Source of the DNA: a virus
IMG/VR virus record: IMGVR_UViG_3300048834_000122
Location: 1-54,132 of that record
Strand: one strand, 5' to 3'
Length of the DNA: 54,132 nucleotides
Shown: piece by piece, positions 1 to 54,132 of the stretch
Layout of the letters: the number at the start of each line of letters is the position of its first letter
How positions within the stretch are numbered: position 1 is the stretch's first letter
Position numbers and translations under genes: made by a program
Notes under the pieces: generated by a model
Database searches by the model: none
What the model saw: only the letters and a program-made list of their open reading frames with translations
What the model was told of the DNA's origin: nothing

Positions 1-127
1 TCGAGTTCATCCAGAAATACCGGAAGGAACTGCAATCTCGTGCCAAGGCCGAAGCCGACGCGAAGGACTATTACTTCCCATCGCTGACGCTCGGCTGGAT
101 CGTCGGCCACGTCGTGCTGGCGCTGAT
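1..127. repeat. End overlap, identical to 54006..54132
   Basis: Base-by-base identity over 127 nt (tcgagttcatccagaaataccgg...gtgctggcgctgat). Confidence 0.95.
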
Positions 128-245
128 GCCGATCGCGAACATGTTCGCGGCGGTGTTCGACGTCGCACCCAAGGTCTTCGGTGACCTGTTCGAGTGGATC
201 GGCAAGGCGCTGGACATCCCGCTGGTTCCGAAGCGCAAGAAGTAA
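1..245 (+). CDS. 3' part of a junction-spanning small 2-TM membrane protein gene (5' part at 53909..54132; 113 aa on the circular map)
   Basis: Reading frame starting at nt 3 (EFIQKYRKELQ...LVPKRKK*) continues the ORF begun at ATG 53909. Stop TAA at 243-245. Total length 342 nt after removing the duplicated 127 nt. Confidence 0.7.
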   Translation, partial: EFIQKYRKELQSRAKAEADAKDYYFPSLTLGWIVGHVVLALMPIANMFAAVFDVAPKVFGDLFEWIGKALDIPLVPKRKK

Positions 246-250
246 CTGCC

Positions 251-787
251 ATGACCGCGCTTCGATTGACCTTCGGCGTCGACCCAGGCTTGTCCGGTGC
301 AATCGTCACCCTGCTGGACGGCGAGCCCGGGCCGATCCTCGACATGCCGACCTTCGACAACGGGACGGCGAACGAGGTCGACGCTGCCGCTATCGCGCGG
401 TTCGTGCGAGGCGTCCGCGCAGAGCATGCCGGCGCCCATGTCTCCGCCTGCATCGAGCGGGTGCGAGCGATGCCGAGCACGGGGAAGGGTGAGCAGCGCC
501 GAACCATGGGCGCTCAATCCAGCTTCAACTTCGGCGACGGCTTCGGCCAGGTGAAGTCAGCGTTTCGGGTGCTGGGCATCCAGCCGGTGCTGGTCGAGTC
601 CCGCAGCTGGAAGACGCACATGGGCCTGATCGGCACCGACAAGGACGCAGCCCGCCTGCTGGCGATCAAGCGCTTTCCCAGCGCTGAGCCGCTGCTGCGC
701 CGGAAGAAGGATGGCGGCAGGGCGGATGCGTTGCTCCTGGCGCTCTGGCACGAAAACACGCAACTGCACGGGAGCGTCGCAGCATGA
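251..787 (+). CDS. RuvC-like Holliday junction resolvase
   Basis: MTALRLTFGVDPGLSGAI N-terminus (RuvC-type GxDPG motif) and about 178 aa. Internal ATG 251 chosen because it lies 6 nt after the upstream stop. Confidence 0.7.
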   Translation: MTALRLTFGVDPGLSGAIVTLLDGEPGPILDMPTFDNGTANEVDAAAIARFVRGVRAEHAGAHVSACIERVRAMPSTGKGEQRRTMGAQSSFNFGDGFGQVKSAFRVLGIQPVLVESRSWKTHMGLIGTDKDAARLLAIKRFPSAEPLLRRKKDGGRADALLLALWHENTQLHGSVAA

Positions 788-1584
788 AGCCTGCCGATCT
801 CCAAGCGCTGTTCCCCACTGAGGCGGCGCTGTGCGCACTCTTCATCCGAGAGTTCAACGAGCAGCCGGGCTGGACCTGCTACCCGGAGACAGGCGGCTTC
901 GACGTGTTGGTGGCCCACGAGTCGGGACGGCAGATCGGCGTTGAAGCGAAACAGCGTCTTAACGCGAAGGTGGCGGAGCAGGCTCTACCCAGCCATGGCG
1001 AGGAACTGCATAGCAGGTCTGGCCCAGATCACCGTCTGGTCATCGTGACCAGCATCACCGAGGCGAACGCGGGCATCGCGCGGATGCTGGAAATGTTCGG
1101 AATCCCAGTCTGGGCGCCCCGCATCCAGCAGGGCTGGAATGATCGCCACGAAACTACACACGAGGCCACCTTCGACCTAGAGCGGCGCTTGCGCGACGAC
1201 GCCGAATGTACGGAGCCGCCGAGGTTCCAGTACCACTGGCATAGCGCGCTGTTCGACTGGAATCCCGTAGAGCGCGTAACACTCCCCGATCTTCCGCCTT
1301 GTGTCGCCGCGGGCGTGCCTTGCCCGATCCAGCTCACACCATGGAAGCAGGCTGCGCTGCGCGTGCTGGCTCGGCTGCGCGTGCAGGGGAGCATCACTGC
1401 GAAGGAAATCACCGCCGAGGGTTGCAGCCCGTCGAATTGGACGCAGCGCTGGCTCAAGCAAGGCGCGCATCGCGGGCAGTGGGTCGAGACTGGCGCGATG
1501 CCGAAATTCGATGAGCAGCATCCAGAGCACTACGCCGCTGCGGTGGCACAGATGCAGGCGAACCAGCTGGAGAAAGCCGCATGA
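784..1584 (+). CDS. Hypothetical protein, possible PD-(D/E)xK nuclease fold plus C-terminal winged-helix-like part
   Basis: GGFDVLVAHESGRQIGVEAKQ reads as a D...E-x-K motif. ATGA overlap with the upstream gene and high third-position G+C by eye. Confidence 0.55.
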   Translation: MKPADLQALFPTEAALCALFIREFNEQPGWTCYPETGGFDVLVAHESGRQIGVEAKQRLNAKVAEQALPSHGEELHSRSGPDHRLVIVTSITEANAGIARMLEMFGIPVWAPRIQQGWNDRHETTHEATFDLERRLRDDAECTEPPRFQYHWHSALFDWNPVERVTLPDLPPCVAAGVPCPIQLTPWKQAALRVLARLRVQGSITAKEITAEGCSPSNWTQRWLKQGAHRGQWVETGAMPKFDEQHPEHYAAAVAQMQANQLEKAA

Positions 1585-1754
1585 GCGCCCGCAAGCCAGA
1601 ACGCGCCATGCGCGAGACCTGCCGCAGCCTGACCATGGAAGAGCTCGAAGCCGAGGACAAGTCGCTGAGCAAGGCGATCAACGTCAAGTCGTCGAAGCGC
1701 CGCGCGGTGCGTCGCGAACTTCGCCGCCGCCGCAGCGAGCAGTGGGCGTCATGA
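1581..1754 (+). CDS. Small basic hypothetical protein (57 aa)
   Basis: ATGA overlap at both ends. Sequence MSARKPERAMRETCRSL...RRRRSEQWAS. Below the ORF-track length cutoff. Confidence 0.5.
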   Translation: MSARKPERAMRETCRSLTMEELEAEDKSLSKAINVKSSKRRAVRRELRRRRSEQWAS

Positions 1755-1903
1755 GCACGATCACCGTCAGAATTTCCTGCGATATCGACCCCTTCCGCTA
1801 CAGCCTTTGGTGCATCGTCGCGCAGTGCAGGGAATTGGCTGGGACGCCTACGTGCTTTCACGAGGTCATGGTTAATGCTGGCTTGTGGCGGCGGAAACCA
1901 TGA
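1751..1903 (+). CDS. Small Cys-containing hypothetical protein (50 aa)
   Basis: ATG 1751 overlaps the upstream stop. Sequence MSTITVRISCDIDPFRYSLWCIVAQCRELAGTPTCFHEV. Confidence 0.45.
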   Translation: MSTITVRISCDIDPFRYSLWCIVAQCRELAGTPTCFHEVMVNAGLWRRKP

Positions 1904-2079
1904 GCAAGCGAGGCGGCAAGCGCGTCGTTCTGAAAACCCGCGTGGCAGCGGCGACGGCCGACACCCTGCGCGCCATCGCCGAGCATCGCGGCGAGACCGT
2001 GGCGAAGCTGATCGAGTTCGCGGTGCAGGCGCTGATCGAGGTGGCGAAGAAGCCGGTCGAGGGGGAGGCGAAGGCATGA
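1900..2079 (+). CDS. Ribbon-helix-helix (CopG/Arc-like) DNA-binding protein
   Basis: MSKRGGKRVVLKTRVAAATADTLRAIAEHRGETVAKLIEFAVQALIE has a beta strand followed by two helices. ATGA overlaps on both sides. Confidence 0.55.
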   Translation: MSKRGGKRVVLKTRVAAATADTLRAIAEHRGETVAKLIEFAVQALIEVAKKPVEGEAKA

Positions 2080-2600
2080 AGTGCGCGACCCTAGATGGCT
2101 TTATCTCGATAGAGCGGCTGCGCGAAGTCCTCGAATACGACGCGCTGACTGGCGAATTCAAATGGCTGGTTAACAAGGGGATGCGGGTCTGCATCGGAAA
2201 GCCGGTCGGCGGACTCGATATCAATGGATATCTCCGCATCAAAGTCGATGGGAAAAAGCTCGCGGCTCATCGTCTCGCTTGGGCCTATGTGTTCAACGAA
2301 TGGCCAGAGCATGAGATTGACCACAAAGACGGCGTTAGAACGAACAACAGGATCGGCAATCTTCGACAGGCCACTGACGCTCAGAACTGCGCGAACCGGA
2401 GGACGTATCGCACCAACCGTTCCGGTCATAGGGGTGTCCGCTGGCGCGCTGATGCCGGGAAATGGGAAGCGCGGCTGGGGGTCAATGGCAAGAAAATATG
2501 CCTCGGCCATCACGTGCGAATCGAGGATGCGATTGCTGCCAGGGCCAAAGCGGAGTTGGAACACTTCGGCGAGTTCGCGCCGCGAGATAGCCTCGGATGA
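2076..2600 (+). CDS. HNH homing-type endonuclease with AP2-like DNA-binding domain
   Basis: EIDHKDGVRTNNRIGNLRQATDAQNCAN (HNH_3-type motif) followed by GVRWRADAGKWEARLGVNGKKICLGHH (AP2-like). Confidence 0.8.
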   Translation: MKCATLDGFISIERLREVLEYDALTGEFKWLVNKGMRVCIGKPVGGLDINGYLRIKVDGKKLAAHRLAWAYVFNEWPEHEIDHKDGVRTNNRIGNLRQATDAQNCANRRTYRTNRSGHRGVRWRADAGKWEARLGVNGKKICLGHHVRIEDAIAARAKAELEHFGEFAPRDSLG

Positions 2601-2863
2601 GCGCAGCGGACTCTTACAGAAACCCGGAACGTTTCACCGAGCGCCGTGGCGCGAAACGCTACCGCGCAGCGATCAATCGGCTGGGTCTCTGCTGCGCCTG
2701 CATCCATCGAGACCGCGAAAACACGGCATGGGGCAAGTCGATCTGTCAGTACGGCCAGACCCGGATCTATCCGCAGTGCCAAACCGATGGGCGCGCCAGC
2801 AAGTTCGAACCCGATGGCGAAGAGGTTCATCGGATCATGGAGGGGATGCAACATGCAGCCTGA
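2597..2863 (+). CDS. Cys-rich hypothetical protein
   Basis: ATGA overlap with the upstream gene. Contains LGLCCACIHRD...ICQYG...PQCQ. Confidence 0.5.
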   Translation: MSAADSYRNPERFTERRGAKRYRAAINRLGLCCACIHRDRENTAWGKSICQYGQTRIYPQCQTDGRASKFEPDGEEVHRIMEGMQHAA

Positions 2864-3281
2864 TACGTTCGGCGTCTACGTTGGCCGCAGGCTCGACGAG
2901 TGGGGCACGGAATTCTGTCTGGCCCGAGACATGGACTACCTCGGCCACCAATCGAAGAACATCCTGCAGGTGCTGATCGAGCACAGGGGCGAGATGCCGG
3001 AGCGCCAGCAGGGGTACAAGCCGCTGCAGGTGTCGCTGTCGGCCCTGCAGATCGAGCAGATCATCACGGGCCTGGCGCGGGAGCAGGTGGCGACCGCATG
3101 CGCCTTGCGCGGGTACTACTGCGGAAGCGGGCGCCGGAAGGTCGAGCGCTGGGAGACCGCGAACCTGCTGGCGACTACGGCCGGCGCGCGCATGATGTCG
3201 CAGCGGCACTACCTGACCCTGATCACCATCGGCGAGATGTACGTCCGGGGCGTGCTCCAAGGGATCGCGCAGGCTGCTTGA
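2853..3281 (+). CDS. Putative late-gene antiterminator (phage-82-type Q-like)
   Basis: LDEWG..., ALRGYYCGSG and a C-terminal GEMYVRGVL resemble the recalled 82-type Q family. A near-consensus promoter plus strong terminator and the lysis genes follow directly. Confidence 0.5.
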   Translation: MQPDTFGVYVGRRLDEWGTEFCLARDMDYLGHQSKNILQVLIEHRGEMPERQQGYKPLQVSLSALQIEQIITGLAREQVATACALRGYYCGSGRRKVERWETANLLATTAGARMMSQRHYLTLITIGEMYVRGVLQGIAQAA

Positions 3282-3306
3282 CAGGTGCGCACCTCCAGCG
3301 TAGAAA
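3278..3306 (+). promoter_or_regulatory. Candidate late promoter (PR'-like)
   Basis: TTGACA (3278-3283), 17-nt spacer, TAGAAA (3301-3306). The -35 overlaps the Q-like stop codon. Confidence 0.55.
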
Positions 3307-3333
3307 TTGCGGCACGCTTCCAAAAGTCCCCCT

Positions 3334-3359
3334 GAAACCCTGCCTTGCGGCGGGGTTTC
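3334..3359 (+). terminator. Strong hairpin terminator (tR'-like) between late promoter and tRNA/lysis genes
   Basis: GAAACCCTGCC-ttgc-GGCGGGGTTTC, an 11-bp stem (one G-T pair) with a tetraloop, followed by a T-rich tcgtatctgt. Confidence 0.65.
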
Positions 3360-3369
3360 TCGTATCTGT

Positions 3370-3441
3370 AGTCGGGTAGCTCAACTGGTAGAGCAGTGCG
3401 TTGTAAGCACTAGGTCGCTGGTTCGAATCCAGCCCCGACTT
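3370..3441 (+). tRNA. tRNA-Thr (anticodon UGU), phage-encoded
   Basis: Hand-folded cloverleaf:
- acceptor AGTCGGG/CCCGACT
- D arm GCTC-AACTGGTA-GAGC
- anticodon arm AGTGC-GTTGTAA-GCACT
- variable loop AGGTC
- T arm GCTGG-TTCGAAT-CCAGC
No encoded CCA. One irregularity: no nucleotide between the D and anticodon stems. Confidence 0.75.
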
Positions 3442-3559
3442 CCCATCCCCGCACCAGGCGGAGCCTTCGTGGTTCCTCGTCAACGCCTGAACGTGGCGGT
3501 GATCGGCGCTGTCTTTGACCTGTCGGTTGGGGCAGCGCTGCTTTATTCGGAGTAATGCC

Positions 3560-4198
3560 GTGCTGCTCACTGCCAAACAGATCGAGCAGTCTGCGGGCTG
3601 CTCGGCGTCTACTGCCGTGCGTTGGTACACCCCGCTTCGTGCGGCGTGCATGCGCTACGACATCGACACGCCGGCGCGCTTGGCGGCCTTCATGGCGCAG
3701 GTTGGCCACGAGTCGGGCAGCCTGAATCGGACGGTCGAGAACCTGAACTACGGCGCTGCTGGGCTGCTGGGGACTTGGCCGAGTCGCTTCACCCGGGAAA
3801 GCGCGGCATCACTGGCGCGGAAGCCGGAAGCGATCGCGAACAAGGTCTACGGCGGCAGGCTCGGCAACGGCGACGAGGCAAGCGGCGACGGCTGGCGCTA
3901 CCGTGGTCGCGGCCTGATCCAGATCACCGGGAAGGCGAACTACAGCGGGATCCGCGACACGCTCCGGCAGCGGACGCCGGACGCGCCGGACTTCGTGGGC
4001 CAGCCTGAACTGCTGGAAACCCCGCAGTGGGCGGCGATGTCAGCCGCGGCGTACTGGGACGATCACGACCTGAACAAGCTCGCCGACGTCCAGGACTTCC
4101 GCAAGATCACCACGCGGATCAATGGCGGCCAGATCGGCGCTGCTGATCGCAATGCGCGCTATGCGAAAGCGAGGCGCGTTTTCGGGGTTACCCCGTGA
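3560..4198 (+). CDS. Endolysin, glycoside hydrolase family 19 (chitinase-like) type
   Basis: AAFMAQVGHESGSL...NYGAAG...YGGRLGNG...GWRYRGRGLIQITGKANY is the GH19 phage lysin signature. GTG 3560 preferred over the track start at 3515. Confidence 0.85.
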   Translation: MLLTAKQIEQSAGCSASTAVRWYTPLRAACMRYDIDTPARLAAFMAQVGHESGSLNRTVENLNYGAAGLLGTWPSRFTRESAASLARKPEAIANKVYGGRLGNGDEASGDGWRYRGRGLIQITGKANYSGIRDTLRQRTPDAPDFVGQPELLETPQWAAMSAAAYWDDHDLNKLADVQDFRKITTRINGGQIGAADRNARYAKARRVFGVTP

Positions 4199-4509
4199 GC
4201 GAGTTGACGCCCTGGCTGGTTGCCGGCGGATCCGGTGCACTGCTGATCACCCGGGAGATATGGGCAGCGATCGTGTCGCGCCGCAAGAACCGCACCGAAA
4301 CCGACGCCAATGTTGACCTGCTGAACGGGCTGGTCAGTCGGGTGAAGTGGTTGGAGGAGTCGCACTTCAAGCTGTCGAATCAGCTGAACGAGGAAATCCG
4401 GCTCCGGCACGCTGCGGAGGAAGTGGCGCACAAGCTCCGGCTGCGCGTCGCCACGCTGGAGTCCGTCATGCGGTCCATTGGCGCGGTGATCCCGCCCGAG
4501 CAGGACTGA
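4195..4509 (+). CDS. Membrane-anchored coiled-coil protein (i-spanin-like or lysis accessory)
   Basis: N-terminal hydrophobic segment PWLVAGGSGALLI followed by a long heptad-like helix. GTGA overlap with the endolysin gene. Confidence 0.35.
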   Translation: MSELTPWLVAGGSGALLITREIWAAIVSRRKNRTETDANVDLLNGLVSRVKWLEESHFKLSNQLNEEIRLRHAAEEVAHKLRLRVATLESVMRSIGAVIPPEQD

Positions 4510-4518
4510 GGGCAGGAC

Positions 4519-4887
4519 ATGATCCAGAACCGCGAATCCATGAACATCGCCGGCGCATTCGTCGCGATCGGTCTGGTCTGCATCCTCGGCTTCATCACCT
4601 GGGCGCTCGTGTTCCAGGCGATCCCGGACGGGAATGAGAACAGCCTGACCCTGCTGATCGGCGTGCTGTCGGCGAATGTCGGACTGGTAGTCGGTTTCTT
4701 CTTCGGCTCCAGCGTGACGAACAAGAAGCAAACCGATGCGATCGAAGCGATGGCCAAGACCGCCCAGACCGCTGGGTCGGCGCTATCCGATCCGGGCGCC
4801 ATCGTGCTGAAGGAAGGCCAGTCGGCGACGGCAACCGCCACGCCGGCCGGAACCGTGATCGAACCACAAACCAACGGAGATCCATGA
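4519..4887 (+). CDS. Putative holin (two TM segments, hydrophilic tail)
   Basis: NIAGAFVAIGLVCILGFITWALVF and LTLLIGVLSANVGLVVGFFFG. Two Met codons (M1, M8) lie before TM1. Confidence 0.5.
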   Translation: MIQNRESMNIAGAFVAIGLVCILGFITWALVFQAIPDGNENSLTLLIGVLSANVGLVVGFFFGSSVTNKKQTDAIEAMAKTAQTAGSALSDPGAIVLKEGQSATATATPAGTVIEPQTNGDP

Positions 4888-5219
4888 TGAAAGGCAAGTT
4901 CAAATCGCTACTCGCTGCCGTGCTGCTGGTCGGCATGGTCCTGGCATCCACTGCATTCACCGGCTGCGCCGGCCTGCAGACCCAGGAGCAGAAGATCGCT
5001 GTGGCCTGCGAAGGCGCAGCCTCTGCGGCCGACAGCATCGCAGTCGCCACCGAAAGCGGCCGCGTCACCCAGGAGCAGGCACAGAAGGCCTTGGCGGTCT
5101 ACCGGACCACGGTGCCGTTCTGCCAGCCCGTCCCGCTGAGCAAGATCAGCGATGTCGATTACGCGGCGCTGATCGCGGCGTCGGCCAGCCTGTCCGCGAT
5201 TGCTGGAGGTGCGCAATGA
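4884..5219 (+). CDS. Lipoprotein (o-spanin-like or other outer-membrane lipoprotein)
   Basis: Signal peptide MMKGKFKSLLAAVLLVGMVLASTAFTG-C with a lipobox-like FTGC. ATGA overlap with the upstream gene. Confidence 0.5.
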   Translation: MMKGKFKSLLAAVLLVGMVLASTAFTGCAGLQTQEQKIAVACEGAASAADSIAVATESGRVTQEQAQKALAVYRTTVPFCQPVPLSKISDVDYAALIAASASLSAIAGGAQ

Positions 5220-5386
5220 GCCTCAAGCCCGGAGACATCACTGCGCTGATCGCGCTGATCGAAATCGCGACCAAGGCCGCAGCCTCGATCAAGAAGATCA
5301 GGGCCGAGAACCCCGAGGCCTATGCCGAGGTCGGCAAGCATCACGCCGATGCGCTGGCCAGGCTGGAAGCGGCGGCCGAAGGCTGA
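5216..5386 (+). CDS. Small hypothetical protein (56 aa)
   Basis: ATGA overlap. Sequence MSLKPGDITALIALIEIATKAAASIKKIRAENPEAYAEV. Confidence 0.45.
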   Translation: MSLKPGDITALIALIEIATKAAASIKKIRAENPEAYAEVGKHHADALARLEAAAEG

Positions 5387-5389
5387 TCC

Positions 5390-5644
5390 GTGAAGCGCGA
5401 CCTCTACATCGTCGGCCCTCGCAAGAAGGCCGACGCTAAGAGGATGCCTTGGGTACTGACCTTTAACCGCACCTACGTCGTCGACTTCCCGACACAGGCA
5501 GGTGCGGTCAGCTACTCGGCCAGCGTCGCACGCTATCGCCTCAATGAGACTGGTCGCGTGTCCGAGCTCCAGATCAAGGGCAAGGACGGCCAGATCAAGG
5601 ACTGCCGCACGTATGGCAGGGATCCGAAGGGAACGAAGGGATGA
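5390..5644 (+). CDS. DUF2188-like small protein
   Basis: GTG start. A C-terminal ...CRTYGRDPKGTKG resembles the recalled DUF2188 ending. Confidence 0.45.
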   Translation: MKRDLYIVGPRKKADAKRMPWVLTFNRTYVVDFPTQAGAVSYSASVARYRLNETGRVSELQIKGKDGQIKDCRTYGRDPKGTKG

Positions 5645-5820
5645 GCAAGGGCGGAGATAGCGAGGCGGCCTTCGGCTACAGCATCCACGTCGCTGAAGCG
5701 GTGCAGGGCCCCAAGGGCTTCAGCTACGAAGGGGTGCAGTACGTCGACCTGCACGGCCCCGATGGCGTCGAGCGCATCTGGGAACGAGGCGCCGATGCAG
5801 GGGCACAGGGAACTGCATGA
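5641..5820 (+). CDS. Small hypothetical protein (59 aa)
   Basis: ATGA overlaps at both ends. High third-position G+C by eye. Confidence 0.45.
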   Translation: MSKGGDSEAAFGYSIHVAEAVQGPKGFSYEGVQYVDLHGPDGVERIWERGADAGAQGTA

Positions 5821-5900
5821 GCAAGCTCAACAGCATGAAGCGCCACCCGCTGGCGTACGGCATCTGCCTGGCGCTGTTCTGGAACAACCAGCAGCCGTGA
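5817..5900 (+). CDS. Very small hypothetical ORF (27 aa)
   Basis: This frame has better third-position G+C than the overlapping 79-aa track ORF. ATGA and GTGA coupling to its neighbours. Confidence 0.3.
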   Translation: MSKLNSMKRHPLAYGICLALFWNNQQP

Positions 5901-6001
5901 CCTGCACGAGGTGCCAGCGCATTCGCTCGGCCGTGAAGGTCCGGGTGCTGGACCCGGTGACAGGGCTGGTGGTGTGGGTGGTCAAGCAGGCGAAGCGCTG
6001 A
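5897..6001 (+). CDS. Very small hypothetical ORF (34 aa, CxxC)
   Basis: GTG 5897 overlaps the upstream stop. Codon bias is good only from this point in the frame. Confidence 0.3.
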   Translation: MTCTRCQRIRSAVKVRVLDPVTGLVVWVVKQAKR

Positions 6002-6156
6002 TGCGCCAGACGGCCAGCATCCGGATCAACATCGCCTGGTGGGCGAGGCTCTACCTCGTTAGCGTGGCCACCTTCGCAGCCCTGACTGGCATGGAGCCGG
6101 ACATGGCCAAGGTGGCAGCGGTGGTGAAGCGCGGCATGCGTGTGCAGGTGTCCTGA
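6001..6156 (+). CDS. Small membrane-like hypothetical protein (51 aa)
   Basis: The ATG shares one base with the upstream stop. Contains INIAWWARLYLVSVATFAALTG. Confidence 0.45.
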   Translation: MRQTASIRINIAWWARLYLVSVATFAALTGMEPDMAKVAAVVKRGMRVQVS

Positions 6157-6512
6157 TGGGCAGGCTGCACACCAGCGCACCACGGCTCAGGAAGGTGGGC
6201 ACCACACTGAAGGCAGCGAGCACCCCCGATGCGAACTATGGGAAGGGAAGAGGCGGCAGGCCATGGCGTCGCAAGCGCCTCGACGTGTTCGCCAGAGACC
6301 TCTACACCTGCAAGCACTGCGGCAGGACCTTCCCGCCAGAGCGCTTGGCCTGCGACCACATCACGCCGCAGTCCCAAGGCGGCACAGACGAGCCCGACAA
6401 CCTGCAGACGCTGTGCGATGGCCCTGGAAGCTGCCATGAGGCCAAGACCAAGACCGAGATGGGCGCGCAACGCGAAGGGTCGACTATCAACAGGTTATCC
6501 ACAGGCGCGTGA
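6156..6512 (+). CDS. HNH endonuclease (terminase-associated type)
   Basis: YTCKHCGRTF...ACDHITPQSQGGTDEPDNLQTLCDGPGSCHEAK. Lies immediately upstream of terS/terL, as in HK97-like cos phages. Confidence 0.85.
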   Translation: MGRLHTSAPRLRKVGTTLKAASTPDANYGKGRGGRPWRRKRLDVFARDLYTCKHCGRTFPPERLACDHITPQSQGGTDEPDNLQTLCDGPGSCHEAKTKTEMGAQREGSTINRLSTGA

Positions 6513-6538
6513 AGGCGAAACTGAACGGCTGTGGATAA
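6495..6538. repeat. Perfect 10-bp inverted repeat carrying two DnaA-box consensus 9-mers
   Basis: TTATCCACAG (6495-6504) and CTGTGGATAA (6529-6538), separated by 24 bp and bracketing the HNH stop codon. Confidence 0.8.
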
Positions 6539-6644
6539 GTCGGGGGGGGAGGGGTCCGAACTCAGGTCGCCTCGCGCCGGACACCGACCCCGCTCCCACG
6601 TAGAGGTTTTTTCTAGCCCCGGAATTTCGGCTCGAACCCCATTT

Positions 6645-7055
6645 ATGCGCAAAAACACGAAATCGGGCCGACCGGCTTTCAAGCCGACCGCGGTCCAGCG
6701 CCGCAAGGTGACGAATGCGGCTGCCGGTGGCATGGCGCACGAGGAGATCGCCGTAGCGCTGGGGATCGCCCGCAACACCCTGGCGAAGTACTTCGAGCGG
6801 GAGCTTTCGACCGGGGCCCTGAACCGCCGCATGGAGGTTCTGGACGCGATGGCGCGCACGGCGCTGAAGGGCAATGTGTCGGCGCAGAAGGCCTATCTGG
6901 CGATGACGCCGACGCTCGCAGCGCCGCCGGTTGAACCGAGCAAGCCGCTCGGCAAAAAGGAACAGGCCCAGGCCGATGCGCAGACCGCGCAGCAGGGGAC
7001 TGGTTGGGATGAACTGTTGCCGGTAGGCGTGACACCGATTCGCAAGGCCAGCTGA
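6645..7055 (+). CDS. terS: Terminase small subunit
   Basis: HTH-like MAHEEIAVALGIARNTLAKYF. Positioned directly upstream of terL with a 1-nt overlap. Confidence 0.7.
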   Translation: MRKNTKSGRPAFKPTAVQRRKVTNAAAGGMAHEEIAVALGIARNTLAKYFERELSTGALNRRMEVLDAMARTALKGNVSAQKAYLAMTPTLAAPPVEPSKPLGKKEQAQADAQTAQQGTGWDELLPVGVTPIRKAS

Positions 7056-8734
7056 TGGCATGGGACTTGTCCCGCCCGGACTGGTGGGAACGCCTCCAGA
7101 CCGGGCGGTCACTGCTGCCCGACATGAGCCTCACCCCGGATGGAGACCGGGCGGTTCGCATCTTCAACAAGCTCCGACTGGCAGACGTCCCCGGCACGCC
7201 CACGCTGGAAGAGGCCGGCGGAGATTGGTTCCGCGACATCGTCCGCGCGATGTTCGGTTGCGTTGATCCGCTGACCGGGGACCGCAACATCCGCGAGCTA
7301 TTCGCCCTCGTGGCGAAGAAGAATTCGAAGACCACGAATGGCGCGCTGATGATGGTCACCGCGCTACTGATGAACAAGCGGCCGCGGGCATCGTTCGTCA
7401 TGACGGCACCGGTGCAGGACGTGGCGCAGTTAGCGTTCGACGCTGCTGCTGGCGCGATCGACCTCGATCCGGTGCTGGCGAAGAAGTTCCACGTCCGAAA
7501 CCACCTGAAGACGATCCTGCACCGGGAGACGAACGCGTCGCTCGAAATCATGACGTTCGATCCAGCGGTTCTGACCGGCCAGAAGGTGTCCGGCGGTGCG
7601 CTGATCGACGAGCTCCATGTCTGCGCGAAGATGCCCAAGGCGCCCAAGGCGCTGCGGCAGCTGCGTGGCGGCATGGTCCCGTTCCCGGAGGCGTTCCTGG
7701 CCTTCATCACGACGCAGAGCGACGACCCGCCGGTCGGGGTCTTCGCCGACGAGTTGCAGAAGGCGCGCGACATCCGCGACGGCAAGCGCGAAGGCGCGAT
7801 GCTGCCGGTGCTGTACGAGTTCCCCGAGGAGGTCCAAACCTCGAAGGATCGGCAATGGGAGCGTTCGGACCTGTGGCCGCTGGTAACACCGAACATCGGC
7901 AAGTCGGTCACGCTGAAGCGGCTGATAGAGGACCACCGCGAGGCGAAGGACACCTCCGAGAGCGAGATGAGGATATGGGCATCCCAGCACCTCAACGTGC
8001 AGATCGGGATGGCGCTGTCGGCAACGGCCTGGGCCGGCGCCGAGTTCTGGGAGCGGTGCGCCGAGCCGGCGCTCACCCTGGACTCGCTGCTGGAGCGGTC
8101 CGAGGTCTGCACCATCGGTATCGACGGCGGCGGTCTGGACGACCTGCTGGGGCTGGTGGTGCTGGGGCGGGAAGCCGGGACACGGCGCTGGCTCTGGTGG
8201 GCGCATGCGTGGGCGCACGAGATCGTCTTGGAGCGCCGCAAGGAACTGGAGCCGAAGCTGCGCGACCTCGAGGCCGCCGGCGACCTGACTATCGTCAAGG
8301 TGCCGGGGGACGACGTCGCGGAGGTGACCGCCATCGTGGCGCGGGTCGGCAAGGCCGAACTGCTGCCGGATGAGGACGCCATCGGGGTGGACGCGGTCGG
8401 CATCGGCGAGATCGTCGATTCGCTGACGGCGCCGGAGGTTGGATTCAACCTGCAGCAGATCGTCGCGGTGTCGCAGGGCTGGAAGCTAAGCGGCGCGATC
8501 AAGACCACGGAGCGGAATCTGGCGGGCAAGAGCATCGTTCACGGCGGGCAGCCGCTGATGTCCTGGTGCTGCGGCAATGCGAAGGTGTCGCCCGCGGGCA
8601 ACGCCATCACGATCACGAAACAGGTCGCCGGTACCGCGAAGATCGACCCGCTGATGGCGGGGTTCAACGCGGTGTCGCTGATGTCGCTGAATCCGGCCAG
8701 CCGACGCGACACGCTCCAAATCCACATCTTCTGA
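7055..8734 (+). CDS. terL: Terminase large subunit
   Basis: 559 aa, with N-terminal ATPase and C-terminal nuclease regions typical of HK97-type large terminases (for example VCTIGIDGGGLDDLLGLVVLG). Position fits. Confidence 0.9.
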   Translation: MAWDLSRPDWWERLQTGRSLLPDMSLTPDGDRAVRIFNKLRLADVPGTPTLEEAGGDWFRDIVRAMFGCVDPLTGDRNIRELFALVAKKNSKTTNGALMMVTALLMNKRPRASFVMTAPVQDVAQLAFDAAAGAIDLDPVLAKKFHVRNHLKTILHRETNASLEIMTFDPAVLTGQKVSGGALIDELHVCAKMPKAPKALRQLRGGMVPFPEAFLAFITTQSDDPPVGVFADELQKARDIRDGKREGAMLPVLYEFPEEVQTSKDRQWERSDLWPLVTPNIGKSVTLKRLIEDHREAKDTSESEMRIWASQHLNVQIGMALSATAWAGAEFWERCAEPALTLDSLLERSEVCTIGIDGGGLDDLLGLVVLGREAGTRRWLWWAHAWAHEIVLERRKELEPKLRDLEAAGDLTIVKVPGDDVAEVTAIVARVGKAELLPDEDAIGVDAVGIGEIVDSLTAPEVGFNLQQIVAVSQGWKLSGAIKTTERNLAGKSIVHGGQPLMSWCCGNAKVSPAGNAITITKQVAGTAKIDPLMAGFNAVSLMSLNPASRRDTLQIHIF

Positions 8735-8756
8735 CCAACCCTCAGAGCCACATCCG

Positions 8757-8782
8757 AAGCCCCGCCACGTGCGGGGCTTTTT
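8757..8782 (+). terminator. Intrinsic terminator after terL
   Basis: AAGCCCCGC-cacgt-GCGGGGCTT followed by TTT. Confidence 0.75.
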
Positions 8783-8795
8783 GCTGGAGCAAGAC

Positions 8796-10835
8796 ATGGA
8801 AAAGATGCAGCGCGCCTACTCGGTGTTCGAGGTCAAGTCGATGGACGGCGACCGCCGGACCTTCAAGGGCTGGGCGACGACGCCAGCGGTGGACCGCATG
8901 GGCGACGAAATCGACCCGATGGGCGCCAAGTTCAAGAACCCGCTGGCGCTGCTTCACCAGCACCGCCACGACTCGCCGATTGGCACCGTTCGCTTCAGCA
9001 AGCCGACCGCGAAGGGCATCGAGTTCGAGGCCGAGATCGCGGTGATCGATGAGCCAGGTCCGCTGAAGGATCGTGTCGATACCGCATGGGGCGAGATCAA
9101 GCATGGCCTGGTGCGCGGCGTGAGTATCGGCTTCCGACCGCTGAAATACGCATTCAAGGAAGACGGCGGCATCGAGTTCAAGGAGATCGAGATCATCGAA
9201 CTCTCCAGCGTCACCATCCCCGCGCTTCCGGAAGCCGTCATCACGCAGGTGCGTTCGATGTCCGGCGGCCCGATCCCGCGCGATGTGATCCAGACCATCA
9301 AGAGCATCGACACCGACCTCCGCGCCGCGCCCGGCACTTCGGAAGTTGGCGTCAGCAATCGTCCCGGCGTCGCGGGGCACAAGCCGAAGGTCGTCCGGCC
9401 ATCGGTCTCACTGAAATCAAACGACAAGGACACTGCAATGAACGTGCAGGACCAGATCAACAAGTTCCAGGCGCTCCGCGACAAGAAGGCCGCCGACATG
9501 GCGGCGATCATGGAGAAGTCCGCCGAGACCGGCGAGACCCTGAGCGCGGAGCAGGAAGAGCAGTACGACACCCTCGGCGCCGAACTCGAGGCGATCGACA
9601 AGCACCTGGACCGCCTGAAGACCCACGAGAAGTCGCTGGTCGCCGGCGCCCGCACGGTCGAAGGCGGAAACGCCGAGCGAGGTACGCAGGCGCGCGGTGC
9701 TGGCGTCGGTGCTGGCAGCGGCCCGACGATCATCGTCAAGCGCGACCAGGACGAGAAGTTCAAGGGCCAGAACTACACCCGTCTCGTCATCGCGAAGGCG
9801 CTGGCGCGTCTCGAGGACACCAGCCCGATCGCTATCGCGCAGCGTCGCTGGGGCCAGACCAATCCGACCCTGGTCGCATTGGTGAAGGCAGCCGTCGAGG
9901 GCGGCAGTTCCGTCACCGGCGAGTGGGGCGCGGAGCTCGTGCAGGCCAACACTCAGTACACCGGGGACTTCATCGAGTTCCTGTATTCGAAGACGGTGTT
10001 CGATCGCCTGCCGCTGCGCCAGATCCCGGCCAACGTCGCCATCAAGGGCCAGGACGGCGCCGCCACTGCTTACTGGGTCGGCCAGTCGAAGGCGATCCCG
10101 GCCACGAAGGCAGATTTCAGCACCGTCAACCTGACCCCGCTGAAGGTCGCCGCGCTGGCGGTGGTCTCCAACGAGCTGCTGCGTGATTCCAGCCCTTCCG
10201 CCGAGATGCTGGTGCGTGATGCGCTGGTGAACGCCTCGGCACAGCGCGTCGACACGACCTTCCTGTCCGCCACCGCGGCGAGCAACGGCGTGTCGCCGGC
10301 CGGCATCCTGAACGGCGTTTCGGCGATCGCGAGCGCCGGCAGCGACATCGAAGGCGTCATCGCGGACGTGAAGGCGCTCTATGCTGCCTTCATCACCGCG
10401 AAGAACGCGGAAGGCCTGCAGTTCGTGACCACGCCATCGCTCGCGAAGGCACTGTCCCTGATGCAGAACGCCCTGGGCAACTTCGCCTTCCCGTCGGTCA
10501 CCGCCGGCGGCGGCAGCCTGCTTGGCGACCCGATGGTGACTGGCGACAACGTTGGTGCCGGCGACCTGATCCTGCTGAAGCCGTCCGACATCTACCGGAT
10601 CGGCGACTACGGCATCGAGGTCTCGATCTCCCGCGAAGCCACCATCGAGCAGGACAGCGAGCCGACCGGCGCCACCGATGTGCCGACCGGCATGACCGGG
10701 ACGAACATGACCTCGATGTTCCAAGAGGAATCGACCGCCATCAAGGTGGTGCGTCCGATCAACTTCGCCAAGCGCCGCGCGTCTGCGGTGGCCTACGTCG
10801 GCGATGCCGACTACGGCAACTTGACCTCGTCCTGA
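8796..10835 (+). CDS. Prohead protease fused in frame to HK97-type major capsid protein
   Basis: The N-terminus (LALLHQHRHDSPIGTV...IELSSVTIPALPEA) is protease-like. From MNVQDQINKFQALRDKKAADMAAI onward it reads as a delta domain plus capsid fold. ATG 8796 chosen because GTG 8769 lies inside the terminator. Confidence 0.85.
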   Translation: MEKMQRAYSVFEVKSMDGDRRTFKGWATTPAVDRMGDEIDPMGAKFKNPLALLHQHRHDSPIGTVRFSKPTAKGIEFEAEIAVIDEPGPLKDRVDTAWGEIKHGLVRGVSIGFRPLKYAFKEDGGIEFKEIEIIELSSVTIPALPEAVITQVRSMSGGPIPRDVIQTIKSIDTDLRAAPGTSEVGVSNRPGVAGHKPKVVRPSVSLKSNDKDTAMNVQDQINKFQALRDKKAADMAAIMEKSAETGETLSAEQEEQYDTLGAELEAIDKHLDRLKTHEKSLVAGARTVEGGNAERGTQARGAGVGAGSGPTIIVKRDQDEKFKGQNYTRLVIAKALARLEDTSPIAIAQRRWGQTNPTLVALVKAAVEGGSSVTGEWGAELVQANTQYTGDFIEFLYSKTVFDRLPLRQIPANVAIKGQDGAATAYWVGQSKAIPATKADFSTVNLTPLKVAALAVVSNELLRDSSPSAEMLVRDALVNASAQRVDTTFLSATAASNGVSPAGILNGVSAIASAGSDIEGVIADVKALYAAFITAKNAEGLQFVTTPSLAKALSLMQNALGNFAFPSVTAGGGSLLGDPMVTGDNVGAGDLILLKPSDIYRIGDYGIEVSISREATIEQDSEPTGATDVPTGMTGTNMTSMFQEESTAIKVVRPINFAKRRASAVAYVGDADYGNLTSS

Positions 10836-10858
10836 TCGCTGCTGGTCTGTAGAACGCG

Positions 10859-10886
10859 AGGCCGCCCTGCGGGGCGGCTTCGTTTT
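10859..10886 (+). terminator. Intrinsic terminator after the capsid gene
   Basis: AGGCCGCCC-tgcg-GGGCGGCTT followed by cgTTTT. Confidence 0.7.
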
Positions 10887-10899
10887 AGGGAGTCGGAAC

Positions 10900-11178
10900 A
10901 TGGCGAAAGAAGAACTGAAGGCGAAGAAGGCCTTCAACTACGGTGGCCGTCGGCTGAAGGTCGGCGACCAATTCCAGGCGCCGCCATCGCACGCGAAGGT
11001 GCTGCGCCTCGCTGGCAACGCCGAGGCCTACGTCGCACCGGTGATGCAGGCAGAAACCCCGCGCACTACTGCGCGCAAGAATCCAGCGGGGGCGGCGAAT
11101 CCGCCGGCCGCGCCGCGCGCGCGAGTCTATCGCCGCCGCGACATGACGCCTGGCGCTGGTGCGCCGGCAGAGGACTGA
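10900..11178 (+). CDS. Hypothetical head-module protein (92 aa)
   Basis: ATG preceded by GGGAG. Has a Pro/Ala-rich C-terminus. Confidence 0.5.
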   Translation: MAKEELKAKKAFNYGGRRLKVGDQFQAPPSHAKVLRLAGNAEAYVAPVMQAETPRTTARKNPAGAANPPAAPRARVYRRRDMTPGAGAPAED

Positions 11179-11179
11179 G

Positions 11180-11356
11180 ATGAAGATTCGCGCCCTTCTG
11201 CTTTCGCCGGAATTGTGGCTGGCGCTGGTGTTTCTCGCTGGCGCATCGCTGGTGACTTCTGGCGTTGCAATGCAGTGGGGCGCGAGTTGGGCGTTGATCG
11301 TGATGGGGGCCTTCCTTTTGTGGGTCGCGGCGTTCATCCGGAAGGGCCTGAGCTGA
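11180..11356 (+). CDS. Small 2-TM membrane protein (58 aa)
   Basis: Contains LWLALVFLAGASLVTSGV and WALIVMGAFLLWVAAFI. Confidence 0.45.
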   Translation: MKIRALLLSPELWLALVFLAGASLVTSGVAMQWGASWALIVMGAFLLWVAAFIRKGLS

Positions 11357-11357
11357 T

Positions 11358-12719
11358 ATGGGCGGCATGACCATTTTCGGCGTTGTCCAGAAAGCCATCG
11401 GCGGCCGCGGCTCGCTGAGCCCGGTGGACGATAGTCGCGGCTGGCACGTCATCCAAGAGTTCTTCCCTGGAGCGTTCCAAGCGGACGAGAAGGTCAGCGT
11501 CGAATCGCAACTGTCCTTCTTCGCGGTCTACGCCTGCGTGACGCTGATCAGCAGTGACATGGGCAAGCTGCGGCAGATGCTGGTGGAAAAGACCACCGAC
11601 GGCATCTGGCAGGAAGTGTCGAGCCCGGCATTCTCGCCGGTGCTCCGGAATCCGAACCGGTACCAGAACCATATCCAGTTCAAGCAGACCTGGGCGATCT
11701 CGAAGCTCACCCGCGGCAATACCTATGGGCTGAAGGTGCGGGACGCCCGCGGCGTGGTCACCAGCATCTACATCCTCGATCCCGATCGCGTGACGCCGAT
11801 GGTGGCCGTGGATGGCTCGATCTTCTACGCGCTCTCCCAGGACAACCTGAGTGGGATCGAGCAGGCGCAGGTCGTCGTGCCGGCGTCGGAGATCATCCAC
11901 GACCGCATGAATTGTCTGTACCACCCGCTGGTTGGCATCTCGCCGCTGTATGCATGCGCGCTGGCCTCGCAACAGGGTCTGGCGATCCAGCGACAGACGC
12001 GGAACATGTTCAAGAACGGCGGTCGCCCGGCCGGCATCCTGACCGCGCCGGCGCAGATCGGCAACGAGAAGGCCGCAGAACTGAAGGCGCGCTGGGACGA
12101 AACCTACGGCCCGAACGGCACCGGTGGAACCGCGGTCCTCGGCAACGACCTGAAATACGAAGCGCTGGTCATGAAGTCGGTCGACGCGCAGCTTGTCGAG
12201 CAGCTGAAGCTGACCGCCGAGCAGGTCTGCACCGCGTTCCGCGTTCCCCCCTTCAAGATCGCAGTCGGCCAGATGCCGACGTTCCAGAACGGCGAAGTGT
12301 TGAACCAGATCTATTACGACAACTGCCTGCAGTCGATGATCGAAGAGTACGAGGTCTGCATGGACGAGGGCCTCGGCATCGGCGAAGGTCTGAAGGTCCA
12401 AGGCCGCGAACTCGGTATCGAGCTCGACCTCGACGGGCTGATGCGCATGGATAGCGAGCGCAAGATCAAGGCGCTGTCCGAAGGCGTGAAGGGCTCACTG
12501 ATTAAGATCAACGAGGGCCGCAAGAAGCTGGACCTTCCGAAGGTCGAAGGCGGCGACGACATCTACATGCAGGTGCAGTACGTCCCGCTCGGGACGCCGC
12601 CTGCGCCTGCAGCTGAGCCACCTGCGCTGCCTGATCCGCCGATCGACGATCCCGATGAAACCGACAAGGCGTTGGCGCTGCTGTGGAAGCGTTCGCCGGA
12701 GACCCTGACCCATGCTTGA
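11358..12719 (+). CDS. Portal protein (HK97 family)
   Basis: 453 aa. Contains VYACVTLISSDMGKL...NPNRYQN...GNTYG...ILDP...LKYEALVMKSVDAQLVEQLKL, which is portal-typical. Confidence 0.9.
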   Translation: MGGMTIFGVVQKAIGGRGSLSPVDDSRGWHVIQEFFPGAFQADEKVSVESQLSFFAVYACVTLISSDMGKLRQMLVEKTTDGIWQEVSSPAFSPVLRNPNRYQNHIQFKQTWAISKLTRGNTYGLKVRDARGVVTSIYILDPDRVTPMVAVDGSIFYALSQDNLSGIEQAQVVVPASEIIHDRMNCLYHPLVGISPLYACALASQQGLAIQRQTRNMFKNGGRPAGILTAPAQIGNEKAAELKARWDETYGPNGTGGTAVLGNDLKYEALVMKSVDAQLVEQLKLTAEQVCTAFRVPPFKIAVGQMPTFQNGEVLNQIYYDNCLQSMIEEYEVCMDEGLGIGEGLKVQGRELGIELDLDGLMRMDSERKIKALSEGVKGSLIKINEGRKKLDLPKVEGGDDIYMQVQYVPLGTPPAPAAEPPALPDPPIDDPDETDKALALLWKRSPETLTHA

Positions 12720-13635
12720 CGTGACGAAGTTCGTCGGCGAGTTGCACGACTACATCGGGCGCGCGCTGGCACCCATTGCCGACAGGCTCAAGCGCTTGGA
12801 GGATCGTGCGCCGGAACGCGGCGAGAAGGGCGAGCAAGGGCAGACGGGTCGCGATGGCATCGATGGCGCTACCGGTGTTGCTGGTGAGCCCGGGCAACCC
12901 GGCGAACGCGGTGAGAAGGGCGAGCCGGGGGAGCGTGGCGAAGCGGGCAAGGATGCTGAGCCCGTCGATGTGGCTGCTGTGGCTGATGCGGTAATCGCGA
13001 AGCTGCTGGCATCGGACCGGCTGAAAACCTTGGCCGAAGTGTCGGCGGCATCGGCGGTGGCCGAGCACTTCGAGGCCAATCCGATCCAGCATGGCCGGGA
13101 CGGCAAGGATGGCGAGCGAGGGATGCAGGGCGAGCGCGGCGTCCAGGGTGATGCTGGCCAGCGCGGGACGGATGGTGCGGACGGTGTTGGCATGGCTGGC
13201 GCGATCATCGATCGAACCGGCGCCCTGGTGATCACCACCACGAAGGGCGATGCGATTCCGCTGGGCTGCGTGGTCGGCAAGGACGGTGAGGCCGGCAAAG
13301 ACGGCCGCGATGGGTTCAGCCTAGACGACCTCGCAATCGAAGACGACGGCGATGGCACGATCACGCTGCGCTTCATCCGCGGCGACCTATTGCGCGAGAA
13401 GCAGATTCGTTATCCCCGTGGCGATCGCGGCGTGTTCAAGGATGGCGAGACCTACCGCAAGGGCGATGGCGCCACGTTCGGCGGCAGCTGGTGGGTCGCG
13501 CAGGTCGACAGCCCAGAGGGTTCGCCCGGGGTCTCGAAGGACTGGCGCCTGGCGGTGAAGAAGGGCCGCGACGGCAAGGATGGCCGCAACGGCATCGACA
13601 AGACCGCGCCGGCGAAGCTGGAAGCCTCGAAGTGA
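12712..13635 (+). CDS. Collagen-like triple-helix repeat protein with C-terminal carbohydrate-binding-like module
   Basis: Gly-X-Y runs (GEKGEQGQTGRDGIDGATGVAGEPGQPGERGEKGEPGERGEAGKD; GRDGKDGERGMQGERGVQGDAGQRGTDGADG). C-terminal YRKGDGATFGGSWWVAQ...W resembles CBM5/12. Confidence 0.8.
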   Translation: MLDVTKFVGELHDYIGRALAPIADRLKRLEDRAPERGEKGEQGQTGRDGIDGATGVAGEPGQPGERGEKGEPGERGEAGKDAEPVDVAAVADAVIAKLLASDRLKTLAEVSAASAVAEHFEANPIQHGRDGKDGERGMQGERGVQGDAGQRGTDGADGVGMAGAIIDRTGALVITTTKGDAIPLGCVVGKDGEAGKDGRDGFSLDDLAIEDDGDGTITLRFIRGDLLREKQIRYPRGDRGVFKDGETYRKGDGATFGGSWWVAQVDSPEGSPGVSKDWRLAVKKGRDGKDGRNGIDKTAPAKLEASK

Positions 13636-14015
13636 GCCGCAACCTGCTGACGCTGGAACAAGCGAAGCGCCACCTGAACATCGACGTCTATGCCGACGCC
13701 GAATCCTCGTCGTCGGACACCGATCCCGAGGCCGGCATCCACGACGCCGAGATCCTCGAGAAGATCGAGGAGGCGTCCGAGGTCATCCTGAAGCACCTGA
13801 AGTCGGCCGATTTCCTCGATTCCGACGGATTCGTTCCGGTCGACAGCGAAGACCGGCCGGAGATTCCGGGAAACGTGCGCGCCGCGGCGAAGCTGATGCT
13901 CGGCTATCTGTGGGAGCACCGCGACGAGGACGCCGAAGGGGCCTACCAGGACGCGAACCTGCCGCAGGGTGTCCGCGCGCTGCTGGCGGCCGATCGAGTT
14001 CCGACGCTCGCATGA
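13632..14015 (+). CDS. Head-tail connector (gp6-like)
   Basis: The N-terminal LTLEQAKRHLNID motif is typical of gp6-like connector proteins. GTGA overlap with the upstream gene. Confidence 0.7.
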   Translation: MSRNLLTLEQAKRHLNIDVYADAESSSSDTDPEAGIHDAEILEKIEEASEVILKHLKSADFLDSDGFVPVDSEDRPEIPGNVRAAAKLMLGYLWEHRDEDAEGAYQDANLPQGVRALLAADRVPTLA

Positions 14016-14221
14016 TCGCCGGGATTTTCATCGGGTTGGCGATCGCCGCGGTCCTGTGGATGTCGTGGCACCTGTCGCCGCTGGGTGATCCCGAAACAGG
14101 AGCGGGAAGGCAAGAGTTCCGCGAAGGCTCCATGCGTTCGAACGTGAAGCGATACGGCAGGAACGGGCCGCCACCTTGTCCGAAACCACCCCCGCCACCG
14201 AATCCTCCGCGCACTCGCTGA
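14012..14221 (+). CDS. Small TM protein with Pro-rich tail (69 aa)
   Basis: MIAGIFIGLAIAAVLWMSW at the N-terminus and ...GPPPCPKPPPPPNPP at the C-terminus. Confidence 0.45.
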   Translation: MIAGIFIGLAIAAVLWMSWHLSPLGDPETGAGRQEFREGSMRSNVKRYGRNGPPPCPKPPPPPNPPRTR

Positions 14222-14222
14222 C

Positions 14223-14759
14223 GTGTCTCGCTGGTTCGTCCTTGCACCTGGTCCTTCGATGAGCCGGGAGGTCGCCGATCGCGTCCGTGGTGAGAACGTG
14301 GTGGTGGTCGGCAACGCTTTCGAACTGGCGCCATGGGCCGCCGGGCTGGTGGCGAACGACAAGGTCTGGTGGACCGAGCATCCGGCGGCACGCAAGTTCG
14401 CCGGTCGGAAGTTCACCACGAAGACGCTCAGCGGCATCGAGCGTCATCGCGGGAAAGGGGTCGGCGGCGATTCGAACTCGGGAATGCTCGGGATCGACGT
14501 CGCCGTCGAGGTGTTCAAGGCGTCGCAGGTGCTGCTGCTGGGGTTCGATTTCCAGGGCACGCACTTCTTCGGTCGGTACACGAATGGCTGCAGCAACACG
14601 ACTGTGGCGAGTCGGGTCAAGCACCACCGCCAGATGAAGGTCTGGCGAATGCTGCACCCGAAAGTGGATGTGGTGAACCTGACGCCAGGGTCGGCGTTGC
14701 GCGTGTTTCCGATGGCAGAGCTCGATGCCTACGTTCCTCCGCAACGCCTCGTGGCATGA
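14223..14759 (+). CDS. MptE/DUF115-like (Maf-type) putative sugar transferase
   Basis: LAPGPS, VVVVGNA and GGDSNSGMLGIDVAVEVFKASQVLLLGFDFQG resemble the recalled DUF115 layout. Not searched. Confidence 0.4.
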   Translation: MSRWFVLAPGPSMSREVADRVRGENVVVVGNAFELAPWAAGLVANDKVWWTEHPAARKFAGRKFTTKTLSGIERHRGKGVGGDSNSGMLGIDVAVEVFKASQVLLLGFDFQGTHFFGRYTNGCSNTTVASRVKHHRQMKVWRMLHPKVDVVNLTPGSALRVFPMAELDAYVPPQRLVA

Positions 14760-15108
14760 GGTCGCCGCGCTATTTCCGCGCGAGGCCGATGCGATCCGGA
14801 ACGCGGATGGCTGGGCGGCGCGGTTCGGAGACGTGCCGCGGGAATACCGCCGGCGCCGGGTCGTGCTGGAGTCGTGGTCGGACGTGGAACTGGCGCACCT
14901 GATGCACGCCATGGCCGAGTTCGAACCACGGATGGTGTCGGACTGGGTCGACGGCGTGAACAACGCGCAGTTGCCACCACGGGTCGACGGCTTGCCGGCG
15001 GCGCTGGTGCGGTTTGGTGAACGGCTCGGGATGATCGATGGCAAGCACCGGGCGAACCGCTGGAAGCGCGTCGCGGGGCAGTACGCGGTTCTGGTGATCG
15101 AATGCTGA
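14725..15108 (+). CDS. ParB/Srx-fold-like protein
   Basis: GMIDGKHRANRW resembles the ParB N-terminal domain DGxHR motif. Confidence 0.4.
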   Translation: MPTFLRNASWHEVAALFPREADAIRNADGWAARFGDVPREYRRRRVVLESWSDVELAHLMHAMAEFEPRMVSDWVDGVNNAQLPPRVDGLPAALVRFGERLGMIDGKHRANRWKRVAGQYAVLVIEC

Positions 15109-15740
15109 GCATCGTGCTGACGTTCTACGGTCAACCGGCAATGCTGGCAGAGCAGGCGCGCATCTGGCGCGACTATCCGGCCGGTGTCGAGGTGATCGTC
15201 GTCGATGACGGTTCGGCAGTGCCTGCTGAGCCGCAGGCCGGCTCGTCGGGCTATCGCGTCGAGGTAGACATCCCTTGGCACCAGGACGGTGCCCGGAACC
15301 TCGGCGCGAGGATGGCGACGGGGGAATGGTTGCTGCTGCTGGACATCGATCATGCGATCAGCGCGTGCGAGCTTTCGCGCCTGCTGGCCCTGCTGCCGAT
15401 GTTGCCGCCCGGTACGGCGTTCAGGCCGAATAGGCGGTTGGTCGATGAAGCCTACCGGCTGACACCGGCGGCGAACATCTGGCTGATCCGCCGGAAGGAT
15501 TTCTGGCGGGTCGGAGGCTACGACGAGCGGCTCTGTGGCCACTACGGCACGGACCTCGAATTCCGGCCGAAGCTGAAGCGAACGCTGCGGGAGCGGGTGC
15601 TGCCGGTGGTGCTGGATGTCTATCGTCGGGACAACATCGCGGACGCGACGACGGCGGGGCTCGATCGCACCGTGGTGCAGCCACCGAGGTTGAAAGGCCC
15701 GCGCAAGGTGGTTGGGTTTCCGTGGAGTCGGGCGTGGTGA
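15102..15740 (+). CDS. Family-2-type (GT-A) glycosyltransferase
   Basis: SIVLTFYGQP...VIVVDDGS...LLLLDIDH (DxD)...WRVGGYDE. Confidence 0.75.
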   Translation: MLSIVLTFYGQPAMLAEQARIWRDYPAGVEVIVVDDGSAVPAEPQAGSSGYRVEVDIPWHQDGARNLGARMATGEWLLLLDIDHAISACELSRLLALLPMLPPGTAFRPNRRLVDEAYRLTPAANIWLIRRKDFWRVGGYDERLCGHYGTDLEFRPKLKRTLRERVLPVVLDVYRRDNIADATTAGLDRTVVQPPRLKGPRKVVGFPWSRAW

Positions 15741-15757
15741 AGGAGTAAAGTCGAGGA

Positions 15758-15958
15758 ATGGACATCATCGACACGAAGGCGATCAAGCTGGTTCGCAGGT
15801 GGCAGGACGCGCCGCGAAGCGCTTCCGACACTCAGGTCATCGAGGTCATGGGGCAGTCGCTTTGGTTCGCCATGTTGAGGCTGAAGATTAGTCTTCGTGA
15901 ACTTTTCAGGCCGCTGCGGAAGGTGACCAGGATGTTGCTTCGGAGGTTGCCTGCATGA
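15758..15958 (+). CDS. Hypothetical ORF in a low-G+C patch
   Basis: ATG preceded by GAGG. Composition differs from the rest of the genome, so coding status is uncertain. Confidence 0.3.
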   Translation: MDIIDTKAIKLVRRWQDAPRSASDTQVIEVMGQSLWFAMLRLKISLRELFRPLRKVTRMLLRRLPA

Positions 15959-16197
15959 AGGCAAAATTGCCGATTCTCTGGAACCACGATCACACCAAAC
16001 CGATAGGCTCCGTAGAGGCTGTTGACGGTGCGCTGAAGTTCAAGTTCAGCGAGGACGTGAAGATTACCCGTGAAAAAATGTTCGAAATATTCGGGGGTGC
16101 TGGAATCAGGGTCACAGAAATGGAAGAGATCGACGGCGTTGTCACCATCAAGTCAGGTGAGATTCTGGAGTTCTCGTTCCTCGCACTGCCGCCGTAA
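15955..16197 (+). CDS. Small protein with prohead-protease-like end motifs (80 aa)
   Basis: LPILWNHDHTKPIGSV and ILEFSFLALPP echo LALLHQHRHDSPIGTV and IIELSSVTIPALP of the protease at 8796. Lies in a low-G+C patch and is followed by a terminator. Confidence 0.4.
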   Translation: MKAKLPILWNHDHTKPIGSVEAVDGALKFKFSEDVKITREKMFEIFGGAGIRVTEMEEIDGVVTIKSGEILEFSFLALPP

Positions 16198-16223
16198 GCG
16201 CAAAGAACCAACAAGTTGATCAG

Positions 16224-16250
16224 AGGCCGCCGCAAGGCGGCCTTTTCATT
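16224..16250 (+). terminator. Intrinsic terminator inside the island
   Basis: AGGCCGCC-gcaa-GGCGGCCT followed by TTTcaTT. Confidence 0.75.
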
Positions 16251-16260
16251 GGGCGAGAGA

Positions 16261-16926
16261 ATGACGAACCTCGTGGTCTACACCTGCGTTTTCGGCGACA
16301 CGGATCCGCTGAGGGATCCCCTCCAGCCGGGCCGGACTCGGTTCGTGTGCTTCACCGATCGGCCGATCAAGTCGCGGGTGTGGGAGATCGTCCGCCTGCC
16401 GAAGCGCATCGCGCCGAAGCGGGCCTGCCGCGAGTACAAGCAGCCGTCGCACCTGATCTTCCCGGATGCCGATGCAACACTCTGGATCGATGCTCAGATG
16501 ATCCTGCTGGTCGATCCGCAGCAGATCGCGGCGCAGTACCCCGGCGAGTTCACCGGTTTCAAGCACCACAAGCGGCAGCGGATCAAGGACGAGGCGGAGG
16601 CCATCATCCGCGCCGGCAAGGGAAAGGCGGACGCGATCCATGCGCAGCTGGCGGCGTATCAGGCCGAGGGCTGGGACACGGAAGCGGAGCCGCAGCAAGC
16701 GATCACCAATGGCGGCTTCATGCTGCGCCGGCACACCGAGCGCGTGAAGGCGTTCAACGACATGTGGCACCACGAAGTCCAGACCCGAACGCTGCGCGAC
16801 CAGATGAGCCTGGACTACTGCGCGGCGCGGACTGGCCTGCAAATCGACTACTTCCCGGGCAATGTTGCCCAGAACCCGCTTGCGCGCCGGCTGGCGTATC
16901 CGCACAAGCCAACGAACGATTTCTGA
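16261..16926 (+). CDS. DUF616-like putative glycosyltransferase
   Basis: NLVVYTCVFGDTDPL...RFVCFTD... matches the recalled DUF616 N-terminal signature. ATG 16261 chosen because the track start lies inside the terminator. Confidence 0.5.
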   Translation: MTNLVVYTCVFGDTDPLRDPLQPGRTRFVCFTDRPIKSRVWEIVRLPKRIAPKRACREYKQPSHLIFPDADATLWIDAQMILLVDPQQIAAQYPGEFTGFKHHKRQRIKDEAEAIIRAGKGKADAIHAQLAAYQAEGWDTEAEPQQAITNGGFMLRRHTERVKAFNDMWHHEVQTRTLRDQMSLDYCAARTGLQIDYFPGNVAQNPLARRLAYPHKPTNDF

Positions 16927-16936
16927 GAGGACTGAA

Positions 16937-17203
16937 ATGGAAACTCTGCTGAGCAGCGCTGCGACGGAAGGCACCAGTAGCGAGGTTGTGCTGGAAGCCG
17001 ATCAGAAGGTGACGATCATCCTGACCGGCAAGGGGTACGTGCGCCTGCAGGTGAAGGGTGTCGGCGACGCGTTTTCGACGTCCGCCGAAATGAATGGCCT
17101 TCGCACCGAGAGCCGTACCGGGCAAGTGGCCGGGCCGCTGACATTCCGCATGTATCGACCCGAGCAGGCGCGCGCGGTTGCCGTGGGCATGGAAGAGGGC
17201 TGA
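16937..17203 (+). CDS. Hypothetical protein (88 aa)
   Basis: ATG preceded by GAGAGGA. Looks beta-rich. Confidence 0.45.
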   Translation: METLLSSAATEGTSSEVVLEADQKVTIILTGKGYVRLQVKGVGDAFSTSAEMNGLRTESRTGQVAGPLTFRMYRPEQARAVAVGMEEG

Positions 17204-17206
17204 TCG

Positions 17207-19585
17207 GTGTCGCGTCGCCGGTCTCTGCTGACCCCGATCCTGCAGCCGATCCTTTCGCCGGATTTTCGCGCCATCTCCGACCCTGGCGTGGGGGGAGGGG
17301 CATGGAGTCCGCTGGCGTTGTTCCTTCCGGGGAACGTCGGCTATGCCTACGATTTCACGTCTGCATCCCTGAACTACCAGGAGAACACGCGGACGAATCT
17401 CGTCACCACGCCGGGGCATTCCATCGGCAGCGCGACCGACTTGTCTGGGCTGGGCAACCACGCCTCGCAGGCAACTTCAGCGCAGCGGCCCGCGTATCAG
17501 GGGACGTGTCGATTCGTCGGCGCGGATGACTCGCTTGCAACGCCTTCGGTGGACTTCACCGGCACCAACAAGGTCACGGTGCTCATCAAGCTGAAGTCGA
17601 ACTCCAGCGGCACGGTGCAGATTCCGCTGGAGCTGTCCTCCTCCGCTGCCAGCAACAGCGGATCGTTTTCTCTGGAAGCGCCGAACACCACTACCAACCG
17701 ATACGCCGTTGGAGTCAGGGGATCGGCAACATACTGCGAAGTCCGGCTGCCGGGACAGGTCGCGCCGGTCACGAATGTCATTGTCGCGCAGCTCGACTCG
17801 TCGCAGGCAACGGTGCTTGGACAAATCAGCGCCACGATCTCCCCGTCTGGTGGCGCTGCTACTACAAACGGCACGGCGAGTGTCGCCGCAAACTTCGGCA
17901 ACCACATTAGTTACATAGGACGCCGGGCAGGTGCGTCCGCCCCGTTCAACGGGGACATTGACCGAATCATCGTCATCGGCAGGGCGCTTACTGCACCCGA
18001 GCTTGCAGCGGCCACGACGTGGATCGCGAGCAGCTCCGCCCCGGCCTTGCACGGGGCAATCACTGATCGGGTCGTCGTGGCAAGGCGCGGCGACCAATTG
18101 CTGATTCGCACCAAGTGGGACAGCGACACCGACCTTATCCAGTCAGTCTCGATGAAGTCAGGCGTGTCGGCCGTGCCGGACATGGTGAGCTTCATGGGCG
18201 CGCGGCTCGTGCCCAATTCGGAGATTGACGCACTGGCCGGCTTCAACGCCGCAAGCGGGGCAAACATCATCGGAGCGCAGGGGGACGACGCAACGCCGTT
18301 CCTGATCAATGGGACGTTCATAGGCGCAAACCACGGCTGCGATAGGCTGCGGCGGGTTCCGGCAACGGCTCATGGTAAGACGGTTGAGGACATTGGTTCC
18401 GTCTGGACGGACTCGCTCGCGCGGCGGTGGGTGCTTATGGCCATCGTGAGTGCGAACGTGTTGGATTTCATCTCGGAGAATCAGTCGGTCGCGCCCGAGT
18501 GGTCTTTCCACACAACGCTGAGTGGCACCACGCTCACCCATGCGAGCGGCGCACTGCATACAGGGGCCATCGCAATCACCAGCGCCGTGACGGGGTATCA
18601 GCTTTATCCAGCGGTGAACAACATCGTCAAGGCCGTCAGGCTGGACGGCATCACAGACATCACTGCCGGGCCGGACAGCATCTACACATGCGACTTCCTC
18701 GACATAGAGCACGACTACGGCGTGACAAATGTTGGCGAGGTGGTGGAGTTTGCGAAGGCGAGGGCTGGCGGTGCAGTTGCCCCAGACTACTCGGACGACA
18801 GCATTCCTGTTGACCTCAGTGCCAGCATCCGTTATCGCTTCACACCAAAGCACGCCTGCGCTGTTGAACAAAGCGCGACTGCGCAGCGAAACCTTAGCTT
18901 CGGGTACATCGGCTTCATGCAGGCGGTGAAGCTTTCAATCACCGGGACTGACACACTCTGGACGTATGTGCCGCGCCTGAATCCGATCACCGTTGGCGCG
19001 AACACCTACGACCTCTCCGCGCAGCACAACATGGCCGGATTCGCGGATAACGTCTACTTCACCACGCCGACATGGGCGGACGCCAACAACCCGCCGTCGA
19101 GCATGACCCAGATGGTCAAGAACTCAGGCGGGACCAAGCTGCATTCCTTCACGATGGGCTACACCCCTGATCGTTTTATTGGCGTGCCGGCACTTCGCAA
19201 AACCCTCGTCGGCGAGGCCGGCCGCCTTGCCAGCACCAGCAAGCACTATCTGGAAGGTCTAGAGTCAACCGGATCGGCTTTCCCTGGCGGAATCTTGCCG
19301 GAGGACGTGGAATACAGCGTTGTCGGCTATCGGGCCTTTACCAACAATGCCGACGACTTCCCGCATGGGCCGGAGGGCTGCTGGTATCTGGACGGGGACG
19401 ATGTGATTGTGGTGCTGGACTTCGACACCACGCAGAGCAATTACACGTTCCCGCTTCCGGCATGGATGGATGGAAAGGTGGCAACGGTCATCGAGTCGGA
19501 CGCCTTTACGCTGCATAGCGCCACGGCCAGCAGCGGAATCACGGTCTCGTCCACGGCTGGTCGTGGAATCGTGCGGCTTACTTGA
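17207..19585 (+). CDS. Large LamG/concanavalin-A-like domain protein with uncharacterised C-terminal 500 aa
   Basis: The N-terminal roughly 270 aa end in FNGDIDRIIVIGRALTAPELAAATTWI (LamG-type). Lower G+C by eye than the flanking structural genes. Confidence 0.6.
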   Translation: MSRRRSLLTPILQPILSPDFRAISDPGVGGGAWSPLALFLPGNVGYAYDFTSASLNYQENTRTNLVTTPGHSIGSATDLSGLGNHASQATSAQRPAYQGTCRFVGADDSLATPSVDFTGTNKVTVLIKLKSNSSGTVQIPLELSSSAASNSGSFSLEAPNTTTNRYAVGVRGSATYCEVRLPGQVAPVTNVIVAQLDSSQATVLGQISATISPSGGAATTNGTASVAANFGNHISYIGRRAGASAPFNGDIDRIIVIGRALTAPELAAATTWIASSSAPALHGAITDRVVVARRGDQLLIRTKWDSDTDLIQSVSMKSGVSAVPDMVSFMGARLVPNSEIDALAGFNAASGANIIGAQGDDATPFLINGTFIGANHGCDRLRRVPATAHGKTVEDIGSVWTDSLARRWVLMAIVSANVLDFISENQSVAPEWSFHTTLSGTTLTHASGALHTGAIAITSAVTGYQLYPAVNNIVKAVRLDGITDITAGPDSIYTCDFLDIEHDYGVTNVGEVVEFAKARAGGAVAPDYSDDSIPVDLSASIRYRFTPKHACAVEQSATAQRNLSFGYIGFMQAVKLSITGTDTLWTYVPRLNPITVGANTYDLSAQHNMAGFADNVYFTTPTWADANNPPSSMTQMVKNSGGTKLHSFTMGYTPDRFIGVPALRKTLVGEAGRLASTSKHYLEGLESTGSAFPGGILPEDVEYSVVGYRAFTNNADDFPHGPEGCWYLDGDDVIVVLDFDTTQSNYTFPLPAWMDGKVATVIESDAFTLHSATASSGITVSSTAGRGIVRLT

Positions 19586-19712
19586 TCGACTGCCACTTGG
19601 CAGCCTCTTCCTCGTCGTCGCCGATGTGTTCCTTGATTCGGCGGTCGAAGAAGTCGTCAATGGCGATGAAGAACCGCACGGCCCTTGCCCACCCACGCTT
19701 GAGAATACTCAT
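19578..19712 (-). CDS. Small antisense ORF (44 aa)
   Basis: MSILKRGWARAVRFFIAIDDFFDRRIKEHIGDDEEEAAKWQSIK. Third-position G+C is reasonable. Converges on the LamG gene and overlaps its end by 8 nt. Confidence 0.35.
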   Translation of the reverse strand: MSILKRGWARAVRFFIAIDDFFDRRIKEHIGDDEEEAAKWQSIK

Positions 19713-19838
19713 GTCGAGCGCCTGTCGTTGACCGGCTGGCACGGTAGCACACGGCCTAAAACGGCGTCTCTTCCCAAACCGGCAGGGCTTGCTGCGCCTG
19801 TAGGCGGCGGCACTCGATTCAACAATTCAGGAAACGAA

Positions 19839-20513
19839 ATGCAGGTTTCAGTCATCACACCGACCGCAGACAGGCCGCGCGGCATCGAGCTGTGCGAGCG
19901 CTACATGGCCCGCCAGACCGTGCAGCCGGACGAGTGGATCGTCTCCGACGGTGGACAGGTGCCGGCGAAGCTCACGATGGCGCAGGTGCATTTGCGGCAG
20001 CCGGGTCCGCCTGGCGCTGCGAATCTGGCCTGCAACGTGCTGCGCGCGCTGAAAGCGGTAACCGGTGATGTCGTGATCGTGGTCGAGGACGATGATCACT
20101 ACGCGCCGAATCACATCGAGGCGTGCATCGCAGGCCTGAAACGCAATCCCGCCTACGGCTGCTCGCGCCTGCTGTATTTCAACGTCGCGCACCGCTGTTG
20201 GGTGCAGATGGCCAACCGCGGCGCGGCGCTGTGCCAGACCGCATTCCGGCGGGAACTGATCCCGGTGATGCAGAGCGCAGCGCAGGACGCGATGGCGAAC
20301 AACGACTTCACCATCGACGGCCGCTTCTGGGCGAAGCGGAAGCACATGGCGACCGGCGCGCAGACGGTCATCGGCATCAAGGGCCTGGCCGGAACCCCGG
20401 GGCTTGGCATCGGCCATCGCCCGAAATCGAAGGCCGGCCGTCGCTGGAAGCCTGATCCTGAATTGAAGGTTCTGCGCCAGATGATCGGCGCGGACGCGGA
20501 GAACTACCTGTGA
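19839..20513 (+). CDS. Second GT-A-type glycosyltransferase
   Basis: VSVITPTADRPRG...VVIVVEDDDHYAPNHIE (DxD). ATG 19839 follows a 125-nt gap. Confidence 0.6.
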   Translation: MQVSVITPTADRPRGIELCERYMARQTVQPDEWIVSDGGQVPAKLTMAQVHLRQPGPPGAANLACNVLRALKAVTGDVVIVVEDDDHYAPNHIEACIAGLKRNPAYGCSRLLYFNVAHRCWVQMANRGAALCQTAFRRELIPVMQSAAQDAMANNDFTIDGRFWAKRKHMATGAQTVIGIKGLAGTPGLGIGHRPKSKAGRRWKPDPELKVLRQMIGADAENYL

Positions 20514-21019
20514 TTCTGATCACCCCCGAGTACCGCGCGCTCAACGCCGAACTGCACGCCCGCGTGCCGGCGTACGGGACCGGCGGTCACAAGTGGGCGG
20601 AGGTGGTGCGCGAGATCGTGCGGGAGACCGGCGCGAAGTCGGTCCTGGACTATGGCTGCGGTAAGGGCACGCTCCGCGCAGCGCTGCACCCGCTAACGGT
20701 GCACGAATACGATCCGGCAGTGGCCGGCAAGGAAACGCCGCCATCGTCGGCTGGCGTCGTGATCTGCGCTGACGTGATGGAGCACGTGGAACCGGAATGC
20801 ACCGATGCCGTGATCGCGCACCTCTGCGCGCTGGCATCGCGCGCGGTGTTCGTGGTGGTGGCCTGCCGGGAAGGTGGCAAGCGCCTCGCCGATGGTCGGC
20901 CGGCGCACATCCATGTGCAGCCGCCGGCGTGGTGGCACGCGAAGTTCAGCGAGTTCGGCGCGTTCAATCAAGCTCCGAGCGGCGATGACGAATACGTCGC
21001 GCTGTGGGTGCGCAAATGA
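20510..21019 (+). CDS. Class I SAM-dependent methyltransferase
   Basis: Motif I VLDYGCGKG and a downstream VVICADVMEHV. GTGA overlap with the upstream gene. Confidence 0.75.
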   Translation: MILITPEYRALNAELHARVPAYGTGGHKWAEVVREIVRETGAKSVLDYGCGKGTLRAALHPLTVHEYDPAVAGKETPPSSAGVVICADVMEHVEPECTDAVIAHLCALASRAVFVVVACREGGKRLADGRPAHIHVQPPAWWHAKFSEFGAFNQAPSGDDEYVALWVRK

Positions 21020-21366
21020 AATCCGGCCCGCTTCGCCACGGCTTGGAGTTGCTGAAGCCGTCGCTGACCGAGGACGATACTGGCCAGCAGGTCGAATCGT
21101 TCGCCCCGGTGGCGACCGTCGCCGCCGAGATCGCTTCGGTGTCGATGACCAACATGGCGTACGCGCGGGAGCTTGTCGCAGGCGGCGCAGATTCCTCGTT
21201 CGACATCCGCCAGATCACGATGCGCTTCCGGCGTGACGTGACGATGGGCTGGAAGGTCAGGCCACGCGGCGGGCGCTACGCGGGGCAGGAGATGCCGATC
21301 CGCGCCGTGCGCGAAGGCAACAAGCCGACCATCCTGGTCCTGTTCGTGCAGGTTCCCCGTGGCTGA
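21016..21366 (+). CDS. Head closure / head-tail adaptor protein
   Basis: MKSGPLRHGLELLKP...DDTGQ... is typical of the head-tail joining family. ATGA overlap. Confidence 0.65.
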   Translation: MKSGPLRHGLELLKPSLTEDDTGQQVESFAPVATVAAEIASVSMTNMAYARELVAGGADSSFDIRQITMRFRRDVTMGWKVRPRGGRYAGQEMPIRAVREGNKPTILVLFVQVPRG

Positions 21367-21760
21367 TTTCGATATTCAGGTGCTTGGCCTGAAGGAACTG
21401 GACGCCGCGCTGCAGAACCTCGCATATCCAGCGACGCGACGCGCGCTGCGCAAGGGAATGCGCGCCGGTGCCAACGTGGTGCGCGACGAGGTTCGCGCAC
21501 GAGCCCCGGTCAAGTCCGGCAACTTGAAGCGGAAGATTCGCACCCGGGAACGCAGCGAGGACCAGGGCAACATGCGGTTCGCCGTCGAAGTCCCGCGCAG
21601 TGCGTTCTACGGCAAGTTCTTCGAATACGGCACGTCGAAGATGGCGGCCAAGCCGTTCATGCGGCCCGCGGCGGAAGCAAAGACGGAAGCGGCGGTGACG
21701 ATGATGCGCGACTCCCTGCAGATCGCCATCTCGCTGGAAATGTCTAAGGTGCGCCGATGA
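21359..21760 (+). CDS. HK97 gp10-like tail-attachment protein
   Basis: ...KSGNLKRKI...YGKFFEYGTSKMAAKPFMRPA is a gp10-family signature. Confidence 0.7.
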   Translation: MADFDIQVLGLKELDAALQNLAYPATRRALRKGMRAGANVVRDEVRARAPVKSGNLKRKIRTRERSEDQGNMRFAVEVPRSAFYGKFFEYGTSKMAAKPFMRPAAEAKTEAAVTMMRDSLQIAISLEMSKVRR

Positions 21761-22101
21761 GCATGGAATCCGACCTGCTGACCGCGATGCGCACAGTGCT
21801 CGGGGCATCGTTCAAGTTCCCGGTGAAGTCGGCGCAGACCGGCGTGTATGCGACATACCAGCGCATCACCGGCCGTCGGCATGGAACACTGAACTCTGGG
21901 CTCGGCGCCCCGGTGGCGACGTTCCAAATTGATGTGTGGGGCAAGGCTGGCGGTTCCGCGATCGGCGATGTGGTCGAGGCGCTGAAGGAAGCGCTGCCGG
22001 ATTCCCTGAAGGTCGGCGATATCAACGACAACCCCGACGATTACGAAACCGATACGCAGCTGCATCGGGCGTCGTTCGACGTGACGATCTGGCAGCGATA
22101 G
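21757..22101 (+). CDS. Tail completion/terminator-like protein (DUF3168-like)
   Basis: Position and size (114 aa). Ends in ...FQIDVWGK...FDVTIWQR. Confidence 0.45.
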   Translation: MSMESDLLTAMRTVLGASFKFPVKSAQTGVYATYQRITGRRHGTLNSGLGAPVATFQIDVWGKAGGSAIGDVVEALKEALPDSLKVGDINDNPDDYETDTQLHRASFDVTIWQR

Positions 22102-22122
22102 AGCGCGCATAGCGCAACACCG

Positions 22123-22154
22123 AAGGGCTGCCGAAAGGCGGCCCTTTTCATTTT
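22123..22154 (+). terminator. Intrinsic terminator before the major tail gene
   Basis: AAGGGCTGCC-gaaa-GGCGGCCCTT followed by TTcaTTTT. Confidence 0.75.
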
Positions 22155-22267
22155 CCGAGGCTCGCAGCAATGCGGGCCTTTTGCATTTCGGCGGAGCGCT
22201 CCGCTGGGAAACGGCTGCCGCAAGGCCGCCGGTCATTCGTCGCAACAACCATCGATGGAGTAACACC

Positions 22268-22714
22268 ATGGACAACAAGGCAATTTCCGCGCAAGACAGC
22301 GCCATCTTCGTGAGCACCACGGAGATGACGTCCTTCGACCCCGCCGACTACACCGAAGTCGATGGCGTCTCCACCTTCCCGTTCGGTCCCGGCCAGGCGA
22401 ACACGCTGGATGCGACCAACCTGCGCAGCACCGAGCTCGAGAACATCCCGGGCCTGTCCGGCGGGCAGTCGGTGCAGGTCTCCGGTCACCGCTGGCCGAT
22501 CGGCGATTCCCCGGGCCAGGACATCCTGATGGAAGCGGCGCAGACCGACGACCTCTGGTTCCTGATGGTGCTCCCGTCGGGCGACAAGGCGACGTTCGTC
22601 GCGAAGGTGGCGGCGTTCAATGTGGCCCCGGGCGTGAACGCGGTGCTGACCTTCACCGCCGACGTGCTGCCGCGCAACTTCCAGCTCGAAGCCACCGCTT
22701 CGTCGAGCCCGTAA
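22268..22714 (+). CDS. Major tail (tube) protein
   Basis: 148 aa, immediately upstream of the frameshifted chaperone pair and the tape measure gene. Preceded by GGAG. Confidence 0.65.
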   Translation: MDNKAISAQDSAIFVSTTEMTSFDPADYTEVDGVSTFPFGPGQANTLDATNLRSTELENIPGLSGGQSVQVSGHRWPIGDSPGQDILMEAAQTDDLWFLMVLPSGDKATFVAKVAAFNVAPGVNAVLTFTADVLPRNFQLEATASSSP

Positions 22715-22717
22715 GCC

Positions 22718-23065
22718 ATGGGCCTGCTCAACAAGGAAGCGATCCTCGCCGCTGACGACAAGAAGACCGAGGACGTATCGGTCGAGGAATGGGGTGGAAC
22801 GGTGCGCGTGGCCACCATGTCCGCCAGCGAGCGCGACAAGTGGGAGGCGGAAACCTACGGCGACGGGAAACCGAAGACCGAAGATTTCCGCGCCCGCTTC
22901 GTCGCGCTTTGCCTGGTGGACGAGAAGGGTGCCCGCCTGTTCTCCGACAAGGAAGTCGGCGAGCTCGGCAAGAAGTCGGCAGCGGCTCTGCAACGGGTTT
23001 TCGCGGCAGCGCAAAAGCTCAACGCGCTGACCACGGACGAAGCGGAGAAGATCGAAAAAAACTGA
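22718..23065 (+). CDS. Tail assembly chaperone (G-like, short product)
   Basis: Position, acidic 115-aa product, ends at the slippery site. Confidence 0.75.
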   Translation: MGLLNKEAILAADDKKTEDVSVEEWGGTVRVATMSASERDKWEAETYGDGKPKTEDFRARFVALCLVDEKGARLFSDKEVGELGKKSAAALQRVFAAAQKLNALTTDEAEKIEKN

Positions 23066-23421
23066 GGAGCCGGCCTGAGCGCCGGCTTCAGTTTCGGGTT
23101 GCGTGGAGGCTTGGCTTCCCGCACCCCGATCACCTCCTCGCGGTTCTCGATGCTCGGCAACTGGCCGAGGTCTACGCCTTCGCCAGAGTCGAGCCGCTCG
23201 ACGAACCGCTGCAAAAAATGATCGCGGAACTCACCGCGACGCTCGCCCGAGTTCATGGCAATGACATGGATGCAGGCGATTTCATGCTGCAACGACCGCC
23301 AGCGGCACCGGTGGATGACAAGGCGCTTCGTACCGAGCAGATCGCGCAACTATTCGCGCGCGCTGCGAAGGCGAATGAAACAGAGCCGGCTAAGCCAAAG
23401 CGGCGCAGGAAAGTTCGATAG
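22718..23421 (+). CDS. Tail assembly chaperone, -1 frameshift product (GT-like)
   Basis: The -1 frame is open from the slippery A-AAA-AAC site to 23421 (KKLRSRPERRLQF...KPKRRRKVR). Confidence 0.7.
23056..23062 (+). promoter_or_regulatory. Programmed -1 frameshift slippery heptamer A_AAA_AAC with downstream hairpin
   Basis: The heptamer sits in the zero frame (gaA AAA AAC tga). A 9-bp stem GGAGCCGGC/GCCGGCTTC (one G-T pair) lies at 23066-23089. Confidence 0.7.
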
Positions 23422-23448
23422 GCCACCACGCGGTGGCCTTTTCTTTTT
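23420..23448 (+). terminator. Intrinsic terminator before the tape measure gene
   Basis: AGGCCACC-acgc-GGTGGCCT followed by TTTcTTTTT. Confidence 0.75.
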
Positions 23449-23458
23449 GGAGTAGTTG

Positions 23459-26400
23459 ATGGCCACTGCCGCCACCATTGATGTCCTGTTGCGCGCGAAC
23501 ACCGCGCAGTACCGGGCGGCCATGATCGATGCTGGTCGCGTCGCGCAACAGAATCTAGGTGCCATCCAGAAGGAATCGGCGAAGACGGCTCAGTCGATCT
23601 CCGCGATGAACAAGGCTGCCGCTGGGTTCCTTGGATTCCAGGCTCTGAGTTCCGGTATCGGCGCGCTGATCGAAGCGCAGAAGTCGATTCAGGCGATTCA
23701 ATACGGATTGCAGAGCGCGACCGGATCAGCCGCAAGCGCTGAGAAGGCTTATTCGTTCGTTGCACAGACTGCTAAGGAGCTCGGCCTCAATCTTCAGGGC
23801 GCGGCGAAGGACTTTACCCGGCTCTCCGCTTCGGCTTCCGCCGCCAACATCCCGATGGCGGATCAGCAGAAATTGTTCACGCAGTTGGCACGCTCCGCGA
23901 CTGCGCTGCACCTGAATCAAAGCGAGGTTTCACGAGCGACGAATGCGCTCGCACAGTCTTTCAGCAAGGGCAAGTTTCAGGCGGAAGAGTTGCGCCAGCA
24001 GCTTTCCGAAGCGATCCCCGGCGCTTTTGCACGGTTCCAGAAAGCTGTGCTGGAATCGACGAAGGGCACGGATCTGGCCGGAAAGTCGTTCGACGATCTG
24101 CTGCAGGGCGGACTTCTCGACGTTCAGCGATTCCTGCCGGCGATGGTCAAGGCGCTGGAAGAAACCGGTCGTGGCGCGGAGTCGGCATCGAAGGGTCTCA
24201 CCGCCGAACTCAATCGCCTATCGAATGCTTGGTTTGACCTGAAGGTCGAGGCATCTGGCGGACTATTCAGCGACGTGGCGGCGACATCTGTTCGTCTGAT
24301 GACGAACAACCTCAACGATCTTGCCGGAGCGGCGACACTGGCCGGCGGCGTTCTAGCGGCTCGCGTGCTTGGGGCTGGCGTCGCTGCTGGCGCCGGTGCC
24401 TTCAAGACCGCGGTTATTGCGCCAGGACAGCAACGATTCGGTGATGCCGTCAGTGCCGCGATGACGGTGGATCTTGCGAAGGCGCGCGCGGCAGAGGCGT
24501 CCGAGGCGGTCAAGCAAGCTAAAGCAGCGCAAGCACTAAATGCCGAGTGGAAGACGCAAACAGGTCTCGCGGCGAATCTCGCACGTGATCAGATGGCGGT
24601 TGCATTTGCCAGCAACGAAGCAGCTCAGAAGACGCTTCTCCATCAGCAAAACACCGCGGCGCTGTCATCAAACATTCGGGCGCGGAAAGATGCCGAGGTC
24701 AATTCGGAGAAGGCTTCCCGCGCGCTGGCGAAAGCACAGGTCAACTACAACGCAGCGGTCGATTCTGGCAATGTCGCGAAGGCTCGTGAGATGCAGCTTC
24801 GGGGGCGAGTATTGGCGCTGCAGGAAGCGGAGATTATCGCTTCCAACCAGCTGGCGGCTGCGAAGGCACGCGAGGCTGCAGCAAGCCAAGCCGCTTCGCT
24901 TGGAGAAAGCCTGAAGCGCGGAGCGAGCGCAGTAGGAGCGGGAGCGCTCGCGCTTGTTGGCGGCCCTGTTGGCGCGACCATTCTGGCGATTGGTGGCCTA
25001 GCGCTCGCCTATGCATCGATGCAGCGGAAAGCAGAAGAAGCGCGAAAGGAGTTCGAGGCTCAGGTCGAGTCTCTCGACCTTCTGAGCGTCAGCCTGGAGG
25101 ACGTTGCAAACCAATACGACCGAGTTGGAAGCGGCGTTGGCGTGCGCGAGATCGCTACTGCGTGGAATGAGGCCGGCGTCAGCATTCGGAAAGCCGACGA
25201 GGAAATGAAGCGCTTGCAAGAGCGCATCGAATTCCTGCAGCGCGTCGGGAAAGGGTCGTGGCTTGGCGTCTCCGCCGATCAGGAAACATTAGAAGAGGCG
25301 CGAGCAAAGCTCGAAGCTCTGGGCGCGGAAATAGAGCCAGTGCGTGCTCAGTTCCTGCGACTCGAAAGCGATCTTCGGAAAGCGATTCGTCCGGAGTTGT
25401 TCGAGCAAATGCGGGCCGCTTCGCTTCGTGCCGACAACGTGACTTTCGAGAATCTCCGCGCACAACTCAACTCCGCTGAGCGCGCGGCATTCGGGGCTGC
25501 TGAAGCCATCAATAAGATCACGACCGCTGCCGGTGGCGCGGTATGGCAGCAGCAGATCGAACTGATCCGCAAGACGAGCGGCGAATACAAGGCGTGGTTG
25601 ACCGAGCAGGGCAAGGCGATCAAGGCCGCCGGCGGCGTGGCAGCGATGACCGAAGAGCAGCGCAAGGCATTCAACGGCCAAGCCGCTGCGATGAAGTATT
25701 TCATCGGCCTCAACGATCAGGCCGACAAGTCCCGCAAGGCTTCGACGGCTTCAACGCGCCAAGCGGTTGCGGCGGCAAAGCAGCAGGAAAACCAGTACCA
25801 GACCACCGTCGACAAGATCAATCGCCAGATCGCGCTCGACCGCGAATCGATGCTGCTCAACGACAAAATGACCGCGGCGGAGCGCCTGCGCGTCGTCGTC
25901 ACCAACGAACTGGAGTCGGCGAAGAACAAGCTCAGCGAGGCCGAGCAGGCACGGGTGAAGGTCTTGCTGGACGAGGCCGTCGCGCAGGGCAAGGCGAAGG
26001 CGGAGATGGACGAGGCGCGCAAGGCCGCCGAATCCATGATCGAACTGCAGAACCAGTTGAACGCGGCATATGCGTCGCGGCAGATGTCGAACGATGCCGA
26101 CCTCGCTGGAATGACGCGAGGCAGCGACCAGGTCGAGCAGATGCGCCGTCTGGTCGACCTGCAGCAGGAATACCAGCGTCAGGTCGAATCGCTCAACGAG
26201 CGTTACAGCAATCGCGAACAGTCCGCCGCGCAGGCAGCCGCCTACCAGAATGAGCTCGACCGCGTCCGCTCGCACCACGACGCAATGCTGGCGCAGGAAG
26301 AGGGCTACCAGCAGCAGCGCAACGAGATCATGGCCAACGGCTGGAATGGCGCGCTGGTGGCGATGGAGGATTACGTCGCCAACGCGAACAACGTCGCCGG

Positions 26401-27220
26401 CCAGATGCAGACGTTCTTCACCAACGCCTTCAGCGGCTTGGAGAACGTCATCTCCGACTTCATCTCGAAGGGCAAGGCGGACTGGAAGGGCTTCGTCGAT
26501 TCGCTGGCCGCCGAGTTTGTCCGCATGGCGGTGAAGCAGCAGTTGTCGAAGTTGCTGCAGAAGTTCTTGCCGGGCGTGTCGGAGAACGCATCCAACGCTG
26601 GTGCCATGCAAAGCGCGGCGTCTGCCCTCGCGGCATCGGCCACGCCTCTATACGGGGCCGCTGCCGCACTGCAAGCCGCTGCCGCTTCCTTGGCTGCCGC
26701 TGGTGTCGCGAACGGCGGAACCGCGCCAGCAGGTGGGTCAGGTGGAGGTGGGTGGGCCAACCTATTCACGTCAATCCTGAGTATGTGGGGAGGCGGTGGC
26801 GGCGGTGCGACAGCATCGAGCGCCAGCAGCACACCCGCATTCCTGTCCTGGATGCAGGGCGGCTACGCGGAAGGCGGCTTCACCGGCCGTGGCGGCAAGT
26901 ACCAGCCCGCCGGCATGGTCCACAAGGGCGAAGGCGTCCTGTCGCAGCCCGAGATCAATGCGCTCGGCGGCGAGTCCGGCTTCAACGCCCTGCGTCGCGC
27001 CATCCGCAGCGGCTACGCCAACGGCGGCATGGTCGGCGGCTCTGGTCGCGTGCGCCTCGGTCGCGGACCTGAAGACAGCGCCGGTCCAGGTGCAGGCCGC
27101 GGTCGCGCGATCACCGTCGAGCAGCACTTCCACAACCCCCGCATGTCGGACCGTCGCAGCGATTCCCAGCGCGCCGCAGATTCCGCCATGAAGCTCAGCG
27201 ACGCGACGAGGTTTGCATGA
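23459..27220 (+). CDS. Tape measure protein
   Basis: 1253 aa, Ala/Gln-rich and helical. Conserved C-terminal GGFTGRGGKYQPAGMVHKGEGVLSQPE motif. Position fits. Confidence 0.9.
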   Translation: MATAATIDVLLRANTAQYRAAMIDAGRVAQQNLGAIQKESAKTAQSISAMNKAAAGFLGFQALSSGIGALIEAQKSIQAIQYGLQSATGSAASAEKAYSFVAQTAKELGLNLQGAAKDFTRLSASASAANIPMADQQKLFTQLARSATALHLNQSEVSRATNALAQSFSKGKFQAEELRQQLSEAIPGAFARFQKAVLESTKGTDLAGKSFDDLLQGGLLDVQRFLPAMVKALEETGRGAESASKGLTAELNRLSNAWFDLKVEASGGLFSDVAATSVRLMTNNLNDLAGAATLAGGVLAARVLGAGVAAGAGAFKTAVIAPGQQRFGDAVSAAMTVDLAKARAAEASEAVKQAKAAQALNAEWKTQTGLAANLARDQMAVAFASNEAAQKTLLHQQNTAALSSNIRARKDAEVNSEKASRALAKAQVNYNAAVDSGNVAKAREMQLRGRVLALQEAEIIASNQLAAAKAREAAASQAASLGESLKRGASAVGAGALALVGGPVGATILAIGGLALAYASMQRKAEEARKEFEAQVESLDLLSVSLEDVANQYDRVGSGVGVREIATAWNEAGVSIRKADEEMKRLQERIEFLQRVGKGSWLGVSADQETLEEARAKLEALGAEIEPVRAQFLRLESDLRKAIRPELFEQMRAASLRADNVTFENLRAQLNSAERAAFGAAEAINKITTAAGGAVWQQQIELIRKTSGEYKAWLTEQGKAIKAAGGVAAMTEEQRKAFNGQAAAMKYFIGLNDQADKSRKASTASTRQAVAAAKQQENQYQTTVDKINRQIALDRESMLLNDKMTAAERLRVVVTNELESAKNKLSEAEQARVKVLLDEAVAQGKAKAEMDEARKAAESMIELQNQLNAAYASRQMSNDADLAGMTRGSDQVEQMRRLVDLQQEYQRQVESLNERYSNREQSAAQAAAYQNELDRVRSHHDAMLAQEEGYQQQRNEIMANGWNGALVAMEDYVANANNVAGQMQTFFTNAFSGLENVISDFISKGKADWKGFVDSLAAEFVRMAVKQQLSKLLQKFLPGVSENASNAGAMQSAASALAASATPLYGAAAALQAAAASLAAAGVANGGTAPAGGSGGGGWANLFTSILSMWGGGGGGATASSASSTPAFLSWMQGGYAEGGFTGRGGKYQPAGMVHKGEGVLSQPEINALGGESGFNALRRAIRSGYANGGMVGGSGRVRLGRGPEDSAGPGAGRGRAITVEQHFHNPRMSDRRSDSQRAADSAMKLSDATRFA

Positions 27221-27879
27221 GCTACATCCGCGCCTTCATCTCGACGTGCGAGGCCTTCGGCTGGACCGGCGGCCCCGGCTTCATGACCGACATCCAGCAG
27301 CTTCGCAGCGGGCGCGAATCCCGCAATGGCGACTGGATGCATGTCCAGCACTTCTACACGGTGCCGTTCCAGAACATCGTGCACAGCCTGTACGTGCCGA
27401 TCAAGCGAATGCACATGGCCTGCATGGGCCGGCTGCATTGCTTCCTGTACCGGGACCGTTCCGACTGGGAAGCGATCGACGAGGTCTTCGCCATTGCCGA
27501 ACCCGGGCAGACCATTTTCCAGCTGAGCAAGCTCAGCACGCAGGACGGGGTTTCGTACCAGCGCAACGTCTATGCCCTGTACGAGCCGGAAGAGAACGGC
27601 GACGCCACCGAAATCGAACCGGAGATCACTGCGGACAACGCGCCGGTCACGGTGCTGTCGGTCGATTACGACCGCGCGGAGATAGTCACTGCGCCGATGG
27701 CAGGCGGTGAAGTCATGCGCTGGACCGGATCCTTCGCAGTCTGGGTCCGCTTCGACAACGACCGACTGCCGTTCTCGATCGACAACAAGTCCGGCGGCGA
27801 GTTCGTGCTCAACGGCTCGATCGACCTGCTCGAAATGTTCCCACCGCTTCCAGAAACCAGCAGCTCCAGCAGCAGCTAA
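27217..27879 (+). CDS. Distal tail protein (RcGTA g12 / DUF2460-like)
   Basis: Position directly after the tape measure gene (ATGA overlap). Recalled family resemblance only. Confidence 0.55.
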   Translation: MSYIRAFISTCEAFGWTGGPGFMTDIQQLRSGRESRNGDWMHVQHFYTVPFQNIVHSLYVPIKRMHMACMGRLHCFLYRDRSDWEAIDEVFAIAEPGQTIFQLSKLSTQDGVSYQRNVYALYEPEENGDATEIEPEITADNAPVTVLSVDYDRAEIVTAPMAGGEVMRWTGSFAVWVRFDNDRLPFSIDNKSGGEFVLNGSIDLLEMFPPLPETSSSSSS

Positions 27880-27888
27880 GGACGAATC

Positions 27889-28767
27889 GTGCCCCGTTCC
27901 GTACCCGGCCAGGCCCATCTCGACACGGGCCAGACGAATCTCGCGTGGGCGCTGCGCATCCAGCCGCGCAGTGGTGACGCATTCGGCACCACAAACACAA
28001 ATGGCGACGCGCTGATCGACGATGGCCAGGGTGAGTTGCGATACATCGCCGCCTATGGCTACGACGAAACCGCAGTCGCATCGACCTCGGGGCAGGGCGT
28101 CGACAACAGCGAGGCGCAAATCCTGTTCGCGCCCATCGCCGAGTTTGGCATCACCGTCGAGATGGTCGATTCCGGCTATCTCGATGGCGCGAAGTTCCAC
28201 CAGTACGCCTACGACTACAAGACCAACGAGATCGTTGCGCTGGTGCATTACGGCTTCCTCGGCGAGGTCCGCTACTTCGACAAGAAGTTGGTCATCCCAG
28301 ACCTGGTATCGCTATCGCAGATGGCGAAGCAGAAGGGTTTGTGCGAGGCCGGCAGCAAGACGTGCCGCGCCATCGATGGCGATGCATCCACCGGCTGCCC
28401 GCGTGTGTTCGTCTGGACGATTGGCGCGACGGTTTCCGCGCAGGGCATCGAGTCGGATCGCGTCTTCGAGACCGCGGCGACCGTTCCGGTTCCGGCCATC
28501 ATCAAGTGGACTTCCGGCCAGAATGCTGGCCGCCACAGCGTCGTCGAATCCTTCGACATAGACGATGGTGTCGTCGGCCTGCGCCACCCGACGCCGTATC
28601 CCATTGGCACCGGCGACCTGTTCGACTTCCATGACCACTGCGACAAGAAGTGGGAGACGTGCAAGGTGCTTCTCGGCCCGCTGGCGGCTGGGCATTTTCG
28701 CGGCGAGCCGTTCCGCAAGGAATCGATCGGCGACGCGCTGCAGACTCCAGGCGCGACTACGCGATGA
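27889..28767 (+). CDS. Tail hub protein (RcGTA g13 / DUF2163-like)
   Basis: Position and size. C-terminal Cys cluster (HDHCDKKWETCK). Confidence 0.55.
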   Translation: MPRSVPGQAHLDTGQTNLAWALRIQPRSGDAFGTTNTNGDALIDDGQGELRYIAAYGYDETAVASTSGQGVDNSEAQILFAPIAEFGITVEMVDSGYLDGAKFHQYAYDYKTNEIVALVHYGFLGEVRYFDKKLVIPDLVSLSQMAKQKGLCEAGSKTCRAIDGDASTGCPRVFVWTIGATVSAQGIESDRVFETAATVPVPAIIKWTSGQNAGRHSVVESFDIDDGVVGLRHPTPYPIGTGDLFDFHDHCDKKWETCKVLLGPLAAGHFRGEPFRKESIGDALQTPGATTR

Positions 28768-29198
28768 CTTGGGACAGGTTTACCGACTCGGATGCTGCGA
28801 CCTTCGAGGCGGCACTGCGCGCGTGTCTCGGGATGAAGTGGCGGCACATGGGCCGTGCCGGATGCGGTTACGGGCACCAGACAGGGCTGGATTGTGTCGG
28901 GCTCGCCATCGTCGGCGCGCTGGCCATTGGCCGGCCCGTTGCTGATCTGGAGGCATACAGCAAGAGTCCGGACGGCCGACTCGAAGCGCGCATCACCGCG
29001 CACCTCGGCACACCTGCGCAAGGCATCGGCCCGCGTCGCCTCGTGCTGATGAAGATCGACGGCATCGTGCGCCACGTCGCCTACATCTCCGACGCCGGAA
29101 CGCTGATCCATTCGCGCCGCGGCACCGGTGGCGGCGTTGTTGAACACGTCATCGAAGCCGAACACCGCGCTTCGATTGTTCGGAGTTGGGTGCTGTGA
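28764..29198 (+). CDS. NlpC/P60-family cell-wall peptidase (tail-associated)
   Basis: TGLDCVGLAIVG (catalytic Cys context) and ...RHVAYIS...LIHS (His). ATGA overlap. Confidence 0.7.
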   Translation: MTWDRFTDSDAATFEAALRACLGMKWRHMGRAGCGYGHQTGLDCVGLAIVGALAIGRPVADLEAYSKSPDGRLEARITAHLGTPAQGIGPRRLVLMKIDGIVRHVAYISDAGTLIHSRRGTGGGVVEHVIEAEHRASIVRSWVL

Positions 29199-29359
29199 GC
29201 GGCCAGGACGTGGGCGCGCGCATCGGCGCGGTGATCGGGTTCTACACCGGCGGTCCCGCGCACACGCGATTCCCCGCGATGATCTCGCCAACGCATGGCG
29301 GTTTCTGTGATTCGGAAGTGGGCGAATTGCCGCTTCCGGATGAAGGGGAATCCGCTTGA
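29195..29359 (+). CDS. 54-aa ORF duplicating the N-terminus of the downstream host-specificity protein (probable recombination remnant)
   Basis: SGQDVGARIGAVIGFYTGGP versus SGRTIGTVSGAVIGFYVGGP. GTGA coupling to the peptidase gene. Codon bias decays after about codon 22. Confidence 0.4.
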   Translation: MSGQDVGARIGAVIGFYTGGPAHTRFPAMISPTHGGFCDSEVGELPLPDEGESA

Positions 29360-32300
29360 GCGGCCGGACTATCGGTACGGTCTCAGGAGCCGTAATCGGC
29401 TTCTACGTCGGCGGCCCACAAGGCGCGTACTACGGCGCAATGATCGGGGGCATGGCCGGAGGTCTGATCGACCCCGACACGCTGCAGGGTGCCGAGTACA
29501 GCGGTCGCAGCATCGCCGGCAGCGAGTCCGGCCTTGCCCGCGCGATCATCTGGGGCACGAAGGATGTCGAAGGCCGTCTGATGGACGGCGAGGACAAGCC
29601 TCGCATTGGCACGCGCACCGAGTCCGCCGGCAAGGGTGGCGCGGAGATCGAGCACGACACCGCGCTGCTGTCCTACGCCATCGAGATTTGCGAGTCGTCG
29701 CAACTGCGCGGCACGCTGGTTCAGGGCGTTCACGCGGTTTGGGAGGACGAGAAGCTCGTCTATGACGTGCGCGAAGGATCGCTGGTCTCTCCCGCCGACA
29801 ACGCGAAGTGGATCCGGAACAAGAAATTCTGGTTCGGCGAAGAAGGCCAACTGCCGAGCGCGATGCTGCAGTCGATTCACGGTGTCGGCAACGTTCCGGC
29901 TTATGTCGGCACCTGCCGAATGGATGTCGATTCCGAGGATCTTGTCCTGCATGGCGAACGGGTACCGAAGTATCGGTTCCTGGTCAGTCAGTGCGCCGTT
30001 GAGCCGCCGAACCATCTTCTGGTTACCGGTAGTTCTATCGATGAGGGAGGCCCATGCTTCACCACGGCGCGCGTCACCGAGCCGCTGGAGTTTGAAGGGA
30101 TCGAGCAGTCGACCGGCGCGGATATCCAAGGCGCGACCTGCGCCTATTGGCCATCGCCGCCGACATGGGTCGCCGTTGGCGATCACGTGGGGCGCATCTC
30201 CACGGACAACCGCAAGACGTGGCAGTCGATCGACGTGGATCGTGCGAGCAATGGCATCCTTGTTCCGGGGCCTGATGGTTGGATCATTGCAGCCGCCGCA
30301 GGCCCCGCTGGCCCGTATGATCTGACCGCGAAAGCAGATCCAATCGCGGACGGATTCAGTTCCTATGCCTTCACCGCGCCGCCAGATTTCACCCATGGCG
30401 AAGAGGCCTATAACTTCGGCCGCACCGGCGGCAAATACTGGGCCGACGTTGGCGCGATGGGGTACTGCGCGGAGGCTGAAGAACTCAACGGCACCATGCC
30501 GGTCATCTATGCGCGTGTTGGCTACCCGGACTGCTTTTCCGCATTCCATGACCGCTGCCAATTCGGAATTGGAGATACAGTTTATGCCGCCGGCATCTTC
30601 GGCGTTTTCTCGTACCGCGCACAGGTGCGCCGATCCGACGATGGCGGCGAAACGTATCCGCACGTCATCGTAGACGTGGCCACCGGCCCCTATTCCCCGC
30701 TGCAGTTGCAAGCGATGGTGCGTGAGGATGGAACAGGCGTACTGCTTTGCTATTGCCTTGGCGGCGCATATGTCTGGACGAGCGAGGATGGTTTCGCAGA
30801 GCCTCACGCGACCGGTATCGCCAGTGACATTTCCGGTGTAATTCCGATCTCTGCGACCCACGGGAAGGGCCGCCAGATCGTCGCGGTGAATGAACTTGAA
30901 ACGTTCTATCTGATCAGCGGCGCTAACGATGCCTTCCCGGATCTGGCCGACAAGTGCGTCACCACGAAAGATGGCATCACCTTTTCTGCGCCAGTTCCGC
31001 ATGGGGTAAAGGGTGCTATTGCGATTGCGGCGGCAGGTAAGTTTGTTCCGACCGGCGGCGGCATCCTGATCCCAGATGCGCCAGGCTTCGAGATCGATCC
31101 GGGCACTGGTCAGCCCATCGGCCCAGACGAAGACATCGCGCGGCCGTGCGGAACCTTCCTCGACATCATCGTCCGCGACGCTCATCGTCTCGGCGCTCCG
31201 CAGATCGAGGAATCCGAGTTTGAGTTGTCGGCGATTGAAGGCATTCCAGTTCTCGGTTACTCGGTGCAGGAACTTGGCATCACGGCGGCGGATGCAACTG
31301 AACCGCTGCGCCGCGTCTTCCTGTTCGACCTGGTCGAATACGACGCGAAGCTCCGTGCCCGCATGCGTGGCGGCCCCGTTAACTGGATCATCGATCCGGA
31401 CGAGTTCATCAAGGGCGAAGAAAACACGCTAGAGGGCAAGCGCGGGCAGGACGTGAAGTATCCGCGCGAGTTGCAGCTGGCCTACTCGTCGATCACGCTC
31501 GACTACAAGCCGACGACGCAGCGCGCAGAAGATCCGAATCCGGACATCTTCACTGTCTCCAAGGAGAGCTATCAGACCAATCTTGTGCTTGAAGATGATC
31601 CGGCAGCACAAAACGCCGATGTGATGCTCAAGGTCATGCGCACCGAGCGCGAGAAAGAGGAGAAGGGCAGCCTTCCGATCAAGTATCTCGGGATGGTGCC
31701 GTCGGACATCCTCATCATCGAAGATCGCCGCTACCGCATCGACCAGATGCGCGTCGAGCGCAACCGGATCGTGATCGAACGAGCGGTTTCGGATCGCCCT
31801 AGCGCTTACGTGAGCGATGTTGTTGGTGCCGAAGGGATTCGCCGGCCGCCGCCTGTTTCGAGCGTTCGCGGGCCTGTTGCTTCGGCGGTCATGAACATGC
31901 CGGTGCTGCGCGACGAGGATGACCGTGCCGGCATCTACTGGGCCGGCGCGGGCTACTTGCCTGGATACCGCGGCTCGCTCCTGCAGATGTCCCGCAACGG
32001 CGTCGACTTCGAGATCGGGCCGGAGTTGTTGAACTCTTCGACGATGGGCCTGCTCACTGCAGCACTGCCAACGGCGAGCCGCTACGTTCAGGACAACACG
32101 AACGTGCTGCGGGTGAAGATGTATCCAGGAGGCAAGGATCTGGACTCGGCCACGTTCGAGGCGCTGATGGGCGAGGCGAATGTCGCGGCTATTGTCTATC
32201 CCGATGGGACGACCGAGATCATCCAGTTCCAGACTGCGGTGGAAACCGCTGATCTTGAATACGAGTTGACCGGGCTGATGCGTGGTCGCCAGGACACGAC

Positions 32301-34200
32301 GCCGGGCGAGCATTTGGAAGGCGCGCAATTCGTGTTGCTCGACGAGGATGTGCGCTTCGTGGCGATCCGCCCGGACGATGTCGGCAAGACGTTGACTTTC
32401 CGCGCTGTTTCCCGCGGCACAAATCCCGAGGACAACGCGACACAGGCGGTCACCTTCACCACCATCGAATCGCTGCGCGAGTGGCAGCCGTACAACGTGG
32501 TGGTGACTCCGAATGGACTGGGCGGCTTTTGCGTGGAATGGATCGGCCGCGCCCGCCTGGGTTCCTCGCGCGCGCCGGCGCATTCGCAGTGGTTCGAGGG
32601 TTACCGGGTCACGTTCACTGTCGGCACCACGACATACCATGTGGACACCACGGCACAAGCCGTTTGCGTCTCTGCGGAGACCATGCTGGAAGCGTTCGGC
32701 GCTGGTCACGCCATCCCCGATATCACGGTGCGCGCACGCTCGCGCGTGGCGACGAACGACGACGACTTCGACAGCCCGCCCGGCAACCCGCCCAGCGAGC
32801 AGTACCCGAGCTATCCGGGCACGATCATCGGAGAGCCCGGCGACATGTACGAAGGCGAAGGCGTCCTTGACTACCTTGGCCCGAACAACAACCCGCCCTT
32901 CCAGGCATACGGCGGCAAGAAAGAGGAGTATTTCACCGGCTACATCGCGCGCAACGTGACCTGCCAGAACTCGTTTGCGCCCGCTTCCGGGCGCATGGTT
33001 GGCATTCCGCTGGCGGCAGGAACTGCGGATGCCGACACGACGTTGTGGGCGAGCGGCCCCGACGTGGTGGGCGGGCCTTTCACGATCACCGACAGCGTGA
33101 CTGTGCTGCCAATGCCGGCATTCGCGGTCATGGATGAACTGAACCCGTGGGGCGAAAAACCGCTGGTCACGCTGGTCACGTCAACCCCGCGCACGACCAA
33201 GCGCATCGGCTCCAGCGGGTTGGGCGGCTTGCGTTCCCGCGCGGGGTTCAGCACGGGCCAGCGACGTTGCGAGTTCACCATCGGCGACATGCCTGCGGGT
33301 GGCCGCATCGCCATCGGTGTGCTGGCCGCCGGCGCGAACGCGCACCTTGCGCCCGGCACGGGCGGCACCTTCGCGCACATCGTGACGGGCAACGGGACGT
33401 TCGCGGTCGAGGTGGATGCATCGACAGGTGACGTCGAAGTGTTCGAGCTTGGCGTGGGCCCGGTCGCGTCCGGGACGCTGCCGCTGACCTACGCCCACGA
33501 CGGCAAGTATCGGTTCGCATGGGTGGCCAACGATGCGACGCATTACGCCCACGGCGCGACCGTGCATACCAACCAGGGCGGCGAATCGTGGGCGATCACG
33601 GCTTCCGGTGGCTTCGGCGGCGTCCCCAACGAGGCGCATGTGATTCCTTGCGGCTGGGATGCCGCTGTCGGCGATGCAAACGGCTATTGGCCGCAAGGTG
33701 CGACGGGGACGTTGACGCTGGCCGCTGCTGGCGGGTTCAGTGGCACATCCGTCATCTATGCCTACTCTGAGTTCGCGAAGTCGACTGGCGACTGGCGTAT
33801 CGGCATGGGGTGTGCGACCAACGGGGTTGCGCGTATCGGCTTGTGCAAGGCCGGACACACAGGATTGCTGGGGCAGGGCGGCGACAGCTTCGGCATGTCC
33901 TACGACTTCACGGTGCCCGGATCGCCGCAACTGGTGTTCGATACCACGTGGGCAGGGCAAATCCGCATCCCGCATCCGTTCTACACGATGGATCGCAAGA
34001 TCATCTTCGTCTGCGATTTCGACGCGCACACCGTTGAAGTGTGGGGCAAACCGCAGTTCTCCGATTACACCCTGCTGGTCGTGTTGACCGGCTTGCCGAG
34101 CGGGTCGTGGGTGCCTGCTGGCAATCACGCTGTTGAGCTGATCAACGGCGCATCCGAAGCACCTGGCGCGACCGATTGGTCGGTGACCAAGACCCCTTAA
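29356..34200 (+). CDS. Host-specificity / central tail fibre protein (RcGTA g15-like) with internal BNR/Asp-box region
   Basis: 1614 aa with a Gly-rich N-terminus. Four Asp-box-like motifs (STDNRKTW, SDDGGETY, SEDGFAEP, TKDGITFS). The central part is J-like. TTG start preceded by GAAGGGGA. Confidence 0.8.
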   Translation: MSGRTIGTVSGAVIGFYVGGPQGAYYGAMIGGMAGGLIDPDTLQGAEYSGRSIAGSESGLARAIIWGTKDVEGRLMDGEDKPRIGTRTESAGKGGAEIEHDTALLSYAIEICESSQLRGTLVQGVHAVWEDEKLVYDVREGSLVSPADNAKWIRNKKFWFGEEGQLPSAMLQSIHGVGNVPAYVGTCRMDVDSEDLVLHGERVPKYRFLVSQCAVEPPNHLLVTGSSIDEGGPCFTTARVTEPLEFEGIEQSTGADIQGATCAYWPSPPTWVAVGDHVGRISTDNRKTWQSIDVDRASNGILVPGPDGWIIAAAAGPAGPYDLTAKADPIADGFSSYAFTAPPDFTHGEEAYNFGRTGGKYWADVGAMGYCAEAEELNGTMPVIYARVGYPDCFSAFHDRCQFGIGDTVYAAGIFGVFSYRAQVRRSDDGGETYPHVIVDVATGPYSPLQLQAMVREDGTGVLLCYCLGGAYVWTSEDGFAEPHATGIASDISGVIPISATHGKGRQIVAVNELETFYLISGANDAFPDLADKCVTTKDGITFSAPVPHGVKGAIAIAAAGKFVPTGGGILIPDAPGFEIDPGTGQPIGPDEDIARPCGTFLDIIVRDAHRLGAPQIEESEFELSAIEGIPVLGYSVQELGITAADATEPLRRVFLFDLVEYDAKLRARMRGGPVNWIIDPDEFIKGEENTLEGKRGQDVKYPRELQLAYSSITLDYKPTTQRAEDPNPDIFTVSKESYQTNLVLEDDPAAQNADVMLKVMRTEREKEEKGSLPIKYLGMVPSDILIIEDRRYRIDQMRVERNRIVIERAVSDRPSAYVSDVVGAEGIRRPPPVSSVRGPVASAVMNMPVLRDEDDRAGIYWAGAGYLPGYRGSLLQMSRNGVDFEIGPELLNSSTMGLLTAALPTASRYVQDNTNVLRVKMYPGGKDLDSATFEALMGEANVAAIVYPDGTTEIIQFQTAVETADLEYELTGLMRGRQDTTPGEHLEGAQFVLLDEDVRFVAIRPDDVGKTLTFRAVSRGTNPEDNATQAVTFTTIESLREWQPYNVVVTPNGLGGFCVEWIGRARLGSSRAPAHSQWFEGYRVTFTVGTTTYHVDTTAQAVCVSAETMLEAFGAGHAIPDITVRARSRVATNDDDFDSPPGNPPSEQYPSYPGTIIGEPGDMYEGEGVLDYLGPNNNPPFQAYGGKKEEYFTGYIARNVTCQNSFAPASGRMVGIPLAAGTADADTTLWASGPDVVGGPFTITDSVTVLPMPAFAVMDELNPWGEKPLVTLVTSTPRTTKRIGSSGLGGLRSRAGFSTGQRRCEFTIGDMPAGGRIAIGVLAAGANAHLAPGTGGTFAHIVTGNGTFAVEVDASTGDVEVFELGVGPVASGTLPLTYAHDGKYRFAWVANDATHYAHGATVHTNQGGESWAITASGGFGGVPNEAHVIPCGWDAAVGDANGYWPQGATGTLTLAAAGGFSGTSVIYAYSEFAKSTGDWRIGMGCATNGVARIGLCKAGHTGLLGQGGDSFGMSYDFTVPGSPQLVFDTTWAGQIRIPHPFYTMDRKIIFVCDFDAHTVEVWGKPQFSDYTLLVVLTGLPSGSWVPAGNHAVELINGASEAPGATDWSVTKTP

Positions 34201-34207
34201 AGGAACC

Positions 34208-35431
34208 ATGATGGCAACCGAACCGAATACCGGCTTGACCTGGCAGGAAGCGAACAGCCTGACCACCGACGCCCTGCACAACCAGGTTATCGACTTCGTG
34301 TCGATCTGGGTGAATTGCATCGTGCTTGCCGTTGGACAGGCTGCGCCAACAGGCACCGAGGTCGATGGCGATCGATACATCGTCGGCACCGGCACCGGCG
34401 TGTTTTCTGGCCACGATGATGAACTGGCGATTCTTCGTGGCGGTACGTGGCAGTTCCATGCGCCGCCAGCGGCTGGCGTGCCGATCATCAAGAACCTGGA
34501 CGATGGCACGGACTGGGAGTGTGACGAAACGGGGTCGTGGTCGATCAAGGGCACGGGCTTTAACGGCGGGTCCCTGTCTGGTGCGTTGAACGAAGCGAAG
34601 GGCGCCGACATCGCGTCGGCGGCGACTACCGACATCGGAGCCGCAACCGGAAACCTTGTCCGCGTCACCGGCGCCACCACGATCACTGCGCTCGGCACTG
34701 CCCAGGCGGGCGCGGCGCGTACGGTGGTGTTCGTTGCCGCGCTCACGCTGACGCACCATGCGACCAGCCTGATCCTACCCACCGCGGCCAACATCATCAC
34801 CGCCGCCGGCGACGTCGCGCAGTTCCGCTCGGAAGGCTCGGGTGACTGGCGTTGCACTGGTTACCTACGCGCGGATGGCACACCGCTGGCGGGTGGTGGG
34901 GGCGGTGGTGGCGGGGGCATGGTGCTGATCGGTAGCGATACCGCCGCAAGCCCAGCGGCTTCGTTGAGCGTCAGTGGTATTCCTGGAACCTATTCGGCGC
35001 TGATGGTCGTGTTCGTTGGGCGCGGTTCTACAGCCGCCTTGGCCGCTGAGACTCGCGTTCGTTTCAATGGCGATACCGGGACAAACTACGATTTCGAGGA
35101 GTTCAACGCCACGGGTGGCGCATCCGGATTCAGCCAGACCCTTGGCGCTACTTCTGCCCGCATGGGTTATATGCCGGCAGCAACCGCGACTGCCAACCGG
35201 GCCGGCATGACGCATCTTTCGATCCCGAACTATGCCGGAACCACCTTCGATAAAATCGCAGCGGCCTATACCGCATCGGCATTTAATGCGTCAGGTTCGG
35301 CAATCAACGCTGGCGCACCATCCATGTGCTGGCGGCCCGCAACGCCAGTTGCCGTAACATCGGTCACCGTCTTTCCGTCGGCAGGTAATGTCGTCGCGGG
35401 TTCCAAGCTGATGGTCTACGGGCTTCCATGA
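34208..35431 (+). CDS. Tail fibre protein, DUF2793-like N-terminus, Gly9 hinge, distinct C-terminal domain
   Basis: ...VDGDRYIVGTGTGVFSGHDDELAILRGGTWQFHAPP... (DUF2793-like). The GGGGGGGGG hinge lies at 34892-34918. Confidence 0.6.
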   Translation: MMATEPNTGLTWQEANSLTTDALHNQVIDFVSIWVNCIVLAVGQAAPTGTEVDGDRYIVGTGTGVFSGHDDELAILRGGTWQFHAPPAAGVPIIKNLDDGTDWECDETGSWSIKGTGFNGGSLSGALNEAKGADIASAATTDIGAATGNLVRVTGATTITALGTAQAGAARTVVFVAALTLTHHATSLILPTAANIITAAGDVAQFRSEGSGDWRCTGYLRADGTPLAGGGGGGGGGMVLIGSDTAASPAASLSVSGIPGTYSALMVVFVGRGSTAALAAETRVRFNGDTGTNYDFEEFNATGGASGFSQTLGATSARMGYMPAATATANRAGMTHLSIPNYAGTTFDKIAAAYTASAFNASGSAINAGAPSMCWRPATPVAVTSVTVFPSAGNVVAGSKLMVYGLP

Positions 35432-35793
35432 GGCAAGTCTTCCGGCCGCGGCGCATACACGCAACGGCCGCTGCGCAGATCAGCCTCGTGGCGCGCGGCC
35501 CAGGCCTCAATGCCGGCTTTGCCAGACTCGAAGCTGGCGCATGGGCGGGTGATGACCGGGGCTTCGATGCCAGGCGCTGGAATGAGTTGCGCGATCCACG
35601 TCACGCCGTCGACCTTGCGTATCAGCTGCGCCACGACACGGTCGTCCAGCTTCAATGCCAGTTCGCCCTTGGCGTACTGGTACCGGTCAACCCAGCGGAA
35701 GCCTTCAGGCAGCATCTGCATAGGGTAGCGCGCCACGCAAAACGCCCCCGATTTAATGCGCGGGCCGGAGGCGGGCAGGTAAACCGTGCGCAT
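35416..35793 (-). CDS. Hypothetical cargo protein (125 aa)
   Basis: High third-position G+C on the minus strand. Converges on the fibre gene and overlaps it by 16 nt. Confidence 0.55.
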   Translation of the reverse strand: MRTVYLPASGPRIKSGAFCVARYPMQMLPEGFRWVDRYQYAKGELALKLDDRVVAQLIRKVDGVTWIAQLIPAPGIEAPVITRPCASFESGKAGIEAWAARHEADLRSGRCVYAPRPEDLPHGSP

Positions 35794-35799
35794 GATGCC

Positions 35800-36057
35800 G
35801 AAGCGCTTGTCGTCAATGACGTTATCTCGCTGATAATCGACATTGCTGCAGGCAAGGCATGGTGGGCGAAAAATGGCACCGTGATCAGTGGCGATCCGGT
35901 TGCAGGCACCGGGGCAATGGCGACCTTTACACCCGGTGCAACGATCTACCTCGCATGTTCGCCAGCGGTCGCTTCAACGCAGATTCGAGTGCGAACAGAC
36001 CCTGCCGAAATGACCGAAGCATCTGTTGCCGGGTTCACCGACGGCTGGCCGGACTAG
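35800..36057 (+). pseudogene. Start-less C-terminal fragment of a SPRY/ConA-like domain
   Basis: LIIDIAAGKAWWAKNGTVISGDP...ATIYLACSP reads like the end of a beta-sandwich domain. There is no in-frame start after the minus-strand gene, and third-position G+C is low. Confidence 0.3.
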
Positions 36058-36239
36058 GCGGCCTCGGCATATCGACTTGCCAGCGCCCGCCACCGGGATT
36101 CCTCCCGCCTGAGCCTGGCGCACACCTGCGCCTTCCGTTGCGCATCCCGCCAATCCTTGGCCGGCGGAAGGTCCATGATCTGCTTGGCGACCGCTGCCGC
36201 CTTCTTTGCCGCCCATGCGGCCATGCGTTCGTTCTTCAT
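36054..36239 (-). CDS. Small basic hypothetical cargo protein (61 aa)
   Basis: MKNERMAAWAAKKAAAVAKQIMDLPPAKDWRDAQRKAQVCARLRREESRWRAL. Lies downstream of int on the same strand. Confidence 0.45.
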   Translation of the reverse strand: MKNERMAAWAAKKAAAVAKQIMDLPPAKDWRDAQRKAQVCARLRREESRWRALASRYAEAA

Positions 36240-36427
36240 GGCGTAAGGGTAGGGTTCGGGAATCTCCTACCCTGCGACGCGGCATTCCTTGACTGTGAAG
36301 CCCGTTCAGGTGGGGCAATCTAGCCCTGCCGCCGGGAGCTGCTGGAACGCCTGACATCGGACGGGCAACGCACCCCGACGGCAACTGTCAATCCAGCAAT
36401 GAATTAGTAGAAAACTGACATTGACCG

Positions 36428-37648
36428 CTACGCGATCTTGCGGACGTTCTCGCCGGCGGCGCGCTTGGCCAGTTCGTCGAGGTAATCCGCCCAGGCCTGC
36501 ATCATCTTCCGCCGCTCTGGCAGGTGCGTCGTGCGGTTGTAGGCACGCCCGTTCGGATCGCGCACCGAGTGCGCCAGCTGGTGCTCGATGATGTCGGGCC
36601 GGAAGCCGAGCGTTTCATCGAGGATCGTGCGCGCCGCCGCGCGGAACCCGTGGCCTGTCATCTCGTCGCCGGCGTATCCCAGCCGGCGCAGCGCTGCGTT
36701 GACGGTCGTGTTGCTCAATGGCCGACCGCGCCCTGCGAAGCCAGGGAACACGTAGCGCCCCTGTCCCGACAGCGGATGGATCTCGCGCAGCAGGGCCACC
36801 GCCTGTGTGGACAGCGGGACCAGGTGCGCGACCCGCATCTTCATCTTCTCAGCAGGGATGTCCCATTCGGCGGCATCGAGATTGATCTCCGACCATTCCG
36901 CATGGCGTAGCTCGCCTGGGCGCACGAACAGGATCGGCGCAAGCGCCAGAGCGATCCGCGTCGGCATGCGGCCCTGATAGCCCTGAATCGCGCGAACCAG
37001 CGGCGCGAGGTCGTCCGGCCGGGTCAGCGCGGCGTAGTGCCGCTTCGGCTTCGGCAGCAGCGCGCCCTTCAGGTCGACCACCGGGTTACGGTCCGCACGG
37101 CCCGTGGCGATCGCATAGCGCATCACCTGACCGCAGTTCTGCAGGATGCGGTGCCCCGACTCGATGGCCCCGCGCTTCTCCATGCGTCGGGCCAAGGCGA
37201 GGAAGTCCGTCGGGGACAGTTCCCGCGCAGGCCTACTGCCGATGTACGGGTGGATGTCATTGGCGAACCACGCCTCGACCTTCACCCGGTAGCCCGGTGC
37301 CCACGCGCGCCCTTGTAGCCATTCCTCGGCGATCGGCTTGAACGTGTTGGCCAGCATCCCAGCGCGCGCCGCGGCATCGGCTTTGCGCTGCTGACCAGGG
37401 TCGATGCCCTGCGACAGCAGCCGGCGTGCATCCTCGCGACGCTCACGCGCCCTGGCGAGGGTCACGGTCGGGTAGACGCCGAGGGCGAGGCGCGATTCTT
37501 TCCCGCTTGCTGGACGCCGGTACTTCATCCGCCAGTAGCGGCCACCGGCTGGGGTTATCTCCAGATACAGGCCGCCCCCGTCGAACAAGCGCTGGGTCTT
37601 CTCGGTCGGCTTGGCGCGCTTCAGCGCGAGGTCTGTCAGTGGGGGCAC
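36428..37648 (-). CDS. int: Tyrosine integrase, P4-type (arm-binding N-terminal domain)
   Basis: PPLTDLALKRAKP...GGLYLEITPAGGRYWRMKYR (P4-like N-domain). Catalytic region ...RPGELRHAEW...HGFRAAARTIL...HQLAH...Y. GTG 37648 chosen; the upstream part of the track ORF is non-coding-like. Confidence 0.93.
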   Translation of the reverse strand: MPPLTDLALKRAKPTEKTQRLFDGGGLYLEITPAGGRYWRMKYRRPASGKESRLALGVYPTVTLARARERREDARRLLSQGIDPGQQRKADAAARAGMLANTFKPIAEEWLQGRAWAPGYRVKVEAWFANDIHPYIGSRPARELSPTDFLALARRMEKRGAIESGHRILQNCGQVMRYAIATGRADRNPVVDLKGALLPKPKRHYAALTRPDDLAPLVRAIQGYQGRMPTRIALALAPILFVRPGELRHAEWSEINLDAAEWDIPAEKMKMRVAHLVPLSTQAVALLREIHPLSGQGRYVFPGFAGRGRPLSNTTVNAALRRLGYAGDEMTGHGFRAAARTILDETLGFRPDIIEHQLAHSVRDPNGRAYNRTTHLPERRKMMQAWADYLDELAKRAAGENVRKIA

Positions 37649-37736
37649 ATTTCTGGCCAGGTTGGGCAGGTGCCCCAGAATGTGCCCCGGCCGTCTCAGG
37701 GATTGCAACGCACAGGTCTGTCCTGGCCCGCACAAC

Positions 37737-37778
37737 GAAAAAGGCCGGAGACCCTTATCTGACAAGGATTCCCGGCCT
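37737..37778 (-). terminator. Intrinsic terminator (minus strand) immediately downstream of the tRNA-like 3' end
   Basis: Minus strand: AGGCCGG...CCGGCCT stem followed by TTTTT. Confidence 0.65.
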
Positions 37779-37804
37779 ATTTCGTACAGCTTTGGAACCT
37801 GTCG

Positions 37805-37820
37805 TGGTGGAGCGGAGGGG
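37805..37820 (-). other. tRNA/tmRNA-type acceptor 3' end (putative attP core identity segment)
   Basis: Minus strand reads CCCCTCCGCTCC-A-CCA. There is no full cloverleaf upstream, so it is a fragment. Confidence 0.55.
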
Positions 37821-37903
37821 TATATAGCGGCAGGCTGCAGCCCGCGTTATAGCTACGTTTCGTGGATCTAAGCGCGGAATGTGCCCCCGCATATGCCCCG
37901 AGT

Positions 37904-38155
37904 TCAGGCGACCTTGTCCTCTGCGTTCCGTTCCGCAATCCTCGCCGCAATCCAAGCGTCGATTTCGGACTCGACCCAGACCGACACGCCACCCAGATCC
38001 ACCTGCTTCGGGAACGCTTTTGCGCGAATCCGGGTGTAGATGGCCGACTTGCCGAGGCCGACGCGGGCGATCACTTCGGCGAGTCGCAGGAAGCGGGGCG
38101 GCTTGGGGCTGGCGATGGGATCGTTCGCCGCCGGCTGGTTGATCGCCGCGCTCAC
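37904..38155 (-). CDS. AlpA-family excisionase/transcriptional regulator
   Basis: RFLRLAEVIARVGLGKSAIYTRIRAKAFPKQVDLGGVSVWVESEIDAWI. GTG 38155 forms a GTGA overlap with the upstream stop. Confidence 0.8.
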   Translation of the reverse strand: MSAAINQPAANDPIASPKPPRFLRLAEVIARVGLGKSAIYTRIRAKAFPKQVDLGGVSVWVESEIDAWIAARIAERNAEDKVA

Positions 38156-39129
38156 GGGGTGCCTGCCTGGAGGGCGGCTTCTTTCGCCATGTACTTGTCG
38201 CAAGCCTCGCGCAACGTGCGGCCATTGCAACCCTTGCCCCATATCATCTGGACGGGCAGATAACGCTCGCGGTTCGTCATGCCTGAGAACGTGCGCTCGA
38301 TGTAGTCCAGCCGCGCCGAATCCATCCCCTCGTCCGCAGGGTGGCGGGGTGGGGTGGTCATGCAGTCGATTGCTTGCCCGCCGCATGTGTAGCAGCGACC
38401 TGTTTCCGGGTTCGCGTATCCGCAACACTTCGACACCGCCTCCCCAGCCGCCTGCTTGCTTGTGTTGGCTAGTCCGGATTCGCGCAGGTATTTCGGCAGT
38501 AGGGTCGGCGGGAAGGTGTCCTCCCACGGCTTGACGTTATGCCGCACGGTCTCCTGCAATTTCAGGATGTGTTCCTCCTGAGCCGTCAGCAGTTGTTCAA
38601 CGGTCTCGACCTGATAGAACTGGCACAGCACCGGATCGGGCACAACATTCCCCTCACTCGCTGCCGGCTTGCTGCGGAGGGCGGCGAGAACCGCGTCAAG
38701 CGCGCATGCGTCGTCTGTCCTGAACTCTTCCCACGGCTTCGACAGGAACACGTCGGCCATGGTTGGCATGTTGGCCGCGCGATAAGCCGCCGCCAGAAAT
38801 GCACGCGCCTCCTGCTCGCCGCCTTCATGCCCAACCCGCCCCGCAGCATCCGCAAGCCCGCGCTCATACCCGCGACGCTCGGCAGCTTCGATAATCGCGC
38901 GCTGGGTTTCGGCTAGCGTAGGCTCGCCGCCTTGCTGCTTGCTCAGCCGCTTGTGCGTGGACTTCGATAGCGTGCCGTCGGGCAGGGCTTCGGGGTGCGG
39001 GGGTTGCTGCTGGGTGAGGGTGGCGGCCAGTTTCAGCACGCCTTCACACACCTTGTGCGCCTGCAACTGCTGCGGGTTCCTGCCGGGGTATTCCTCCAAT
39101 GCCCGCCGAATGGCGGCCAGCGCGTTCAT
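38152..39129 (-). CDS. Hypothetical protein (325 aa) with a Cys-rich segment
   Basis: ATG 39129 (ATGA overlap with the upstream gene). The upstream part of the track ORF is an Arg-rich read-through. Contains CCGYANPETGRCYTCGG. Confidence 0.6.
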   Translation of the reverse strand: MNALAAIRRALEEYPGRNPQQLQAHKVCEGVLKLAATLTQQQPPHPEALPDGTLSKSTHKRLSKQQGGEPTLAETQRAIIEAAERRGYERGLADAAGRVGHEGGEQEARAFLAAAYRAANMPTMADVFLSKPWEEFRTDDACALDAVLAALRSKPAASEGNVVPDPVLCQFYQVETVEQLLTAQEEHILKLQETVRHNVKPWEDTFPPTLLPKYLRESGLANTSKQAAGEAVSKCCGYANPETGRCYTCGGQAIDCMTTPPRHPADEGMDSARLDYIERTFSGMTNRERYLPVQMIWGKGCNGRTLREACDKYMAKEAALQAGTP

Positions 39130-39317
39130 GCCAGCCACCCGAGCAGGATCGGCTTGAACCATGCCCACACCTTCGGGACGAGCAGCGCAAGGCCGACGCC
39201 GATCAGGATCAGCACGACGGCCACGACGCCGAAGCATCCAAGCAGATCGCCCGTGCTGGGAACGTGGAAATAGCCCCGCTGATAACGCGCGGCGGTGTTC
39301 GTGGTTGAGGGGGTCAC
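39126..39317 (-). CDS. Small TM protein (63 aa)
   Basis: GTG 39317 preceded by GGAG. Contains LLGCFGVVAVVLILIGVGLALLV. Confidence 0.5.
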   Translation of the reverse strand: MTPSTTNTAARYQRGYFHVPSTGDLLGCFGVVAVVLILIGVGLALLVPKVWAWFKPILLGWLA

Positions 39318-39556
39318 AACAATTCTCCTGGTTCGGTTTGCGGCGGCGGCGGATTGCGATGCGGTGGCGTGTTCGGTGTTCGCTCGATGCGGTCGACCTC
39401 GACGATGCGCACCCAGACGCGGTGCCAGATTCGCCACCACATCGGCGTCGAATCGAAAGCGACCTGCGCGCTGAGCAATTCCAAGCGCCAGCGGATTTCA
39501 TCCTTTCGCGGCTGGAGCATCCGGCGCGGCTCGCGGGGGAATAGCTGGTCGGTCAT
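39314..39556 (-). CDS. Hypothetical protein (80 aa)
   Basis: ATGA overlap with the methyltransferase stop and GTGA overlap with the next gene. Confidence 0.5.
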   Translation of the reverse strand: MTDQLFPREPRRMLQPRKDEIRWRLELLSAQVAFDSTPMWWRIWHRVWVRIVEVDRIERTPNTPPHRNPPPPQTEPGELL

Positions 39557-40335
39557 GCGGCGAACATCTGGCTTTGGCGTGATTCGCGGTCAAGCCACTC
39601 AATCGCCGACCGGTGAAAATCCTTCTTAATCTCGAAGCCGTAACCAGATCGACCGCTGCGCTTCGCCGCGATGATCGTTGAGCCGCTGCCGCACACCGGG
39701 TCGATGACGACCTCGCCCGGATCGGTGAAAAGAGCGATCAGTTGCTGCAGCAGCAGCACGGGTTTCTGCGTAGGGTGAATCTTTCCGCCCGACTCACGCG
39801 GCCAGGGGATAGCGTTGAAAACCATGCGGCCCTCGTTGTTGAACTTCGGCAGCTTGTCGCGATAGAACAGAACGGCGTATTCGCAATTGCCGACCACCCG
39901 CATGTTTGCCTTCAGCACCTGCGGCGAAAAGTTCTTGTAGAACACCAGCGGGATGCTTCCCTTAAATCCGTGCTTCGCGGCGAGCTCGATCAATCCGAAC
40001 TGCTGCAGGTGCGAACAGAACACGATCATGCAGGGCGCTTTGCCGGTTTCCTTCGGTTCTTTCACCAGCAACGTTGAGCAGAAATGCATGAATTCGTTGA
40101 TGTTGAAATTGGCGTCCGTGTCGAAGAACTGCGCGCCGGCGAGCTTGCTTTGCCCGTTCTTAATCTCGCCGCCGACATACCAATTCGGATTTGAACCGTA
40201 GGCGTTCTTCCCGACGTTGTAGGGAATATCAGCGATGACCAGCTGCGCTTTCGGAAGGCCGTAGCGCCTGTAATTCTGAAAGTGATCGTTGAATATCTCG
40301 TGCTTGCAGCGACGTGGCCGAGAGTTAATGTTCAC
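39553..40335 (-). CDS. Orphan DNA methyltransferase (N6-adenine/N4-cytosine family, beta-class order)
   Basis: Motif IV ADIPYN lies upstream of motif I VIDPVCGSGST. Visibly lower G+C. GTG 40335 chosen (GTGA overlap). Confidence 0.88.
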   Translation of the reverse strand: MNINSRPRRCKHEIFNDHFQNYRRYGLPKAQLVIADIPYNVGKNAYGSNPNWYVGGEIKNGQSKLAGAQFFDTDANFNINEFMHFCSTLLVKEPKETGKAPCMIVFCSHLQQFGLIELAAKHGFKGSIPLVFYKNFSPQVLKANMRVVGNCEYAVLFYRDKLPKFNNEGRMVFNAIPWPRESGGKIHPTQKPVLLLQQLIALFTDPGEVVIDPVCGSGSTIIAAKRSGRSGYGFEIKKDFHRSAIEWLDRESRQSQMFAA

Positions 40336-40589
40336 GCTGCCAAACCCCACGCCTGCAACTGCAGGTCATCGACGAACTTCCGCAGCTGGATCCGCGCCTT
40401 CCACAGTGATCGCGCAATCTCCACGCGCGGCGTGTCGCGAAAGAACATCCGCGTCTCCATCTGCGTGCAGCGGAGGTGATCGCGCCGGAAGAGGCGATAG
40501 GTCACCGATGCGCAGTCGTCGGACGGGAAGCGGCCCCATGCGGTGTCGTGCTTCTTCGGCGGGCGGCGGGTGAAGTGGCGGGTGGTCAT
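40332..40589 (-). CDS. Hypothetical protein (85 aa)
   Basis: ATG 40589 in an ATGA overlap with the upstream gene. Confidence 0.5.
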   Translation of the reverse strand: MTTRHFTRRPPKKHDTAWGRFPSDDCASVTYRLFRRDHLRCTQMETRMFFRDTPRVEIARSLWKARIQLRKFVDDLQLQAWGLAA

Positions 40590-40921
40590 GCGAACAGAGC
40601 CCCTTGTGATGGCGCAGCGATCCCTTCGGCCCATTCCCGAAGCAGCTTCGCCTGCGGGTTATCGGCCCACGTACGGGCGCTAATGCGCTCCAGGAACTCG
40701 GCAACGCCTGCAGCAATGGCGTCGGGCTGGTTGTCTGCAAAGCGACCCCACTTCGGCAGCGGTGAAAAGCCTTCGCCGCCCACGCTTGTCGTGAAGGTGA
40801 AGGCGAACATCCACCGGCCGTCGTCGTGCTGAGCGACCCTGATAGCGGCATGTGGCAGGCCAACGAACCCACGTCGCGCGGGTGCTGGCGTCCGGTACTC
40901 GATGGCGTGGGCCTCGGCCAT
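40586..40921 (-). CDS. Hypothetical protein (111 aa)
   Basis: ATG 40921 shares one base with the upstream TAA. Confidence 0.5.
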   Translation of the reverse strand: MAEAHAIEYRTPAPARRGFVGLPHAAIRVAQHDDGRWMFAFTFTTSVGGEGFSPLPKWGRFADNQPDAIAAGVAEFLERISARTWADNPQAKLLREWAEGIAAPSQGALFA

Positions 40922-41529
40922 TACATGCCCCTCGCTTCGTTCCACGCGACCGGCAGCACCTGCGGGCGCTGGCCAGTGCGTGCCATCCACTGCTCGATGG
41001 TCTCGGCGGGCACATGCTTCACCGGCGGCGCTTCACGCAGTCGCACGGACTGATGCGGCTCGTTGGCCAGCATTCGCTGCGCTTGGGTGCGCACGGCCTT
41101 CGCGGCTGCTTTGGGCTTCGCCTCAGGCTTCACGCGCTGTGCCCGCGGGGTGGCTGGCTTGGCGTCACGCTTGCGGAGCGGGACGGCCTTGCCTGCGTTG
41201 GCGGCACGCTTCGCGGCGCACAGGGCCAGGTACTCGTCCCTCGACATGCCACCCTTGGCCTTGTGGGCGAGGCGTGCCAGTTCGGCGCAGCGCGCTTTCT
41301 TCGCCTCGGGCGTGGTGTAGATCTCGGCCGGCTTGGCCTCGCGCACCAGGAAATAGTGGAAGGCGCGACCCGCGCCATTCCGCCCGAGCATTCCAGCGCG
41401 CAGCATGTTGCCGATGGTGTGGCAGACCGGCAGGACAGGCAGGCCCAGCGCTGCGGCAATCTCACCAGGCGCACAGGGTCGATCCTGCTCGCGCAGGTAG
41501 TCACGAATTCGTTGACCTCGGCTGCTCAT
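40921..41529 (-). CDS. Winged-helix DNA-binding protein with Lys/Ala/Pro-rich linker (202 aa)
   Basis: IRDYLREQDRPCAPGEIAAALGLPVLPVCHTIGNMLRAGML, then KPATPRAQRVKPEAKPKAAAKA. Confidence 0.55.
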   Translation of the reverse strand: MSSRGQRIRDYLREQDRPCAPGEIAAALGLPVLPVCHTIGNMLRAGMLGRNGAGRAFHYFLVREAKPAEIYTTPEAKKARCAELARLAHKAKGGMSRDEYLALCAAKRAANAGKAVPLRKRDAKPATPRAQRVKPEAKPKAAAKAVRTQAQRMLANEPHQSVRLREAPPVKHVPAETIEQWMARTGQRPQVLPVAWNEARGM

Positions 41530-41765
41530 GCTGCCCTCGCGTATTTGCCAGCCATGTCGCGGCGCTGGATTTGTCCGGATGCCGAAGCGGGCCGCACCCG
41601 CGGGGTCGCTTTCGGCACGTAGCGTCGACGTGCGCGCTCCGCCGCGGCTTCGCGCTCGCAGGCGATGCAGGCGTGGTGCCGGCCGTCCCTGCTGCGACCA
41701 GGTCGGCGATCGACATAGAACTCGCTGGCCACCTTCCAGCGGGTGCAGTTGCTGCAGCACTTCAT
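41526..41765 (-). CDS. Small zinc-ribbon-like protein (79 aa)
   Basis: MKCCSNCTRW...HACIACERE (CxxC...CxxC). Confidence 0.55.
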   Translation of the reverse strand: MKCCSNCTRWKVASEFYVDRRPGRSRDGRHHACIACEREAAAERARRRYVPKATPRVRPASASGQIQRRDMAGKYARAA

Positions 41766-41893
41766 GTCCGCGCCTCGCGCACTGCCTCGTCCCGCAGGCG
41801 CCTCAGGTCGTCGACCACGTGCTGCGGCTCGCCGTGTTCCTCGGCCAACTTCACGGCGCGGTCGAGCGCATAGAGCTTGTCGTTTGCGTGCAT
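41762..41893 (-). CDS. Small hypothetical protein (43 aa)
   Basis: ATG 41893. ATGA overlap with the next gene. Confidence 0.35.
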   Translation of the reverse strand: MHANDKLYALDRAVKLAEEHGEPQHVVDDLRRLRDEAVREART

Positions 41894-41894
41894 G

Positions 41895-43640
41895 TCAGGC
41901 GGCCTCCGGCAGCTTCGTGCGGGCGACGCTCAGGACGCGCTGCAGGGCGATGCAGATGGCATCGAACTGGTCGGCGTCGTACAACTTTGCCGCGCCGGCG
42001 GTGCCAACCGGGCGGAAGCCGAGCGATGCGAGGCCGTCAGCGGTGACAGACAGCGGCGCGATGGCGGCATTGATCGCGCCCAGCTTCAGGCGTGCAAGAG
42101 GTTGGGCGGTTTCAGCTATACCAATCCCCGGTTCTCCAGCCGCCCGAAGCGCCCCGGTTGAGCCAGCCATGCCTCCACCGGCAGCGGCTGGCATCCGCTC
42201 GGTGTCATCGGCCCTCGGGGTGTACTGCTGATCGTTCGCAGGCGGGACCTGCGCCCGCTCGCGTTCCTGCTGCTCGCGCTCCAGCCGGTCGGATTCTTCT
42301 TTGCGGATCCGCTCGCGTTCGGCCTCGATGCGCTCAGCCTCGCGCTTCTGGTGCTCGGCGACGCGCGCCGCCACCAGGTTCCGCAAGTCGTCCGGATGCT
42401 TCGTGGCGCACAGTTGCACCGCGTCGGCGAACAGGTGGCGGAACTCGTTGGCGTCCTCCTGCAGGACCGCGATGCACGCGCGGACGCGCTCGGCGCGCTG
42501 ACTAGCCTCGATCTTCTCCCGCGCCACGGCCGAATCGACCGCGTCCCGCATGCTGGTCAACGTGCGCTTGCCCTTGATGGCGGCGCCGAGGTCGAGGGTC
42601 AGGGACTGCGCCGGCTGGAACGCATGCGCGCCCAGCGTGGCGTTGATGCTGTCGTAGTGGGCGCGGACTGCGGCGGCACCTGCGGCGACGATCTCGGCCT
42701 TCCGCGCGTCCTTGTCCTTCGTGACCTGCTTGTCGAGTTCCAGGCGGATGCGGCGCGTCTCGGCGGCGACCTCGTCCATCGTGCGGAACACCGCCTCGAT
42801 GTCGGCTGTCTGCCCCAGCACCTGCTGCTTCGTGGCCTCGATGCGTTCCTCGACACCCTTGCACCACTTGACTGTTTTCTCGGCGTCGGCGAAGTCCTCG
42901 TCCGTGCGCAGGTCGCGATTGATGTTGCCCAGAACCGCCAGTGCATTCGCCTTGAACTCAGCCAGATTGCTCGCGGTCACCATGCCGGTGACGCTGATGC
43001 TCAGGGCCGGCAGCTGGTCCGGGGCGCGGCCTGCGGCGGGTGGCAGCACTTCCGGCTCGGCCTGGTACGCCGCCACGTCCGCATCGAACTGTGCCCAGCC
43101 GGCCAGCAGCTTCGGGATGTCGGCCTCGATCTCCGAACGCTGCACGGTCAAGATCACCGACCCTTCCTCGGTGCCGTCGCCGATGACGTACAGGCAACGC
43201 GTCGCGGTCTCGCAAACGGCGAACTGGTGGATGACCTGCCACCTGTCTGCCGGCGGGAGAATGCCATCGCGCGCCTGCGCCATCTTCCCGGCGTTCGACT
43301 GCTTCGCCTCCAGCAGCGCGGTTTCGTCCAGGGTCACGCCGTCGAAGCTGGCGCTCAGATAGCCGTCATCGCTGGTCGCGGTGATCGGATAGAAGTCCTC
43401 GCCGGTGTAGGCCTCGGCCAGGGCGCGCAGCTTCGGCTCGACCTCGTGGCCCCGGTCGAACACGTACTGCGTCGCCGCGTCGATCTCGCGCTCAACGCCG
43501 GTTGCGCGCTGGCGGATCAGTTCGGCCCGGGTCACGTACGGCGAGGCGCCCATGACAATCGGGGCTTCGCTGGCGTTGCGGGTGGTGCGCCTGTGGGCGA
43601 GCCACGCATCGGAACCCTGCGGGAAGTCGACAATCCTCAT
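41895..43640 (-). CDS. YqaJ/lambda-Exo-type recombination exonuclease with a roughly 380-aa C-terminal extension
   Basis: N-terminus MRIVDFPQGSDAWLAHRRTTRNASEAPIVMG...FDGV...LLEAKQ (YqaJ-type PD-(D/E)xK). The C-terminus is coiled-coil (EAERIEAERERIRKEESDRLEREQQERE). Confidence 0.8.
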   Translation of the reverse strand: MRIVDFPQGSDAWLAHRRTTRNASEAPIVMGASPYVTRAELIRQRATGVEREIDAATQYVFDRGHEVEPKLRALAEAYTGEDFYPITATSDDGYLSASFDGVTLDETALLEAKQSNAGKMAQARDGILPPADRWQVIHQFAVCETATRCLYVIGDGTEEGSVILTVQRSEIEADIPKLLAGWAQFDADVAAYQAEPEVLPPAAGRAPDQLPALSISVTGMVTASNLAEFKANALAVLGNINRDLRTDEDFADAEKTVKWCKGVEERIEATKQQVLGQTADIEAVFRTMDEVAAETRRIRLELDKQVTKDKDARKAEIVAAGAAAVRAHYDSINATLGAHAFQPAQSLTLDLGAAIKGKRTLTSMRDAVDSAVAREKIEASQRAERVRACIAVLQEDANEFRHLFADAVQLCATKHPDDLRNLVAARVAEHQKREAERIEAERERIRKEESDRLEREQQERERAQVPPANDQQYTPRADDTERMPAAAGGGMAGSTGALRAAGEPGIGIAETAQPLARLKLGAINAAIAPLSVTADGLASLGFRPVGTAGAAKLYDADQFDAICIALQRVLSVARTKLPEAA

Positions 43641-44500
43641 GCCGACTCTCCCGTGCCCGCTGCGTCATCGATCGGCGCTTCATCGTCCGCAGGGTCGGGC
43701 TTGAACGGCTCGCGGATCGCGGCCAGCTGCTCGGCGGTGAAGGTCGCCTTCGACTGCAGCATGGCGATCAGCTGGTCGGCAGTCTTCTTGCCGGAGTCGA
43801 TCATGTCGCGCCACGCCGGCAGGTTCGCGGCGAATTGGTCCGCTGGGTATGCCGGCAATGCAGGCCGGGCCGGCTTCGCGTCGAGCGCCTCGCCCTCGAT
43901 GATCGCCTTGCCTTCCATTTCCTCGGCCGTCGGCTGCGAGCCGATCTCCGGGAAGGCCATGCGCAGCGCCTGGGCCTGCGCGCACTTCGCGATCTGCCCG
44001 CGCACGCGCTTCGACCACATCGCGTTCGGCGACTGGTCCTTGTCCTTGCCGCCCTTGATCGCGTAGTTCTCGACCCAGTATTCGACGGCGGTGAATTCGG
44101 CGATGTGCCCGCTGGCCAGCTGCCGGTAGGCGGTGACCTCGCACCATTCGGGGAAGGTCACGTCCATGTTGCCGACGCGCTCGGTCACCATCGGTCCAAA
44201 CACCGGCTTGCCCATGCCGGCGAACTGGCCGCTGCGCGCCGCCTGCACGCGATACAGGCCAATACCGGGCATCACCACGTCGCGCATGCTGCGGCTGGCG
44301 CCATCCCACATGGGAACGATGTGCACCGGCTTCTGCATCGGGTCGAGCCCGGCAGCGGTGCAGTAGTCGAGCACCAGCTCGATGCTCTGGTCGGAAGCGC
44401 CCGGGTAGATGCTGGACTTCAGCGCGGACCAGATGGCGGCCTGGTGCTCGGCGGTGGTGAGTGCGCCTGCGCGCGGGATTGTGGCGACATTGCTGGACAT
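43637..44500 (-). CDS. recT: RecT-family single-strand annealing protein
   Basis: ...LVLDYCTAAGLDPMQKPVHIVP...GIGLYRVQAARSGQFAG...AKCAQAQALRMAFPE. ATG 44500 chosen. Confidence 0.88.
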   Translation of the reverse strand: MSSNVATIPRAGALTTAEHQAAIWSALKSSIYPGASDQSIELVLDYCTAAGLDPMQKPVHIVPMWDGASRSMRDVVMPGIGLYRVQAARSGQFAGMGKPVFGPMVTERVGNMDVTFPEWCEVTAYRQLASGHIAEFTAVEYWVENYAIKGGKDKDQSPNAMWSKRVRGQIAKCAQAQALRMAFPEIGSQPTAEEMEGKAIIEGEALDAKPARPALPAYPADQFAANLPAWRDMIDSGKKTADQLIAMLQSKATFTAEQLAAIREPFKPDPADDEAPIDDAAGTGESA

Positions 44501-44532
44501 GGTGATTCCTTCGATGCTGGGATTCGGTGCGA

Positions 44533-44805
44533 TCAGCGCGCGGGCACGCCAGGCGCGCTCTCGATCCGCGTGAATGGGAAGCGGTCGGTGGCCGGCTTGA
44601 TGTGCTGCCCGAAATGGCGGCCCTTCGACTCGGCATCGCGGAACGCGGCGAAGGTGTCGGCGTCGACGTTTGCGTAGTGGTAGAGGCTGGTTTCCTCGCC
44701 CTTCCAGTTCTTGAAGCGGATGGCGAGGGTCTGCGTCTCGGGCGCGTGGCCGATGGCGCTTATCTGGGACGACTCGACGGGCTGCATTGCGATGGGATCG
44801 GACAT
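44533..44805 (-). CDS. KTSC-domain protein
   Basis: VESSQISAIGHAPETQTLAIRFKN...YHYANVDADTFAAFRDAESKGRHFGQHIK. Confidence 0.7.
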   Translation of the reverse strand: MSDPIAMQPVESSQISAIGHAPETQTLAIRFKNWKGEETSLYHYANVDADTFAAFRDAESKGRHFGQHIKPATDRFPFTRIESAPGVPAR

Positions 44806-44935
44806 GTCGGTTTCTCGATTTGGTGAACTGCGGGCGCAACTCGGTCAAAGAGGTGCGCGGTGATGGGGATTGCCGGCTTTGGGGAGACCCGGCCGGCGCG
44901 GGGTGATGCGGGCGAGGGGGACGCCCGCAGGGGAA

Positions 44936-45472
44936 TCAGGCGGCCTTGCCCTGCGCGCCGTCGGGATCGTTCGCGGCCTCGGTGCGCGCATCCGGCGGCG
45001 TCAGCGACACCCGCACTTCACCGCGACGCCAGGCCGCCAGCAGTGGCGCATCGTCGGATTCTTCGATGGTGGTCGAAACCTTCAGCGTGAGGTTGATGCT
45101 GCCGCCTTCGATGAAGGTCACCTTCTCGAGCTTCACCTTCACGTCGGCGAAGAACACCGGCTCGATGTGGTCGAGCAGGCTGTGGAAGCTGACTTCGTAG
45201 GACTCAAACTTCTGGTCGAGCTTCTGTTCGCGCAGGTACGGGATTGCCAGCGCGGTGAGGTTGTTGCCGTCGATGGGCAACGCCTGCTGCTCACCCTTGC
45301 CGGGCTTCTCGAAGAACGCCTTGCGCAGCTTCTTGTCGATGGTGTCCAGGAGCAACGCGGAGGCGCTGAGGGCGATGCTGACATCGGCCGCGGCCACCAT
45401 CTCTTCGCCGTGGTGTTCCTTGCGGAAGTTGACGTTGGTGATCGTGGCGTCGTGCTTGTCGAGGTTGAACAT
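44936..45472 (-). CDS. Hypothetical early protein (178 aa)
   Basis: ATG 45472 preceded by GGAG. Lies upstream of the recombination genes. Confidence 0.55.
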   Translation of the reverse strand: MFNLDKHDATITNVNFRKEHHGEEMVAAADVSIALSASALLLDTIDKKLRKAFFEKPGKGEQQALPIDGNNLTALAIPYLREQKLDQKFESYEVSFHSLLDHIEPVFFADVKVKLEKVTFIEGGSINLTLKVSTTIEESDDAPLLAAWRRGEVRVSLTPPDARTEAANDPDGAQGKAA

Positions 45473-45483
45473 GGGAACTCCGA

Positions 45484-45675
45484 TCAGTTGAGGTGAGACA
45501 GCCAAGCGGCCACAGCAACGACGGCCAGCGAGATGCGGAACAGGGCGCGCCATGCGCGGCGGGCGTAGCGCTTGCGACGCTTTGGAATGTCGGACGTGGT
45601 GGCGATGTTCGCGGCGACGCCTTCGCGCCAGCCGGGACGCCAGTTGCGCGGATCAGATGCGAGACGCGCGATCAT
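45484..45675 (-). CDS. Small protein with C-terminal TM (63 aa)
   Basis: Contains ...RRAWRALFRISLAVVAVAAWLSHLN. Confidence 0.45.
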   Translation of the reverse strand: MIARLASDPRNWRPGWREGVAANIATTSDIPKRRKRYARRAWRALFRISLAVVAVAAWLSHLN

Positions 45676-45926
45676 GGCCGCTTCCACGAAACGACGAACA
45701 GGCACAACGTCGTCGTCAGGAAGGCGAACAAGATCCCCATGCCGAACTGCGGAACCATCAGCCACGTCATCCATTCGCTCGCGGCGTAGGCGAGTTCGAT
45801 CAGCCATTCGCGAGCGGACGGCGCGTAGACGCGGAACAGGGTCGACAGGTAGGCGAATGCGACGATCAGGCCGCAGGCGAGGAAACACAGGCCAGCGATG
45901 CCGGCGGAGGCGGGATGGGTTCTCAC
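45672..45926 (-). CDS. Small multi-TM membrane protein (84 aa)
   Basis: GTG 45926 (GTGA overlap). Three hydrophobic segments. Confidence 0.45.
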   Translation of the reverse strand: MRTHPASAGIAGLCFLACGLIVAFAYLSTLFRVYAPSAREWLIELAYAASEWMTWLMVPQFGMGILFAFLTTTLCLFVVSWKRP

Positions 45927-46150
45927 GGCGTCACTCCGAACTTCGCGAACGCGCGCTTCAGTTGCGTGCGGGATTCTGGCGAAGCGGCATGCAGCCACTC
46001 CTGGCCAGCGTTCAGGAGATCAATCACGGCTGCGCGCTCCTTGAACAACTCGTCCGCGCTGGACACGTGCCCGCGGTCGCGCATGTGCTTGGCGACGGAC
46101 TCCAATGCAGGCAATGCCGCATGGGGGGGGTAACGGGTCTTGCGGTTCAT
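45923..46150 (-). CDS. Hypothetical protein (75 aa)
   Basis: ATGA overlap with the upstream gene. Confidence 0.5.
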   Translation of the reverse strand: MNRKTRYPPHAALPALESVAKHMRDRGHVSSADELFKERAAVIDLLNAGQEWLHAASPESRTQLKRAFAKFGVTP

Positions 46151-46335
46151 GCGGCTTCATCCGGCGGCGGTGCATCGAAGTCCACATGTGTCGCCTCATA
46201 GCGGCGCTCGCTCGCCTCGCGATTGCGCTTGACCCGCTCATCGCGCAGGCCGGTCACGCTCGCCGGCTCGGCGAACATGCGCTGCATGTCTTGCTGGAGA
46301 CGCTGGCCGATAGGGAAGGTGAGGATGGCGCTCAT
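46147..46335 (-). CDS. Hypothetical protein (62 aa)
   Basis: ATG 46335 in an ATGA overlap. The N-terminal part of the track ORF is Arg-rich read-through. Confidence 0.45.
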   Translation of the reverse strand: MSAILTFPIGQRLQQDMQRMFAEPASVTGLRDERVKRNREASERRYEATHVDFDAPPPDEAA

Positions 46336-46448
46336 GCCAGCCGTCCGATCAGGTGCGCGCCGCCTACCAGTCCGATGGAAATTCCTGCGATCCAGAACGG
46401 AACGCGAGCGCCATCGGCGAGGCGGTCGATGAAACGGCGCGCCTTCAT
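46332..46448 (-). CDS. Very small TM protein (38 aa)
   Basis: MKARRFIDRLADGARVPFWIAGISIGLVGGAHLIGRLA, coupled at both ends. Confidence 0.35.
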   Translation of the reverse strand: MKARRFIDRLADGARVPFWIAGISIGLVGGAHLIGRLA

Positions 46449-46687
46449 GCCGGCTTCCCCAGCGTCGCGTGCTCTGATGCCAGGTCTTCGTTGGCCGATT
46501 GCAGGCCTTCAAGCTTCACCAGCGGATCAGCGCCGCCGGTGGCGTCCTGTAACCGCTTCGCCAGCACCCGCGCTTCATCGCGGCTCATCGCGATCATTGC
46601 GGTGCCGATGAATACCCAGACGCGGCCGGTGCTTTCCGTTTGCACCGTAGCGTCGGCGGCATAGATGGAAGCGGGGTGCAGGTTCAT
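46445..46687 (-). CDS. Hypothetical protein (80 aa)
   Basis: ATGA overlaps at both ends. Confidence 0.5.
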   Translation of the reverse strand: MNLHPASIYAADATVQTESTGRVWVFIGTAMIAMSRDEARVLAKRLQDATGGADPLVKLEGLQSANEDLASEHATLGKPA

Positions 46688-47454
46688 GGCTGCAACTCGA
46701 TCATGCGGATGACCAGCGCCTTCGCCGACTGCTGCAAGCCACGCTTTGTGTCAGCCAAGGCGGCCCATGCGGCGTCCCCTGCGGCGGCCCGTGCGGCGGC
46801 CCATGCGGCGTCCCCTGCGGCGGCCCGTGCGGCGGCCCATGCGGCGTCCCCTGCGGCGGCCCGTGCGGCGGCCCGTGCGGCGTCCCCTGCGGCGGCCCGT
46901 GCGGCGGCCCGTGCGGCGGCCCCTGCGGCGGCCCGTGCGGCGGCCCATGCGGCGTCCCCTGCGGCGGCCCGTGCGGCGGCCCATGCGGCGTCCCCTGCGG
47001 CGGCCGAGTCCATGCAAACCGCTTCCAGTGTCGGCATCAGGCCAGGGCACCGGGCGAAGTCTGTGATCTCGGGCAGCGCCACCAGCGCCGCGGCTTGCGC
47101 GTCCAGCTTCGCGAGGCGCAACCAGGCCGGGGTGTGAGTGCGGATCAGCCAATCGGCCGCCATTGTGGCGCGGCGGTTCTCGACGTCAGGCGTGGATCGC
47201 GTCCCGACGAGGCGCGGGATCAGGTCGCGCAGCAGGTCGGTGCGCTCGGTATCCGGAAGGCTATCGTTCCAGGCACGCAGGAACGTAGAGATGATCGGGC
47301 AGGCGCATTCCGGGGAATCGGTCCACGACTCGCCAGCAACGTAGGCGACCGCTTCCATGACACACATCTGGCCGGAGGTGGCGTCGTGGCCACCTGCCTG
47401 CAATTCCAACGCTTGGACTTCTGCCAAGCGTCCCGCGTCGATCTGAGTTTCCAT
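46684..47454 (-). CDS. First PL gene: 256-aa protein with a globular N-domain and an Ala-rich tandem tetrapeptide array
   Basis: The C-terminal half reads AAAGDAAWAAARAAAGDAAWAAARAAAGAAARAAARAAAGDAARAAARAAAGDAAW.... Confidence 0.7.
   Translation of the reverse strand: METQIDAGRLAEVQALELQAGGHDATSGQMCVMEAVAYVAGESWTDSPECACPIISTFLRAWNDSLPDTERTDLLRDLIPRLVGTRSTPDVENRRATMAADWLIRTHTPAWLRLAKLDAQAAALVALPEITDFARCPGLMPTLEAVCMDSAAAGDAAWAAARAAAGDAAWAAARAAAGAAARAAARAAAGDAARAAARAAAGDAAWAAARAAAGDAAWAAARAAAGDAAWAALADTKRGLQQSAKALVIRMIELQP
46759..47005. repeat. 36-bp tandem repeat, about 6.9 copies (12-bp sub-period), in frame
   Basis: Unit ggcggcccatgcggcgtcccctgcggcggcccgtgc, with point variants in copies 4 and 5. 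Confidence 0.9.
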
Positions 47455-47495
47455 CCGCTTCGCCTCTTGGGCTGCCCTGTTGGGCGACGGAATCC

Positions 47496-47536
47496 ACTAT
47501 AGGCGAGCCTAACCCAATGTCAATAGGCCAGCCTAA
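47496..47536 (-). promoter_or_regulatory. PL-like promoter with two operators
   Basis: Minus strand: TTGACA (47523-47518), 16-nt spacer, TATAGT (47501-47496). Operators ATAGGCGAGCCTAA (47499-47512) and ATAGGCCAGCCTAA (47523-47536). Confidence 0.7.
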
Positions 47537-47552
47537 CTATTTTTCATCGGAC

Positions 47553-47580
47553 AAGAAAAAGCCCCTGAGTAGGGGCCTTG
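47553..47580 (-). terminator. Intrinsic terminator ending the repressor-lipoprotein transcript
   Basis: Minus strand: GCCCCT-actc-AGGGGC followed by TTTTTcTT. Confidence 0.65.
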
Positions 47581-47601
47581 TGAACAGTTGGCGTGGTCGC
47601 T

Positions 47602-48015
47602 CTATGGCGTGGAGCGAGCCGCTTTTGCGCACTCCAAGTAAGCCTCGTTTCCGAAGTCGTTTGTCATCTCTTCCTGATTCACTTCGACGTTCATGCGGGG
47701 CCGGTCGTAGGCAATCATCACCAGTTCTTGAGCTGCCGGATCCGTGGCATGTTCCATCACCTTCGCCATATCCACACCAATCTGCCTTCCGCGCATGATT
47801 GTCCTGGCTAAGTCCGAATATGACTTGCAATTCTGGAGGCGTTCCGCCATTGGAATCTTTGCGATCTGCTCAGTCGTTGAGTTCGTTTCCGATGCCTGTT
47901 GACTCGGCGCCGAAGGAGCCGCCTGGGCTGCGGGGCTTGAAGGCGAGCACGCGGCTAGTGAGGCGGCGAGAACTGCGCTTTGGCTGATCTTGATGCTGGT
48001 ACTCAACGTGGCCAT
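47602..48015 (-). CDS. Lipoprotein co-transcribed with the repressor (candidate superinfection-exclusion or lysogen-expressed factor)
   Basis: Signal peptide ...SAVLAASLAA-C (lipobox LAAC). Start shares one base with the repressor stop. Lower G+C by eye. Confidence 0.65.
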   Translation of the reverse strand: MATLSTSIKISQSAVLAASLAACSPSSPAAQAAPSAPSQQASETNSTTEQIAKIPMAERLQNCKSYSDLARTIMRGRQIGVDMAKVMEHATDPAAQELVMIAYDRPRMNVEVNQEEMTNDFGNEAYLECAKAARSTP

Positions 48016-48569
48016 CAGTTACGACTCCTAGCATTCTTCCGGTCGGGCGCAGCTTGTGCAGCTTGTCCAGCGTCGCCTGTATCAATGGGTCGATGGGTTT
48101 CTCGGACACTAAATTTCCCTCGCTGGAGTTCGGCTAACACGTTGCGGTCATAGGCCGCGAGCACGGATTTATCTGCGTCTAGCGGATATTCAAGACGCTC
48201 CCGGTACGCGAAAATTAGGAATTCAGGAACCTGCGCCGCATCGAACTTCAAGCCTTGGGCGCGAAGTGCTTTGTCGGCCGCAACGAATGCCGAAGCGAGT
48301 ATCTGTGGGTCCAGTCCCGCATCCTGCGAACGGACCTTCGCGCCCTGGCCGGTCATGATCCACTCTGCTGTGGTGTCCAGATAGGCGGCGGTGGCCACTA
48401 GAGGCGCTCCCATGATCTTTTCGGTTGGAAGCTTGCCCTTCACGCGCCCGAACCACTGGGAAACCGAGTTCTTGGCGATTTTGCACGCGCGCGCAATCCC
48501 GGCCTCTGTCTTGCCTTGGTCGGCAAGTTCTGTGAGCCGCTGTTCAATCCGTCGCGCCCAAGCTTCCAT
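48015..48569 (-). CDS. CI-like repressor (HTH; no recognisable LexA/S24-type autocleavage domain)
   Basis: TEAGIARACKIAKNSVSQWFG (HTH). Divergent from the cro-like gene across three operators. Confidence 0.7.
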   Translation of the reverse strand: MEAWARRIEQRLTELADQGKTEAGIARACKIAKNSVSQWFGRVKGKLPTEKIMGAPLVATAAYLDTTAEWIMTGQGAKVRSQDAGLDPQILASAFVAADKALRAQGLKFDAAQVPEFLIFAYRERLEYPLDADKSVLAAYDRNVLAELQRGKFSVRETHRPIDTGDAGQAAQAAPDRKNARSRN

Positions 48570-48634
48570 TAGGCAAGCCTAAACGGCCAGCAGTTAGGTA
48601 GGCCTTGCAATAGCCAGTTAGGTGCGCCTATGAT
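48569..48634. promoter_or_regulatory. OR region: three operators plus PR-like promoter
   Basis: Operators TTAGGCAAGCCTAA (48569-82), TTAGGTAGGCCTTG (48594-607) and TTAGGTGCGCCTAT (48618-31). Promoter TTGCAA (48605-10), 18 nt, TATGAT (48629-34). Confidence 0.65.
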
Positions 48635-48640
48635 CCGCGC

Positions 48641-48874
48641 ATGCATACCGACATCCGCAAGCAACACCCCGACTCCGTGCTGATCGATGCGCTCGGCGGT
48701 ACCACCGAAGTCGCGCGCATTTGCCAGATCAAACAGCCTTCCGTCAGCGAGTGGCGGGTCAATGGAATTCCCCCTGCTCGCAGGCAGTTCCTTGAACTGC
48801 TGCGCCCCGATGTCTTCGGCCCAGCCCCCGCTGGCCAGGAAGCCGCGAACGACGGCGAAGCGGCGGCGGCCTGA
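48641..48874 (+). CDS. Cro-like / YdaS-type HTH protein
   Basis: LIDALGGTTEVARICQIKQPSVSEWRVNGIPPARR. The ATG lies 7 nt after the -10 hexamer. Confidence 0.7.
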   Translation: MHTDIRKQHPDSVLIDALGGTTEVARICQIKQPSVSEWRVNGIPPARRQFLELLRPDVFGPAPAGQEAANDGEAAAA

Positions 48875-48930
48875 GGTGGAAATCCTCGTCACCTTCGATC
48901 CGTCGGAGATTCCCCGCTGGGATGGCCAGC

Positions 48931-49164
48931 CTATTGCGCTGTTGGAGATTCCGTTTCCGGCATCTGCTGAGCCACGTGCTGAAGAAACCGCGCCAGCTCC
49001 AGAAGCTGGTGTTTCGCCATCACAAACGGAATCGACTGCTGCGGATCCATCGGACCCGCCCCGTCGTAGGGCAGGTGGCTGAAGGTGAGCACCGCATGCC
49101 GCAGTGATGGTTGGACCAGCGCCAGGCCAAAGGCCTGCACCGTTCGCATGTCTTTCGTTTCCAT
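48931..49164 (-). CDS. Antisense 77-aa hypothetical protein between cro and the cII-like gene
   Basis: Third-position G+C is about 70 percent by hand count. GGAGA lies upstream of the ATG. Confidence 0.5.
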   Translation of the reverse strand: METKDMRTVQAFGLALVQPSLRHAVLTFSHLPYDGAGPMDPQQSIPFVMAKHQLLELARFLQHVAQQMPETESPTAQ

Positions 49165-49245
49165 GTCGGTTCTCCGAGGTCTGGGTGGTGGGTCGCACTA
49201 CCAGCCTAACCCGGGGGCCGGCTCCATTTTCCTGCACTGATTCCA

Positions 49246-49278
49246 CGGCTCGGGCTCGCAAGAGTTCGGGCCGTTTTT
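49246..49278 (+). terminator. Possible terminator between cro and the cII-like gene
   Basis: CGGCTCG...CGGGCCG stem (one G-T pair) followed by TTTTT. Confidence 0.4.
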
Positions 49279-49329
49279 GTATCCCCAGCCCTTGATAACG
49301 GCTGATAACGATTCTTCTCAGGTCTTCTC

Positions 49330-49671
49330 ATGAACCAACTCGCGCTCTCCCTCGAACCCGGTCTATCCCAGCGCTACCGCGACATGCGGGAGTGTTTCGC
49401 GGCCTGCGTCTACCAGCGAGGCCTGGGCCGAGTGGCCGGTGCGATCGACGTTGCGCCCTCGAACCTGTCCGCCATGTTGTCGGGCGAGCGCAACCTCGAC
49501 CCCGGACTGATCGAGCGGTACATGGCCGAGTTCAAGGACACGACGCCGGCGATGTACTGGACCGCGCGCTGGCTCCAGGACGCCTCGTCCCGCCAGCAGC
49601 AGGCGATGGCCGCGCTGCCCGGCCTGGTCGACCAACTGAACCGCCTGATGGCGGAATCGGGTTCGGCATGA
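49330..49671 (+). CDS. Putative CII-like regulatory protein
   Basis: Position after cro. HTH-like GRVAGAIDVAPSNLSAMLSGERN. Recalled resemblance to 186-type CII only. Confidence 0.35.
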   Translation: MNQLALSLEPGLSQRYRDMRECFAACVYQRGLGRVAGAIDVAPSNLSAMLSGERNLDPGLIERYMAEFKDTTPAMYWTARWLQDASSRQQQAMAALPGLVDQLNRLMAESGSA

Positions 49672-49844
49672 ACCGCGCCGACAACCTGGCACGCATCGAG
49701 CGCTGCCGCCGAATCCTTGCCGGTACCGAGTCCGTGCCGGTCGCTGAACTGAAGCAGTTCCCGCAACTGGTCGCAGCGGAATACGCGCGCGCTGAGGCTC
49801 GTCGGGCGCCGACACCGCAGCTGAGGCTGGCGGAGGTCGCTTGA
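49668..49844 (+). CDS. Small hypothetical protein (58 aa)
   Basis: ATGA overlap with the upstream gene. Confidence 0.45.
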   Translation: MNRADNLARIERCRRILAGTESVPVAELKQFPQLVAAEYARAEARRAPTPQLRLAEVA

Positions 49845-50710
49845 ACTACTACGAACACCACCTCGGCGACTACGCGCAGGCGACCGCGCACCTCACATTC
49901 GTTGAGGACGCGGCCTATAGCCGGATGCTCCGGAAGTATTACGCCGAGGAGAAGCCGCTCCCCGTTGAACTGCGCGCGGTCCAACGCCTAGTTGCCGCGC
50001 GCACCGACGAAGAGCGGGAAGCCGTCGAAGTCGTGCTGGCTGAGTTCTTCACCCTGGAATCGGACGGCTGGCACAACAAGCGGGCCGACAAGGTGATCGA
50101 GGCGTACCACGGCAAACAGGTCGAGGCCGACGCCAAGCGGGACAACGAGGCGGAACGGCAGCGCCGTCACCGCGCGCGTCGCAAGGAACTGTTCGACGCC
50201 CTGCGTTCGTACGGCGAAGTCCCGAAGTTCGACACGACGATGTCCGACCTTGAAGCGATGTTGTCACGCGTTACGGATGGGGTCGGTCACGCGTTACTTA
50301 CGGAACCTGTCACGCGTGATGCAACGGCTAACCAATCACCAGTAACCAGTAACCAAACACCAGAAGATCAAAAGAAGGCACGGGCTGCGCCCGCTCGCCC
50401 TGATGACGTGCTTGAGCAGACCTGGAAAGACTGGCTAGCCCTGCGAAGGGCCAAGAAAGCACCCGTGACCGAAACGGTGCTGAAGCAGGCGAAGGCTGAA
50501 GCCGAAAAGGCCGGTCTACCGCTGACCCGCTTCCTCGAAATCTGGTGCGCCCGCGGTTCCCAAGGCTTGCAGGCCGATTGGCTGAAACCGCACGAGCGAG
50601 CCGGGCCTGACCAACGAGGGCGACCGTCCACCTCGGCCAACTTCCGCGACAAAACCTACACAGGAACCAATCTCGATGACCTCCCAGCCAGCCTCAGACC
50701 AGCAGCCTGA
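49841..50710 (+). CDS. DUF1376 (YdaU)-type replication initiation/primosome protein
   Basis: N-terminal NYYEHHLGDYAQATAHLTFVEDAAYSRML is the DUF1376 hallmark. TTG start. Iterons lie inside the gene. Confidence 0.7.
   Translation: MNYYEHHLGDYAQATAHLTFVEDAAYSRMLRKYYAEEKPLPVELRAVQRLVAARTDEEREAVEVVLAEFFTLESDGWHNKRADKVIEAYHGKQVEADAKRDNEAERQRRHRARRKELFDALRSYGEVPKFDTTMSDLEAMLSRVTDGVGHALLTEPVTRDATANQSPVTSNQTPEDQKKARAAPARPDDVLEQTWKDWLALRRAKKAPVTETVLKQAKAEAEKAGLPLTRFLEIWCARGSQGLQADWLKPHERAGPDQRGRPSTSANFRDKTYTGTNLDDLPASLRPAA
50263..50378. repeat. Candidate origin: three iterons at 23-bp phase plus an A/T-richer tract
   Basis: GTCACGCGTTAC (50263), GTCACGCGTTAC (50286), GTCACGCGTGAT (50309), then caccagtaaccagtaaccaaacaccagaagatcaaaagaagg. 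Confidence 0.6.
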
Positions 50711-51467
50711 CGACCAGCGCACCGAGCCGGCGCGCTGCGAGCAGCACGGCGACTTCATCCAGCGCGTGATGCGCATGTTCGGCGGGTCCGAGCATCGCAG
50801 CACCTGCCCAACATGTCTCGCGGAGTCAGCCGCGAAGCGCGAGGAGCGCGAGCGCGAGGAAAAGGCGAAGGCGCACGAACACCGCGTGGCGGACTTGCTC
50901 GACGCTTCCGGCATCCCGCTTCGCTACCGCTCGGCCACGCTCGATAGCTACCTGGCGAAACACCGGGGCCAGAAGATGGTGCGCAGCATCTGCGAGCGCT
51001 ACGTCGACGACTGGCCAACGCACTGGAACGACGGACGCTCCCTGACCTTCGTCGGTGGTCCAGGCACCGGCAAGACGCACCTTGCCTGCGCAGTGGCGAA
51101 CGCGTTGATCGAACACCGGGAAGTGCGGGTGCGCTTTGATACCGCTTCCGGAATGCTTCGCGAGATCCGCTCAACGTACCGGCGCGGCAGCGAGCGATCC
51201 GAAGCGGACGTGATGGACGAGTACGTCAGCTGTGACCTGCTGATTCTCGACGAGATCGGCGTGCAGCTGGGTAGCGAGTACGAAAAGACGGTCATGTTCG
51301 AGGTGATCAACGAGCGTTACCAAAGCGTTCTTCCGACGATCCTGGTGTCGAACCTCGACGCTGACGAGTTGGAAACCTTCCTCGGCCAGCGCGTGATGGA
51401 CCGGCTCCGCGAAATCGGGGCGATCGTGGCGTTCGATTGGGACAGCTACCGCGGGAAGCGCGGCTGA
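50676..51467 (+). CDS. DnaC/IstB-like helicase loader ATPase
   Basis: Walker A GGPGTGKTHLA, Walker B LLILDEIG. Confidence 0.88.
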   Translation: MTSQPASDQQPDDQRTEPARCEQHGDFIQRVMRMFGGSEHRSTCPTCLAESAAKREEREREEKAKAHEHRVADLLDASGIPLRYRSATLDSYLAKHRGQKMVRSICERYVDDWPTHWNDGRSLTFVGGPGTGKTHLACAVANALIEHREVRVRFDTASGMLREIRSTYRRGSERSEADVMDEYVSCDLLILDEIGVQLGSEYEKTVMFEVINERYQSVLPTILVSNLDADELETFLGQRVMDRLREIGAIVAFDWDSYRGKRG

Positions 51468-52903
51468 TGGATGGAGGCCGCCACGTGGTCGAGCACCTTC
51501 GCATTCCGCCGCAGGACATAGCGGCCGAGCAGGCGGTGCTGGGCGGGCTGATGCTCGACCCGCGCGCCTACGACCGCATCGAGGACATGCTCACGCCGGC
51601 CGACTTCTACCGGCACAACCACGCGCTCACGTTCCAGGCGATCAAGGCGCTGCGGGATAAGCGCAAGCCGACGGACGCGGTCACGGTGGGTGATTGGTTC
51701 CAAAGCCACGGCAAGGCCGACGAGGTCGCCGGCGGTGCCTACCTGGTCGAGATGGCGTCTAACACGCCGAGCGCGGCGAACATCCGCGCATACGCCGAGA
51801 TCGTCGCGGACATGGCGACGCGTCGGAAGCTGATCGATATCGGCAGCAGCATCGTCAACGACGCTTTCGAGCCGGGCGGCCGCGACACGCTCGACCTGGT
51901 CGGCCAGGCCCAAACCCGCTTCGGCGGTCTGCTCGACGCGCAGCCCTGCGAACTGGAGCCGGTGGCACCGGTCATGGCCCGCGTGTTCGACCGCCTCACC
52001 GAGCGTTGCAGCAGCGACGGCGGCATCGATGGCCTGACAATCGGCATCGACGACTTCGACGCGCTGGTGAACGGCCTGAAGGGTGGCCAGCTGGTCATCA
52101 TCGCGGCGCGGCCGAAGATGGGGAAAACCACGCTCGCGCAGAACGCCGCCGAGCACATCGCGCTTCATCACCAGAAGCCCGTCGCGTTCTTTAGCTTCGA
52201 GATGCGGCCCGAGGAACTGGGCGACCGCCTGCTTTCCAGCCAGGGCGACATCGACGCCGAGCGGATCCGCCGCGGCACGCTCGACGATGCGGACTGGGCA
52301 AACGCCTCGGCCGCGATCCAGAAGCTGCGCTCCGCCAGGATCTACATCACCCGCCCGCGCACCGCGCGCGTCGCCCACGTGTGCGCCCAGGCACGCCGGC
52401 AGCACGCGAAGTCGCCGCTCGGCCTGATCGTGATCGACTACCTGCAGCTGATGGAGACCGGCGGCGACAACCGGGCCCAGGGAATCTCCGACATCACCCG
52501 CGCGCTGAAGTTGCTGGCGGTCGAGTTGGACGTGCCGGTGATCCTGCTGTCGCAGTTGAACCGCGACCTCGAGAAGCGCGACAACAAGCGGCCGATCCCG
52601 GCCGACTTGCGCGACTCAGGCGCCATCGAGCAGGACGCCGATGTGGTGGTGTTCATCTACCGGGACGAGATCTACAACAAGGCGAGCCGCTACGCCGGCA
52701 CCGCTGAACTGATCGTCGCCCTGCAGCGCAACGGCCCGCCGGGTGACTGCCGCGTCCTGTATCGCGGCGACCGCTTCCGGTTCGAGAACCTGCCAATCGG
52801 CTGGGAGCCGGCACCGCTGCCGACGAAGGTGGAAGGCGAGGGCAAGGCCCGCGGAATGCGGCGCAGTGCGAGCGCGAAAGACGCAGCGGCTGGTGTCGAC
52901 TGA
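51467..52903 (+). CDS. dnaB: Replicative DNA helicase DnaB
   Basis: PPQDIAAEQAVLGGLMLD..., Walker A ARPKMGKTTLA, and ...VIDYLQLM...LSQLNR. Confidence 0.95.
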   Translation: MDGGRHVVEHLRIPPQDIAAEQAVLGGLMLDPRAYDRIEDMLTPADFYRHNHALTFQAIKALRDKRKPTDAVTVGDWFQSHGKADEVAGGAYLVEMASNTPSAANIRAYAEIVADMATRRKLIDIGSSIVNDAFEPGGRDTLDLVGQAQTRFGGLLDAQPCELEPVAPVMARVFDRLTERCSSDGGIDGLTIGIDDFDALVNGLKGGQLVIIAARPKMGKTTLAQNAAEHIALHHQKPVAFFSFEMRPEELGDRLLSSQGDIDAERIRRGTLDDADWANASAAIQKLRSARIYITRPRTARVAHVCAQARRQHAKSPLGLIVIDYLQLMETGGDNRAQGISDITRALKLLAVELDVPVILLSQLNRDLEKRDNKRPIPADLRDSGAIEQDADVVVFIYRDEIYNKASRYAGTAELIVALQRNGPPGDCRVLYRGDRFRFENLPIGWEPAPLPTKVEGEGKARGMRRSASAKDAAAGVD

Positions 52904-53466
52904 TGACCGCCCAGACCTACGTCGAGAATAAGGCCGCCAAGCGCGCGCGTCGGCCGATCTACGCATCTATCCGCCACGTCGCCGACATGGAGACCGGCGA
53001 GGAACGGCTGGGCATTCTGGCGATGCATCCCATCGACCGTCGACTGCTGAAGGAACGCGGCTACAAGGTCGGCGACGAGTTGCGCATCGAGATCAAGCGC
53101 AAGCGGAACACTGGCTTCCATCGCCTGTTCCACGTGATCGGACACCTGCTGGTCGACAACGTTGAAGGCTTCGAGCATCGCAGCGCACACGAAGCGATCA
53201 AGCATGTGCAGACCCTGTCCGGCACCTGCTGCGAATCCCAAATGGTCGACATGGGGACGATCAAGTTCGGCGACATCTCTGTGCCTGTCGGCCTGGTACC
53301 GGTCAACGTGCCGCGGAGCATGGCCTTCGACGAGATGGACGAGGACGAGGCCAGGCTGCTGTTCGACGGGATCACCGGCTACATCGGCGCCAACTACGCG
53401 CACGTGATGCTCGACGAGATCCGCGCCGAGTTCTGGCTGATGGTCAACGGGGAGCAGGCCGCATGA
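52903..53466 (+). CDS. DUF1367-like phage protein
   Basis: ...NTGFHRLFHVIGHLL...PRSMAFDEMDEDEARLLFDGI (recalled family resemblance). Confidence 0.45.
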   Translation: MTAQTYVENKAAKRARRPIYASIRHVADMETGEERLGILAMHPIDRRLLKERGYKVGDELRIEIKRKRNTGFHRLFHVIGHLLVDNVEGFEHRSAHEAIKHVQTLSGTCCESQMVDMGTIKFGDISVPVGLVPVNVPRSMAFDEMDEDEARLLFDGITGYIGANYAHVMLDEIRAEFWLMVNGEQAA

Positions 53467-53876
53467 AGCGCCGCTATCGCGCCATCGGCTCGCCCACGAA
53501 AGCGCAGCAGGCGCAGCAGGACCTGCAGCGCGCGCACGGCTGCGCGGCCTGTCTGCTCCGTGGCAACCGCACCGCCTGCGGCCCGGTCCGGATCCATCAC
53601 CGCACCGTCGGCGACCTGCACGGCAACAAGCAACTGGGGCAGGACCACACCGTCGCGCTTGGCGACTGGCACCACCAGGGCGTGCTGATGGAAGACCGCA
53701 GCAGCTTTCACCTGCGGCTGCTCACGGTCGACCAGATGCGCGAGCGTTTCGGCCCGAGCCTGCACCACCACAAGCGCGATTTCGTGACGTGGATTCAGGA
53801 CGTGCTGGGCGAGCGGTCTACGGCGGCGCTGCAGCGGTGGCAGGACGAACAGATTCAACAGAAATATGCCGCGTAA
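53463..53876 (+). CDS. Ref-like (RecA-dependent) HNH-type nuclease
   Basis: GCAACLL...PVRIHHRTVGDLHGNKQLGQDHTVALGDWHHQG resembles the Ref family metal-binding pattern. Confidence 0.45.
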   Translation: MKRRYRAIGSPTKAQQAQQDLQRAHGCAACLLRGNRTACGPVRIHHRTVGDLHGNKQLGQDHTVALGDWHHQGVLMEDRSSFHLRLLTVDQMRERFGPSLHHHKRDFVTWIQDVLGERSTAALQRWQDEQIQQKYAA

Positions 53877-53908
53877 CCGAGTTTCAACCACAACCAACGG
53901 AGAGAGCC

Positions 53909-54132
53909 ATGAACTGGATCATCGAACGCACACCCGAGTGGAATAGCTGGATGGCGCTGTTCCTGTACTGGATGCCGCTGGCGTTGTGCGCCTATGGCTA
54001 CACCGTCGAGTTCATCCAGAAATACCGGAAGGAACTGCAATCTCGTGCCAAGGCCGAAGCCGACGCGAAGGACTATTACTTCCCATCGCTGACGCTCGGC
54101 TGGATCGTCGGCCACGTCGTGCTGGCGCTGAT
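53909..54132 (+). CDS. 5' part of the junction-spanning 2-TM membrane protein gene (continues at 1..245)
   Basis: ATG 53909 preceded by GGAGAGAG. Sequence MNWIIERTPEWNSWMALFLYWMPLALCAYGYTVEFIQKYR.... Confidence 0.7.
   Translation, partial: MNWIIERTPEWNSWMALFLYWMPLALCAYGYTVEFIQKYRKELQSRAKAEADAKDYYFPSLTLGWIVGHVVLAL
54006..54132. repeat. End overlap, identical to 1..127
   Basis: Same 127 nt as the window start. Confidence 0.95.

Follow-up and report, generated by a model that had tools for sequence, protein, structure and literature searches.

The window, i.e. the entire stretch of 54,132 nucleotides analysed here, is the complete, circular genome of a temperate, D3-like, HK97-type siphophage whose host is probably proteobacterial, and it carries a block of sugar-transfer and methylation genes between the gp6-like head-tail adaptor and the head completion protein. 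Judged from its genes, we give about even chances to the reading that this block is a late-expressed module for the O-glycosylation of virion proteins. Its six-gene core comprises an MptE/DUF115-like protein (i02), the protein i03, two family 2 glycosyltransferases (GT2; i04 and i11), a TOD1/MUCI70-like transferase (i07) and a SAM-dependent methyltransferase (i12). Roughly one half of the 7 kb is peculiar to the window phage; the six-enzyme core is shared by relatives.

Both flanks are encoded on the plus strand, the left one being the gp6-like head-tail adaptor Ad1 (13632-14015; PHROG 40 (phrog_40) 'head-tail adaptor Ad1', 4e-12) and the right one the head completion/closure protein HCP (21016-21366; PF05521, 1.6e-12). 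The ORFs that the first-pass annotation had described between them are real and lie where it placed them, and all peptide motifs it quoted are present in the translations; its count of 13 ORFs has to be lowered to 12. A coding signal was observed for the large ORFs of the block (GC3 0.74-0.86 vs GC2 0.44-0.54). Start/stop overlaps of 4-35 nt connect gp6-like/i01, i02/i03, i03/i04, i05/i06, i11/i12 and i12/HCP, and a scan of the block revealed neither a sigma-70-like promoter nor a strong terminator, in agreement with the proposed co-orientation and coupling with the late operon; both observations were counted in favor of virion glycosylation. According to hydropathy the block enzymes are free of transmembrane segments, the only hydrophobic ORF being i01, and no flippase, polymerase, membrane transferase, acetyltransferase or GtrABC-type partner accompanies them. 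With the integrase at 36428-37765, 15 kb away, the suggestion that the block is unlike att-proximal conversion cassettes was corroborated. Furthermore, among those large ORFs of the complete circular genome that were scanned no hydroxymethylase, thymidylate-synthase-like, other base-modification or sugar-nucleotide gene was found, which was likewise counted for the virion reading. An ordinary N6/N4 DNA methylase is encoded in the early region.

Profile and fold searches, proposed at first pass, returned transferase and methyltransferase folds and confirmed the two GT-A enzymes, the DUF616-like transferase, the SAM methyltransferase, the LamG protein and the MptE/DUF115-like protein. All core genes are located on the plus strand. 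The GT-A glycosyltransferase i04 (GT2a, 15102-15740; family 2, PF10111 46.5 bits, PF00535 34.8 bits, both over the cut-off) carries the motifs VVDDGS and DIDH and is common to the close relative L097 and to L014. The second enzyme of this type, i11 (GT2b, 19839-20513; PF00535 31.2 bits), has homologs in L014, L042, L060, L063, L094 and L097, and cultured phages gave no match. GT2 enzymes without transmembrane segments can, if peripheral, also work on lipid-linked cell-surface glycans. The glycosyltransferase i07 (16261-16926) was assigned to TOD1_MUCI70, formerly DUF616 (PF04765, 1e-22, 81.3 bits); its nucleotide identity to L097 is ~77%, and the alignment with L097 indicates that the ATG at 16261 is probably the true start. 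For i12 (20510-21019) a class I SAM-dependent methyltransferase was found (phrog_24759, 2e-22; motif VLDYGCGKG), the Pfam match to Methyltransf_23 staying at 24.6 bits, under the cut-off of 27. The lineage-specific protein i03 (127 aa, 14725-15108) with its DGKHR motif has only 27 homologs, all metagenomic and without a Pfam domain on record, and the i03-bearing contigs inspected (L097, L014) belong to one phage clade with the window. Its AF2 model reached a pLDDT of 84; Pfam, PHROG and NCBIfam gave no match and the PDB profile search nothing significant. An initial ParB/Srx call for i03 was dropped, as Pfam, PHROG, PDB profiles and Foldseek lent it no support: the sole Foldseek ParB match, 6sdk, had an E value of 4.6 over 37 columns.

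The MptE/DUF115-like alpha/beta protein i02 (178 aa, 14223-14759; phrog_4603, 2e-26) belongs to a family of 4787 clusters. Among PDB folds, the best match of its AF2 model (pLDDT 90.5) was a weak one (E 2e-3, TM 0.44), to thiamine pyrophosphokinase and not to a glycosyltransferase; MptE-like and DUF115 proteins were among the BFVD matches. PF01973 was matched weakly by relatives and not by the i02 of the window itself. The invariant residues of i02 (N31, D46, S86, D109, H114, Q137, N152, T154 and S157) are polar and look catalytic. In other phage proteins the i02 domain is fused to a TOD1-like domain (P0221, 42% identity), to a GT2b-like domain (P0191) and to a methyltransferase domain (P0107), which favors a single pathway. 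Fusions with collagen repeats were found in four protein clusters, three of which continue with a stretch aligning to a PKD region (confirmed in P0104) and, by eye, a LamG-like C-terminus. These collagen-fused genes lie directly 3' of the head completion gene, and their architecture would fit a virion-bound or structural i02. Both the weak solved-structure match to the pyrophosphokinase and the fibre-module fusions were counted against the virion glycosylation reading.

Synteny with L097, a comparison also suggested at first pass, defined the borders of three insertions. Nucleotide identity of ~80% extends through the gp6-like adaptor and ends at 14016, after which the first insertion (14017-14228, 0.2 kb) carries i01 (14012-14221, plus strand). 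This 69-aa ORF does have the hydrophobic N-terminal segment (KD19 maximum 2.12 at residue 1) and Pro-rich tail for which it had been listed as a peptide, but it may not be a gene, given its weak coding signature (GC3 0.70 vs GC2 0.61) and the missing counterpart in L097; no family match was found either. The second insertion (15726-16265, 0.5 kb, low G+C), which L097 and L014 both lack, carries i05 (66 aa) and i06 (80 aa) at 15758-16197 on the plus strand, with a G+C of 0.57 and 0.51, respectively. i06 resembles the N-terminal part of an S78 prohead protease (weak phrog_80 and PF04586 matches), agrees over 80 aa with protease-MCP fusions from other loci at ~30% identity and aligns with the window's own protease at LWNHDHTKPIG. 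The third insertion (16937-19847, plus strand, 2.9 kb) consists of i08 (88 aa, 16937-17203), the 792-aa LamG protein i09 (17207-19585; Laminin_G_3 27.7 bits, barely over the cut-off of 27.6) and a 253-nt spacer with an antisense 54-aa ORF (19578-19742, minus strand); L097 has an unrelated 67-aa ORF at this site. For the C-terminal 500 aa of i09 no PDB or PHROG match was obtained. The i09 gene is 81% identical in nucleotides to 10046-12360 of L099, which belongs to an unrelated phage, and its homologs in L099, L100 and L101, each preceded by a ~90-aa ORF, close the late gene block, in L100 and L101 after the tail genes. From these alignments i09 is to be read as a single gene moving horizontally and not as the pathway member it had been taken for. 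i01, i05/i06 and i08 with LamG are later additions outside the core pathway.

Evidently, the core is not part of a single 7 kb island between normally adjacent genes, as initially described, but occupies a lineage-wide hot spot. All six core enzymes stand at the same site in L097 in a 3.5 kb form, which L014 shares with five of the six; L094 has a three-gene form (i02, a GT1-like and a GT2 protein), and L104 and L105 combine i02 with 5-7 ORFs including a methyltransferase. Upstream of the block lies a collagen-like head-module protein (12712-13635, plus strand; PF01391 Collagen, 3e-15), which has homologs behind the portal in 78 of the 93 related loci and whose C-terminal domain hits PHROGs that wrongly bear the label 'portal protein'. 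In 42 of the 93 portal-selected loci i02 homologs were detected 3' of the collagen-like protein by tblastn, and in more by HMM, with the gp6-like protein or HCP as positional reference where detected. A census of the hot-spot ORFs gave methyltransferase families of 12, 6, 4 and 3 members, MptE-like proteins (11) and GT8 (3). Across the lineage, including the cultured D3-like phage IME307, an i02-like gene is the fixed point of a transferase/methyltransferase hot spot whose other content varies. Transferases and methyltransferases would have been swapped between phages around the conserved i02, and such swapping would diversify the glycan.

Two virion proteins of the window are candidate glycan acceptors, both encoded on the plus strand: the prohead protease-major capsid protein fusion (8769-10835; PF04586 and PF05065), ending in DYGNLTSS, and the tail tube protein (22268-22714; weak Phage_TTP_11 match), ending in EATASSSP. 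The latter terminus is kept as ATASSS[PLV] in L094 and L097. Where the hot spot was complete, 11 of 13 loci with a recognisable glycosyltransferase had a Ser/Thr pair within the last five residues of the capsid protein, vs 0 of 22 loci without one (Fisher p = 2e-7), a test that ignores kinship, covers ~6 distinct tail types and is partly circular, the GT8-like transferase seed having been picked after the tails were seen. This association favors a virion target. For i02 itself a link to Ser/Thr-rich capsid or tail tube tails is not robust, with p = 0.001 for tblastn calls and p = 0.21 (21/30 vs 3/7) for HMM calls.

From these genes we infer the following course. The core genes would be transcribed and translated along with the head and tail genes. 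Drawing on nucleotide-sugars of the host and on SAM, the soluble enzymes would work in the cytoplasm and equip virion proteins, prior to assembly or in its course, with a short O-glycan that is partly methylated. The likeliest acceptors would be the Ser/Thr-rich C-terminal tails of the capsid (NLTSS) and tail tube (ATASSSP) proteins; alternatively, the collagen-like head protein may be substrate or partner. By analogy with the Maf/DUF115 flagellin glycosyltransferases, i02 is possibly the initiating transferase, the other transferases and methyltransferases varying between phages.

Instead of virion proteins, the transferases and the methyltransferase might modify a host surface glycan (LPS O-antigen/core, capsule or EPS), which could provide superinfection exclusion, avoid re-adsorption of progeny to lysing cells or, by leaky expression, cause lysogenic conversion. 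In favor of this, an integrase and RecT/YqaJ mark the phage as temperate, serotype conversion is known from D3-like phages (PMC4815439), LPS and EPS enzymes are typically of GT2, GT8 or GT25 type, and small peripheral GT2 enzymes do not need a transmembrane segment. We nevertheless regard such envelope remodelling as unlikely: the block lies amid the late structural operon, remote from the integrase and with neither its own promoter and terminator nor the membrane partners listed above, its site beside the connector genes is kept across very divergent phages, and transferase presence follows the capsid C-terminal sequence, a link that a host-surface role does not predict. The block may also not be one pathway at all, with i02 as a neck/head structural or assembly protein, e.g. 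a collar or head fibre anchor, and the transferases, methyltransferase and LamG gene as unrelated morons at a recombination-permissive site.

This second alternative, which we consider distinctly improbable, draws on the location of i02, which in all lineages seen has adaptor, closure and tail-completion genes around it, on its fusions with collagen, PKD-aligning and LamG-like parts, a typical virion-surface fibre architecture, on its weak matches to solved structures and on the uptake of foreign DNA at the site (three insertions, including a protease fragment and the mobile LamG gene). However, the fusions of i02 to TOD1-like, GT2b-like and methyltransferase domains are hard to square with a purely structural protein, its invariant residues are polar and look catalytic, and random moron build-up would not yield the same enzyme classes at the site in unrelated lineages. 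Hypermodification of phage DNA against restriction, e.g. by a glycosylated modified base, would be in line with the frequent glycosylation of DNA by phage transferases (reviewed in PMC12619734), the pyrophosphokinase as nearest solved fold to i02 and the DGKHR motif of i03, which recalls ParB/Srx nucleotide-binding proteins. Yet that assignment failed, the large ORFs scanned in the genome include no base-modification gene, the phage already has its ordinary DNA methylase, and the block belongs to the head-tail connector cluster, outside the replication module. We deem this reading very improbable.

Lysogenic-conversion O-antigen cassettes (GtrABC; iap/wzy-beta/oac of D3) lie near att and are active in the prophage, and some of their products are integral membrane proteins. 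They share with the block of the window the presence of glycan-modifying genes on a temperate phage, whereas att proximity, prophage expression and integral membrane proteins all have no equivalent here. In the cytoplasm, Maf proteins O-glycosylate Ser/Thr residues of subunits that polymerise into a larger structure, and the role proposed for i02, whose activity is predicted, equals theirs. With these flagellin glycosyltransferases (MptE-like, PF01973) i02 has a superfamily-level fold in common, as judged from the BFVD matches and the weak PF01973 matches of relatives, but it is a minimal 178-aa domain without the flanking domains of Maf, and the window lacks nearby nonulosonic-acid biosynthesis genes.

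The D3-like Pseudomonas phages (Detrevirus, e.g. vB_PaS_IME307) and vB_Pae_U7 have the head module of the window (protease-MCP fusion, portal, collagen-like protein, gp6-like adaptor) and, between the connector genes, likewise a member of the i02 family (hmmsearch 5e-30) together with a methyltransferase; the tail tube protein of IME307 ends in PKSTS. Their hot spot contains only i02, a ~275-aa unknown protein and the methyltransferase, annotated as hypothetical or 'sialyltransferase', whereas the window adds two GT2 enzymes, the TOD1-like transferase, i03 and the three insertions.

For virion glycosylation the closest known system is that of mycobacteriophage Corndog (gp35-38), listed with Che8 gp110 and Myrna in the passages of PMC12363180 and PMC12619734 that cite Freeman et al. 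2023. According to the same passages, the mycobacteriophages' own transferases glycosylate capsid and tail tube subunits at their C-termini; in the window both of these proteins end Ser/Thr-rich. The gene order in Corndog is portal, TylF-like O-methyltransferase, gp36 (unassigned ORF), GT2-like, GT25 and protease, so that its genes occupy the portal/protease interval and those of the D3-like window phage, with its probably proteobacterial host, the adaptor/head-closure interval. The MptE/DUF115-like anchor and the TOD1/MUCI70-like transferase have no Corndog counterpart, and the only sequence similarities are those of GT2a to gp37 (E 4e-4) and GT2b to gp36 (E 0.02). In both phages, however, GT-A-type transferases and an O-methyltransferase are phage-encoded, and the transferase and methyltransferase genes are wedged in among head genes.

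The window terminates in an exact 127-nt repeat (1-127 and 54006-54132) and is therefore a circularly closed, complete metagenomic phage genome of about 54.0 kb. It belongs to a temperate siphophage, whose integrase lies at 36428-37765 and which furthermore encodes an N6/N4 DNA methylase, YqaJ/RecT and DUF1376/DnaC/DnaB replication genes; one tRNA gene, tRNA-Thr with the anticodon TGT, is located in the early, packaging-proximal region at 3370-3443. The late operon on the plus strand proceeds from TerL via a prohead protease-MCP fusion, p92, portal, collagen-like protein and gp6-like adaptor to the block under study (14012-21019), and continues with the head completion protein (HCP), gp10-like and gp17-like genes, tail tube, chaperone, tape measure and a distal tail of the RcGTA/phiJL001 type. 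This layout agrees with that of Pseudomonas D3-like phages, and identity to the Detrevirus vB_PaS_IME307 amounts to 39% for the portal, 40% for the protease-MCP fusion and 32% for the collagen-like protein. Portal relatives in the genome scan reached at most 54% identity and originated exclusively from Alpha-, Beta- and Gammaproteobacteria and one Deltaproteobacteria MAG, and no near-identical DNA to window positions 7-27 kb was found in cultured phages. The C-terminal domain of the collagen-like protein (12712-13635; 10373-11377 in the related locus L109) matches PHROGs named 'portal protein', and its IME307 homolog carries the same annotation; on this conserved protein following the portal gene, the name looks like a propagated misannotation.

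Between the adaptor and HCP, which were confirmed by PHROG and Pfam, respectively, the ORFs listed in the first-pass annotation exist and all motifs quoted there were found in the sequence, their number being 12 (i01 to i12) instead of 13. The codon-position G+C backs the large ORFs as coding, i01 is a doubtful gene, and the probable start of i07 is 16261. Six junctions between neighbouring genes overlap by 4-35 nt, and the sole gap exceeding 63 nt is a 253-nt spacer 3' of the LamG gene i09. This only large spacer holds an antisense ORF of 54 aa (19578-19742, minus strand), which exhibits a coding-like codon bias (GC3 0.75, GC2 0.38) and for which no homolog was found in any fetched locus. Within the block, neither a sigma-70-like promoter nor a strong terminator was found. 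Strong hairpins are first encountered at 22122-22180, where two consecutive terminator-like structures separate the gp17-like gene from the tail tube gene; no other strong hairpin was seen in the scanned stretch from 10.5 to 23.5 kb. The transferases and the methyltransferase are co-oriented with, and located inside, the virion structural operon, as expected of a virion-glycosylation cassette of the mycobacteriophage type.

Most of the proposed enzymes were corroborated by profile searches. Both GT2 enzymes were confirmed by Pfam above the gathering threshold and carry a DXD motif, i04 (GT2a; PF10111/PF00535 with 46.5 and 34.8 bits) as DIDH and i11 (GT2b; 31.2 bits) as EDDDH. The DUF616-like assignment of i07 is borne out by PF04765 (TOD1_MUCI70, formerly DUF616) with 81.3 bits (cut-off 21.4), and i12 is a class I SAM methyltransferase according to its VLDYGCGKG motif and phrog_24759 (2e-22), the Pfam family Methyltransf_23 scoring 24.6 bits, slightly under its cut-off of 27. 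No tblastn match to GT2b was obtained among 50,697 phage records, and TOD1 matches in cultured phages were restricted to Cellulophaga phages and cyanophages at 23-27% identity. Transmembrane segments were not found in the block enzymes.

The assignment of i02 as MptE/DUF115-like holds at the superfamily level, i.e. for the shared fold, and the family HMM is not matched by the window protein itself. In BFVD its confident AF2 model (pLDDT 90.5) resembles numerous Caudovirales proteins that are 170-225 aa long and uncharacterised (TM at most 0.74), as well as a mimivirid DUF115 protein (TM 0.63) and several 'MptE-like' proteins (E 4e-4, TM 0.59-0.61), and in the PDB it only weakly matches the catalytic domains of thiamine pyrophosphokinases (E 2e-3, TM 0.44). 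PF01973 (MptE-like/DUF115) is not matched at gathering score by the window protein, and weak matches to it were obtained for 7 of 23 family members (best E 0.011) and for 11 ORFs from the hot spots of related loci (1e-5 at best). The polar residues N31, D46, S86, D109, H114, Q137, N152, T154 and S157 are invariant. All 41 close homologs are metagenomic and without Pfam annotation, and the whole family comprises 4787 clusters at 50% identity (E <= 1e-3). Proteins of this type are unannotated or at best labelled 'sialyltransferase'; the PHROG label of i02 is 'alpha-2,3-sialyltransferase'. The searches did not corroborate this function: the top Foldseek matches in the PDB are pyrophosphokinases, the PDB sequence and profile searches returned no match for it, and GT29 was encountered only as a weak BFVD match (E 0.09).

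For i03, the initially proposed ParB/Srx relationship was discarded: Foldseek aligned ParB (6sdk) over merely 37 columns with E 4.6, and a profile match was absent. The protein has no Pfam, PHROG or NCBIfam match, and neither the PDB profile search nor Foldseek of a model with pLDDT 84 gave anything significant. Only 27 homologs were found, all metagenomic and without Pfam domain on record, and the two homolog contigs inspected (L097, L014) belong to the same phage clade as the window.

The borders of the block were determined by blastn against L097, the closest long relative (i02 82% identical) and also the closest one by island content. Shared with L097 are 13561-14016 (gp6-like adaptor), 14229-15725 (i02, i03 and GT2a), 16266-16930 (TOD1-like transferase) and 19848-21932 (GT2b, methyltransferase, HCP, gp10 and gp17), whereas 14017-14228 (i01), the low-G+C stretch 15726-16265 (i05 and i06) and 16931-19847 (i08, LamG gene and antisense ORF) occur in the window only. 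Consequently, L097 possesses the six-enzyme core (i02, i03, GT2a, i07, GT2b and i12) within 3.5 kb at the equivalent site. In the window this core occupies 14223-15740, 16261-16926 and 19839-21019. The picture of a single, unique 7 kb island is wrong; the core is common to relatives and the window is a mosaic with three insertions, whose flanks exhibit no repeats above chance-level short ones.

Within these insertions, the LamG domain (PF13385) of the 792-aa protein i09 was confirmed marginally, with 27.7 bits against a gathering threshold of 27.6 and for residues 105-266 only, and for its C-terminal ~500 aa no match was returned by searching the PDB with the sequence or a profile, or by comparison with PHROG. 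The gene (17264-19578) is 81% identical at the nucleotide level to positions 10046-12360 of an unrelated phage contig, L099. Homologs of 788-807 aa, preceded by an ORF of ~90 aa, close the late gene block in L099, L100 and L101 and are located after the tail genes in L100 and L101 (10001-12424 in both). In its behaviour the LamG gene resembles a mobile, horizontally transferred gene of the tail-side terminus of the late block, not a pathway enzyme. The low-G+C insert contains the 80-aa ORF i06 (15955-16197), which shows homology to about the first 80 residues of S78 prohead proteases and includes their His motif (LWNHDHTKPIG). The protease-MCP fusion of this phage lies 5 kb upstream of i06, which has the appearance of either a truncated paralog or a scar left by recombination.

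The distribution of the block was analyzed in 93 related loci fetched via the portal, with the gp6-like adaptor or HCP as positional landmark where detected. Homologs of i02 are located downstream of the collagen-like protein in 42/93 loci according to tblastn, and in more according to HMM searches. In the clade of the window this hot spot of variable genes lies between the adaptor and HCP, in L005, L050, L104, L105, L106 and IME307 between HCP and gp10, and in vB_Pae_U7 it is split around the adaptor (Ad1) and Hc1. Its content varies: L014 carries the six-enzyme core without a detectable i02, the sister clade L094-L096 i02 together with a GT1-like protein and a GT2, and L005 and L008 a methyltransferase and a GT8-like protein. 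Downstream of its i02-family member p189 (hmmsearch 5e-30), IME307 encodes a 275-aa protein and a methyltransferase. An unbiased Pfam census, covering 147 ORFs in the hot spots of 43 loci, yielded methyltransferase families with 12, 6, 4 and 3 members, 11 MptE-like proteins, three GT8 and one GT2.

In other phages the i02 domain also occurs joined to a TOD1-like transferase in cluster P0221 (42% identity to i07), to a GT2b-like transferase in P0191 and to the methyltransferase in P0107, and these enzyme fusions argue for one pathway. The fusion partner in cluster P0092 has no PDB match. Furthermore, four clusters, P0104, P0111, P0114 and P0108 (L106 534-2474), combine the domain with collagen repeats; a PKD domain was confirmed in P0104, three of the four exhibit a stretch aligning to the P0104 PKD region, and their C-terminal region was read as LamG-like. 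In another phage, P0104 is encoded directly 3' of the gene for head completion, and the P0221 gene lies directly 3' of a gene for a collagen-repeat protein. In the clusters fused to collagen/PKD modules, a domain of enzyme-like character is part of a protein that resembles a fibre. With respect to such fusions, i02 may also have a virion-associated or structural role.

The capsid protein of the window ends with DYGNLTSS and the tail tube protein with EATASSSP, compared with GATSP and ATASSSL in L097 and SASSP and ATASSSV in L094. An initial test of i02 against such Ser/Thr tails gave p = 0.001, and the association was lost with HMM-based i02 calling (21/30 vs 3/7, p = 0.21). For recognisable transferases (GT2a, TOD1, GT2b, GT8-like and GT1-like families) a Ser/Thr pair was present in the last five capsid residues of 11/13 unique loci, compared with 0/22 loci without such an enzyme (Fisher p = 2e-7, in a test that ignores phylogeny and for which the GT8-like seed was picked after the tails had been seen). 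This association spans about six different tail types. The Ser/Thr tails are the one indirect indication that capsid or tail tube subunits would carry covalently bound glycans. Tail tube proteins ending with PKSSS or PKSTS belong mostly to loci with i02 and no recognisable transferase, IME307 among them. The protease and capsid genes of L097 (2205-4319) are separate and of a different type than the fused protease-MCP gene of the window (8769-10835). The head genes are swapped between both phages while the putative glycosylation block and the tail tube are kept, and both capsid proteins are Ser/Thr-tailed.

Virion glycosylation is the best-supported reading of the block, and we would give it an even chance. 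A seroconversion cassette of the GtrABC/D3 type, which would modify the host cell surface, is unlikely because the enzymes are located 15 kb from the integrase and not att-proximal, membrane components are absent and the block has no promoter or terminator of its own. DNA hypermodification by the same transferases is likewise unlikely because base-modifying partner genes were not detected among the large ORFs scanned. Extending virion glycosylation to the lineage, we tentatively propose, well aware that the opposite has the better odds, that the very large family of small MptE/DUF115-like proteins (~4800 clusters at 50% identity) could form the conserved centre of a system for virion O-glycosylation in HK97-type siphophages of Proteobacteria, including cultured Pseudomonas D3-like phages. 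Swappable transferases and methyltransferases would write different glycans on Ser/Thr tags at the C-termini of capsid and tail tube proteins, and virion glycan coats would be common far beyond mycobacteriophages.

If the module glycosylates virions as in mycobacteriophages, many phages of Gram-negative bacteria would have glycan-coated virions, relatives of the classical Pseudomonas phage D3 among them, with consequences for phage immunogenicity and pharmacokinetics in therapy, for adsorption to mucus and biofilm matrices, for the reading of cryo-EM densities and for how thousands of 'hypothetical' genes located between the head and tail genes are annotated. Moreover, capsids could be glyco-engineered with the module as a compact and soluble set of tag and enzymes. 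Since the core genes are present in the cultured relatives IME307 and U7, the hypothesis can be tested directly, and the finding is of interest mainly since the i02-centred hot spot reaches cultured Pseudomonas phages and is experimentally tractable.

In the literature searched, experimentally shown virion glycosylation is limited to mycobacteriophages (Che8, Corndog and Myrna), with glycans on the C-termini of capsid and tail tube (PMC12619734, PMC12363180, PMC11256854, all citing Freeman 2023). Nothing was found there about connector clusters of phages that harbour MptE-like or 'sialyltransferase' genes, nor about virion glycosylation of D3-like phages. In Corndog, as we verified, a TylF-like O-methyltransferase, gp36, the GT2-like gp37 and the GT25 gp38 are encoded between the portal and protease genes. 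In a comparison with the Corndog transferases gp37 and gp38, the similarity of GT2a to gp37 was marginal (25% identity, E 4e-4) and gp38 was not matched. Consequently, the module of the window is probably analogous but non-orthologous to the mycobacteriophage systems, with another lineage, another anchor enzyme and another insertion site.
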